The notes under the pieces were generated by a model, which did not search any database, was not told the origin of the DNA, and was given only the letters and a program-made list of their open reading frames with translations. This document shows, piece by piece, positions 1-64,000 of a stretch of DNA of 64,000 nt. How positions within the stretch are numbered: position 1 is the first letter of the stretch; each line of letters starts with the position of its first letter. Source of the stretch: Callorhinchus milii (taxonomy: Eukaryota); NCBI RefSeq assembly GCF_018977255.1, contig NW_024704743.1:13642001-13706000 (forward strand), given 5' to 3'. The translations under genes and the position numbers were made by a program.

Positions 1-330
1 CTGCGTATTTTGCAGGTGGGCATGTCAGCCAAATTGCACACATTCAGCCATGAAGTGAGTAATCAATTTTATTATGGGGGAATTGATGACCAGGACACTG
101 GGAGAAACTCTGTTTTCTAACAGTGCCATGGAATCTCTAATATCCACCTAAACAAGCAGCAGGCACAGTTTAACACCTGATTCAAGGATGGCACCTCCAA
201 CAACGCAGCACAACCCCAGCAATGCATTAAAGTGTCAGCCTAGACTTGTGAATTCAAAACCTCAACATGGGGTTTGAACCGACAACCTTTAGACTCAGAG
301 GCAAGAATGATACTAAATGAGCCAGACACC
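1..330 (-). mobile_element. DeuSINE-like (SacSINE1-type) tRNA-derived SINE
   Basis: Reverse complement shows the head ggctcatttagtatcattcttgcctctgagtctaaaggttgtcggttcaaacccc, Deu-like core gagattccatggcactg and gtgtcctggtcatc. Confidence 0.7.
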
Positions 331-1124
331 TATGACACATCATGTTTAAAACACATTGATAGGATCTATCATTGCAAGCAGCCCTGCAGTATCTCACTTG
401 ACTAGTCATCCTTAATGTATTTAGAGAGCACATGCTTGCAATCTGCTTGAGTGTGGAATATCATACCTGTTGACATCAGCACAAGTATGCCCACTTTTGA
501 TCAAAGGAGCTTGCAGTATGAACTCTCCTAGATCATTGATGCTGGGACCCAGTATAGAAACTCCATCACCACCCAGCCAACATCAGATAACTCAGTACAG
601 AACAGGAATTAAAACTTAATCCTTCTCGTCTGTAATTTTGAATACCAAACCAGATCTGGTGTCAGTCAACACTGAGTCACCAATGATCTGAAAGTAATTA
701 TGGATTGCATGCAGGTCTTTTTTTACATGTAGTCCCTGTGTGATTTTTAAAGACTTTGTTTTAAAATCATATCATCAAGCATGTAGGTAAAATAGTGCTA
801 CCAAAATAACCTTCAGTGTATGATTACAAGGAGGGGAGAGAAGAGAAAGTTTTTCTTATTTTACAAGAAAAAGATTAAATATTGTTGAAGGCCCAAATAT
901 TTTTTCCTTCCTCTCTCTAAAGGAAAGCTATGAAAAGAAAAACTCATACATATTGTGCCCATGGTTGTGGTAGACTACTTCAGTTCACTCAATTATAATA
1001 CAACTATGATGTAAAACCAGCAACTATAGTAAGCGATCAGCCAGCCTGGCACATTGGCAAGACTTAAGAGGGGCAAACTAATCACAAGGACAAGAGACTC
1101 TACCCACTCAACTCTTGTTAACCC

Positions 1125-1272
1125 TCCATGTCTCCAGGGAGATTGTGCACATTCCTTTCCACACAGAAATATTTTCATGATTAGGTAGCTTACATGAAAC
1201 TGTCTGTTTTGATACTGTTAAAAGCATGGTGATGAGTTTCCACATGTCAGACACCAGGCTGACCAAAGAAAA
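1125..1272 (+). mobile_element. 3' end fragment of the RTE-like LINE family
   Basis: Ends aagcatggtgatgagtttcc...gctgaccaaagaaaa, shared with the copies at 8.1, 20.8, 34.5 and 50.3 kb. Confidence 0.65.
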
Positions 1273-1549
1273 GTAGAGACTTGTTAGCAAAAGATTTCTG
1301 TGCATGTCAGACTGGTGTCTTAACCCAAATATTAACTGCTACACTGTGCAAATTGCTCTTGTGGTTTTCAGATAAGCTTGAGAACCACCTTCTTTTCTAA
1401 ATACTGAGAAAAAACATGATTCTGTACAAAATTCCAGGAAGCGGACCATTTTAGATCATTACAGCACCACACACATGTTGAATACATACTAGGTTTGGTA
1501 TCAGTATGAATTGGTTGTGACGTACCCCCATTTAGATTCCATGTTATTG

Positions 1550-1900
1550 ACTACAGGTTAGAACACTTGCCTCGCAAGCAAAAGGACCTGGGTTTGAGTC
1601 CTGAGCAGGGCGAAATGTTAGGCAAGTTTCCTTACTACACTCCTGTTTGCCATGCAGTAAATAGGAACCCAGTTGTTAGTCGATTGGTGGATCGCTTTTC
1701 CATGGGAAATAATCCCTTCAAAAACAAAATTCAAAAATAATAATTTAGTTACTCAATCCATGACGATTTGTGGGATACTGTTGTGCACTATTGGCTGACG
1801 TGTTTCACCCACAAAATAAACAGTGAATTCACTTTATAGATTATTCTGTGAAGCGCTTTTGAAGTCTTGAAGACGTGATAATCCTTATATTTGATATAGC
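1550..1900 (+). mobile_element. tRNA-derived SINE, long variant, with L2-like tail
   Basis: ggttagaacacttgcctcgcaag...ggcaagtttccttac...ctgtgaagcgctttt. Confidence 0.8.
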
Positions 1901-3589
1901 ACATCTATATATATTTGATACTGGCACATCCTTGTCCTAGTGACTGGTTTGCCTCGCCAAGTCTTGCTGATGTGCCAGCTGGCTATATCATGCAAGGATT
2001 ATTAAAGTCACTCCACTTTACGATATATCCTGTGAAGCGCTTCTTGCTTTCCAAAGGACAGTCAGTATGAGCCTAGATGAAACTAAAATAGTTCCATGAT
2101 TAAATAAAACCTTTGAAACTCTTCTAAATGGACACCAGAACAAAGTTCTTCTATTCTGCTGCCATGAAAATATAGCCTTTGGACATGTAGTCGAAACAAG
2201 AACAATCAGGTGAAAGCTTGCACTTTAAATGACCAAGGCTTTCCATTTTTCCAGTAACGTGCTATAATTTGTCAAGTTTAAACACTATAGATTTGTTTTC
2301 AATATAGAACAAAGGTCATTTGCATGCATGATATAATGTGTAGTTTACATGGTCGGAAGCTGTGATACATCATAGCTTAGCTACGCAGGCTTCCTCAGAG
2401 CCAATCCAACCTCAAGAAGAAGTTCTCTCTTCATCAACCAGTTAAGGCTACGTGAGCCCAAAGGGATTTGAGGCTGCAACAATCTGGTCTCTTGTGTTTG
2501 CTCAACTGATTGAATCATGCAAAATGTTGCACTTCAGCTAATAAATGATAAATTAAATTTAATATAGATAAATGTAAGGACCAAAAGGTTGTGGGTTCTA
2601 GTCCTATATGAAAACTTCACAAGAGTGGTTCAAATTAAGAAATCCTTTAATTTGGCTGGATTTTATTGTTCCAGAATACCCACCCTACTTTCTTCCTAAT
2701 CCAGTAAATAGCATCAATCACTAGGTGTTGATTACTCTCCAAGTAATGAAAAACTGTCTGATGTTTGTATTAAACTTGCCCTTCAAAACCCTTGACCAGT
2801 CTCCTCTTGTCCTACTTCTTGGTCTACCTGAAAGTATTGTTCAGGATTTACTTTCTTTATCTCATTTAACATTGTGTAAATCTCTAAACATTTCTTTTTG
2901 AGGTTGAAGAGCCCTAATTATCCCTCATGAAAATCATAATCAAGTAACACTTCAGGGCAAATAGAGAACAAATTGTTGCAAGTCCAGTCTTTTGGGTGAG
3001 ATGTTAAACCAAAATATCTGCCAGATTGGGTGATTTAGGTAGCCATTGAAGATCAATGCCCTGAAGAGCAGTCATGGGAAACATAGGAACATCTGCTGGA
3101 CCAGAATACACTAGTCAATCTGGCTAGATCCACCTTCAAATGTCATCTCGACTTTTCTTGCTTACATCCAAATTCCCCTTTTCCAAATCAAAAAGTTACG
3201 CAATCACCTCTTGAAACTGCACACATTAATTGCTTGAATATCTGAGTCTTGGTCAATACTCTCTCATGTTAATTCACGTGAATCATTTCCATTGTTGTTT
3301 GTGGGATACTGTGGGTGCAGATTTGCCTACATTCCAGTTACTACATTTCAAATTAACATTGTCTAAAGAATTTTGAATTGATTCAACTGAATAATGTTCT
3401 ATAATAATTATAATTATTAAGTAGATACCATTGCAATTTCTGTGAGAGATTAGAAACAAACAACCTTGATGTAAGATTAACCAAACCACCACATGATGGC
3501 AGGCTGCATCCAACAAGCATCAGAAACGGTGTTAAGAACAATTAGTAAAAACAATAAACAACAAACCACATTTATATCCATTCAGAAAC

Positions 3590-3611
3590 TCTTTAATTCC
3601 ATAGCTTTATT
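3590..3611 (-). terminator. Candidate MCUR1 polyadenylation signals (AATAAA at 3611-3606, ATTAAA just downstream)
   Basis: Hexamers about 480 nt after the stop in an AT-rich 3' UTR, followed by a GT/T-rich tract on the minus strand. Confidence 0.5.
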
Positions 3612-4092
3612 ATAATCATTTGAATCTTTCAATCTCATCCGTTAACTTTGGGTAAATTACTGACAAATGTGAACGTATTTTCTTTATCAGTGTTTAACTT
3701 AAAACCAGCAGCATTCCCTTTACAGCCACCATGCTGAACCACCTACCTCACACTGTGAACAGGATGACATTAACTGGTCGTCACACTATTTAATTATTTC
3801 TTGAGTAAATATATTTCTTGGTAAAAAAAATTGCAAAAAATGTGTTAAATTAAACAATACAAATTTAAAGTCACATTCCTCAATATGAGTGAATTATTAC
3901 ATTTAAAAACAGTTGATATGTGTTATAATAGCTTCATTGAATTACATCATCAATCTATATATATTTCTTGATTTCTTTAAGGCATCCAGTGCACTTCAAA
4001 TGAAATGGATCCATTAAATATTTACACGTAACCACCACTGAAGTACATGCTTCAAGAGAGAATATTGAGATCCATTAGCAGGAATATGTGTT

Positions 4093-4148
4093 TCACATCC
4101 AGACACGGTAAAATCCAAGCGCTATTGTAAGGCATGTGAAAACTGAAC
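4093..4148 (-). CDS. MCUR1: MCUR1 exon 9, coding part (TM anchor and stop)
   Basis: ttatag|GT TCA GTT ... ATG TGA; encodes (G)[17 protein letters not shown]. Confidence 0.96.
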
Positions 4149-7100
4149 CTATAAAGGAATATTCAGCGATAAGAAAACAGTAACAAGTGAGTTTATTCTG
4201 TTAAACATTTTAAGATGCAACTCTTGGGTAAAATAATCAAGCACTTATCTTAACAATAAAAATGTTTGGATTGCAAAACTGATAATATTGATAAGAATTA
4301 CTTTTATACAACAGTCAGGTGGTGACAGATAAATCTGACAAATCAGTCCATGGTTAGATTCAGTTTTTAGCCACTGTAAAAAACTATTGTGCCAAAAAAT
4401 GTTGGGGCTTGATTTCAATTCAATCCAAAGTTTCAGTATCTGCAATGCCTTTAGCACAGTATTTGCTCTAAAAATGTTACAAACAAATCATATCTTTATG
4501 CAGAAAGTTATTTACCCCATTTACATATAGGCGAGTATGTGTATTCGCTGACCAATAATTAAATAACATCCATTTTTAATTTGTTAATTGCTGGTTTCTT
4601 ACCTGCTAAATACTTTATTGTGTCAAGTTTATGTGACTCTAGCAAGGTTTTGAGTCCTGCTACTTCAGTCTCTATTTTCCGATCTGTCTGAGTCACGGCA
4701 CGTTCTTGTTGTGAATTCTGAAGAGTAAACAAAAGCTGAATTCAAACTGTTAAAAATGATAGCATCAGGGTTTAAAAAAGGCAATAGAGCAGCCACAATG
4801 CTACACTTTTAATATTTCACTTTAGCAGATGATGATCTCCCTATTAAATCACAAGCATCTAAACAAGATTACTTTTTGGAGCTGAACTTGTTTTATGATC
4901 TTGTCATTTGAAATTGCACCATATCACATTGTTGAAACATCTCAACATGTTTCACAGGATTTTTACACTGTGCTCAACAATATCACAAACAGCCTTGAAG
5001 TGAATAACCTATTTTATCTGTTTATATATTTAACCACACACCTAAAATTAGAGGGAATAGATTTCCACACACAAATTAATTTATTACAGGGAATACAACC
5101 TTAAATAGGGAGAAAAACAATATTTTGCTGTACTGACACTTGCACTGAGGTTCCCTCTCCAAAACATTTAGATAAATCTGATTTAAATGTTTTCATGCAG
5201 AGACTTATTGGAACATGGAAAGCTTTGATACAAAAATTTGGTTACAAAAATTAAGCTCAAATATCTTAAAACAAATTGGATAATTATTTGAAGAAAAGCA
5301 ATATTAATGTATATGGGAGGAAATAAATTAGGAAAAGATATAGCTCCAGTGAGGGAGGGAGCACCAGAAGAGGCTCCATGGGCTGAATTGCATTGTTCTG
5401 TGCTATAAACTTCTGAGGCTGCAGTATGACTTCAGCAGATTGACCCAGCAGTGCACAACAGCCCTCTTAAATGACTGTGAACTTAACTCTCCTACCTTTC
5501 TAGCTAAATTTGAATAATTGAGGGGGGGGGGGAAGAAAAATTCTTTACCAACTCCACTATTTGTGACCTGGTTTCCAGTAGTCGTTTTTCATGTTCATTG
5601 AACTGAAGAGACAAAATGTCATTTTGTTTATGATTAAAACTACAGCAAAACATCTATAACAAGCATCTTTATTAATACCAATTTATAGGAACTTACAATT
5701 TCTTTAAAGGGCACAAATTACAATAAGCTCAATAGTTTACAATAAACAATTACAATTATGAATAAAATAATGGAGGTGCTGCAGTTTCTAAAAATAAGAT
5801 TTTAGTGGCAATAAACTCTCTGAAACTCTGAATCCATTAGTTTTGAGAATTAAATTGAAGTTAGAATACAATGACTGAATATGGCAATAATATTGCCCAA
5901 TAATTAATATTATCATAATGTGCTGCTGCACATTAAACACCATTAAATATTGAAGTAGAAATGCTGTCAGCCACATTGGAAGCTTCATTAATGGCATGTC
6001 ATCAAATGGTCCTGAACAACCTGCAATCTGGATTCTGCTTCATCCAATAGAAATTGGTCCAACTTCAGCCAGAAAACACTGAAAGCTAAACCAGACACTC
6101 TTCTTAGGCCAAGTAGGCTCTACAGAAAACGATTACTACCCCCTCCCCTAGGTGAACCTGGAGTCCTTAAAATTCAGATCATCTATCCAAGTCATTGTAG
6201 AAAACAATCAACACAGTCCACCCAAAATGCAGACAGGATTTCACCCATTGTTATTTTGCATTACTCACTAACTTAATATCCACTGTAAATCTTACCAAAA
6301 GTATAGACAAAATACTAATAATATTAAAAAGGGTTCAACAAACAACTTCAGGAGATAAAAATGACATAAACCTCTTACCATTTCTTTAACTCTACTCTTA
6401 TCCAAGTTAAGGTCCAGCTTGTTACTTGTAGACAGCTTGTTGACTTCATCCTGTAAGGATTGGAAAGACTAATAAATACAACCTTCATACTCAGTGGCCT
6501 AAAACACATTAAGTCAATTGATAAAGAAGGTGAAGAACGTTGCAGGTATGAGAGTTGGGATTGGGAGAGTTAAGGATGTGGAGATGTTAGGCCAAGCCAG
6601 GTTTAGACTTGTGATGTATATACAGAATTTCATAACAATTTTGATGAGTGAATTGGTGGGAAACTGACATAGTTCATACTCCAATTTCAAAGGGAGCTGA
6701 AGACTTGGCACTGTTCACAACATACACACAAGCATGTTTTGGGGAAAGTTGCAGAAACCCACGACAGAATTAGGCTTCACACTGGTAACTTAGGTTATGT
6801 AATGTATTTGGCGAACATGATTGTGGCAGCCTCACAGATATAGTGCGCAATTCACTGCAATTGGGACAAATTTCAAAGAATGCGAAGTTAGGGAGGAAGT
6901 CCTATCTCCCCCCCATCCTCCAGATCAAATTCAAAATCCTCATTTTCAACTTTAACAACTGTACAATTCGCCTCATCGGTGGGCGAGCTTTCAGCCATTC
7001 TGGAGTTCCTCTGACTCCCTCATTCACCTCACCACATTCAAGGTCCATCTCAATACCTCTCTCTTTGACCGCATTTCCGATCATGTTTTCCCTCCCCACT

Positions 7101-10100
7101 CACCTTAGATTACATCCCTAGCTCTGGTACTCAGCCAGCAGTGTCAAGCTTTTTATTTGAAGGAGGAGGGGTGGGTGGGGGAATGCCTTCCTGATTTGTA
7201 AGTGTAAATTTATATCATATTGTGAAAAGGGGGCTAGGGATAAACCACTCAAGTACAGAAGTATTGATTGTACGAAAAAAATGAAATAATGGACAGTATA
7301 AAATATCTTGAGGCACATAGATGCATCAGAGACAGCCAGCATAACCTAAGGAGTGGGCAGCTGTGCTTAATTGAATTTCTTTGGGAAGTTAGACTGAGTG
7401 AATAGAGGTAAGAAGTTTATGTTACAATGCAGCCCTGTCATAGCACTTCACTATAGCACAAATTCACTTAATAACACGGTGGCACTGTGGACCCAGTTCA
7501 TCGTGCAAGCACGGAGCCAGCCCACTTGGGTCCCTCCCGCCGGTCAGCTTATCACAGTGAATCAGCCAACTTCCAGTTCATTAGGTTGTCATGAATATCA
7601 CTTCCTGTTTTGCAGTGTACATGTACAGCAGGAAGTGATATTAGCAGTGACCTAAATGATCCAGAAGTTGACCATTTTACTTCCTTCACCAAACAAAAGG
7701 TTTAATTCCTGGTAATCAGGTGCCGCTATCAACATTTGTCACCTTCCACATTAAACTGGAAATTACATTGGTGGGACCCAATGACCCAGCAGGTGTTGTG
7801 CACACACAGTCAAGCCCCTTGTTGCACCTTTCTACAATGCAGTTTAGGAATTTATGGATGCCAAACATGACATGTTATTCAAGTTACTAGTACTTTGACT
7901 TCTTGGATTATCATGACAAGTTGGGATATATGTTTTAGTTAAGGTTCTTGGACATGCAACACATTCATATCCCCAAAATACTCTGCTGTCCCCAAGCCTT
8001 GGCTCTTGCCAGCCTGTGCCTTATACTCTCTGAAAATAGATAAGCAGGCTGTGTTCCTCCAGAGAGAGAGTACATATTCAATTCCAATACATGGGATTTC
8101 CATGTGCAGGTTGGATACATGAAATTTTCAGTAGTTTGAATACTCTTAAGCACGCTGATGGGATTTCCACATGCATCATCTACCCAGCTGACCAAAAACA
8201 ATGCAAAACATCAGGCTTTCAATCTGAGTTATCTAATGACAAATAACCATGGAGCAAACCTGTCAAAAGGGCTTACTATTAATTGCTTTTGGAGCTGAAA
8301 CAATTCAATTTTCAGTTTCTGAAAGAAAGAAAATGACCAAATGAACAAAAAGTTTCAGAAGATACAATGAAACTTGAGATCACATGCTTTTTGCAACTTA
8401 AAAACGTTAACATGATTCCAGAAACATCAAGTTTCTATTCAGACTTATTTTGTTCATCCCACTTTGTTAGAAAATTGTCCTATAAAAGGAACAACAACAA
8501 CAAGATTACATTTGTATAGCGCCTTTCAAGTGGGAGAATGTCCCAAGGCGCTGGACAGAGTGCAGCATTTCAGACCCGAGCTGGGGTCAGGGAGGGCGAA
8601 GGGAGGGGAGAAGGGGGGTGGCCGATGGCATGGTCGAAGAGGAGGGTCTTGAGACAGGACTTGAAGGAGGCTAACGAGGGGGCGAGGTGGAGTGATTGGG
8701 GGATGGAATTCCAGAGGGTGGGGGCAGAGGCTCAATGGTGGGGCGGGTGGGTCAGGGGACGTGAAGCAGGCCAGAGCTGGCTGAGTGGAGGGAGTGGGTG
8801 GATTGGTAGGGAGTTAGGACGCAGCCTGTGGACGGAGGAGTTGGGAAGGCCGACAAGCAGGGCGTTTGCATAGTCGAGCCTGGAGGTAATGAAGGCATGA
8901 ACAAGAGTTTCAGCGGCCTGAGGGGTGAAGTAGTGCGGGTCATGGCTTGAATGTGGGGGAGAAAAGACAGTTGAGGGTCGAACAAGACACCCAGGTTCCT
9001 GATGGCTTGGTGAGTTGTAGTGTGCAACCATGGAGGTTGATGTTGCCAGAGCCTGAGGTGCTGAGGCACTGGCGTGAGCCAATCAGGAGGGTGGAGGGTG
9101 GAGGCAGAAAGATAGAGTTGAGTGTCATCTACATACATATGGAAGTTGACCCCATGTCTGCGGATGATGTCACCAAGGGGGAGCATTTAGATATTAAAGA
9201 GGAGAGGGCCAAGGACAGAGCCCTGGGCGACGCCAGATGTGACAGTGTGGGGGCTGGAGGAAAAACCGTTAGAGGCAACACAGTGGAGACGGTGAGAGAG
9301 ATAGGAATCGAACCAGGCAAGGGCAGATCCGTGAAGATTGAGTAAAGCGGAGTATATGGGGATGGAGTGGTCGACAGTGTCGAAGGTGGCAGAGAGGTCG
9401 AGGAGGACAAGGAGGCAGAGGGAGCCCTGATCACAGATGTTCAGAATGTCATTAGTGACTTTGACCAGGGCTGTTTCCGTGCTGTGGACAGCATGGAAGC
9501 CGGATTAGAGGGGTTCAAAGAGGGAATGGCGAGAGAGAAAGGAGCGGAGCTGGGGCGCAACGTTCCAGGACCTTGGGAGAGGAATGGGAGGTTAGAGATG
9601 GGGCGGTAGCTGGAGAGTAGGGATAGGTCCAGGGAAGGTTTTTTCAAGTTGGGGGTGATGACGGCTGTTTTTAGGGGGGTGGGAACTGAACCGGTGCCAA
9701 GGAGAGGTTGATGACATCGGACAGGAGAGGGGCCAGAAGATGGAGCTGGGAGACGAGGAGAGACGTGGGGATGGGTTCGAGGGAGCAGGTGGTGGGTTTG
9801 AGTTTGTGGACAGTCGTGGTGAGGGAGGAGGGAGAGATAGGGTCGAAGGAGTATAGGGGAGGTTGGGTGGGGGTGGGTCATGAGGGAGAGGTCATGTGGG
9901 GGTGGCTGTGGACGGGGCTGAGGTGGCTGAATGTATCCCCTCGGTTTTAGATTTGAGGAAGTCCAGCATCTCCTCAGTTGGAGTTTGAGGAATGGATGGG
10001 CGAGGTATGGGAAGGTAAACGGAGGAGACGGTTAGTGGTGAAAAAGAGAAGACTGGGGTTGTTCTTTGCCTTCAAGATAACCTTGGAGTCGAAGGAGGAT

Positions 10101-13100
10101 TTGGCGGAGGCAAGAGTGCATCGGTAGATCTTGGTGTGGTGAAGCCAAATCTGCCAATGGACCGTTAGTTTGGATTTGGTCCAGGCCCGTTTGGCAGCTC
10201 GGACTTGTGCCTTGAGGGAACGGAGATGGCTGGTGTACCGGGGATTTACGGAAGTATGAGGCAGTTCGGAAGCTGAGGGGGGCAAGTGAGTCCAGAATGG
10301 AGAGGGAGTTGTGCAGAAAGGAGAGTGAGGAGGGGAGATCAGTCAGTGAGGGCCAGAGGTGTAGGAGTTCAGATGACTCCAGGGCAGTGGAGAGGGAGAG
10401 GGAGGAAATTTTTTTCCATGGACAGTATGTAATGATGGAGGGAACTTAAACAGTCACACTCAGTTACAGTACAACATACAAAACACATCCCAATCTCGTC
10501 ATGCTTAGTCTAAGGATGAATAGTGGTGCAAACGTCTTTGAAACAGGACTACGTTAGCAAATGAGTATCTGATCTTTTATTAAACCAACAACAAACTTTA
10601 GATAGGAGAAAACATACTCTATACATTGACCTAATATAAATATGTGAATCTGCTTTTCAGAATATTAAAAAAGGATCTGCTCTATCAGGTAAAAAAAAAT
10701 CACTAATAAATAGCTTTGTCCATTTTTAAACCCTTTCTGAGAGGCAAGTTCTGTTAACAATGGTTTGATTCTATTTAGGAGAATTCAGCGATCCGTTACA
10801 TTGGGCTAATTAATCCACATTAAAAGTCTTTGCCTATAATGCAGCCTCTTGCTCTATCCATGTCAGGCCTTTCTCAGATTTGATTCTAATATTTATTTTC
10901 ATCTCCAGAGACGCCAGTATTTTAGAGCACCTTGACAACTCTTCCAGCTTCAAGCTATGATCTCACCTCATTCTCTGCTCGTAATGCTGAGAATTCACTC
11001 TTTTCTAAGATAATCATGTCCTTTTTCACTCCGGCTATTTGTGACATTATCTGCTGAAGCATTATCTCCTGCAATTAAATTACAATGGTTACCATTTCAG
11101 AATAATTTACAACAGTACTATTCCAATAACGAATTAAGAAAAGCTGTACTGTTGTAATGTACCATATTCTAAGAAGTATTTTGAACAAATAAGTGTAATT
11201 TAGAAATTTAAATACAAAATTTGCACTAACACAGTTGAACCCTTGCGTACGTGCCTTGGTATAGTCCTGGTCTACGTATAGCACTGGTGCACTATACAAC
11301 CCAGTATATTGGAAGTGGGGTATAATTTCAATGCTGACTGACCTGCTTCCTGCACATAGTGCACAGTTGCGGAAAACCCAGCAACCGCTGGAACAACAAC
11401 AAACATTTATGGAATGCTTTTCACGTCGAGAGGACGTCCCAAAGCGCTGAACAGTCAGGTGTCAGGGCCCGAGCATGGGGGAGGAGTGGTGTAGGCATGA
11501 GCGAAGGCTGAGAGGTGGGAGGGCGACCAAAGGCACGATCGAAAGGAAGGGTCTTGAGACTAACCTTGAAGGAGGCAAGAGAGGAAGCGAGGCGAAGGGA
11601 CTGTGGGATGGAGTTCCAGAGTGTGGAGGCAGAGCGGCTGAAAGCCCGGCCACCGATGGTAGGCGGGTCGGGCGGGAGATATGGAGCAGGCTGGAGCCTG
11701 CTGAACGGAGGGAGCGGGCAGATTGGTAGGGAGTTAGCAGGTCAGAGAGGTAGGAGGGGGCAAGGCCATGGATGGCCTTGAAAGTGAGGACGAGGATCTT
11801 AAAATCGATCCACTGAGGGATGGGGAGCCAGTGGAGTCGGGTGAGGGTGGGAGCAATGGGGTTGTGGAGCCTGGTGCACAAGAGTACACAGGCTGCAGAG
11901 TTTTGGATGATCTGTAGCTTGTGAAGGGAAGAGTTGGGAAGGTCGATGAGGAGGGAAGCGCTTGTGAGAGCAGTTGCTGGCTTCCTGTACACATGCACAG
12001 GAAGTCATGTCAGTGGCAACCTGACAGATGGCTATTTTTATAGTGCATAATGGTGTCTGACTGTAAAATGCCAGTTATTACGTTAAATCCACACATCTTA
12101 TATAAAAATGCAGGCATGTTTCTTCCAATATTAAAAATGCACATGCACAGGCAATAATCCTAATAAATCCTAATAAAACATTGTAGTGAGGTAGGAAAAT
12201 ATAAATATTAAAATAGTTATATTGATATGCTGAGAGACACGGGCAACCGACTAAACTACATGACTGCTGTAGCCAGTGCAGGCCACGTGTAGCTGTATGA
12301 TTTGGGCTTTTCCCAGAATATCGTGGAACTATATAGAGGTAATTTGCTCAGATGTCAAGAAGTGGATCTATCAGTTGGTTTTCTGACCTCCATTCCTCCT
12401 TGTTTCAGAGACCACAAGCTTTCGAGGCATTTTGAAAACCTGAGTCATAGTGGAATCGTGCAAATTCCATTTTACTTCCTTCACCAAACAAAAGGTTTAA
12501 TTCCTGGTAATCAGGTGCCGCTATCAACATTTGTCACCTTCCACATTAAACTGGAAATTACATTGGTGGGACCCAATGACCCAGCAGGTGTTGTGCACAC
12601 ACAGTCAAGCCCCTTGTTGCACCTTTCTACAATGCAGTTTAGGAATTTATGGATGCCAAACATGACATGTTATTCAAGTTACTAGTACTTTGACTTCTTG
12701 GATTATCATGACAAGTTGGGATATATGTTTTAGTTAAGGTTCTTGGACATGCAACACATTCATATCCCCAAAATACTCTGCTGTCCCCAAGCCTTGGCTC
12801 TTGCCAGCCTGTGCCTTATACTCTCTGAAAATAGATAAGCAGGCTGTGTTCCTCCAGAGAGAGAGTACATATTCAATTCCAATACATGGGATTTCCATGT
12901 GCAGGTTGGATACATGAAATTTTCAGTAGTTTGAATACTCTTAAGCACGCTGATGGGATTTCCACATGCATCATCTACCCAGCTGACCAAAAACAATGCA
13001 AAACATCAGGCTTTCAATCTGAGTTATCTAATGACAAATAACCATGGAGCAAACCTGTCAAAAGGGCTTACTATTAATTGCTTTTGGAGCTGAAACAATT

Positions 13101-16100
13101 CAATTTTCAGTTTCTGAAAGAAAGAAAATGACCAAATGAACAAAAAGTTTCAGAAGATACAATGAAACTTGAGATCACATGCTTTTTGCAACTTAAAAAC
13201 GTTAACATGATTCCAGAAACATCAAGTTTCTATTCAGACTTATTTTGTTCATCCCACTTTGTTAGAAAATTGTCCTATAAAAGGAACAACAACAACAAGA
13301 TTACATTTGTATAGCGCCTTTCAAGTGGGAGAATGTCCCAAGGCGCTGGACAGAGTGCAGCATTTCAGACCCGAGCTGGGGTCAGGGAGGGCGAAGGGAG
13401 GGGAGAAGGGGGGTGGCCGATGGCATGGTCGAAGAGGAGGGTCTTGAGACAGGACTTGAAGGAGGCTAACGAGGGGGCGAGGTGGAGTGATTGGGGGATG
13501 GAATTCCAGAGGGTGGGGGCAGAGGCTCAATGGTGGGGCGGGTGGGTCAGGGGACGTGAAGCAGGCCAGAGCTGGCTGAGTGGAGGGAGTGGGTGGATTG
13601 GTAGGGAGTTAGGACGCAGCCTGTGGACGGAGGAGTTGGGAAGGCCGACAAGCAGGGCGTTTGCATAGTCGAGCCTGGAGGTAATGAAGGCATGAACAAG
13701 AGTTTCAGCGGCCTGAGGGGTGAAGTAGTGCGGGTCATGGCTTGAATGTGGGGGAGAAAAGACAGTTGAGGGTCGAACAAGACACCCAGGTTCCTGATGG
13801 CTTGGTGAGTTGTAGTGTGCAACCATGGAGGTTGATGTTGCCAGAGCCTGAGGTGCTGAGGCACTGGCGTGAGCCAATCAGGAGGGTGGAGGGTGGAGGC
13901 AGAAAGATAGAGTTGAGTGTCATCTACATACATATGGAAGTTGACCCCATGTCTGCGGATGATGTCACCAAGGGGGAGCATTTAGATATTAAAGAGGAGA
14001 GGGCCAAGGACAGAGCCCTGGGCGACGCCAGATGTGACAGTGTGGGGGCTGGAGGAAAAACCGTTAGAGGCAACACAGTGGAGACGGTGAGAGAGATAGG
14101 AATCGAACCAGGCAAGGGCAGATCCGTGAAGATTGAGTAAAGCGGAGTATATGGGGATGGAGTGGTCGACAGTGTCGAAGGTGGCAGAGAGGTCGAGGAG
14201 GACAAGGAGGCAGAGGGAGCCCTGATCACAGATGTTCAGAATGTCATTAGTGACTTTGACCAGGGCTGTTTCCGTGCTGTGGACAGCATGGAAGCCGGAT
14301 TAGAGGGGTTCAAAGAGGGAATGGCGAGAGAGAAAGGAGCGGAGCTGGGGCGCAACGTTCCAGGACCTTGGGAGAGGAATGGGAGGTTAGAGATGGGGCG
14401 GTAGCTGGAGAGTAGGGATAGGTCCAGGGAAGGTTTTTTCAAGTTGGGGGTGATGACGGCTGTTTTTAGGGGGGTGGGAACTGAACCGGTGCCAAGGAGA
14501 GGTTGATGACATCGGACAGGAGAGGGGCCAGAAGATGGAGCTGGGAGACGAGGAGAGACGTGGGGATGGGTTCGAGGGAGCAGGTGGTGGGTTTGAGTTT
14601 GTGGACAGTCGTGGTGAGGGAGGAGGGAGAGATAGGGTCGAAGGAGTATAGGGGAGGTTGGGTGGGGGTGGGTCATGAGGGAGAGGTCATGTGGGGGTGG
14701 CTGTGGACGGGGCTGAGGTGGCTGAATGTATCCCCTCGGTTTTAGATTTGAGGAAGTCCAGCATCTCCTCAGTTGGAGTTTGAGGAATGGATGGGCGAGG
14801 TATGGGAAGGTAAACGGAGGAGACGGTTAGTGGTGAAAAAGAGAAGACTGGGGTTGTTCTTTGCCTTCAAGATAACCTTGGAGTCGAAGGAGGATTTGGC
14901 GGAGGCAAGAGTGCATCGGTAGATCTTGGTGTGGTGAAGCCAAATCTGCCAATGGACCGTTAGTTTGGATTTGGTCCAGGCCCGTTTGGCAGCTCGGACT
15001 TGTGCCTTGAGGGAACGGAGATGGCTGGTGTACCGGGGATTTACGGAAGTATGAGGCAGTTCGGAAGCTGAGGGGGGCAAGTGAGTCCAGAATGGAGAGG
15101 GAGTTGTGCAGAAAGGAGAGTGAGGAGGGGAGATCAGTCAGTGAGGGCCAGAGGTGTAGGAGTTCAGATGACTCCAGGGCAGTGGAGAGGGAGAGGGAGG
15201 AAATTTTTTTCCATGGACAGTATGTAATGATGGAGGGAACTTAAACAGTCACACTCAGTTACAGTACAACATACAAAACACATCCCAATCTCGTCATGCT
15301 TAGTCTAAGGATGAATAGTGGTGCAAACGTCTTTGAAACAGGACTACGTTAGCAAATGAGTATCTGATCTTTTATTAAACCAACAACAAACTTTAGATAG
15401 GAGAAAACATACTCTATACATTGACCTAATATAAATATGTGAATCTGCTTTTCAGAATATTAAAAAAGGATCTGCTCTATCAGGTAAAAAAAAATCACTA
15501 ATAAATAGCTTTGTCCATTTTTAAACCCTTTCTGAGAGGCAAGTTCTGTTAACAATGGTTTGATTCTATTTAGGAGAATTCAGCGATCCGTTACATTGGG
15601 CTAATTAATCCACATTAAAAGTCTTTGCCTATAATGCAGCCTCTTGCTCTATCCATGTCAGGCCTTTCTCAGATTTGATTCTAATATTTATTTTCATCTC
15701 CAGAGACGCCAGTATTTTAGAGCACCTTGACAACTCTTCCAGCTTCAAGCTATGATCTCACCTCATTCTCTGCTCGTAATGCTGAGAATTCACTCTTTTC
15801 TAAGATAATCATGTCCTTTTTCACTCCGGCTATTTGTGACATTATCTGCTGAAGCATTATCTCCTGCAATTAAATTACAATGGTTACCATTTCAGAATAA
15901 TTTACAACAGTACTATTCCAATAACGAATTAAGAAAAGCTGTACTGTTGTAATGTACCATATTCTAAGAAGTATTTTGAACAAATAAGTGTAATTTAGAA
16001 ATTTAAATACAAAATTTGCACTAACACAGTTGAACCCTTGCGTACGTGCCTTGGTATAGTCCTGGTCTACGTATAGCACTGGTGCACTATACAACCCAGT

Positions 16101-19100
16101 ATATTGGAAGTGGGGTATAATTTCAATGCTGACTGACCTGCTTCCTGCACATAGTGCACAGTTGCGGAAAACCCAGCAACCGCTGGAACAACAACAAACA
16201 TTTATGGAATGCTTTTCACGTCGAGAGGACGTCCCAAAGCGCTGAACAGTCAGGTGTCAGGGCCCGAGCATGGGGGAGGAGTGGTGTAGGCATGAGCGAA
16301 GGCTGAGAGGTGGGAGGGCGACCAAAGGCACGATCGAAAGGAAGGGTCTTGAGACTAACCTTGAAGGAGGCAAGAGAGGAAGCGAGGCGAAGGGACTGTG
16401 GGATGGAGTTCCAGAGTGTGGAGGCAGAGCGGCTGAAAGCCCGGCCACCGATGGTAGGCGGGTCGGGCGGGAGATATGGAGCAGGCTGGAGCCTGCTGAA
16501 CGGAGGGAGCGGGCAGATTGGTAGGGAGTTAGCAGGTCAGAGAGGTAGGAGGGGGCAAGGCCATGGATGGCCTTGAAAGTGAGGACGAGGATCTTAAAAT
16601 CGATCCACTGAGGGATGGGGAGCCAGTGGAGTCGGGTGAGGGTGGGAGCAATGGGGTTGTGGAGCCTGGTGCACAAGAGTACACAGGCTGCAGAGTTTTG
16701 GATGATCTGTAGCTTGTGAAGGGAAGAGTTGGGAAGGTCGATGAGGAGGGAAGCGCTTGTGAGAGCAGTTGCTGGCTTCCTGTACACATGCACAGGAAGT
16801 CATGTCAGTGGCAACCTGACAGATGGCTATTTTTATAGTGCATAATGGTGTCTGACTGTAAAATGCCAGTTATTACGTTAAATCCACACATCTTATATAA
16901 AAATGCAGGCATGTTTCTTCCAATATTAAAAATGCACATGCACAGGCAATAATCCTAATAAATCCTAATAAAACATTGTAGTGAGGTAGGAAAATATAAA
17001 TATTAAAATAGTTATATTGATATGCTGAGAGACACGGGCAACCGACTAAACTACATGACTGCTGTAGCCAGTGCAGGCCACGTGTAGCTGTATGATTTGG
17101 GCTTTTCCCAGAATATCGTGGAACTATATAGAGGTAATTTGCTCAGATGTCAAGAAGTGGATCTATCAGTTGGTTTTCTGACCTCCATTCCTCCTTGTTT
17201 CAGAGACCACAAGCTTTCGAGGCATTTTGAAAACCTGAGTCATAGTGGAATCGTGCAAATTCCAGAACTTTACTTTAACAGGTACTTACTGCACATACTC
17301 AGAATAAGATCTGGGCAAAGCAGCAGCTGGGTACCATTGCATTCCTCATCAGTGCGGTTTTCTTGAAGTAAATTAAAGCACACAACACCTGCCAATCAAT
17401 TACATTCACATGATGATTACAGAGTCATCAAGCAGAATAGGGGATGTACCCCAAAAAACCTTTACTCTCACTCAGAGGATCTATTAAACATGAGTTTTTC
17501 ATCCATAAAAGTTTTTCTTTTAAAAAGACTGAGGAAAAATCTACATACGACTTTTGTTCCCTTTCATCAGGTAGAAGTTAATTGGATATTGTAAATGTGC
17601 AGAAGTAACTTGAAGGTGTTATCTCACCAAAGGGTTCATACAACTTTCATAAACGGAGTATCTCATTCTTGTCATTTACTGGGATCTTTGAACTCTGTTT
17701 CGAATTGTAGAGCAAGAGTGTTTTTTTTTTACTTGTGTTGCCTTACCTGTTGAACTTTGGTCACCATATCCTTATAAATCATTTGCATATTAGAATTCAT
17801 GATCTTCAGCAATGCAGCTACCACAACCTCTGATTGATCAGTGCTGAGGCCTATGCAAAAGACAGCAACAAAACTCAAATTACACACTAGATTCTGTTTT
17901 AAAGAGGTAGAAAAATACAACGGGAGCAAATTAAACAATGCCTATTCAAAAATGAGGAGATTTACAACTCAGGAATTGCAAGTCTTCCATCCCAACTACC
18001 AAAAAACACAGTCAATTCACTTTACAATATATTCTGTGAAGCGTTTTGAAACTTCACAACAAAGTGATAAGGCGCTGTATCAAATGCAAGGATTATTATT
18101 ATTACGAATAAAAACTCATGTTGAAATTGGAGGATTTGGACACATACCTGTACATCTTTCTGTAAAAAAATTGGAGGATTGAGATGGACCTTGAAGGAGG
18201 CGAGGGAAGGGGTAAGGCAGAGGGATTTTGGGATGGAGTTCCAGGGCACGGGGATAGACAGGCTGAAAGCCTGACCATCAAATGATGAGGCAAGCAGGGT
18301 GGGGGAACGTGAATCAGGCTGCCGAGTGAAGATTAGTAGGGTTTTAGAAGGTGGCAGAGATAGGGTGTGGTAAGACCATGGAGGGATTTGAAAGTGAGGA
18401 TAAGGAGCTTGAACTCCATTCTCTGGGGGATGGGGAGGCAGTCTACCCAAGCAAGAATAGGAGTAATAGGCGTGTGGAGTTTCGTGCATGAGAGCACAGA
18501 AGCTGCAGAGTTCTGGATGGTCTGCAGCTTGTGGAAGCAAGAATTGGAAAGTCCGGTGAGAGTTGTCGTAATCCAGCCTGGACGTGTTAAAAGCATCCCT
18601 CAAAAATGAAAGGAATTGCCGTCAATGGTTTTTGGGGAAAGAATTTATCACATACAATTGAATTTCTCCAACTACAGTACTATGATTAGGTTTTATAAAT
18701 GAGTGGAACAATATTCCCACTATTGTATGATAGAATTATATCCTTACTCAGTGAACAGCTATGAAGTAGAATTCTGCTATTATTTACAGAACTGCAGCCT
18801 TTCCCTCATTTACACCAACATAAAATGATGGAACATTGATAGATTAACTATTACTTTATCCAACATGAAATGTAAATTATTCTCAGCCTTAGGACTTCAA
18901 TCACAAGATTAAATATAAAACTGAGTGAGCAAAGTTTTGACTCCTCCTGAAGATGACTCAGTGAGGAATGGGCAGCTAACTGAGGGGTTAAACTCTGCAT
19001 CTTCCAGTTAAATCAGAGTTCTGAAAATAGCTGGTTATATTTGATATATTTAACAGATCAAACGCAATGATGTATTATTCCATAGCTTCTGGTTGAAAGG

Positions 19101-22100
19101 CTGTTAGAATACAATTGACACTTATATAGTGCATATCAGGAGGACATCCCAAAGCACTTAACAATTCTGGCTGGGCACCAGAGCTGAAGCAGGGTTGGGT
19201 GAGGAGGGGAAGGAATGATGGAAAGCATAGTCAAAGAGGTATGTTTTGAAGAATACCTTGAAAGGGGGAAGGGGGAGGAGGGACCTGAGAATGGAGTTCC
19301 AGAGATCAGGCACCAAGTGGCTAAAAGCCCGGCTGCCAATGTGAGGCGGATAGAACGGAGAATGTGGAATAAGTGGAGTCCTGTAGCTCAGTGGTTAGAG
19401 CACTCGCTTTGCAAGTGAGAGAGACATGAGTTCAATTCCAGGCAGGGCGAAACCTTGGGCAAGTTTCCTTACTCCACACGCCTAATAATAATCCCTCCAA
19501 AAAACCAAAAACAATAATTAAATTGGTCATTTTCAATCTACGACTGTTTGTGGGACATTGCTGTGCGCAATTGGCTGCCGCGTTCGCCCACAAATATACA
19601 GTCAATTCACTTTACAGTGTGTTCTGTGAAGCGCTTTGGGACGTCTAGAAGACGTGAAAAGCGCTATATCAAATGCAAGGATTATTATTATAAGCTGGTG
19701 TCGGCTCAGGTAAGGAAACATCTGGGTTGGTAAGGGTGAAGGAGGTTGCAAAGCTAGAGTGGGACAAAACTATTAAATTTAACCGTTAGAACAAGGATCT
19801 TGAAATCGATCCATTGGTAGATGGGGAGTTAGTGGAGCCGTGCAAGAATGGGGTGATAGGCCTACGGAACCTACTGCAGGAGAACACAGGCTGCAAATTT
19901 CAGTTTGTAGCCTGTGCAGGGAAGAACTGCAGAGCCCAGCAAGCAGAGCATTTGGAAAGTCTAGTATGCATGTGATGAATGCCTACATGAGGAAACTCGA
20001 AGGCTTGGTGTGGCAACTGCTGGAAGGTGTTACCCTGGAGTCCAATAGGCCTTTTATGAACCTGAACACCTGGCTTGCAGAGAGGCATGCAGATGCTGCT
20101 CAAGCTCTGCACCTCCAACTGGTGGAACCATCGCTCAATGTGAAGGGATGTGTGCTCGAGCTATGGGCAGGAAGATGGTGGCAATGTTCTCACACATTTC
20201 ATGCTGAGCTGTGTTGCCCACCAGGAAGTTCACAGGGAGCTCAAACCCATGCTCGTCAGATGTAAATGACCAACTGGTGACTATCTTCCTTGAGCAGTGA
20301 GTGGGAGGCGGGGAAGAGGTAAGCAAGATCTCATTGGAGCTGACCTGGCTCCAAGGCAACATGTTTGGCAAAGAAATGTTAAAATCGAGCCCACCCTCTG
20401 TGGCAGTATCGGTAGCCCAGTTACTAAACCAGGCAGATTCGTAGTACTCTAGGGCACTTCTGATGAGAGGATAGACAGGCTGCCTCATCGGCGGCAGACC
20501 AGTCACTGGAGCACAGACTGTTTTCACTCAGCTCCAGTTAACTGCGCAAGCTAAAGCCCTAACAGATAGGGTATATCTGCTATATCAAGCAGTAGGAAAG
20601 CTTGCTAGGCAGTACTCTCAGTGGCAAGCTATGCGGTTTTAGCTGGTTAGACTCCAGCAGTACCCCAATACACACTCTAGGTCCCCAAGCTTTGGCTCTT
20701 GCCAATCTGTGTCTAATAATTTCCGGAATTAGGTCAGCAGGTTGCGTCCCTCCAGATAGAGAATGAGCATTCCATTCCAATAAAATCTCTAGAATTTGCA
20801 TGTATAGGTGGGATGCATCGAAATTTATTTGGTTATTCTTAAGCATGGTGATAGGGTTACACAGGTGTCACGAGACACTTGGCTGACCAAGAAACATATT
20901 GACTGTCATCAATGTTATGTTGAAATGGCCTTTTTATGAGAAGCACAATGTTTTCATCCCTTCCTTCTAGTTACAAGTTTCACTCCCACGACTGCCTCTC
21001 TGTCACTCAGTCTCACCTATCAATTTCAGTCACTTTTGTCACAATGACTTTGCCAGTCAGACCTTTCCATTTGACAACAAGTAACCTCCATGGAGAATAT
21101 AAAATGAAAATTGGAATTAAAAGTAAACCCACCACTTTACTTACCATTTTCTTCTAGTAGTCGCACTACTGCATGAGTATCAAAGTAAAATTTTTGAATC
21201 TCCGATGGCAACAGGTCTACTTTTCTCAAATCATACTGCAAGCATACTGTTGACGTGCTCAGCTCTGAAATAAATGATGCAAGATTATCACCAGAAGAAA
21301 AACAAGAAACTTAAAAAACTTTCATTATAAATGATTGTTGAGCTATCACAGAAAATTGGGTAAATAAAAGAGAAAAAAAGTAGAATGCCATCAGAATAGG
21401 TAACTTCTGCAGGGAGCTCATAATCATGGGATCAAATAGCGTTCCTATTTATCATGAACTTTCTATGCTTTTAATACACATTTTAAACTGCATGAAAATC
21501 TCCACTACATATATCTGTTGTGGAGAAGAGTAAGGAGAGAATCTAAAAAATAACATCATTTATGAAAAGACATTTGACTGAGTCCTGTAGCTCAGTGGTT
21601 AGAGCATTCGCTTTGTAAGCGAGAGACCTGGGTTTGATTGCCAGTAGGGTGAAACCATGGGCAAGTTTCCTTACTCCACACGCCTGATAATAATCTCTCA
21701 AGAAAACAAAACACTAATAAATTGATCACTTCAAACCATGACTGTTTGTGGGACACTGCTGTGCGCAACTGACTGCTACATTTTGCCCATAAATATACAG
21801 TCTATTCTGTGAAGTGCTTTGAGACATCATGAAGACATGAAAAGCGCTATATCAAATGCAAGGATTATTATTATTATTCAGTCAAATTATGGTTTCAGAT
21901 GTTATTCCATGTGAAGGATGCCATATGAATCACCACCCACCTCCGCTCACTGAAGAGCCAGGTGCGGGCCTGCCTCAAATCTGGCCTAACGGTCCACCGA
22001 CAAATCTGGCTGGACCTCCTCAAAATCTACCGCTCCACTCTAGCCTCGGCCAAGTCGTCCTTCTACTCCAACTCCTCCAACCTTCACTGCGAGGAGATGC

Positions 22101-25100
22101 TGGATTTCCTTGAATCCAAAATCAAGCGAATCTGCTCCGCGGTCACTCCCCCTCCAACTTCCACCCACCCCCCACCCCTTCCCTCCCACACTCCGACTCC
22201 TACCCATCCTCCCCTACACACCTTCGTACCCATTTCCCCATCCTCTGTCACCAAACTCATCCTGTCCCTGAAACGCACCACCTGCTCCCTTGACCCCATT
22301 CCCACTCCACTCCTTATCTCTCAGCTCCACCTCTTTGCCCCACTTATCACAGACATTATCACCCTCTCCTCTGGCTCTGTTCCCATTCCCCTAAAAACTG
22401 CCAACATCACTCCCACTTTGAAAAAACCCTCCCTTGATGCATCGCAGCTATCACACTACCGGCCCATCTCCAACCTCCCCTTCCTGTCCAAGGTCCTTGA
22501 AAGAGTTGTCACCTCCCAGCTGCGCTCTTTCCTCTCCACCCATTCATTATTCGAACCCCTTCAGTCGGGTTTCCGTGCTGCCCATAGCACAGAAACCGCT
22601 CTGGTCAAGGTCACCAATGACATCTTGACCATCTGCGACCAGGGTTCCCTCTGCCTCCTCGACTTATCGGCAGCATTCGATACGGTCGACCATGCTGTCC
22701 TCCTCCACCGCTTGTCCTCCCACCTCAACCTTCAAGGCCCTGTCCTTGAGTGGTTTAGGTCGTATCCCTCCCACCGTCTTCATTTTATTTCCACAAACAG
22801 CTTTTCCTCCGGCCCCCGCACTGTCTTGTGCGGTGTCCCTCAGGGCTCTGTCCTCGGTCCCCTCCTCTTCACCCTCTATATGCTCCCCCTGTGGTGACAT
22901 CATCCGCAGACATGGGGTTAACTTCCACATGTATGCGGATGACACCCAACTCTACCTTTCCTCCTCTACCCTCAACTCCACGACCACCGATGTCCTGACA
23001 GCTGCCTGTCCGACATCGAGTCCTGGACGAGAGACAACTTTCTTCAGCTCAACGTGCGCAAAACTGAGGCCCTCCTGATTGGCTCACGTCAGCGCCTCCG
23101 CACCTCAGGCGCTGACACCATCAGCATCCAAGGCTGCACTCTCCACCTCTCAAAGCCAATCAGGAACCTCGGCGTTTTGTTCGACCCTGAGCTGTCCTTT
23201 CTCCCTCACATCCGCACCACAACTGGCACCGCCTTCCATCACCTCCGGAACATCGCCAGACTACGGCACTACCTCACCCCTCACGCGGCTGAAACCCTGG
23301 TTCACGCCTTTATCACCTCAAGGCTGGACTATGGGAACTCTCTCCTCGCCGGCCTTCCCGCCACCTCCCTCCACAAGCTGCAGGTCATTCAGAACTCTGC
23401 AGCTCGTGTACTGTCCCGCACCAGGCTTCGGGACCACATCACTCCCACCCTCGCTCGCCTCCACTGGCTCCCCATCCCCCAGAGGATCGAATTCAAGATC
23501 CTCATCCTCACCTACAAGGCCATTCACGGCCTTGCTCCCTCCTACCTCTCCAACCTACTATCCCCTACCTACCTGCCCGTACCCTCCGTTCCTCTGGCTC
23601 CGGTCTGCTCCACATCCCCCGCCCCAACCGCCCTACCATCGGTGGCCGGGCCTTCAGCCTCTCAGCCCCGAGGCTCTGGAACTCTATCCCCCAGTGCCTT
23701 CGCCGCCTCCTCCCTTTCCTCCTTCAAGGCCGGTCTCAAGACCTTTCTCTTTGACCGAGCCTTCAGCTCCCCTCTCGACTCTCTTCCCCCTCCTCGCTCT
23801 CTCCCTTCCCTCCCCTCACCCTGACCATTTCCCCCCTCCTCGCTCCCTCCCTTCCCTCCCTCACCCTGACCATTTCCCCCCCAATGCTCGGGTCCCGACC
23901 CAACTGTCCAGTGCCTTGGGACGTCCTCCCGACGTGAAAGGCGCTCTATAAATGTAATCTTGTTGTTGTATCTTGTTGTAAATGCAAGTTGTTGGCATTA
24001 TCTAATTTGCCATTAAACACGATGATGATAGAGCTGCACATTCCGAGAAAGTGAAACTGAACAACTGTATTTAGCATGTGACAGTGTCAATTTATGTCAG
24101 TCTTTTGGAAGCATTTTTCCAATTAAATTTAAGATTCTATCAACCTCCAAATGCTATGACTGACATTTCTGTTTGTTGCCCCAAACACCTGCTAGAAAGT
24201 GTGTGAGTGAGTTGAATAGTCTGTTAATGCTCACTCATGAAGCCCACACTTGTAAAATAGCCACTTGGACAAATGCTGCGAGAGACACAGTCAAACACCG
24301 TGCTATACATACATATACATACATAATAATAATAATAATAATCCTTGCATTTGATATAGCGCTTTTCACGTTGGGAGGACGTCCCAAAGCGCTTCACAGA
24401 ACACACTGTAAAGTGAATTGACTGTATATTTGTGGGCAAACATACAGTATACAGTGCTATACATACATATACACACATACAGTGCTATACATACATACAC
24501 ACAGACACAGTGATATACATACATACATACATACATACATACATACATACATACATACATACATACATACATACATACATACATACATACATACATACAT
24601 ACATACATACATACATACATACATACATACATACATACATACATACATACATACATACATACATACATACATACATACATACATACATACATACATACAT
24701 ACATACATACATACATACATACATACATACATACATACATACATACATACATACATACATACATACATACATACATACATACATACATACATACATACAT
24801 ACATACATACATACATACATACATACATACATACATACAGACACAGTGATATACACACATACACACAGACACAGTGATATACACACATACACACAGACAC
24901 AGTGATATACACACATACACACAGACACAGTGATATACACACATATACACACACACACAGTCTCACCCCTGGCGGGCGCCCTGCCCTTGCCATTAGCTCC
25001 TGTCCAGTCGGCAGTGTCCGGGCTGCCGTCACGCAGCCGCGCTGAGGTCGAGCCCCACTGACAGCGAAAACCTGAAGCGGATGAAGCAGTGACCCTCCGG

Positions 25101-25204
25101 CTTCCCCGCGAGGCGAGGAATCGGCAGCAGCCGCGGCCCGGCCCCGGGCGGCCCCCGAGCCTCGCCACCGCGGAGCCCACACCGACCGCGACCGCCCGGC
25201 TCAT
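4093..25204 (-). CDS. MCUR1: Mitochondrial calcium uniporter regulator 1, whole gene span (9 canonical exons, exons 4-5 present twice); 300 aa with one copy, 348 aa with both
   Basis: Manually spliced exons with GT-AG sites and consistent phases: 238+120+104+102+42+72+54+115+56 = 903 nt. Translation includes [66 protein letters not shown] and the C-terminal anchor [18 protein letters not shown], matching recalled MCUR1 better than CCDC90B. Confidence 0.95.
4603..4717 (-). CDS. MCUR1: MCUR1 exon 8 (115 nt)
   Basis: cttcag|...|gtaaga; encodes [38 protein letters not shown](G). Confidence 0.96.
5549..5602 (-). CDS. MCUR1: MCUR1 exon 7 (54 nt)
   Basis: cttcag|...|gtaaag; encodes [18 protein letters not shown]. 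Confidence 0.9.
6379..6450 (-). CDS. MCUR1: MCUR1 exon 6 (72 nt)
   Basis: ttacag|...|gtaaga; encodes [24 protein letters not shown]. Confidence 0.93.
7567..7670. repeat. Imperfect inverted repeat (hairpin), probably the centre of a palindromic MITE-like element (about 7420-7790)
   Basis: Left arm caacttccagttcattaggttgtcatgaatatcacttcctg pairs with right arm caggaagtgatattagcagtgacctaaatgatccagaagttg; 14-bp perfect core. An outer pair ttgggtccc/gggacccaa lies at about 7526/7773. Confidence 0.75.
7962..8200 (+). mobile_element. RTE-like LINE 3' fragment (duplicated at 12757-12995)
   Basis: Homologous to 20660-20895 and to the reverse complement of 50243-50480; ends cagctgaccaaaaa. Confidence 0.65.
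8277..8318 (-). CDS. MCUR1: MCUR1 exon 5, copy B (duplicate)
   Basis: Same sequence as 13072-13113 at offset 4795; splice sites intact. Confidence 0.9.
8490..10440 (-). mobile_element. L2 LINE, 5'-truncated and degenerate (duplicated at 13285-15235)
   Basis: RT motifs ([40 protein letters not shown]) and (TTG)n tail. Confidence 0.92.
10967..11068 (-). CDS. MCUR1: MCUR1 exon 4, copy B (duplicate)
   Basis: Same sequence as 15762-15863 at offset 4795; splice sites intact. Confidence 0.9.
11391..11960 (-). mobile_element. L2 LINE 3' fragment (duplicated at 16186-16755)
   Basis: LQIIQNSAA...[30 protein letters not shown] plus tail. Confidence 0.92.
13072..13113 (-). CDS. MCUR1: MCUR1 exon 5, copy A (42 nt)
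   Basis: ttctttctttcag|...|gtaagc; encodes [14 protein letters not shown]; phase 0/0. Confidence 0.9.
15762..15863 (-). CDS. MCUR1: MCUR1 exon 4, copy A (102 nt)
   Basis: tgcag|...|gtgaga; encodes [34 protein letters not shown]; phase 0/0. Confidence 0.93.
17747..17850 (-). CDS. MCUR1: MCUR1 exon 3 (104 nt)
   Basis: catag|...|gtaagg; encodes (G)[34 protein letters not shown]. Confidence 0.95.
18000..18595. mobile_element. SINE 3' tail (+, 18000-18103) beside an L2 3' fragment (-, 18180-18595)
   Basis: cagtcaattcactttac...gattattatt; [13 protein letters not shown]...[14 protein letters not shown]. Confidence 0.8.
19110..19985 (-). mobile_element. Old L2 3' fragment interrupted by a SINE
   Basis: L2 tail at about 19110-19160; ttgaaatcgatccattgg...gggag matches the WLP..RIDFK region. 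Confidence 0.7.
19376..19691 (+). mobile_element. Full-length tRNA(Ala)-like SINE, short variant
   Basis: A box TAGCTCAGTGG, B box GAGTTCAATTCC, L2-type tail gtgaagcgctttgggacgtc...aatgcaaggattattatt. Confidence 0.9.
19988..20895 (+). mobile_element. RTE-like LINE, about 900-bp 3' portion
   Basis: Colinear with the reverse complement of 50243-51125; ends ggctgaccaagaaa. Confidence 0.7.
21145..21264 (-). CDS. MCUR1: MCUR1 exon 2 (120 nt)
   Basis: tttcag|...|gtaagt; encodes [41 protein letters not shown] (head-domain FDTH motif). Confidence 0.95.
21580..21878 (+). mobile_element. tRNA-derived SINE, short variant
   Basis: Same head and tail as 19376-19691. Confidence 0.9.
21932..23980 (+). 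mobile_element. Young L2 LINE, 5'-truncated, a few frameshifts
   Basis: ORFs 21962-22897 and 23054-23824 carry [36 protein letters not shown] and NLGVLFD; YADD lies in the frameshifted part between them; (TTG)n tail. Confidence 0.97.
24296..24960. repeat. Compound repeat in MCUR1 intron 1: about 28-bp minisatellite containing (TACA)81 (24516-24839) and a SINE tail (-, 24325-24441)
   Basis: Unit acagtgatatacacacatacacacagac repeated on both sides of a pure TACA array. Confidence 0.95.
24967..25204 (-). CDS. MCUR1: MCUR1 exon 1 (79 aa + 1 nt; Arg/Gly/Ser-rich, presequence-like)
   Basis: ATG at 25204 with an in-frame TGA five codons upstream. Ends AGG G|gtgag; joining to exon 2 gives R-E-L-S, as in MCUR1 RELSLS. 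Lies in the CpG island. Confidence 0.85.
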
Positions 25205-25475
25205 CAGCGCCTGACGTCACTGCGGGCAGCCTGACGCCGCGCACGGTCCTCGCGCTGCAGCTCGCGCGCCTGTTCTCCCGGTGACGTCAGCAGTGTTCCC
25301 CCTCCCCCCCCCCGCGAGTCCACCGCGTCAGCGCCTGTGATTGACAGCGGGTCAGGCCATCCCGTCTGTACACGCGAGCGGCCGCCACCCAATGTTGGTA
25401 GATGGGGCGGGTTCACGCCTAATTGGGCGGGTTTGTCATGTGTTGGGCTTCAAGCATGGCTTTGGGCGGGTGGCC
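25205..25475 (-). promoter_or_regulatory. MCUR1 CpG-island promoter / 5' UTR
   Basis: CpG-dense from about 24960 to 25470. Two perfect CRE palindromes TGACGTCA (25212-25219, 25282-25289), TGATTGACAG (PBX/PKNOX-type, 25338-25347), CCAAT (25389-25393) and three GGGCGGG GC boxes (25404-25470). Confidence 0.8.
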
Positions 25476-25514
25476 TAATTTTAATTCTTTTACATTTAAA
25501 TGTTTGTTTGTCCT

Positions 25515-25870
25515 TTGAGGACATAAATATCCTTGTATTTGATATAACACCTTATCACGTCTTCGAGACGTCTCAAAGCGCTTCACAGAATAGACTGTAA
25601 AGTGACGTCCTCCTGACGTGAAAGGCGCTCTATAAATGGAATCTTGTTGTTGTTGTTGTTGTTGAATGGACTGTGTATTTTGTGGGCGAAACACAGCAGC
25701 CAATTGGGCACAGCAGTGAGTGTCCCACAAACAGTCATGAATTGAGTGGCCAAATTATTTATTTATTTTTTGGAAGGGATTATTATCCCCAGAAAAGCAA
25801 TCCGCCAATCAACTAACAACCGGGTTCCTACTTACTGCGAGGTGAACAAAGCCGTGGGTAAGGAAACTTG
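25515..25870 (-). mobile_element. SINE (long variant, head missing) with a nested L2 tail of about 60 bp (+, 25605-25663)
   Basis: SINE body interrupted by gacgtcctcctgacgtgaaaggcgctctataaatggaatc(ttg)n. Confidence 0.8.
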
Positions 25871-27879
25871 CCCTCTTACCACATAAAAACATTTTCAAGA
25901 TTCTCGGCCACATTTTCAAATGCCTCCATTGCATCGCTTCACTCTACCTTTGTCTTTTGCTGTGAAGCAGCTGCGGTTCTCTCTGTCTGCTCCAGCCCAC
26001 TGCTCCCCCTGCCTTCTATGCCCCCCATTGCCTGGAAATCCTCTGATGGACTAACCATCAAGTCACTCTGGCCCCGCTCTCTGGAAGTCCATCCTGGAGA
26101 ATCTGTCTCAGCCCCTCCATCTCGAAAACCCACCTTAAGTCTTCAACTGTTTTTAGCTACCATTCCCCTCCCCACCATCTTGGGCTCCGAATCAGCTGTG
26201 TGAAGTCCTTTGAATGTCCTCTACGTGAAAGTGGCTACACATTTGTAAATTGTTGTTCTGGTTTAAAATTAATGACCAATGTTGATGGCTGCTTTGCACT
26301 TGTTTTGATTGTAAATGGCACTGGCAACAATTCTCAAAGATGACAACCCTGAACACAACATCAAAATATACTGCAAAAAGAAAATGTTTGAACCCTTTGC
26401 CTTGTGAGAGAAAGACATGAATGCTTCTACTCATCAAGAAAAAATGTGCAAAAACATATTCAGAGGTCCTTGCATGTGTATATGGTAAACTCAGCTCACA
26501 GTATAATCACTAATAACAATCTCTGATTCACAGTGCTGATGAGCAGTACATTGATAAGGCAAAATGATAGGTCAATAAATCATATTTTCTTGGTTTACTT
26601 TAACTCTAAAGAGCTTATGCTTACCTACACAACGCCCCTTCTGATTTTATTTAAAAAAGAACGATGCTCAATTTGTCAATGTCAAAAAGGGTTCAATCAA
26701 CTTGAAGCAATTCATCGTTTGAAATACTGTACCTGGATCAGATACTTTCAGTCATGTTTTTTCCAAAGAAAACACCAGATGCAGAATCAGGCCCTTTCCC
26801 ACGAGGAGGTTGAGAAAAAATCAGATGGTCAGGTGTATTACCCTAGCTTGTTTGCAGATCTTCACAGTTACAGAGTGGCAGTGTTGTTGTGCTGGAAGAA
26901 GATCGCCCAGTGTCTCTCTTCATTGGAAGCCATATATTAAGAGTGCAAAGTACAGGATCTGCACTCAAGAAAGGAATTATCCTATTACCCAATATTTGAT
27001 CTATGAAATAAAGAGCATCAATGTGCACCACGCAGTATACAAATGTAAGCCACTACGCAGATAGCGAACATTTTCATTTGCAATTATTGAAACTAGAAGA
27101 GGTTTTAATAGTTGCTATTTTTCCGGAAAAACATAATTTTCCCAGCATGACAGGTGCTATATTAATGTAAATTGTGGTTGTTTTAATTCTTTATTATAAA
27201 TAAATCAATAATAAACAACGCTTACATTTGATAGAGCGCCTTTTCATATTGGGAAGACGTCTCAATGTGCTTTAAAAGATTTAGTGTAAATTGTATGACT
27301 GTGTATTTTGTAGGAAAACTAGTATATAATATTTTTCCAAGATGTCAGAAGTTAAAAGTTAGTAGTTATGGACTGGTTGACATTCAAATTAAAAAAATAA
27401 AAGTGTCACAGATTAATAATGTCAGTGGGAGCTCCTTATCAGAATTGTATTTTATCTGTACTGAGATCTGACTTCATCTGTAGATACTGTGGTAAAATTA
27501 ATAAGCTTCTGTAATACTCAGCTTTTGCTTGGACAACTTTGTGACAGAACAAGAGGTGAATGAACACCAATGTGTTAGCCTGTTTAAATTTGTTGAGTGA
27601 TATTTGACATGTCATCTTCAAAAAGGAAACTCAGAAAAGTAATCTTGAATTCCCGGGGAAGCTGTTCAACAGTGGTTGAATGAGGAACTCAACAGGTAGC
27701 TTCAGATTTTTATATTTAACAAGTTTTTCCTTATGTGAACTTCAGTCATTTTAGTTATCATGTGTCACTGGCACTGTGGCCTGTGTGACACTGTCACCGT
27801 TTGAATTTCTATCCAGAGTTATTTCCGCATCTTATATTCTAACAACAGGAAATGTGACAAGATCACAAGCGAAGTTTAA

Positions 27880-29250
27880 AAGCAAAAAAAATTTACAGCA
27901 CAAAAGGCAATTTGGCCCATTGTGTCTATCCTGGCTCTTTTAAGGTGCAAATCTTTTAGTCCCATTTACATGCCCTTTCCCCATACCCCTCTAGTTTACT
28001 CCTTAATTTGAATGAAGAAAACCCTTTCACCCTTATGATTTCATCCTTCCAGAATAGCCTCATTCCCATCACAGAATCAGACTATTCCTTAAGTGAATCC
28101 AGCATCTTGGCTCCAACTCCTTTCCTCTCTCCAGTGTTAGAGATGAGTTGTGATGAAGTTGGGCTCATCAGAGATTTGTTCCAGTCATTAACTGCCCTCC
28201 AGGTAAACATATACTTCCTGGTGAGTGTCCTAAAATTACTGTTCATAAACTGACCCTGTCCCTTCCTGTCCTTAGCATATCAAAAAGTATTAATCTGTAA
28301 TTAACTCTTCAATCCCATTTAATGTTTTATATATCTTTAAAAGATCCCTCTCTGAGTGGTTTTATTTCTCTGATGAGCTCATCTCTAACACTGGAGGAAG
28401 GAGTGGGTATTTCTCTCAAGTCCTGGTTGATCTAAATTTGCGAATTTTGAGATGTTTATGTCTGTGTGGGATTCATTCACCTCTCACTTCATAAATAACA
28501 ATACGTTTCAGTGCCTTGGGACATCCTACCAATGTGAAAGGCACCATACAAATGTAAGTTATTGCTGAGGTTTGTACTAGATGTCAACAGATCACAGATC
28601 TAAACATTTCCTGAGTATTGTACAGAGAATGGCTGGTGAACAATCATCTTACCTATTACAATGGTATACAACAGACCACCTTTTAGATTATAACAACAGT
28701 TTGCACAAAAATAATATTTTTCACATAACATGAAAATCTCAAAGTAGCACAGACTATGACTCATAGGTTGAGATGTTGATAGTTCTGTGTTGCTTTTCAT
28801 TCCGCAGATATTATTTCTTTTTTTTCAAAAGCTGGGTGGAGCAGGAGTGTGAGCACACTATGCCCAGGGAATGCTCTGTTGCTCTGCCCCTGGAGATGTT
28901 TCCTTGCTATCAAAGTCATGGTCAAAAGAGAATGCGGGCAGACTCCCTCACTACACTGACTTGTGGCCAACATTCTTTTCATTATATACTGCCAAAAATG
29001 TATAATGAGAAAAACAGCGTAAAAGAACGCAAGTGTTCTAATTACTGGATCTCTTCACACAGGTGAGAATGTAGAACTCACTGTTGGAAGCTGTGGTTGA
29101 AGCAAAAAGGCTCAATGCATTTAATGGAAACGTGATGCATACATGAGGGAGAGAGGAATAGAGGGGAGGCGATTAGGAAGGATTGGGGCTTAGGAGGAGT
29201 ATAAACACCAAATGGATTAGTTAGAAATGGCTTATTTCAGTGCCCTATGA
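27880..29250. mobile_element. Degenerate CR1 3' fragments (- about 27880-28400; + about 29050-29250)
   Basis: Similar to the CR1 3' ends at 36.0, 46.7 and 51.9 kb. Confidence 0.55.
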
Positions 29251-30245
29251 AAATGCTCTATAAATCTTTGTGATGCTATGTGATTAGAGACTATAAGGAA
29301 TTTCAAAATATTTGCTAAACTTTTTTTAATAACATACTTAAAAATGATTTGTGTTTATTTAATATTCATCTGCTGCTGATTTTATAATCGTATTCATTCT
29401 AGCAATTTATCTTGTAAATCTGGGTCCAATTAATATTTTCCACCTTCCAGAGTGAGATTGATGGCATATCTGATGCCTACATTTAATCTTGATGCAGCCA
29501 TCCGCTTGGTGAGATTCCAGGCCCTGTAATACTGTAAAGGCTGATAGAGAAGAGCATTTCCACTGTAGCTGCTACAATCAGCTAACTCAACAACCAGGGT
29601 TACAACCTGGGACCTCCAGGGGTGGGAGGAGAGCTCCAACATTTATTTTATGCTTCAGTTTATATATTACGCAAATTAATTACTGCATTATTTTATTCAT
29701 AAGGCACTTTATAAACAATCTTGGTTGAATGATGATTTGTCATGGATACTCTTAAACCTGGTGATGGGTTTACACATGTATCAGACACCCAGCTGACGCC
29801 CCAAAAATGTACAGACAGAATGAACAGTGATGATTAAAAGGTGATCTCTGTCCTCAATGTGGAATTGTTTCATGAGGTGGATTCCATTCAGCAGTATTAA
29901 TATTTCACCCACAAAACATACAGTCAATTCACTTTACAATATATTCTGTGAAGCGCTTTGAGATGTCTCAGAGATGTAATATCAAATGCAAGGATTATAT
30001 ATGTATACTGGAAAAAAACAACACACTGCCTTTTGTCCTAATATTTAAAACCAACTGTATGACAACTTATCCCTACTGTACCTTTAGAATGATTAAAAAA
30101 AGACAAATGTTAGTTCAGCTTCAGGTTTATGTTGCACGGTAAAGACTAGAGCAGTACGTATCAGATAACAGTTTATAGAATAAATCGCTGCAAAACACAC
30201 GCAGAAGTTTACACCAATTCACATTTCGCCTTTTCCTCCACTGTA

Positions 30246-30251
30246 CTGTGT

Positions 30252-30282
<31 letters not shown>

Positions 30283-30513
30283 GGGGGGGACTAGAAATGT
30301 GAACAGTTTTATTCTTACACTTTTATTAGTTATGCTTTTGTCTGTTCTTATTCCTTAAATATAACTCATCGGTTAATCTGATTACACATAACTCACATTA
30401 AATATATCAACCTTTTGCGTTGATACAAAGGGGATGGGGTGTGTGTGGGTGGGTGTGTGTGGCTGTGTGTGTGTGTGTGGGTGTTTGTGTGTGGGTGTTT
30501 GTGTGTGGGTGTC

Positions 30514-30562
<49 letters not shown>

Positions 30563-30581
30563 GTGTGTGGGGGGTGGGGGG
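30246..30581. repeat. (GT)n + G24 run, and a degenerate (GT)n tract near the RGS9BP-like 3' end
   Basis: Seen directly at 30246-30289 and about 30437-30581. Confidence 0.9.
30308..30327 (-). terminator. Candidate polyA signals for the RGS9BP-like gene (two AATAAA)
   Basis: tttatt at 30308 and 30322 on the plus strand, about 510-530 nt after the stop. Confidence 0.4.
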
Positions 30582-30836
30582 ATCACTATATATATCCATA
30601 CAAAGCTTTACACAACAGTCTTTCTTTTGTTCCTTTGGCTTTTGGCAAATATAAGTGAAGAAGACTCTTACTGTACTTGTGCACCAAATCAGCCCGTGCA
30701 TCGGTCTCTGGGGACCAACACGGGGTGTCGCTCACGGTGTGTATACAGTAAACCGCCCAGTCAGTCGGTAAACTGCTGAAGGACCGGTTGGTGAGCTGAG
30801 TCCTCCCGGAGCTCCCGGTGCTGTGGAGAGGAGCGA

Positions 30837-31601
30837 TCAGGCGAAGGTCGCCACACAAACCGATAAGACAACAGCGACCAGTGCTGCGGTGCAGAGGGCC
30901 ATGACCACCAGCCACTTCTCTCGGTCGCAGCACTCTCTCCTCCTCACCTCGTCCTCCGAGGACAGCAGAGCAGTGGAAGAGAAGTCGTTGCTCACCACCG
31001 AATGTATCTCCTCTCCCTTGGCTTCCACAGTCCACCTCAGGACGTTCACCTTCATCTCCATGTCCTCCGCCATCCTGTCCACCTCCCCGATCTGCTCCTC
31101 CAGCTCCTGCAGCTGCAGCCTTTCCGAGTTGGGTGAGGTCTGATGGACGAGGTTCTGGACGCTCAAAGCTCTGGCGGTCACTTCGGAGGTGTCTCCGCAC
31201 ATCCCGGTCTGGATCAAGGGTCTCTCGGCCCCGGAGAGGGGGAAGCTCTGCCCCAGGTCCAACACCTTGCACATGTCTATGTGGAACACCTCCAGGTTGG
31301 AGGAGAAGAGAACCCAAAGGCGCTCCATCTCCGGGCGCTCCTCTTTGCTCAGCTCCGTGTCCCTCAGCACCGCCGTCAGGTTGGTCCTGATGGCCGCTGC
31401 CAACTCCTGGGCTCTCTCCCTGGTTCTCCGCAGCTCATCTCTCAGGTTGGTGGAGTCAGACGACCCCCCCAGGTTGACCGCCAGGTGTTTGTAGCAGCCG
31501 ATCACCTTGTTGAGAGACTGGACCAGCGCCTTGCACTCACCCCTCGCCCTCTCCGACTTGGCGGTGCCTTCATCTGCCACCTTGGTGCTGTGGATCGGCA
31601 T
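30837..31601 (-). CDS. RGS9BP: RGS9-binding protein (R9AP) family member, single coding exon, 254 aa with C-terminal TM anchor
   Basis: ECKALVQSLNKVIGCYKHLAVNLGGSSDSTNLRDELRRTRERAQELA, ERLWVLFSS, DMEMKVNVLRWTVEA and a hydrophobic tail match the R9AP family. Intact, GC-rich ORF. Probably a paralog rather than the ortholog of mammalian RGS9BP. Confidence 0.93.
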   Translation of the reverse strand: MPIHSTKVADEGTAKSERARGECKALVQSLNKVIGCYKHLAVNLGGSSDSTNLRDELRRTRERAQELAAAIRTNLTAVLRDTELSKEERPEMERLWVLFSSNLEVFHIDMCKVLDLGQSFPLSGAERPLIQTGMCGDTSEVTARALSVQNLVHQTSPNSERLQLQELEEQIGEVDRMAEDMEMKVNVLRWTVEAKGEEIHSVVSNDFSSTALLSSEDEVRRRECCDREKWLVVMALCTAALVAVVLSVCVATFA

Positions 31602-31694
31602 AGAGATGTGGGTTCAGCCTCAGCGCCCTGTGTCCTCCCGGAAATCACACCCCAACAGCCGACCCCAAGACAAGAAACATTTAGCTCAGACAGT

Positions 31695-31854
31695 GCAGCT
31701 CAGCTCAGCTCAGCTCAGAGCAGCTCCGCTCCGCTCAGCTCAGCTCACGGGGATTGGCACTTGTGTTGGGAAGGTGTCCCCAGCGGAGGCAGCGCCTCTC
31801 ACCAGCCTTCGTGGCACAGTCTAGAAATCCATCAAAAGTTATCGGTGCAGCAAC

Positions 31855-31888
<34 letters not shown>

Positions 31889-32073
31889 GAGCAGTTTGTA
31901 TCGCCGACCCGCACTCTCTGGATCTCTGTGGTGCTGTTCAGCCTTTGCGCCCTCTTCCTCCCTCTCCTCACTGACTGTACCTCGGCCGCTCCGGGCAGAT
32001 CGGCAGCTTTATTTCTCCAAATATTACAGACCTTCCCGAGTGACTGACTGTGACTGACTGTGACTGACTGACT
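31695..32073. repeat. Simple repeats 5' of the RGS9BP-like ORF: (CAGCT)n, (CA)n, (TGAC/TGTGAC)n
   Basis: About 31695-31746, 31856-31885 and 32040-32073. Confidence 0.85.
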
Positions 32074-32770
32074 GCGCTCCACTCCGACTTCAAGCCAATC
32101 TCAGGAGATTACAGCGCACCGTGTGACGCAGGGGCCGGGAAAGGAGCTGTAACCTGACTGCACACGTGTGTTTCATGTGTCCCCATGTACCAGTTGCTGG
32201 TCCCTGTGCAGACAGATCTTGCACAGCTCAGCACTCTTCAACTGGCTGCCTTATTTCACCCACAAAATACAGTCATTCCACTTTACCGTATATCCCGCGA
32301 AGCGCTTTGAGATGTCTCGATGACACGATAAGGCGCTATGTCAATGCAACGATTATTATTATTATTATTATTATTATTATTTATTTTGCTGACGAAGCCT
32401 TTGCGCCGACTCCATCAGAAAGTTGCCACATTATTTCTGGTCTATTTTCATATCTGCTCATCTGGGGCTCAGTGATCCTGGGAGGAAATAAAACTAAAAT
32501 TACTGCATTTAGTATCATAAAATTGCATAGAGCCTACAGCACCCTGGTCATATATTACTCCACATGAGCCTCCTCCCATCCTAACCACCCCATCCCTAGC
32601 CTCCCCACCATACACCCCTTTATTCCTGTGGGCATTAAATCCAGGAGTCTACTTGCATTCTTTATAGCCTTATGTTATATTAGGCCTGTGTTATTACTTT
32701 CAGAGATTTATTAATCTGAATTCCCAGATCTCTTTGCTCCACTAACACTTTTAGCCTCTTACCATCTAAG

Positions 32771-32953
32771 ACGGTGGTAACTAACCTTTGTGGTCGGCCA
32801 ACAAAATTTATGCCATGAATCAAGACATATTCAATCAAGCAAGAACAGAAGGCACACCACGGACTTACCTAGCTCGTGCGAATGTTCAGGGATAGCTTAT
32901 TGACAGCCCCTCTGGCCACTTCCGGCCCGTGGGCCACAGGCTGTCCACCACTG
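32771..32953. mobile_element. Possible hAT/Charlie-type MITE inserted in a CR1 fragment
   Basis: Right end ggcccgtgggccacaggctgtccaccactg is a Charlie-like TIR; left end cggtggtaactaacctt is degenerate; flanks atctaaga/attgaagg resemble a decayed 8-bp TSD. Confidence 0.45.
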
Positions 32954-33609
32954 ATTGAAGGCATAATCGCCTTATTTATATTGCTCTTTCGAAGTGAATA
33001 ATTTCACATTTTTCTATATTGAACTTCGTCTACTCCCTATCTGTCCATTCTACAAGCCTATTTATATTTATCTACATAAGTTTCTAAAACTAGAATATTT
33101 AGTGTCAATGGAACTGAAGTTACTGTATTTAATAACTATGGAACCAAAGTTAATATCGAGTGCCAATGGAACTAAAGTTATAGTATTTAATATCCTACAA
33201 AGGATCAAATGAAATAGCAAAGCAAAACTTCTTGCAATTGCATTGATAACGTTTTGAATAATCCAGTGAACAGATATCATAATTGTGAAGTTTGTGGAGG
33301 ATTACTTATGGAGAAGAATGTTTATAACATGCTACAAGTTGTGTAATCTTGTGAAAACAATGACGACTCAGGTGAATTTATTATCGTCACCAAGGATGGA
33401 CTATGCCCAGAGCGCACAAATTTTCATATTCTATCCAGACTTTACATGGCCTTTATTAAAAGTGTGTTTGGCTCATTTGGCATGTTAAGGCCACACTGAT
33501 AGATGGGTGACAGTGACAGATGGGTAGGACTGATTCTTGTTTGAATGTGGATGCTTGCAACTCTCTGGTTACTCATGGGAGGAGGGGTGGGAGGAGGTGG
33601 ACACACAGC

Positions 33610-33965
33610 TATTCTCAACAGTGCTTGCATTTGATATAATGCTTTACTATTAAGATGCCTCAAAACACTTCACAGGAGTTCCTCTGATGCATAGTGACTG
33701 CATATTTGTAGGCAAACATGGCAGTATCTTTGTGCACAGCAATGTCTTACAAACAGCCATGAAATTAATGATCAATTTTGTACCTGGATGATTGTTGGCC
33801 AGGACAATGGGTGAAGCTTCTTTCTCTTTTCAAATAGTGTCAGGGATTTTTAACATCCATATGAATAGGTAGACTGGACCTTGGCTTAATGTCTCATTCA
33901 AAGCACGGCACCCCTGACAATGCAGAGCATCCCCAGCACTGCACTGGAGTAAATGTGAACCTCCA
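33610..33965 (-). mobile_element. DeuSINE-like element
   Basis: Reverse complement contains gaatgagacattaagccaaggtccag...gatgttaaaaatccctgacactatttg and an L2-type tail. Confidence 0.75.
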
Positions 33966-34555
33966 CTCCTTGGGGGAAAGGTAAGCAAGATCTTCTTGGA
34001 GCTAATCTGCCTCCAAGGTGACATGCCTGGCAATGGAATGTTGGAATCAAGTCTCTGTGGGTGTCTTGGTCATCCGGTTCCTGAGCCAGGCAGGTCCGCA
34101 GTACTCCAGGGCATAGCTGATGACAGACCAATCAGTATGGCTCATCGGCAGGACTTGGAGGGGCAGACTGTTTGCTCGGGGCTGAGATTCTTTGCACTCA
34201 GCTACTGTTAACCTCACAAGGCAAGCCTTAACAGTAGGGTGGTCCAAATTAGACAAGCAGTGGGAAGTTTATTAGACCGTGTTTTCAATGGCAAGCCATG
34301 TTTTATTAGCTGGTAAAACTCCAGCAGTACCCCAAAGCACACTATGGGGTCCCCAAGCTTTAGCTCTTGCCAATTTGCGACTAATACTTTCCTGAATTAG
34401 ATAAAGAGGATGCGTTCTTCCAGATAGAGAGACGTTCCATTCTGCTACGTGGGAATTTCCAAGTGTGGGTGGGATGCATGAAACTGTCTGTTTTTGATAC
34501 TTAAGCATGGTGATTCTGCAGTTTTTGCAGATACGTATCTGACCCAATAAAGAAA
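33965..34555 (+). mobile_element. RTE-like LINE 3' portion
   Basis: Homologous to 20310-20895; ends tctgacccaataaagaaa. Confidence 0.7.
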
Positions 34556-35864
34556 TGAAAGCCTGACCAGTGAGCATCAATGGACCTTTTGACTATAAGC
34601 ACCATCAGAGTCAAGTTTGATCCTATCCTCATTCAACTTTCAACACATACACATTTCCAGCGGTGGTGATTGGATAGTGATCAGGAATGGCTTACATAGT
34701 TGTCTCTTTATTTTGGCCAATTGCAGCACTTTCATCATCAACTGACAGACGTTGGCTAACACAACCCAGGCTAGAGATTGTGAACCTTACTGGCATATTG
34801 CAGTTGGGAAGTTCCACACAGCCCAATATATTTATTAAGACATTGGCAAGTGATTCAATCCATCCTTAAAAATCACTCCCTCTTCAAAAATCATTAACTC
34901 CTCATACAAATTAATGGGCAAAGTATTCAGTGACCACAGTTGGGAAGTGAGCATTGCATGCATGTTAGGAGAGAAGAGATTTGGGCTCCGCTAGGCTGTT
35001 CCCTCCAGGTGAGAAGTCTATCAGCACTTACTGGGCACACAATGAAGAATGGCCACTTGGACAAAGTGCTGGAGCATTTATACAGCATGAGGCAGCACTC
35101 GAGGAAGAAGAAACAAAGGAATTGGAGGGGAAAATAAAACTTATTTGTGATATCAATATAATAATGGGAAGCATTAATTTGAGCATCTCTTGGTTTGCCC
35201 AGGAGGCAGGATTCTCCTTGGTGATTTCCAGAAGGTGCTGTCATGTGCAAAACTGCTAGAGAGCAAAACAGACACTTGTGAGGAGATAGTGAGAGACCCT
35301 TCCTTCTGAAGGGATAATCTGCCAAACACCTGGGGCCACTTCTGGCAAAACTTTGGTTCACCTCTCGGCTTGATTGAGGCACACTCACATTCGTGCTTCT
35401 TTCAGTTCCGCTGAGAGTTGTTAGACCTTGGCTGCTCTCCTGGGACGGTGGCACATGTGCATCAGTCACACGCAAATGTAATTAATTTAGATGGAAAATT
35501 TTGTAATGATGCGTCCCTCAGTAACCAATTTCTGATCCTGGTGTTCTTTTTATCTGACTCCCTAACAGTTATACAAGTAGCGTCAAGCCCCATTGTACAA
35601 ACAGAACAATTTGGTCCACAGCCTCACAGTGCTTTTCCACAATAGAAAGTCTCTTGCTACCACTACAGTCACCATTGAGAGAGGAAAGAGAAGAATTTCA
35701 CAAGGACAGTGGTTGCTGATTTGGGTTTCTAGAATTTTTTTATGCATTATTGTCTGGATTCAATAAAAATTGAATATTTGTTGTTTTTCTGTGCTGCTCT
35801 ATGTCAATTGAAGATGAAGAATTGAGAAATAAAAATGAGTTAAAACATGTCTGGAGCCTTATAA

Positions 35865-36440
35865 ACAACATAGGAACATAGGATTATAGGAACAGGAGAC
35901 GGCCATTCAGCTCCTCAAGTCTGTTCTGCCATTCTAAAAGATCATGGCTGATCTGTACCTCAGCTACAATTACCCGCCCTTGCCCCATATCCCTTGATAC
36001 CCTGACTTCACAAAATATCTATCCAGCTACCTCAGTCTTGAAAATTCAAATGGATTCAACATCCATAGCCTTTTGGGGAAGAGAGTTCCAGATTTCTACT
36101 ACCTGTGAGTGAAAAACTGCCTCGTGATTTCACTCATAAATGGCCTACCTCCAATTTTAAGATTATGCCCCCTTATTCTGGATTCCCCACGAGAGGAAAT
36201 AGTTTCTCTGTATCTACCCTATCAAATCCCTTTATTACTTTAAAAACCTCAATCAGATCACCCTTCAAACTTCTAAACTCAAGGGAATAGAGACCAAGTT
36301 TATTCAAACTGTCCTCACAATTTAACCCTTTTAGCCCTGGTATCATTCTGGTGAATCTGCACTGCATCCCCTCCAGAGCTAATATATCATTCCTGAGATG
36401 CAGTGCCCAAAACAGAATGTTGTACTCCAGATGGGACCAT
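35865..36440 (-). mobile_element. CR1 LINE 3' fragment
   Basis: QCRFTRMIPGLKGLN..LGLYSLEFRSLKGDLIEVFK; (TTCCTATG)-type tail. Confidence 0.9.
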
Positions 36441-38603
36441 GATCAACAAGTGTCCAGAACACACAGGTTTATTAAGGCAACAGAAGAGGCCTTGGTGTCT
36501 GCAGCAGATTTGTGGCTTGCAAGACCAATGGGTAGCTGATAGAAACGTGGGCATTGACTGCTGATTCCCAGGGTGAGAGGTAACCAGTTAATAGAACCGC
36601 AAGCTTGGATTGATTCAAAAGATGAGGCATGGGTGTATGATTAATCTGGTGGAGGAGCTGCATGTGGTTTGAGTCAGTGCAGGAGTCATTTATGTCCTCA
36701 GTCAGTGCAGGAGCAAAGAATGACTTTTTCGGTGAAGGAGGAAAAAGTGTTGCTTACAATTAGAGAGTCAGTGGAGGAGCTCAGAGTATCTTTTCAGGTC
36801 AGGGCAAACTCACATCCTGCTTATTATTCACCAATGGGTCACATTAGAAAATCCTCAGAGGAATATTCCTGATCCTGAAATTAAAACAGGTAATGAATAA
36901 TGGATTTGGAGAGGAAGAGATAATTTTGCCCTATAGAGACTGTAAGGTCTCCTTACTGGTCTACATAAAATGAATTGCTGTTTACTAGTAAATATCTCTT
37001 GATAAGTGAGCGAGATTAAAGATGACCTTATACAGGCAATACATGTGGATACATTATTGTTATGATTGTTGATTTGCTTCTGTTTTTGTATCTTCCAAAC
37101 ATGAAAGTTGTTGTTGGTAAAAACAATACAATATAACTGACATTTATATAGCGCCTTTTACATCACGAGAAATATCTCAAAGGCTTCATAGATTTGATAT
37201 AGAAAACAAAATAAAATAAATCAAAAATAATCATCAATATTGTTTGATAATTATTTGGGGAGGACAAATTTGCAGGGCTAGACATGATGGGCCAAATGGC
37301 CTCCTTCTGAACTGTTTAATTCTATGATTGTCTGACAAAAATTTCAAAAAATATATCTTAATTTTCACCAATTCTATCTATTATGATGTAATTATATATG
37401 TGTAAAAGCTCCATCATAGGTGTTAAAACCACATTGTCTATCATAATCCTATGAATTATTAAATCATCTGCTCTCCGACTTAGGTAACTTAGGTTTACTG
37501 CATGTCCTCCAAGCTTGCTATCCCTAACTTTTGGAATTACCTGCCTCAATCCCACCATCTTTCTGTCTTCAAATGCTACCTTAAACCTACCTCTACAAAT
37601 TTGCCTATGGTAAATGCTTAAAAAATAAAAATTAATGCAAGTTGTTGATGGTCAACTACTTGCCTCTCTTCCCACCTCCCACCTGCTTGGCATCCGTCCC
37701 ATCAGTATAAAGTGCTCTGAGATGTTATTCTTCGTGAAAGGTGCTACATAAATGCAAGTTTTTGTTGTGGATTGCCAAGATACAGATATTCAAGAATGAC
37801 AACATCCGAAACCGTCGTAGAGAGAGAAAGAGAGAGCAAATGGTAGTGAAAGAGAGGAGAGAAAAAAGTAGAGTAGGAAAGGAAGACAGAGGATAGGTAG
37901 AGAGAGAAATATGGCGAAGGTGAAGACAATTGTTCTTGGTGATGGACTGTATGCGAAGAATTCAAATACCATATTTCAAAGAATTCTAGGCAAGCACAAA
38001 GCAAGCAAAAATGCTATTTATCTCAATCATAGGTTTGACTTTTAAACACAACAAACGATGGATAATTCTGGGAAAAAAGCAGCTCCTTGAAATCCATGAA
38101 CATAATGCAACACTTGAGAGAACACTGCAAGTCTTGCACAATCTTAACACAGAATCTACACATCCCTCCATCATTACAAAAGTGTTGAGATACTTGAAAA
38201 GAAAAGGTCAAGAACAGTTCAATTCCCAAAAGAGGCCAGGAGGCTCTGTCTTGAATTTAGGAACAATAAATGAGCTGAAAAAACACGAAGGTGAATCATT
38301 GTTCTTGAAGTAGTAAAGTGAATACAAAGCACTAATGGAGTCTCCAATGCAGGCAGGTTGTACTAAGCTAAAACTATACAATACAGTACTTCAGGTGAAA
38401 GTGTATATAATCAACATGCTAAGTTGCAATATTAGATGTTTTAAAATGATATCCCTTTTCGTAAAGGTGTGATTTTGAAAGACTTTTTTGAATGACCTGT
38501 TTGCTGGCAATGGAGCGCAAATTTCATGGTTTCCACAAAGATTCTGAGTCATACAGGTAGGATGCTCTTTTGGCAGCTGAACTTCACTCTGATACAATTT
38601 ATA

Positions 38604-38945
38604 ATAATAATAATCATCCTTGTATTTGATGTAGCCCCTTATCATGTCTTCGAGCCGTCTCAAAGCCCTTCACAGAACATACTGTAAAATGAATTGACTA
38701 TATACTTTGTGGGCAAAATGCAGCAGTCAATTGCACACAGCAGTGTCCCACAAACAGTTGTGGCTTACGTAAGCAAATTCTTTTTAAGAGATCTGGCAAT
38801 CTACTAACAACCAGGTTCCTACTTACGGCTAAATAAACAGAGGCATGTGGAGTAAAGAAAGTTACCTAAGATTTTGCCCCACAGGGTATCGAACCCAGAT
38901 TCTTTCACTTGCGAGGCGAGCACACTAATCACTATACTACAGGAT
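38604..38945 (-). mobile_element. tRNA-derived SINE, long variant
   Basis: Head (reverse complement) at about 38945-38870; tail tattatt at 38604. Confidence 0.85.
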
Positions 38946-39399
38946 GCCATTTACTGTTGGGAATTCTAATGGGATTTCTTAGCCTGTTAGAAATTACCAC
39001 ATTTTCCTTTTTATTTACAGAAAAAACTTTCTGATGTTGAAATGTGTCAAACGTATTTCAAAAGTCACTGCAAAGTTAATGACTTTGAAGGCAAACGTTC
39101 GGCCAAAAGTCGTGATTCCTGACAAAGCTTTATTTTTCAACCACAATAATATTAATCTTTGGATTTGATATAGCCTCTCTTCACATTGTCAAAATATCTC
39201 AAAGCATGACATTATTTATTGTGAACTGTAGTGCCATAGAATCTTTAACGTCCACCTGAACAGGTAGACATGTTTACGTGAGAAAACATTGTCCCATTGT
39301 ACCAGTGTGACATGTCCATTTCCACATCAGTCACCCTAAATTTCAGAGTCCATCTGTGTGCCATTTTGTGCTTTAAATGCATTTATCATTTATAAATGC

Positions 39400-41965
39400 A
39401 TTGTGCGTTTGAGAAGCTGGATTCGCTGAAATAGAGAAGGTTGAGGGGAGACCCGATAAAGGTCATTACAATTATTGAGTTTGATAGAGAGAAATTATTT
39501 CCACAGAGTCAGTGATAGTTTTGGGACCACTGCTGTTTTTGATCTATATAAATGACCTGGACTTGGGTATAAGGAGTACAATTTCCAAGTTTGTAGATGA
39601 TACTAAGCTGGGAAAAGTAGTAAACAGTGAGGTTGATGATAGCAGACTGCAAGAGGACATAGACAGACTGGTGAAATGGGCAGACATGTGGCAGATGAAG
39701 TTTAACTTCCACCCACCACCCACCCCTTCCCTCCCACACTCCGACTCCTACCCATCCTCCCCTACACACCTTCGTACCCGTTTCCCCACCCTCTGTCTCT
39801 GAACTCATCCAATCCCTAAAACCAACCACCTGCTCCCTTGACCCCATCCCCACTCCACTCCTTATCTCCCAGCTCCACTTTCTTGCCCCACATATCACTG
39901 ACATCATCAACCTGTCCCTCTCCTCTGGCTCTGTCCCCATTCCATTAAAAACTGCCATCATCACGCCCACCCTGAAAAAACCCTCCCTTGATGCGTTGCA
40001 GCTATCAAGCTACCGGCCCATCTCCAACCTCCCCTTTCTCTCCAAGGTCTTGGAAAGAGTTGTCGCCTCCCAACTGCGCTCTTTCCTTTCCACCCATTCT
40101 CTTTTCGAACCCCTTCAGTCAGGTTTCCGTGCTGCCCATAGCACAGAAACTGCCCTGGTCAAGGTCACCAATGATATCCTGACCATCTGTGACCAGGGCT
40201 CCCTCTGTCTCCTCGTCCTCCTCGACCTATCGGCAGCATTCGATACGGTCGACCACGCTATCCTACTCCACCGCTTGTCCTCCCACCTCAACCTTCAAGG
40301 CACTGTCCTTGAATGGTTCAGGTCGTACCTTTCTCACCGTCTTCATTTCGTCTCGACGAATGGCTTCTCCTCCACCCCCCGCACTGTCTCATGTGGTGTC
40401 CCTCAGGGCTCTGTCCTTGGTCCCCTCCTCTTCACCCTCTACATGCTCCCCCTTGGTGACATCATCCGCAGACATGGAGTTAACTTCCACATGTATGCGG
40501 ATGACACCCAACTCTACCTTTCCTCCTCTACTCTCAACTCCACGACCACCGATGTCCTGACAGCCTGCCTGTCCGACATCGAGTCCTGGACGAGAGACAA
40601 CTTTCTTCAGCTCAACGTGCGAAAAACCGAGGCCCTCCTGATTGGCTCACGTCAGCGCCTCCGCACCTCAGGCGCTGACAGCATCAGCATCCAAGGCTGC
40701 ACTCTCCACCTCGCAAAGCCAGTCAGGAACCTCGGCGTTTTGTTCGACCCTGAGCTGTCCTTTCTCCCTCACATCCGCACCACAACTGGCACCGCCTTCC
40801 ATCACCTCCGGAACATCGCCAGACTACGGCACTACCTCACCCCTCACGCTGCTGAAACTCTGGTCCACGCCTTTGTCACCTCAAGGCTGGACTATGGGAA
40901 CTCTCTCCTCGCCGGCCTTCCCGCCACCTCCCTCCACAAGCTGCAGGTCATTCAGAACTCTGCAGCTCGTGTACTGTCCCGCACCAGGCTTCGGGACCAC
41001 ATCACTCCCACCCTCGCTCCCCTCCACTGGCTCCCCATCCCCCAGAGGATTGATTTCAAGATCCTCATCCTCACCTACAAGGCCATTCACGGCCTTGCTC
41101 CCTCCTACCTCTCCGACCTACTATCCCCCTACCTACCTGCCCGTACCCTCCGTTCCTCTGGCTCCGGTCTGCTCCACGTCCCCCGCCCCAACCGCCCTAC
41201 CATCGGTGGTCGGGCCTTCAGCCTCTCAGCCCCCAGGCTCTGGAACTCCATCCCCCAGTGCCTTCGCCTTGCTTCCTCCCTTTCCTCCTTCAAGGCCGGT
41301 CTCAAAACCTTTCTCTTTGACCGAGCCTTCAGCTCCCCTCACCCTGACCATTTCCCCCCTCCTCGCTCCCTCCCTTCCCTCCCCTCACCCTGACCATTTC
41401 CCCCCTGCTCGGGTCATGACCCAACTGTGCAGCGCCTTGGGACGTCCTCCTGACGTGAAAGGCGCTTTATAAATGGAATCTTGTTGTTGTTGTAATGTGG
41501 AGAAATGCAAAGTAATGCATTTTGGGAGGAAGAATGAGGAGAGGCAATATAAGCTGATGGTAGAATCTTAAAGGGGGAGAATGAACAGAGAGATTTGGGG
41601 GTTCATATAAGTAAATCTTTGAAAATGGCAGGACAGGCAGATAAAGCTGTTAAAAAGCATATGGGATACTAGGCTTTATAAATAGGGGCATAGAATACAA
41701 GAGCCAGGAAGTTATGATGAATCTTTATAAAACACTGGTTAGGCCTCAGCTAGAGACTGTGTTCAGTTCTGGGCACCACAATTTAGGAAGGATGTCAAGG
41801 CATTGGAGAGGGTGCAAAGGAGATTTACCAGAATGGTACCAGGAATGAGGGACTTCAGTTATCAGGAGAGGATAGAGAAACTGGGATTATTCTCCTTGGA
41901 GCAGAGAAGGTTAAGAGGAGACTTAATAGTAGTTTTCAAAATTATGAGAGGATTTGATAGGCCTA
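39400..41965 (+). mobile_element. CR1 RT fragment (39512-39705 and 41493-41965) split by an L2 insertion
   Basis: [27 protein letters not shown] on the left continues as NVEKCKVMHFGRKN..ERVQRRFTRM on the right. Confidence 0.9.
39705..41493 (+). mobile_element. Very young 5'-truncated L2 with an uninterrupted RT reading frame
   Basis: The 465-aa ORF 39996-41393 stays open upstream to the truncation at about 39705 (about 563 codons); YADD intact; (TTG)n tail. Confidence 0.97.
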
Positions 41966-42039
41966 CTCATTTTGTGCATTTATTCCTCCAGTCAAACCCA
42001 TTCCTTGAGGTGAAATGACAGTTGCCTGAACCTACAGTC

Positions 42040-42510
42040 CAACAACAACAAGCATTTATATAGCACCTCTCAGCGTCCAAGAGCGTTTGACAGTGGCAGA
42101 GCATGATGCCGAGCAGGGGGCAGTGGGAGGTCACCAGCTGAAGAGGAAGGAACCTGAAGATGGGGAAGGAAGGGGCTTTGAAAATAATGGGAGAATCTTT
42201 AAATTGATCCATTCAGCGATAGGGAGCCAGTGGAGGCTGACTAGAACTAGTGTAATGGGGGTACGGAGTTTATTACGGGTGGTGGAGTTTTGGATCAGCT
42301 GGATCCTGTGCATGGCGGAGCTGGGGAGACCAGCGAAGAGGGCATTTGAGAAGTCGAGTCAGGAAGTGACGAACGCATGGATGATGTCTGGGGTAACGTA
42401 AGGCCGTAGGCACGCAATGTGGCGGAGGTGGAGGAAAGTGGTCCTGGTCAGTGACCAGATGTGGGGAACGAAGGACAGCTGTGGGTCGAACCTGACCCTA
42501 GGTTGGGTAG
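42040..42510 (-). mobile_element. Old L2 3' fragment
   Basis: IQLIQNS..LHWLPIAEWINLKIL; tail at about 42040-42090. Confidence 0.8.
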
Positions 42511-43891
42511 TACTGTGGTACCGTGACACTAGCCATCTGCTGCAATTTTAAGGATGGCCTTTCTTCGGACTTTGCTGGTTTGTAAACCACGACTGTCTCC
42601 CTGGGAAAGATTGTGTTCTGATACAGTATTTATCTGCAAACCTCAAGTTACCTTTGATGACTTCAACCTGGTTTGGGAAGATCACATTTCTAACAGCTTG
42701 GAATATATTGGAATGTGAACTTCACCTCTTTGAAGTTTTGAGAGTGATGGAAGCCGCATAAGAATCCATTGTTTGGAATACAGTTTGTGTGGGGAAATTT
42801 CCACAATACTCAGCTCTTTCAGTGCAGAACAGAAACAAGAAACAGCCCTTGGTTGCGGGAGATTAGCTTGTAGGGTAATCCTTTATGAGACACGAATGTA
42901 TGTCTCTGTCTCCTCGCCCCCACCCCACCCCCAACACACACACAAACAGATTGTCAGTCAGGATTATTAGTTTACAGTTCTTAAAACATAATAATAGTCT
43001 GTGATTTCTATTTATGAGATAAGAATTTCCGTGCAGTTGAGTTACTGAAGGAAAATAAATTAATTTGTGTTGTGAAAAATCCCCCATAAGGATATTTAAA
43101 ACTCTGCCTTGCATTCGTTCCAACATTAACCATACACCCAGTGTTAGAAGTCACTTTAAGCATGACCTAGTACAGCTCTAAAGGGAACTGAACCCAGTTC
43201 AAAAGGGGCTACAGTGTTAACTAAAAGTAAACCAATCAAAGTTATTTATCAAAGGAATGAATCAAAGGTACGAAAGAGCGAGAAAATAATTGTCTAGCTT
43301 TGAGCTACTATTTCTACACCAGATGGCCTTGCAAATAGCTTTTCAAAAAATGCCAAAAGCCATATGATCAGCACAATACACTTCAATCCTTTGCCTTTCA
43401 ATAAATGCTCTTGCAGCTATTGAAAGATGAATTTGTAAGACATTTTTGAAATCTAGTTTGACAAGTCAGAATCCATTTGCCGTGCAACGTGTATTTTAGT
43501 GTATAATAAAAGCGCTGCAGAAGGGCATTTAATGTCACGGTTGCTCAGATCAATGTGCCCAAGAGTGTGTGTTATGTATTTTGTTCAATGCATTTCTTGG
43601 GGACACGGCTTCCCAGGACAAATACTCAAACTGAAAAGTAGCCATTGAATACAAATGCTTCAGTGAGTTAGACAAAGAAAATGAATTCTGTAATAGCTAC
43701 TGGAGAATATAGAAAAACAGTTTCTTAGTGCAGCAAAATGATCGAGGGTCAATGAACACAATTGAGATATGATGTAGTTCTGTCTACCAGTTACATTTAA
43801 CTTATTTTGCTTAACGCTATCTATTTTATATTAGAAAAGATCATTTGTATTCTCCCATTCACTTTTTTTAAATTTCTCTTCTCACTCCTTT

Positions 43892-44252
43892 AATAATAAT
43901 AATAATCCTTGCATTTGATATGGAGCCTTATCACGTCTTCGAGAATACACTGTAAAGTAAATTGACTGTATATTTTGTGTGGTGGCAGCCAATTGCGCAC
44001 AGTAGTGTCTCACAAACAGTTGTGGATTAAATGAACATATCATTACCATTATTTTTAATTTTTTTTTGAAGCAATTATTACCCCCAGAAAAATTATCTGC
44101 CAATCGACTAACAACTGAGTTCCTACTTACTGTGAGGTAAACAGAGGCATGTAGAGTAAGGAAACTTGCGTAACATTTCAGCCTGCCCGGGAATCGAACC
44201 CGGGTCCTCTCGCTTGCGAGGCAAGTACTCTAACCACTAAGCTACAGGACTC
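43892..44252 (-). mobile_element. Full-length tRNA-derived SINE, long variant
   Basis: Head gagtcctgtagcttagtggttagag..gggttcgattcccgggcagg; (TTA)n tail. Confidence 0.9.
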
Positions 44253-44459
44253 GACATGTTCACTAGTCAGAGTGAAGGTAGGAAAGTAGGTGACTGCCTC
44301 CAGGTCTCTGGCCTGTATCAAATACAGACAAGCAAGAGTGGTCCATCTTGAATTGTTTGATGTTTCCTTCTGCTGCACAGAGAATCACCCAGCCTGAGAT
44401 CATAAATTGACCGAGGGACAGTTTTTCATGCTCCAATCTCTGGGTCATCTGTCCTGTTT

Positions 44460-44800
44460 GTCAGCCTGGCTCAGTAGATTGCACTTTCGCCTCTGAGTCA
44501 GAAGGTTCTAAGTTCAAGCTCCACATGAGAACATATACAGTCTAAATGGACACTGCAGTGTAGAACTGAGGATATGCTACATTATTGTAGGTGCCATCCT
44601 TCTGATGAGACGTTAAGCCAAAGCCCGCCTGCCTGTTCAGGTGGACGTTAAATATCCCATAGCACTATTTGAAATGAGAAGGGACTTTCTCCCAATGTCC
44701 TGGCCAACAATCCCCCAAATAAAATTGGTCACTCACTTCATGGCTGTTTGTGGATATTGCTGTGAATAAAATTCGCTGCTGTATTCACCCACAAAATACA
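44460..44800 (+). mobile_element. DeuSINE-like (SacSINE1-type) element
   Basis: ggctcagtag..ctctgagtcagaaggttctaagttcaag head; gatgagacgttaagccaaag..gacgttaaatatcccatagcactattt core. Confidence 0.8.
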
Positions 44801-45609
44801 TATGATCACACAATTTACAACCTGCAAATGGAAATTCCATAGATGTTTATTGGAATGGAATGTGCACCCTCTCTCCTCACAACCTGACCTGACAATCCAG
44901 ATGTCATGAATGCCTATAGCAATGGTGTGGGATAGGGGGCAATTTGCCATGTTGTGACGATATGTACTGACTCTGACAATGTTCACCTATGATAGAATTT
45001 CCTCCAATTATAATCGGTTGTGAACCAAGGTTGTGAACCAAGCCGACAAATGTACCTACAAGCAAGAGATTTCTCCCCCCTCCCCCCAAGACTCCAACTT
45101 GACAAGGCGGAAGTATCTGAACGAACTTGGGTGTCAATTTTAGAATAATATTTGCTGAGGGATAAAGGTGATTAAGGTCAGCTGGTTATTATAAAAATCC
45201 TTAACTGATATCTTAAAGCACTGGTTACAGTGGATTGGAGGATTGGATAATGATTGGATAATGAATCAATAGGAGGAGCCAGCCACGTGCTGTTCATGTA
45301 TCCTTACTGTAAATAGAATGACAAGATATGTCACCATGCCCTACTAAGATATCTTAAGAGGGCATGGTGTTGGAGATCAGTTGTTTGTAAGTAATTCTAT
45401 AAATTCAATTCATAGGCAGCACTCCCAGTGTAGTTAATTCATCCAAATTTTCGCTAAAAAGGGAGACAATTGACATTAAAGGCAGATAACACACTTACAA
45501 GAAGAGTAATGCACATTTCATTACGCTGCGTGCTATTTCATCCTCTTTTCATCCTGCCATGGGATCTTTAACATCTACCTGAACCCAGAGACACAAACTT
45601 GGTTTCGCA

Positions 45610-46580
45610 TCTCAGCCAAATGTTCCAGTGCCTTGGGACGTCCTCCCGACGCGAGATTCCGCCGCCTGTATACTCACTTGAAGTAGACTCCGTACCCCCA
45701 TCTTTTTTAGTCAGGCTCCACTGGCTCCCTATCGCCGAATGGATCGATTTCAAGACCCTCACACTTGTTTTCAAATCCCTTCATGCCCTGGTTATCCCAC
45801 CACCCCCAACACGCTCACCCTGGCTCAGTGTGGGACTACGACACTGTCAAGCGCTCTGGGACGCTATCTGAAGGGTGGTAAATGGTGCTATATAAATGCA
45901 AATTGTTGTTGGAAATGTAGGTTGTTGTTCTTGTTGTTGCACAGTTTACTCCTTTAATTGATATCTTCGCTGAGAGATATGCAATGTATTCTCGAATTTT
46001 ACTGGTGTAATCTGTAATTGCTACAAGCATTTCAGAATGTGAAGACTCATCATGTTATTAGGTACTGCTTCTAGATCAAGAACACCATTTGTTTAAGCAA
46101 ATTACTCCATACCAATACCCATCAAATAGATAAAAAAAACTACACTATATTCATTTTCTCTTAGCAGTTGCCTGAACTTCAACATTTTAATGGAAAAACA
46201 ACAGCTTGCATTTATATAGTGGCTTCATGTAAAGTAGCGTCCTGAAGCTCTTTAAGAAATAGGGAGTGGGAGAAAGGGAGATGGCCTTAACCACACTTGA
46301 AGAGGTACAATTTGAGGGTTTAGGGACATACAAAATGAAGGCTCAGGCACTGCTGATGGCACAAAGAGCCTGGGAGTTGCATAGCTAGTCGAGTTAACTA
46401 AAGGGCAGGACAAGTGGAGGGGTAGGGTAGGAGTGGGTCGGAGAGATAAGGAGGTGCCAGGGAATAGATAGATTTGCATGTGAGAATGAATACCTTGAAA
46501 CTGATTTGCAAGGAAACAGAAGCCATTGGAGACTGGCGAGAACTGGAGTGATGGACCTGCAGCTTGGAGATGAGGATGCA
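45610..46580. mobile_element. Old L2 3' fragments (+ 45610-45935; - 46195-46580)
   Basis: RLHWLPIAEWIDFKTLTLVFKSLH and L2 tails. Confidence 0.7.
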
Positions 46581-46654
46581 GGTAGAGAAGGGTGTTCCTG
46601 AGCTTTAACACATAAATGGCAAAGTATGTGCACTTTTAGAGGTTTCAAGATAGA

Positions 46655-47565
46655 ATATAGGAACATAGTAACAGGAGTAGTAGGCCATTCAGCCCTTCAA
46701 GCCTATTCTGCCATTTAATTAGATCATGGCTGATCTGTACCTCAACTAATCCTTTCAATTCCAATTTCCTGCTTTCTCCCCATATCCCTTAATACCCTGA
46801 CCTACCAAAAATCTATCAACCGCACTCTTGAAGGTGTGAATGGATCCAACATCCACGGCCTTTTGGGGGAGAGAATTCTAGATTTCTACCACCCTTTGAG
46901 TGAAAAAATGCTTCCTGATTTCACTCTTAAATGGTCTGGTTCTAATTTTAAGACTATGCCCATTGTTTTGGATTCCATCACCAGAGGAAATAGCTTCACT
47001 GTATCTACCCTATCAAATCCCCTTATCATCTTAAATACCTCAATCAAGTCACCCCTCAACCTTCTAAACTCAAGGGAATAAAAAAGGGTGAAACGTTGGG
47101 CAAGTTTCCTTATTCCACACACCTGATAATAATCCCTCAAAAAAATTGGTCACTTCAAACCACGACTGTTTGTGGGACACTGCTGTGCGCAATTGGCTGT
47201 CGCATTTCGCCCACAAATATACAGTCAATTCACTTTACGGTCTATTCTGTGAAGCACTTTGAGATGTCTAAAAGACGTGAAAAGTGCTATATCAAATGCA
47301 AAGATTATTATTATAATACAATCCAAGTTTACGCAGCTTTTCCTTGTAACTTAACCCTTTTAGGCCTGGTAACATTCTGGTGAACCTGCGCTGCACCCCC
47401 TCCAGGGCGATTATATCTTTCCTGAAGTGTGGTGTCCAAACCTGAACGCAGTCTCCAGATGGGGTCTGACTAACGCTCTATACAGCTGAAGCATCATTTC
47501 TTCCCCTTTGTATTCCAGGCCTCTTGAGATAAAGAACAACATTCCATTCACATTTTTGATTATTT
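46655..47565 (-). mobile_element. CR1 3' fragment with a nested 5'-truncated SINE (+, about 47085-47314)
   Basis: YSLEFRRLRGDLIEVFKMIRGFDRVD; CR1 resumes after the SINE tail; possible TSD aata. Confidence 0.88.
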
Positions 47566-47859
47566 TAGAAGATAAGTGTTTTGTTCTGGTTAAGCATTAT
47601 ATTACTCTTGTGCTTTCAGTCCAGCAGCATACTGTTAGCAGTCTCAAAGTGCTGCAGTTTGCATTGAAAATGACAGAACCCAACTACCTTAATGTAGCAG
47701 CAAGTAAGATTACTACATTGAGTGCTACCTGGTGAGATGTGAAGCAATTGTGTGCGCGGGAGGGGGTGGAGGTGAATGATTCTCCACTTGTTAGTAAATC
47801 TACTGACCTTGGTGATATCACAATATCACAAGATTGGTCTGGATAAAGAAAGCTTTTCA

Positions 47860-49850
47860 GCCTATTTGATCTCATCCATCCAGAACACCCACTCTACTGA
47901 CACCGACCCCACCCACATCTTCACAGCATCACTCTGGTACACCAGTCACCTCCGCTCCCTCAAGGCACAGGTGTGTGCAGCCAAACTCACCTGGCTCAAA
48001 TTTAACTTAATGGTCCATTGCAGATCTGGCTCGACCACATCAAAACTTACCACTCTGCCCTCACCTCGGCTAAATCATCCTTCTACTCCAAGACAATCTT
48101 GGAGGCCAAGGACACCCCCAGGCTTCTCTTCTCTACCACCAACAGGTTCCTATGCCCACCTTCTCATGCTTTGCCCATACTCTCCTCCAACACCAACTGC
48201 GAGGTGATGCTGGACTTCCTCAAAACCAAAATCAAGGGGATCCACTCAGCAGCCTCTGCCCTTCCAACTATTATCCCCTCCCCATCTCGCTGCTACTCAT
48301 CCCTCCCTCCACATCTTCGAACATATCTCTGCATCCTCTCTCACCACTATTATAACCAGCATGAAACAAACCACCTGCTCCCTCGACCCCTTCTCTACTC
48401 CTCTCCGTATCTCCCAGCTGCACCTCATTGTCCCTCTACTCACAGACATCATAAACCTCTCCCTGTCGACTGGCAACATTTCAACGTTTCAGGTAGGTTG
48501 GTAGGGAGTAAGGAGGTTGCAGGGATAGGGGGGAGTGAGGCCATGGAGGGCTTTGAAGGTGAGGAGATGAAGTGGAGACAGTGTGAGAGGTAGGATCTGA
48601 ACTATTCAAGGACAGAACCGTGATGGTTGAGGTGAGAGGAGAGGCGGTGGACGAGGATAGAGTGGTCAACGATATCGAAGGCAGCAGAGAGGTCAAGGAG
48701 GATGAGGAGGCAGAGGGAGCCCTGGTTGCAGATAGACAGAATGTCATTTGTCACTTTGACCAGTGCATTCGTCACCTCAAGGCTTGATTACGGGAACTCC
48801 CTCCTCATCGGCCTTCCCAACTCTTCCCTTCACAAGCTGCAGATCATCCAAAACTCTGCAGCTTGTGTACTCTCATTCACCATGCTCCGTGACCCGTTCA
48901 CTCCCATCCTCGCCCGACTCCACTGGCTCCCCATCCCCCAGAAGATCGAGTTCAAGATCCTCGTCCTCACCTTTAAGGCCATCCATGGCCTTGCACCCTC
49001 CTACCTCTCTGACCTGCTGACTCCTTACCAACCTGCCCTACCAACCTCTGTTCATCGGGCTCCAGCCTGCTCCATATCTCCCGCCCGACCCTCCCCACCA
49101 TTGGTGGCCGGGCTTTCAGCCTCTCTGCCCCCACGCTCTGGAACTCCATCCCACGGTCCTTTCGCCTCGCTTCCTCCCTTGCCTCCTTCAAGGTCAGTCT
49201 CAAGACCTTTCTCTTTGACCGTGCTTTTGGTCTCCCTCCCACCTCTCCGCCTTCCCTCACCCCTACACCACCCTCCCCCATGCCCGGACCCCAACACCTG
49301 ACTGTTCAGCGCTTTGGGAGGTCCTCCCAACGTGAAAGGCGCTCTATAAATGTAATTTTGTTGTTGTTGCTGTTTCTGTGCAGTGGGCAGCACAGAAACC
49401 CAATTGGAGGGATTGTGAAGGGAGTGGCAGGAGAGGAAGGAGTGAAGCTGGGAAGCAGCGACTCATTCCAGGACCTTGGAAAGGAAAGGAAGGTTAGAGG
49501 TGGGGCAGTAGTTAGAAAGTGGGAATGGGTTCAGGGAGGATTTTTTAAGGATAGGAGTGATGACAACCGTTTCTAAAGGGGTAGGAATGATGCCAGTGGA
49601 CAGGGAGAGGCTTATGATGTCTGTGAGTAGAGGGGCAAAGAAGTGGAGTTCGGAGATAAGGAGATGGGTAGGGATGGGATCGAGGGAGCAGGTGGTCAGT
49701 TTCATGCAGGTTACAGTGGTGGTGAGAGAGGAGGGGAGACAGGTTTGAAGTTGTCGAGGAAGGGATGGGTAGGGGCCGGGGTGTGAGGGGGAGATGGGGA
49801 GGGGATCGTGGATGGAAGGGCAGAGGCAGCTGAGCAAATCCCCTCGACTT
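47860..49850. mobile_element. Rearranged L2 cluster (+ 47860-48480, - 48485-48762, + 48765-49372, - 49465-49848)
   Basis: Abutting L2 ORF2 segments in alternating orientation. Confidence 0.85.
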
Positions 49851-50242
49851 TAGTTACCCTCTGAGTAAGGAAAAACTTCTTGGTATCTGTCTTGAAATTG
49901 TCATTTAGAACTCTAAACCCATGTAAAGTGTTGATCTGAGTTGACTTTTTCAAACCCATTTAAAATTTTATTAATCTAGTCAAGGTCCTCTGTGAGTCAT
50001 CTTCTCTCATGTCAGTTTATAGTGGAAAAATCAAATATCTCTGTGGTGGGGTTGAAATTTTATGTTAGTATTGTTAGCTAGTCGCTAAAAATAAGAATTT
50101 TAGCTCTGTGTTGCAAAAATTGATCTTAAATTGGCAAATGTTATTTTAGATTGTAGTTAGTTTGCGCCATCTGGTGGTGGAAAGCTGCAATTAACGCCAC
50201 CCTGTGAAGGAAAAGAGGAACTACAGCCATGAATCATAGCTT

Positions 50243-51600
50243 GTTTTTTGGTCAGACGTGTGTCTGATATACGCGGAAACCCATCACCATGTTTAAGAGT
50301 ATCCAAACCAAACTGAGAATTCCATGCATCCCATCTACACATGGAAATCCCAGAGATAGATTGTTGGAATGGAATGCGCACTCTCTCCCTGGAGGGACAC
50401 ATTCTGCTTATCTAATTCCGGAAAGTATTAGGCACAGGTTGGCAAGAGTCAAGACTTGGGGACCCAGAGTGTGCCTTGGAGAACTGCTGGAGTCTAACCA
50501 GCTAAAACCGCATAGCGTGCCATTGATATTGCTGCTCGCCAAGCGTTCGCGCTGCTTGTCCAGTTAGGAACTGCCTCCCCATTAGGGCTTAGGGCTTGGG
50601 ACGTCCTCCCGACGTGAAAGGCGCTCAATAAATGGAATCTTGTTGTTGTTGTTGTTGTAGGTTAAAAGGAGCTGAGTGGATTGACTCCCTGGAATACTGC
50701 GGACCTGCCTGGCTCAGGAACCGGCTTACCCAAGACCGAACAGAGGGCTGGCTCGATTCCGACATTCCATTGCCAGGCATGTCACCTTGGAGCCAGTTCA
50801 GCTCCAATTAGACCCCGCTTACCTTCCACCCCCCAAAGAGGAAGTTGGTTGTTCACCATCCGACAAGTGCGAGTTTTTTGACCTCACCAGGTGGATGGTA
50901 GGTACAAGGAACTCTCTGTGATCTTCCGTGAGAGCATTGCCACCACCTTCCTGTTCACAGTGAGCGATGGATCCACCAGTTGGAGTGCGGAGTTTAAGCA
51001 GCAGCTGCTTGGCCCTCTGCAGGCCAAGCAAGGTGGATTCCGCACACTGGACATACGAACATGTGTTCATGAAACTCGTTAACGCCTTCCAGCAGCTGTC
51101 GCCTCCAAGTCTTAGAGTTTCCTTATCATCTACTTGGGGGGCATCTGCCTTCAGCGTGCTGGGAAGACCTTTACAGCACAGCTTGTGACGTGCCAGCCAC
51201 CTTGATGTTCTTGAGGTCCAAGTCCAATGCTGCGTACCAGGCTTACTCAGCACAAGCTGCTCAATCCAGGTCCTCATGCGGGACCTTGGCAAATAGACGA
51301 GCCTACTGTGAAGCCAACTCTGCCTCCAGAGTGCTTAGCAACAAGTCAGTGTAGGCCAGAGCCCTCCCTGTAGCGACTTCCCGTGTTTGCCACAAATCCA
51401 CCTCACTGCTTGATCCTGTACTTTGCAGGTAGGTCGATGGAAGCTTCTCCCCTGCAGACTTAAGAGCTCAGATCCATAAAGGAGGGCTATTTGTACACAG
51501 GTCTTGTATGCCAGAAACTTGACCTGCATTGGGACCTTGCTGTCCTTGAGGAGGGATGAGCATGACCAGCGTGCCCTTAGCCCCTTCTTAGCACGGTTTC
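50243..51600 (-). mobile_element. Longest copy of the RTE-like LINE (decayed ORF2 C-terminus plus about 0.8 kb of 3' region), with a nested L2 tail at about 50593-50658
   Basis: Minus strand gives KFLAYKTCVQIALLYGSELL..SFHR and RHKLCCKGLPSTLKA..DDKETL..CWK, resembling RTE-clade YKACV.STLLYGSE.W and the RPKLR.KD..K..WE C-terminus; ends ctgaccaaaaaa. Confidence 0.65.
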
Positions 51601-51849
51601 AGGACAGTGTCCAGGCTGAAGTTAGTGTCAAGCACAACCTGTATTTAAGCGCTCTGGACGCTACCCTACATGAAGGGCGATATGTAAATATAAGTTGTTA
51701 TTGTTGTTGTTACTCTACCAACAGGTGGAAAAGAGGAACAGTTCTACCTAAGGAATCCAGTACCAACATGGGAGGGAGAAAGAGAATAATTGCACCCAAA
51801 ATAATATATTACAATAGTCCTTATATTTGGGACATATTGTTGCCTGGTG

Positions 51850-54550
51850 ATCAGAGAATCATAGAATTATACAGCACAGAAGGAGGCCTTCGGACCATCG
51901 TGTCTGTGCCGGCTCTTTGAAAAGAGCTATCCAACTCAATCCCACTCCCCCGCGCTCTCTCCATAGCCCTGCAAACTTGTCCTCCCCAAATAATTATCTG
52001 CTTCTCTCTTAAAAGTTGTTATCGAATCGGCTTCCACCACCCTTTCAGGCAATGCATTCCAGATTCCAATAAATCGCTGTGTGAAAAAATTTCTCTTCAT
52101 CTCCGTTTCTTTTAACAACTATTTTAAATCGGTGATCTCGAGTTACTGACCCACTGGCCAGTGGAAATAATTTCTCCTTGCTACCCTATTGAATCCCCTC
52201 ATAATTTTGAAAACTTCTATTAAGTTTCCTCTTAACCTTCTCTGCTCCAAGGAGAATAATCCTCGCTTCTCTATCCTCTCCTGATAACTGAAGTCCCTCA
52301 TTCCTGGTATAATCCTTGTAAATCTCCTTTGCACCTTCTCCAATGTCCTTCCTAAAGTGTGGTGCCCAGAACTGAACCCAGTCTCTAGCTGAGGCCTAAC
52401 CAATATTTTATAAAGGTTCATCATAACTTCTTGACTTTTGTATTCTATGCCCCTATTTTTAAAGCCTAGTATCCCGGATGCTTTCTAGCTTTATCTACCT
52501 GTCCTGCCACTTTCAAAGATTTACTTATATGAAACCCCAAATCTCTCTGTTCCTTCATCCCCTTTAAGATTGTACCATCAGCTTATATTGCCTCTCCTCA
52601 TTCTTCCTCCCAAAATGAGTCACTTCGCATTTCTCTGCATTAAACTTTATCTGCCACGTGTCAGCCCATTTTACCAGTCTGTCTGTGTCCAGTTGCAGTC
52701 TGCTCCTATCCTCCTCACTGTTTATTACTTTTCCTAGCTTAGTATCATCTGCAAACTTCGAAATTGACTCCCTATACCCAAGTCCAGGTCATTTATATAA
52801 ATCAAAAACAACAGAGGTCCCAATACTGACCCCTGGGGGACACCACTGCACACTTCCCTCCAGTCAGAAAAACAACCGTTCACCACCACTCTTTGCTTTC
52901 TGTCTCTCAGCCAGTTCTGTATCCATGCTGCCAAAATACCGTGGACTTCTATTGGGTTGAATTCAAGATCCTCATCCTCACCTACAAGGCCATTCACGGC
53001 CTTGCTCCCTCCTACCTCTCTGACCTACTATCCCCCCCCCCGTACCTGCCCGTACCGTCCGTTCCTCTGGCTCTGGTCTGCTCCACATCCCCCGCCCCAA
53101 CCGCCCTACCATCGGTTGCTGGGCCTTCAGCCTCTTAGCCCCGAGGCTCTGGAACTCCATCCCCCAGTGCCTTCACCGCCTCCTCCCTTTCCTCCTTCAA
53201 CGCCGGTCTCAAGACCTTTCTCTTCGACCGTGCCTTCAGCTCCCCTCTCGACTCTCTACCCACTCCTCGCTCCCTCCCTTCCCTCCCCTCACCCTGACCA
53301 TTTCCCCACTGCTCGGGTCCCGACCAATTGTCCAGTGCCTTGGGATGTCCTCCCGACGTGAAAGGTGCTCTATAAATGAAATCTTGTTGTTGTGGTTGCT
53401 TAAAAGTCTCTTATGTCGCACTTTATCAAACGCCTTTTGAAAATCCATATAAACTATATCAACTGCACTACCTTTATCCACCCTCTCCATTACTTCATCA
53501 AAAAACTCTATCAGGTTTGTTAGACATGATTTGCCTTTAACAAATCTGTGTTGGCTGTCCTTTATTAACCCATATTTTTCTAAGTAAAAAATTATTTTGT
53601 CCTGGGTTATCGTCTCTAGAAAATTTCCCACTTCTGACGTTAGGCTAACTGGCCTGCAGTTCCTGGGTTTATTCTTCTGCCCCTTTTTATACAGGGGAGT
53701 AACATTTGCAAACCTCCGGTCCTCAGGCAGCACCCTGGTGTCCAAGGAAAATTGAAAGATGTGGCCAGAGCCTCTGTTATTTCCACCCTTACTTCCCTCA
53801 GTAACCTAGAATGCATCTCATCTGGACTGGGTGACTTATCTACCTTGAACATCGACGATCTTTCTAGTACCGCCTCTCGGTTTATTCTTATCTTATCCAA
53901 TTTCTCTATCGTCTCCGCCGATATTGTGGCAATGGCTGCATCCTCTTCTTTTGGGAAGACAGAATCATAGACTCATTCAGTACGTCAGCCATGCCCTCTG
54001 CCTCCATAAGAGGATTTCCTCTTTGGTCTCTAATTGGACCCACCTCACCTTTGATTAACCTTTTATTCTTTATGCACTTATAAAATACCTTAGGGTTCTC
54101 TTTTATGTTACCTGCTAATCTTTTCTCATTCAATCGCTTTGCCTCTCTTATTTCCTTTTTCAGTTCTCCTCTGTAGTTTCAAAATCCAATATGTCTTGAT
54201 TTGATGTCAAGTGTCAATGGATTATCTTCTGTATTTTGGATCTGACATTTATCTTAAACCTGTTTCTGTTTTATTTTAATCCAATTTCCTTAGTCATCCA
54301 GGCAAATTTGGATGCCCTATCTTTCCCAATTTTGGGAATGTATTTGTTCGGTCCCTGAACTATCTCCTCCTTGAAGGCTTCCCATTGCTCGTCAGGTTTT
54401 TTACCTGTCAATCTTTCTTTCCAGTCCACCTTGGTTGGGTCCCTTTTAAATTCATTGAAATTATCCCTTTTCCAGTTGAGTATCTTCACCCTTGATTGCT
54501 CCTTGTCCCTTTCCATAAGTACTCTAAAGCTAATGATGTTGTGATCACTG
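51850..54550 (-). mobile_element. CR1 LINE, 3' part of ORF2 and tail (about 2.3 kb), split by an L2 3' fragment (+, about 52955-53393)
   Basis: SDHNIISF (endonuclease end), [66 protein letters not shown]. Confidence 0.95.
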
Positions 54551-54819
54551 ATGGAAAACAGAGCAAGTGGACCTGTGAAACCCAGCGCCATCTGGGAATG
54601 GAACCATTACTCGCGAGTCAACTTCAACATTTTTCAGATGCCAGATTGGTTTAATTTAGCTGTTCAGCTGTTCAGTGAACAGGAACGGGCTAAGGAGTTA
54701 TTGCAAGAATTTAAACCCCTGTTTTTTTTCAATGGTTAGTCACAATAAGGTTGATGGCAATGAGGCAAAAATATGCAAAATGTTTTTATTAGGTGTAAGT
54801 ATTAGCCTGGCACGGTTGG

Positions 54820-55235
54820 TAGCACTCCTGCCTTTGAGTCAAAATTATGTTGTTTCAACACATAAATTGGGACTTGGAACCCATATAATCTATGCTGACA
54901 CTCCAATGTTTTGCTGGAGGTGCCATCCTTCAACAATAACAACATCAACAGCAACAACCAACAACCAATAACCTAACAACCTCAGTTTAACATCCCATCC
55001 TTCAGATGGGATGTTAAAATGAGGTCCTAACCGCCTGTACTGGTAGATGTTAAAATGTTAAAGACACTACAATCCCCCACAAAATTGATCATTCACTCAA
55101 TGGCTGTTTGTGGGATATTGCTGTGTGCAAATTGGCTGCTGCATTTCGCCCACAAAAGGTCACCTTTTGTGAAGTCACTCCACTTTATTCTAAGAAGAGT
55201 TTCGACATTGTTCCAAGGTGCTATATCAAGTGAAA
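54820..55235 (+). mobile_element. DeuSINE-like element
   Basis: ggcacggttggtagcactcctgcctttgagtc head; gatgttaaaatgaggtcc; gctgtttgtgggatattgctgtgtgcaaattggctgc. Confidence 0.7.
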
Positions 55236-56439
55236 GGATATACTTTCTCCTAACAAGGAAGTTTATATGTTTTTTAACAAAAACAGAAATTACTTTCCTT
55301 TCTCCATAGATGCTGCCTTGACCTTCTGAGTGTTCCCAGCGACTTTTGTTTTTGTTTCAGATTTCCAACATCTGCAGTGTTTTGCATTTTGTTGATATGT
55401 CTTTCCTTCCCTTTTCTTTTGAAGTAGATTTAGAGAAATGAGCCAATTTACACAGAATTTTAGGGGGCTTATATTGGGATTTTCCCAGATCATTATTGTT
55501 GGTAATTTTACAAAGAATATTTTGTGAAACTTTGATCACCAAGTAGTTTTGAAGGTAGAATATTTCTGATGTTATTGTGTTCCTCTCCTCAGTAGTAAAA
55601 AAAATTAATTCTGGGTATCAGGCAGAGAGGAAAATGTGGATTTGATCAAAATATCAGGGATACACCTCCAAATAGTTAACTGTAGAAAGGTATAGAAATT
55701 ATTTCCCCAAATGCCTTTTTTTTATACACAATATTGGTATTTTGTTACCTTGGCACAGCAATTCAATCCCCACCTCAGTTTCTCTCAAAATCACAGGGCG
55801 TATTATTCATTAAGTAGTTAATTTCCTAACAAAACTTTTGTCAATGAGTGACGCTTCACCACTCAGAACAGATGCTGCAAAACAGCAGATCGGTCAGAGG
55901 AGACTATTACATTGGGGACATAATTAAAATTGGAACACGCATAACTCACAGGGTGAGATCATGCAAGGCATATGAAATATGTCATTTATTTCTAGAATAT
56001 TTTGAACAATTTATTTCCAGGCAGTTGATTAAATACACCACAAAACACACTTATTATATACAGTAACTTCAAGTAGAATTGAATGTTAAATTGTGCATTT
56101 AATACATTGTGAGATGTATTCAATGGGACTGTGCATTATTCCAGTCAGATGAACTTACATTTGTACTTTTTAACTGTTTGGTGTGACACATGTATTACCA
56201 GTAGCTAAGTGCAGCCGAAATAATGGAGAATAAAACTGTTTTATGTTTGGCTATTCTTGCACTGTGTAAAAGTACTTTTGACTTGATCACACTATTAGCA
56301 GTGGAAAATTGAAATATTGCAAGAATAAAGTTACATTTATAAAGCATCTTTCCATAAAACACTGTGAAGCTCCTTAGAGAATGAAATTAGTTAGAACCAA
56401 AGTGAATGTGATCAGAATACCCCACTCCCACCTCTCACC

Positions 56440-56755
56440 CCCGCATCCCCCCACCGCCTCAGCGGACACCAGTCATCTCCATATCCCCCGCATGGCCCGC
56501 CCCACTATGCCTCCAGCCTCTCTTTGCCTCCACCCTTTGGAACTCCAGCCATGGTCTCCAGCCACTCCCTCCCTCACTTCAAGGCCCATCTCAAGACCCG
56601 CCTCTTCAACTGTGTCTTCGGTCACCCTCCTATCCCTACCCTCCCCGCCCTCCACCCTTTCTGATCCCAACCCCCAGCGGGTTACAAATCCCTAAATATG
56701 CATCGCCTTGGGACGTCCTCCTGACGTGAAAGGCCCTATACAAAGGTAATTTGCT
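56440..56755 (+). mobile_element. L2 3' fragment
   Basis: cttcaaggcccatctcaagacc..ttgggacgtcctcctgacgtgaaaggc. Confidence 0.8.
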
Positions 56756-59700
56756 TGTAACAGTGCTTAGTGGGTTATGGCCTTGCTCTCAGAGCTCTAT
56801 CTCTGTTGTCAGGTGCCTTGTTGCACATATCCGTTGGACAGTGTTTGAGCTCAAGGAGAGATAAGATGAATTAAATAACTGTTAAAATGGAGGATAAGGC
56901 TCCATAATGGCTTTATTGTGGATTTTTTTGAAGCTTGTTCGAATCCTGTTCTAGTCTCATGCATTAGCGGTGAAGCTCATTCCTGTTGGTTATTTGAAAT
57001 TGAAGTTGAAATTCATTTGATTTTTCTCCTGAGTTCTTAGAAATTGTCCGGAACTGGGCGGTGTTGGAGACCCAACCTTTGTGCTTTGCTAAATGTGTCT
57101 ATGCACTTGGTAATTTGTTTTTCTGCCCACTCCAGTTTGGACAATGTAGTCAATCAATCCATTCATTTTCCTTGTTTCACAACCGCCCAGGATGTGACCT
57201 TCAGGAGTTGTTTACAGAGCGCATTCAGAACTGCTAGTGACTATAACAGTTATGTTTAATGCCCCTTTGTACTGTCCAGTAGGCACTTTACATGAATTAT
57301 TGTTGGGAACCAGCATTGCCAAATAACATGCAAATTACTGAGCAAAATTAAAAGAATTCACTTATTTCACACGCAGAGAAGCCAGAACAATCAACGTACA
57401 GTACTTAGAAAGAATACTTTGCTGGGTTTGAGATAAAATATTTATTAGGAGGTCCTTACTGTAGGTATCATGTTGGGCATGTAGTGATTAGATGAATTAC
57501 CATTCTAAACAGAATCATATACAAAAAGGGAGGTAAACAGAAGTGCGTGATTCAATGAAACTTGCCTAAAGTTTCGCCCTGCCTGCATTGAACCCGGGTC
57601 CACTTGCTTGTGAGGCAAGAAAGCTAACCCACTATGGGAATCCAGGTTCAATTCCGGTGGGGGGTGAAACCTAAAAATGAAATGGTAAGGACCAATCTTC
57701 CTGCAGACTTTCTATTGCAAGAAAATAACAGGCGCAATAACAGTGTAAATCTTTTTTTATTATAAAACTGCAAAGGAAACAATTATAAATATACTTTGGA
57801 ATGAGCTTGCTTTTTCTACATGTAACAACATGGAAAATAAAATCCCAAGTATAATAAACAAACAGTAGTAGCATTTTTCTTTGATCGGAAATAAAGTGTG
57901 GAATAATGAAAGTCAACTTTTGCAGTATCTATACATGTCTATACATGTGCAGTGATGTGTGTGCTGTGAGGAGGCTCAACATGAAAGGCAACATTTAAAC
58001 ATTCGGAAAACTCTTCAGTCAATTTTATAAAGCGGGTAGATGAAACCTCCACATTGGTTAAAATCTATAGATTACATATATTCTATATTATACGATGCGA
58101 TTATTTATCCCTATTCCACCAAGAATCAGAGGGAGAGAGAGAGAGAGAGCGAGAGGAAAAAACAATCCTAATGGGGCTTCAAGAGTGTTGGGGACACACT
58201 AGTAGAATCTGGGCACTAAATCTAGTGATCTGACCATTTTTGATTCTTTATTAGCAAAAAGCGAGAAAGCCAGCAAATCTCTGCATGGACTTGGACGCCT
58301 TTTCACAGAGAGTCAGCCCTGACCCTTGAAGTAACCTGTGCACAGAGATGCCCTCGGGCTATACTGCCAAATGCAACTCCAATAACCACTGCCATATGAC
58401 AAAGTTGCACTGTTTCCCTGAGCTCATGTCCAGAGGGCAGTAGGTTAACGACCTTGTCCACTGAGACGATCAATTGTCTTCACCTTTGCCACACACGCTA
58501 ACACATTCTTTGCAATCGACATTCATAAATAATTACTATCCTAAGGTCTGCAAATGGCTTCTTTATTTAGGCTTTCCCATGACACACACTGTACTGATCA
58601 ATCACAAAAGTCATGCACTATAAATAACCTGTTGCAAAGAGAGGCGGCAGCTGCAAATTATTAAAACAGGATTAATAATAGCAGACAATCCATGCACAGC
58701 AACCTCTATCTCTTTCTATATGGAGCCCATGCTTTTCTCTCTAAAACACACAAAGCAGCTGCACGCCCCAAGTTCCCAGCTCCGCAATGCATATTCCTAG
58801 CTTGGACTGGCTGACAGAAATCTGTTTGCGCCATTCCTCAGGACAAACACCATGGAAGTTTTTGCTGGCCTGAAGCAACCTAGCTTGTTTTCCAGGCAGG
58901 TTTTCTTTAGTTGCTGGGACATCTTGGTCAAATACATTTCAAAAGCAAAGTGTTTCTGGTACTCCTCCAGCTGCCCTCTATCACCTGTTACCTGGAGTGA
59001 GATGCAGCCAGAACTGTCTGGTTGTGGAGGGTCTTAGATGGTCCAGCGCCTTGGGACATCCTCTCGACGTGAAAGGCGTTATACAAATGTAATCTTGTTG
59101 TTGTATTTAAGGGAAGGTGTGAAAATGTTGCTGAAGACACGTTGAGCCCCTTTGTGGGAATCCTTCACATTACAAGCTTATACTCAAGCATAAGCAACTT
59201 AAGCAACTCAAATACGTGAGTAAAAGACACCGAGCCAGATCCCTTCATAGACCGTTCAGAGCCTGCTGGTTCAGTCACTGAAATGAGAACGAGCTATCAT
59301 TTTGCCACGAGTATCAAAGTGTGTGGAGAATAGCTTAAACAGTGCAGCTATCCTCACTGTGTTGCACCAGCTAACAATACGCACAGAAAGGAAGCTTGGT
59401 GGTCACTTGGGCCTTTGGGAATCAAAAGGTTATATTTTCTAAACATATTAATGAGTTTATATTACCTTTTATCCTTTAGTAACATGCTCAATTATCAATT
59501 GCTCAATTATCCTTTAGTAACATGCTCGGTTAGCATATATATATACTGTATCTGACTTTCGTCTTAAACAGGAACAGACTGTAACATAGTGGAATACAAT
59601 AACTTATACGTCAAACAGGAAACCTGCCCCTGTGTAAATGACCATGAGTCAACTCAGCAATAGGGTCCAATTCATGATATTGTTCAATGAGATTCCTAGA

Positions 59701-62700
59701 GTTTCAGTTGACCTGTGGGAGCTCCACTCCCCTCGGAAAGTAGATCCTGTTGGAGCAAAGTTCCCTCAGGTTGGCTTTACGTACTTCTGGTTAAGGTTCT
59801 GGAAAAAGGCTCCATTTATGCGAGTGGGAACTGTGTTATACTCCAAATTAGCTTTCTATGCCCCACTGAGAACGGAAGCAGAAATTACTGTATGAGATGT
59901 GCTGCTCTTATTAGCCTGTAGACAGAAGTGAGGTCAGGACATTGCTTGACACAAATTAATACTTCCTCCTTTGTCTCACACTGTTGGAAATGTCAATGGA
60001 GGCAGGCAATGTTGTGTTTGATGGATTTATGTGGAAGGGCAGGGCAGTGTTGCACAGTCTGTAATTTCAAGGTGCACTTTATGCTGGAGAAGCACAATGA
60101 CTCAGATACAGTAGCTCCACTTCTGCTTTGATGCTGGAAAACTGACTGAACAGTTATTAGTAAAAATGGTAAAAAAAAAGTAGTGACTGCATTTTTGTAG
60201 GCAAAGTGCAGCAGCCAATTGGTGCACAGCAATGTCCCACAACCAGCAATAAATGGCAGAACAGGCTCAACAGGCTGAATGCCACCCTCCTCTTCCTCAA
60301 AACAAGTTAGTAATAGATGAATTACCAACAGTATTGGTAATAGTTTTCTGCAGTGCTCAAATTTTTCATAAGACAATAAGAGGGCTGTGGAGAAGCTTTC
60401 AAAAAGGAGTAAACTACAGGGATATGGGGAAAGGACAGTAAACACGACTGAAAGGATTGCTCTTAAAAAAGCCAGTACAGACACAATGGGCTGAATGGGA
60501 TTCCCCTGTGCTGTAAATTTCTACGGTAGGGTTACTGCCCTGACTTTCACTTTATATATAAAAAAAATTTCAGCATTTCTAGCAATCTGGCTTTGGGACG
60601 ATGAAGCCAAAGTGCTTTCTTTGTACTCTTGTGAATATGACAATTATTGACCCAACATTGATCCTCACAATGAATGGAAAAATTTCTGTGAGTTATTTGT
60701 TCATTCCTAGTACACGTACAACTGCTGAAGGTGTAGAAATGGTTGCAGCGCGGGTAAGATCGATAGCACTCGATCTATGATTCATTATTGATACTAGATT
60801 TATGATTCATGAATAAACAACGACCTGTACACCTCAAATGTTGGACCCTTGTCCTTGCCGGCATTTGCTCATCACCTTGCACCAATCTGCTAGACCTAAC
60901 CATTGCTTCCTAACATAGGCAAATCATTGCACAAGCTACATACAAACCCACCCGAGCAAGGCAAATGGACAGTTCAGCCACAATAACATTATTGTTAAAG
61001 ATGCCATGCAAATACTAGTGCTTGACCCAGCATAACTGTGACTTAAAAGAAACGTGGAGGAATTTAGTCTCTCCGGTTTTAAACTCAGATCAAATCATGT
61101 TGATGTGAAAACCTCCTATTACTGGGAAGACTGCTCCTCTCCTATGACAGCACTGAACAGTTGGAAATGAAGCTGTTTTTTCTGTTCCGTGCACTCCACA
61201 TAGCAGATTTGTTGATGTGGGATAAACACTATTCTATACCATTCTGCAATTGTTTGCGTTCAGTGCGAATTTGTCCCTGTTCAGTTATAAATGCAACATA
61301 ACATTAAACCATAAATAACATGTCACGCTGAATGTAAAGTTAAATTATAATTTAAAAATTGCATTACATTTATTCATAAGCACACAGGGACAAATTTGCT
61401 AGACTTACTGAATGGAACGCATTAGTGTTTTAGCCCACAGGAATGGATTCGCTGCCTGAAGCACACAGAACAGAACAATCCCCAAAGAATTTTATGGTTA
61501 TTTTTTCGAACAACAATATTTTTATTTAAAAAAACAGGGAAATGAAGTTCCCTGTGGACTCAATTCTTAACAGATTTGCACAGATATTTCAGCTATTGCT
61601 TTACCAATGCCTCTTGCAATACAGTGTGATATATCGGAGTGAATGATTTGTACAGTACCTCACTACAGGAAAGAGCCTTATACTAGTCAAGTGATGCTAT
61701 AATAGTTTCACTCATTTAAGTCGTCACTATTCTTGAGAGGAGCACTGACTGTTGTGCTTTTTCACAGCACAAGGGTACAGGAATGCTCTTTATACCATCA
61801 AGAAAGCTCTATCTTAAAGAAAAATATGAATGACATTAAAAAGTGAACTACTAGGGTATAAATGGCCACCAATCTTGGTAGTCAGATTACATATACAAAG
61901 TGCAGGTACAGCACATCTCGCTCAAAGCCAATTATGTCCCTTCAATTGCTCAGTTTTGTTGTGTACTGGGAATCCTCTCCTTTTACAAATCATAGGCAAA
62001 CCAATTTTTATCTGATTTCTTTGCAATCTGTGTGTTTCATTTTATGTTAAATACACACCGTGGCTATTTGATGGAAGAAGGATGTTACTGCCATAAGATG
62101 ATGGAAAACAGGTTTGCTCCCTGCAAGTGCAAAGGAAATACAGTACTTAAAAAGGCTTGCATGTCTCGGCATGTGGTCGTACATTTTCAACACAACAGCT
62201 GATGTAACCGCAATGACCTTCAGATAAAATAACTTCTTCTTCAACTTCTCATCGCTCAGGCTCTGAGCCAGACATCAGTGCAGTCAGTGTGTTATAGAAC
62301 TGAATCAAGAGTACACTACATTTGGATAAAAATATAAAGGCATAATCATTCGGACAGACTTCTTATATAAAAATATTTGTTTCTCTTTGGCAAGCGCATG
62401 TAAAGAGAACTCAGTCCCCTGAGGGCTGTATTGCTGTAAATCTCGATCTCTTCCGTTCCTAGTCTCTGTTCTTCTCCACCAGCACTTTGTTTTCTGACGT
62501 TGAACGTTTTATTTTAAAGGAAGTCTAAGCCTCACTGACAGGTCTCCCATCTGCATTGCCAGCCTCAGGAATGCTTCCCAGCTGTAGAATTACGCAAATA
62601 CAGAATTATCAGGTCTCCGGAAAATCTGGAGAAGGTTTCTCTCTTCCACATATGGAAGATTCTGGAGAAGGAGCAATCCACTGTCTGATGTGTAGCAGGT

Positions 62701-62715
62701 GACCCATCTGGCAGC

Positions 62716-62814
62716 TCACTGGTCTTTTTGGACCCAGTTCCAACTCTCTTCACTGTCCTTCCTGTTCTTCTCAGCTTCAATGATTTCTTTGTACTTTCGG
62801 CGAAAGAAGCCAAG
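62716..62814 (-). CDS. ITGA9: Integrin alpha-9, final coding exon (cytoplasmic tail); the rest of the gene lies beyond the right edge
   Basis: Polypyrimidine tract + tag acceptor, then LGFFRRKYKEIIEAEKNRKDSEESWNWVQKDQ*, close to the recalled ITGA9 tail MGFFRRRYKEIIEAEKNRKENEDSWDWVQKNQ (GFFKR-type motif). The ORF track reports this region in another frame. Confidence 0.95.
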   Translation of the reverse strand, partial: LGFFRRKYKEIIEAEKNRKDSEESWNWVQKDQ

Positions 62815-63154
62815 CTAGAGAAAAGGAAACCAGAGTCAAACAAAATAACAGCACAAAACTATTGCACACAATAGCGTGAAAAATTATCTCTTTGACTACA
62901 CTTTCGGTCATCTTTGCCCTCCTCGTTCACTTCAACTCCCACACTCAGCTCCGGTGGTAAGCCAGAATTGCCAAGTGCTTTGGGACTTCCTCCTGATGTA
63001 AAAGACCTAAATAAATCTATGAAGCCATTATGAAACATTACATTTTGCACCTCAACATCGCAGCCACTGTCAACCATTCTTTGCTGCAAATGTAATCATA
63101 GCATTAAAACAGATCATTCCTGGAATTTTCTTGTTACTTATAATAAGAATCCTA

Positions 63155-63985
63155 CATTTTGGTATAGCGCCTTTCATGTTGGGAGTACGCCCCAAAGCGC
63201 TTCACAGGATTTACTGTAAAGAGTAATTAATGACTGCGTATTTTGTAGGTGAACGCAGCAGCTAATTATCACACAGCAATGTCCCACAAACAGCTATGAA
63301 GTAAAATGATCAATTTTATCTGGGGGATTGTTGGCCAGAACACTTGGAGAAATTTCCTTCTCTTTTCAAGTCGTGCCATGGGATGTTTAACATCCACAAC
63401 GGTTTAATATCTCATCTGAACTTATACAAAACCTTGGTTAGATCACATTTGAAGTACTATGTCCAATTCTGATCTCACTATAAGAAGGATATAGCAGTAA
63501 TGGAATGATTACAGTGTAGGTTAACGAACATGATACCAGGGCTAGCAGTTTATTCTATTAGGATAGACTGGATAGGTTAGGCCTTTCCTCAAAGAAAAGA
63601 CATTTGAGGGGACACCTAATAAAAATGTTTAAAATTATAAAAGGATTCAATAAATTTAACATAAATAGGCTGTTTCCACTCATTGGGACGTCCGTTCCCA
63701 CGGACACAAATATAAGCTAGCAACCAGGGGATCAAAAAGAGAATTTAGGAGGAACTACTTCACACAGAGGTTGGTGAGATTGTAGAATGCTGCTTGAAGT
63801 GGTGGTTGAATCAGTTAGTGTAGATGTATTCCAGAGGAAGCTAGACCTTCACATGAGGAAGAGGGGAATAGAAGGGAATAGGCAGGAGTAAGTAATGGGG
63901 AAGACTTATTGGAGTATAAACATCAGCACGGACTGGTTGGGCCGTGTGGCCTATTTTCATGTGGTACACTCTTTGTATATCTTTG
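63155..63985. mobile_element. DeuSINE-like element (-, 63155-63420) and a CR1 3' fragment (+, 63420-63985) in the last ITGA9 intron
   Basis: SINE tail/core; CR1 LYKTLVRSHLKYYVQF and ttcacacagaggttggtgag..gaatgc. Confidence 0.8.
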
Positions 63986-64000
63986 AACGACGACACCTTC

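Follow-up and report, generated by a model that had tools for sequence, protein, structure and literature searches.

An exact in-frame repeat of exons 4 and 5 in the assembled MCUR1 gene of Callorhinchus milii: rare recent duplication or assembly error

The window (the whole stretch of 64,000 nucleotides of Callorhinchus milii DNA that was analysed) contains the gene MCUR1 on its minus strand, with exons 4 and 5 present twice within a directly repeated unit (Table 1). A query with exon 8 gave best matches named MCUR1 of C. milii, and the translated gene matches the Pfam family PF07798 (DUF1640), scoring 215.8 bits where the cut-off is 33.5, the match falling into two stretches because of the exon 4-5 repeat. 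These results bear out the gene identity, exon numbering and family architecture proposed in an earlier sequence-only reading.

Table 1. Coordinates of the repeat and of the MCUR1 exons in the window
Feature	Position	Strand	Remarks
Copy A of the 4795-bp unit	7672..12469		downstream copy along MCUR1; no difference from copy B in 4798 bases
Copy B of the 4795-bp unit	12467..17264		upstream copy along MCUR1
Duplication junction	12467..12469		3-base microhomology CCA; breakpoints non-repetitive, further imperfect similarity nearby
MCUR1 exon 1, coding part (79 aa)	24967..25204	-	matches XP_042188317.1
MCUR1 exon 2, head domain start	21145..21264	-	
MCUR1 exon 3, head and MVTK beta-layer neck	17747..17850	-	outside the repeat
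MCUR1 exon 4, first copy (34 aa, 102 nt, phase 0-0)	15762..15863	-	
MCUR1 exon 5, first copy (14 aa, 42 nt, phase 0-0)	13072..13113	-	
Hybrid intron, 2003 nt (predicted splicing)	11069..13071	-	start of intron 5 and end of intron 3
MCUR1 exon 4, second copy	10967..11068	-	exon4-exon5 joint in run X7
MCUR1 exon 5, second copy	8277..8318	-	exon5-exon6 joint in runs X1, X7
MCUR1 exon 6 (24 aa)	6379..6450	-	joints in runs X1, X7
MCUR1 exon 7 (18 aa)	5549..5602	-	joints in runs X1, X7
MCUR1 exon 8	4603..4717	-	joints in runs X1, X7
MCUR1 exon 9, coding part	4093..4148	-	hydrophobic C-terminal anchor and stop; joint in runs X1, X7

The two copies lie in direct tandem orientation at a period of 4795, overlap by three bases (CCA) where they are joined and show no difference over 4798 bases in self-BLAST and direct comparison, exactly as the head-to-tail unit had been described. 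No N occurs in the window, including between the copies and at the junction. The repeat far exceeds chance expectation; across 1,014 kb of the genome (the window and 950 kb fetched), just one other near, exact repeat of at least 200 bases was found. This confirms the repeat as a feature of the assembled sequence, which an animal may or may not carry. In both copies exon 4 and exon 5 have AG/GT ends and phase-0 boundaries, and the hybrid intron has an intact donor and acceptor. The combinations 4-5, 4-4-5, 4-5-5 and 4-5-4-5 encode 300, 334, 314 and 348 aa, respectively, free of internal stops; exon sizes, frames, splice sites and protein lengths were all recomputed and agree with those first reported.

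The protein shares with the human CCDC90B head-neck structure (PDB 6H9M) and the DUF1640 family a common head, an MVTK neck, a coiled-coil stalk and a C-terminal anchor. Residues 88-194 form a head domain homologous to CCDC90B (phmmer against PDB 6H9M, E 7.5e-20), the C-terminus is hydrophobic and conserved in the alignment, and the neck motif MVTK, recognised as a sequence motif only, lies at 148-151 with T150 and K151 invariant among 24 aligned proteins. The consensus for beta-layer necks is aliphatic-A-T-K (PMC4786415). A monomer model of the 348-aa chain (mean pLDDT 67.9, pTM 0.28) has helices at 123-258 and 264-347 and plain helix at MVTK, a kind of fold that cannot reveal beta-layers or trimer register. 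The head of human MCUR1 binds MCU and the length of the stalk matters for this interaction according to reviews (PMC6801532 and PMC8224590 for the former, PMC8224590 for the latter), and a recent preprint presents the role of MCUR1 as still debated between MCU regulator and general scaffold (bioRxiv 10.1101/2025.10.14.682030). No literature naming both 'Callorhinchus milii' and 'MCUR1' was found. The primary structure paper is reportedly that of Adlakha et al. 2019.

The assembled gene would place 180 residues between the neck and the anchor, as compared with 132 in 124 of the 208 proteins in which this distance could be measured; the next-longest among them is 165, in a sheep model. When the stalk is analysed for hydrophobic periodicity, the peak falls at 3.63 residues, with near-zero power at 3.43-3.5. 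The 48 added residues make about 13 turns at 3.69 and therefore require no hexad, so that the register argument from six heptads plus a hexad proved unneeded and the hexad near DMIILEK was rejected as a requirement. Helical-phase power is 6.3 at an insert length of 48 against 5.4 in the native stalk, within a range of 3.4-7.8 across lengths 42-54. By eye, ILEKSE resembles the beta-layer consensus, and a second layer may be present there.

The comparison with other individuals and relatives that the sequence-only reading had recommended was carried out on public C. milii runs and on fetched proteins. Of 12 words sampled in the surroundings of the junction, five runs from two studies contained 10, the best share among the 24 runs listed, none of which had all 12; about two of the 12 words are junction-only. 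Among these five runs, which cover both sides, the junction is absent from all by words (for runs X2-X4 by word share), and for two of them (X5, X1) this was confirmed by contig alignment, their contigs diverging from the reference exactly at 12469. Contigs, which were aligned for four of the 24 listed runs (X1, X5, X7, X11), pass 7672 unbroken in X5, X1 and X7; run X11 matched in repeats only (12 of 30 bins), and run X6 had five of the 12 words. Within the unit, run X5 differs from the reference in at least 4 of 2110 non-repetitive bases, and in the flank in at least 8 of 4272, or about 0.19%. Its contig depths were 8.3, 11.3 and 13.3 in the unit and 8.6, 9.4 and 9.9 in the flank, values which do not equal copy number and were given no weight as evidence.

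Two exon-4 motifs occur in one of 244 fetched proteins, the 348-aa RefSeq XP_042188317.1 of C. milii, which has the exact 4-5-4-5 repeat and the same exon translations as the window. This entry is a prediction, apparently from the same assembly, and is therefore not independent support. Six shark and ray proteins have no second exon 4-5 copy, and older C. milii MCUR1 models (P0001, P0002) have a single exon 4. Two exon 4-5 pairs are thus not a species feature of C. milii, and the presence throughout the species or in relatives that marks an evolved exon duplication was not found in this set.

Regarding transcripts, the run search listed no matching run recorded as RNA; the RNA type of runs X1 and X7 was guessed, and exon joints show spliced RNA in both; their contigs follow the ordinary MCUR1 exon chain. 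The RNA check for an exon5-to-exon4 junction, also proposed earlier, found none among 15 of 373 joints, in RNA-type samples that appear to be non-carriers, and the same joints included no 4-4-5, 4-5-5 or 4-5-4-5 transcript. Back-splicing of a normal allele would yield the same exon5-to-exon4 junction, which makes such a junction in RNA ambiguous when taken alone. A literature search on back-splicing returned nothing relevant, and only two inverted-repeat matches between introns 3 and 5, one of 30 bases (87%) and one of 12 bases, might favour an exon 4-5 circle. The idea of a usable, splice-variable longer stalk found no backing, given that the junction is absent from the covering runs and the repeat from every other of the 244 proteins.

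Neither breakpoint matches a repeat, the nearest ones lying 315 and 513 bases off, and unequal crossover mediated by repeats was rejected on this ground. Microhomology of at least 3 bases arose in 5.9% of 200,000 random joins (about 1 in 17), and the local similarity of the breakpoints was matched by 1.4-2.5% of 20,000 random pairs in each of four window sizes, a figure not independent of the former. An arrangement of two haplotypes in tandem was likewise rejected, as about 9 differences would be expected at 0.19% and none was observed in 4798 bases. Since the copies do not differ at all where samples differ by about 0.19%, they would stem from one haplotype and be young. Introns are as identical between the copies as exons (100%), where an evolved exon duplication would show divergent introns, and selection has therefore had no time to act. 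As for the quality of the assembly, the 950 kb outside the window contain no second gap-free exact tandem repeat, so that it is not littered with them. About 160 kb away, a 519-base exact direct duplicate adjoins a run of 25 N and looks man-made. Runs of 25 N may be a mark of overfilled gaps from one gap-filling tool, which the gap-filling literature consulted did not bear out, and this one might instead be sequence that was withheld. Elsewhere in the assembly the MCUR1 locus has no alternative haplotig, a result neutral between a real repeat and an artefact.

Taken together, the assembled gene is best read either as a mutation of one animal that is rare and arose recently or as a fault of assembly, and not as evolved protein lengthening. 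We give slightly better than even chances to an intragenic tandem duplication in the assembled animal that is very recent and private or rare; it is favoured over assembly error because the breakpoints lie in unique sequence, share 3 bp of microhomology and are joined without a gap, and the copies show the direct orientation and the non-repeat breakpoints with microhomology that are among the marks of a tandem duplication. An error, to which we give a considerable chance short of even, would mean that a consensus stretch was written twice (because overlapping contigs were left unmerged, a gap was overfilled and closed later, or a long read was chimeric), that RefSeq then annotated a false exon gain and that the 300-aa protein is the sole form made in the animal. 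The early warning of a possible artefact was apt, and the junction is missing from all five covering runs. Zero differences fit the homotype false duplications described by Ko et al. (PMC9516828), which resemble MCUR1 in their adjacent identical copies, NCBI-annotated extra exons and absence elsewhere; false exon gains in annotation are documented in the same source, gap-closing tools are reported to overfill gaps (PMC3504050, PMC8848313), and the 519-base duplicate beside its 25-N run points the same way. However, a gap between the copies, which that source lists as a mark of false duplications, is lacking in MCUR1 (no N in the window, a gap in read depth being possible); the heterotype form, with its haplotype-specific differences, is excluded by the identity of the copies, a homotype error being possible; the breakpoints combine unique DNA with a microhomology that chance produces in about 1 of 17 joins; and no other gap-free case is found in the 950 kb.

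Several observations tell against a real duplication. Besides the incomplete word sets of all listed runs, the man-made look of the 519-base duplicate and the older models with one exon 4, polishing or a wrong join can also yield identical copies, wrong joins may likewise prefer local similarity, and a neutral allele on one chromosome would usually also be found among some ten others; given the absence of the junction elsewhere, a real allele must be very young or selected against. It is highly improbable that the repeat is a common or fixed allele whose longer, splice-variable stalk tunes the distance between the MCU-binding head and the membrane. Every exon combination is in frame, helical phase is roughly kept, stalk length is said to matter for the MCU interaction (PMC8224590) and a 348-aa RefSeq model exists; yet this model apparently depends on the same assembly, the five covering samples lack the junction words (two of them also by contigs), a single protein of 244 has two copies while the six shark and ray proteins have one, the exon chain is the ordinary one in RNA contigs from X1 and X7, and introns as identical as exons leave no time for selection. 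The fixed version is largely refuted.

For the duplicated allele, we infer existence in DNA, mechanism, splicing and protein as follows. During replication repair, the growing strand would slip back 4.8 kb and re-prime on the 3-base match, helped by the imperfect similarity around it, in template switching of the MMBIR/FoSTeS type, so that exons 4-5 of one and the same haplotype were copied a single time. Because the exons are in phase 0 and the splice sites intact, constitutive splicing as 3-4-5-4-5-6 is the most likely outcome for the allele. The resulting 348-aa chain would gain 48 residues in its stalk, an extension of about 7 nm at 1.5 A per residue (+36% relative to 132) that approximately keeps helical phase. 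Such an allele would have neutral or slightly harmful effects and would not be an evolved switch. Comparable rare intragenic tandem CNVs are reported in humans for EDAR (9.2 kb, with 3-bp microhomology) and TNNT1 (exons 10-11) (PMC10899794) and for TRPS1 (exons 2-4, with microhomology and RNA reads over the new junction; PMC6913153). As presented there, such cases share with MCUR1 tandem internal exons, a size of a few kb, 3-bp microhomology and a hybrid intron; the EDAR and TRPS1 duplications break the frame or truncate, whereas the MCUR1 repeat keeps it and its junction is known from the assembly alone.

The 348-aa RefSeq MCUR1 should accordingly not be taken as the species-typical form of the elephant shark; the evidence points to a single exon 4-5 pair and a protein of 300 aa, the form that should be used in comparative work on early vertebrates. 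That a real low-frequency allele is spliced 4-5-4-5 and gives a stable MCUR1 with an in-phase stalk about 7 nm longer seems unlikely. If true, this natural length variant would test whether head-to-membrane distance sets MCU binding, as well as the assembly of mixed long/short or long/CCDC90B oligomers. A real and expressed allele would thus provide, on a small scale, a natural experiment in stalk length, and a construct could do likewise.

The tandem repeat within MCUR1 of Callorhinchus milii reflects either an error of the assembly or a private duplication of very recent date. Self-comparison of the window gives an exact direct repeat (period 4795) with 0 mismatches and 0 gaps over 4798 bases and no N, and three bases, CCA, are common to its left boundary, junction and right end. 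The gene is ordinary MCUR1: an exon-8 query had MCUR1 of C. milii as its first match, the product matches Pfam PF07798 and the solved CCDC90B head (6H9M), and the locus occurs once in the searched assembly (G000). Exon 4 (102 nt) and exon 5 (42 nt) fall within the duplicated unit, every boundary between the end of exon 3 and the end of exon 7 is in phase 0. Stop-free products of 300, 334, 314 and 348 aa result from 4-5, 4-4-5, 4-5-5 and 4-5-4-5, respectively. The sequence-only reading had described repeat, exons, frames and product lengths correctly at every coordinate checked. Exon 1, in alignment, lacks the leucine-rich stretch present in the N-terminal region of many mammalian MCUR1 proteins.

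Coordinates of features and contig matches in the window
Feature	Position	Strand	Remark
Repeat, left copy	7672-12469		
Repeat, right copy	12467-17264		
MCUR1	25204-4093	-	nine exons, canonical splice ends
MCUR1 exon 1	25204-24967	-	79 aa
AC/ATAC simple repeat	24437-24959		about 500 bases
LINE-like open frame	39699-41393	+	564 aa
Copy of this frame	22156-23842	+	MCUR1 intron 1; 92.7% identical
Shorter relatives	8487-10397; 11392-11956		inside duplicated unit
Open reading frame	30837-31601	-	254 aa, intronless, upstream of MCUR1
X5 contig, 1308 bases	11927-12469		then departs from reference
X1 contig, 363 bases	12186-12469		then departs likewise
X5 contig	5536-8011		crosses left boundary
X1 contig	6423-8015		crosses left boundary
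X7 contig	7270-7816		crosses left boundary

Comparison with other individuals, suggested by the sequence-only reading, found the junction in none of the 24 public sequencing runs listed. The query comprised 181 bases centred on the junction, from whose 151 31-letter words 12 were sampled; 27 of the 151 depend on the junction, so that about 2.1 of the sampled words are junction-only. Five runs (samples S1-S5, two studies) hold 10 of the 12 words, two hold 5 and 17 next to none; all 12 occur in none. Contigs of four of these runs (X5, X1, X7 and X11, the last covering repeats only) were compared with window 3400-12512. Those of X5 and X1 leave the reference at the junction and their listed differences all lie outside the query, hence the two missing words are junction words. 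Had the second copy followed, the remaining 765 bases of the X5 contig would have matched 7675-8439; if they continue in single-copy flank instead, they would end at 18029, which is 33 bases into a high-copy repeat starting at 17996, where such contigs break. In a carrier the assembly graph would branch at the left boundary, which contigs of X5, X1 and X7 cross unbroken; contigs drop rare variants, and intron depth is low in X1 and X7.

Provided that each of the five samples is a different animal (samples may share animals), 0 of 10 chromosomes places a 95% upper bound of 26% on the allele frequency, or 53% for the two samples with contigs compared (X5 and X1) alone; a common or fixed allele is, in our judgement, very improbable. 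X5 differs from the reference at no fewer than 4 of 2110 non-repetitive bases in the unit and at least 8 of 4272 in the flank (about 0.19%). Two ordinary haplotypes would thus differ at about nine sites over the unit; 0 are seen, which rules out such haplotypes in tandem and indicates that the copies share a single source, one haplotype or one consensus, and that, if real, they arose more recently than typical alleles.

A rare real allele, in which part of the MCUR1 of a single animal would have been duplicated recently with one haplotype as the source of both copies, is judged somewhat probable. There is no gap between the copies, both breakpoints lie in unique DNA, the three-base microhomology at the junction has a chance expectation of 5.9% (additional imperfect similarity around the breakpoints, 1.4-2.5%, overlaps this evidence), and 950 kb sampled from four contigs contain no further exact tandem repeat free of gaps. 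Validated human intragenic duplications have the same anatomy (PMC10899794, PMC6913153). The same features, the human likeness apart, count against an artefact in which the assembly wrote sequence twice, an explanation we nevertheless hold to be a serious possibility given the absence of the junction from the runs listed. The assembly is able to write sequence twice: on the same contig, roughly 160 kb to the left of the tandem repeat (L016), lies an exact 519-base repeat (period 3378) whose second copy directly follows 25 N and which probably results from an overlap left unmerged at a gap. The literature documents homotype false duplications as well as false gains of exons (PMC9516828), and overfilling by gap closers (PMC3504050, PMC8848313).

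The 348-aa 4-5-4-5 form is already known to databases (RefSeq XP_042188317.1, P0003), yet this entry is not independent, apparently coming from the same assembly; its contig equals in length the one that holds the window. Related species, the other comparison suggested, offered no counterpart: among 244 proteins (the best 120 of 549 and best 120 of 964 matches, plus cluster members) one exon-4 motif occurs in 211, none in 32 (fragments or exon-skipping models) and two in P0003, the only one of the 244 with an internal repeat of 10 residues. One copy is present in each of six shark and ray proteins, the older C. milii models P0001 and P0002 have one exon 4 each, and among the matches listed no protein other than P0003 aligns across the doubled region with high identity (next 175 bits vs. 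247). In the literature collection searched, no paper mentions C. milii together with MCUR1. It is advisable not to treat the 348-aa reference model as the MCUR1 protein of C. milii. Perhaps through a gap or mis-prediction of the older annotation, P0001 and P0002 both lack the exon-5 peptide, though X1 and X7 join exon 5 to exon 6. In a sheep model (P0090), the peptides of exon 5 and exon 6 are separated by 33 additional residues that do not stem from a duplication.

Each of the four stalk exons (4-7) is in phase 0, and predicted forms with a shorter stalk are found repeatedly among the vertebrate proteins compared. Neck-to-anchor length in 208 measurable proteins is 132 residues in 124, 114 in 13, 98 in 12, 108 in 8, 118 in 4 and 74 in 3; the shorter lengths fit loss of exon 7 (114), 4 (98), 6 (108), 5 (118) or 4+6 (74). 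Stalk shortening via exon skipping may, on these predicted models, be a general feature of vertebrate MCUR1.

Were the allele real, constitutive 4-5-4-5 splicing would be the default because the splice sites are intact and the hybrid intron measures 2003 nt. The splice-variable stalk proposed earlier requires exon skipping for its 334- and 314-aa forms, which no evidence supports. At the RNA level, joints 5-6, 6-7, 7-8 and 8-9 occur in X1 and X7 (4-5 also in X7) and the exon5-to-exon4 joint is absent among 15 joints listed of 373; both runs are apparently from non-carriers and therefore uninformative on how the allele would be spliced. None of the evidence obtained supports an evolved stalk-length switch.

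The beta-layer neck MVTK (148-151; consensus from PMC4786415) lies in exon 3, outside the duplication. Hydrophobic periodicity peaks at 3.63 residues in the native stalk, with little power at 3.43-3.5, and at 3.65 in the long one. The 48-residue insert equals 13.2 turns and retains the signal (6.3 vs. 5.4 native; range 3.4-7.8 for lengths 42-54, among which 48 is among the better, not the best), so the hexad invoked to keep register is unneeded and folding of the long stalk is plausible. In-phase insert lengths are frequent by chance and so no sign of selection. A monomer model of the 348-aa form has a helical stalk and yields nothing further. Neck-to-anchor distance would rise from 132 to 180 residues. 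The MCUR1 head binds MCU and stalk length seems important for binding, according to two reviews (PMC6801532, PMC8224590), and CCDC90B is a complex partner of MCUR1 (bioRxiv 10.1101/2025.10.14.682030). Paired with shorter partners, a chain with 48 additional residues would either loop out or mis-pair, hence a neutral to mildly harmful effect is likelier, if the allele is real.

In the neighbouring sequence, a protein atlas places the 254-aa open reading frame with RGS9-binding protein (score 0.97, TM 0.85), and Pfam yielded only a sub-threshold syntaxin-like match. The 564-aa frame resembles LINE reverse transcriptase by eye. The simple repeat starts 8 bases inside intron 1, adjoining the exon-1 donor.
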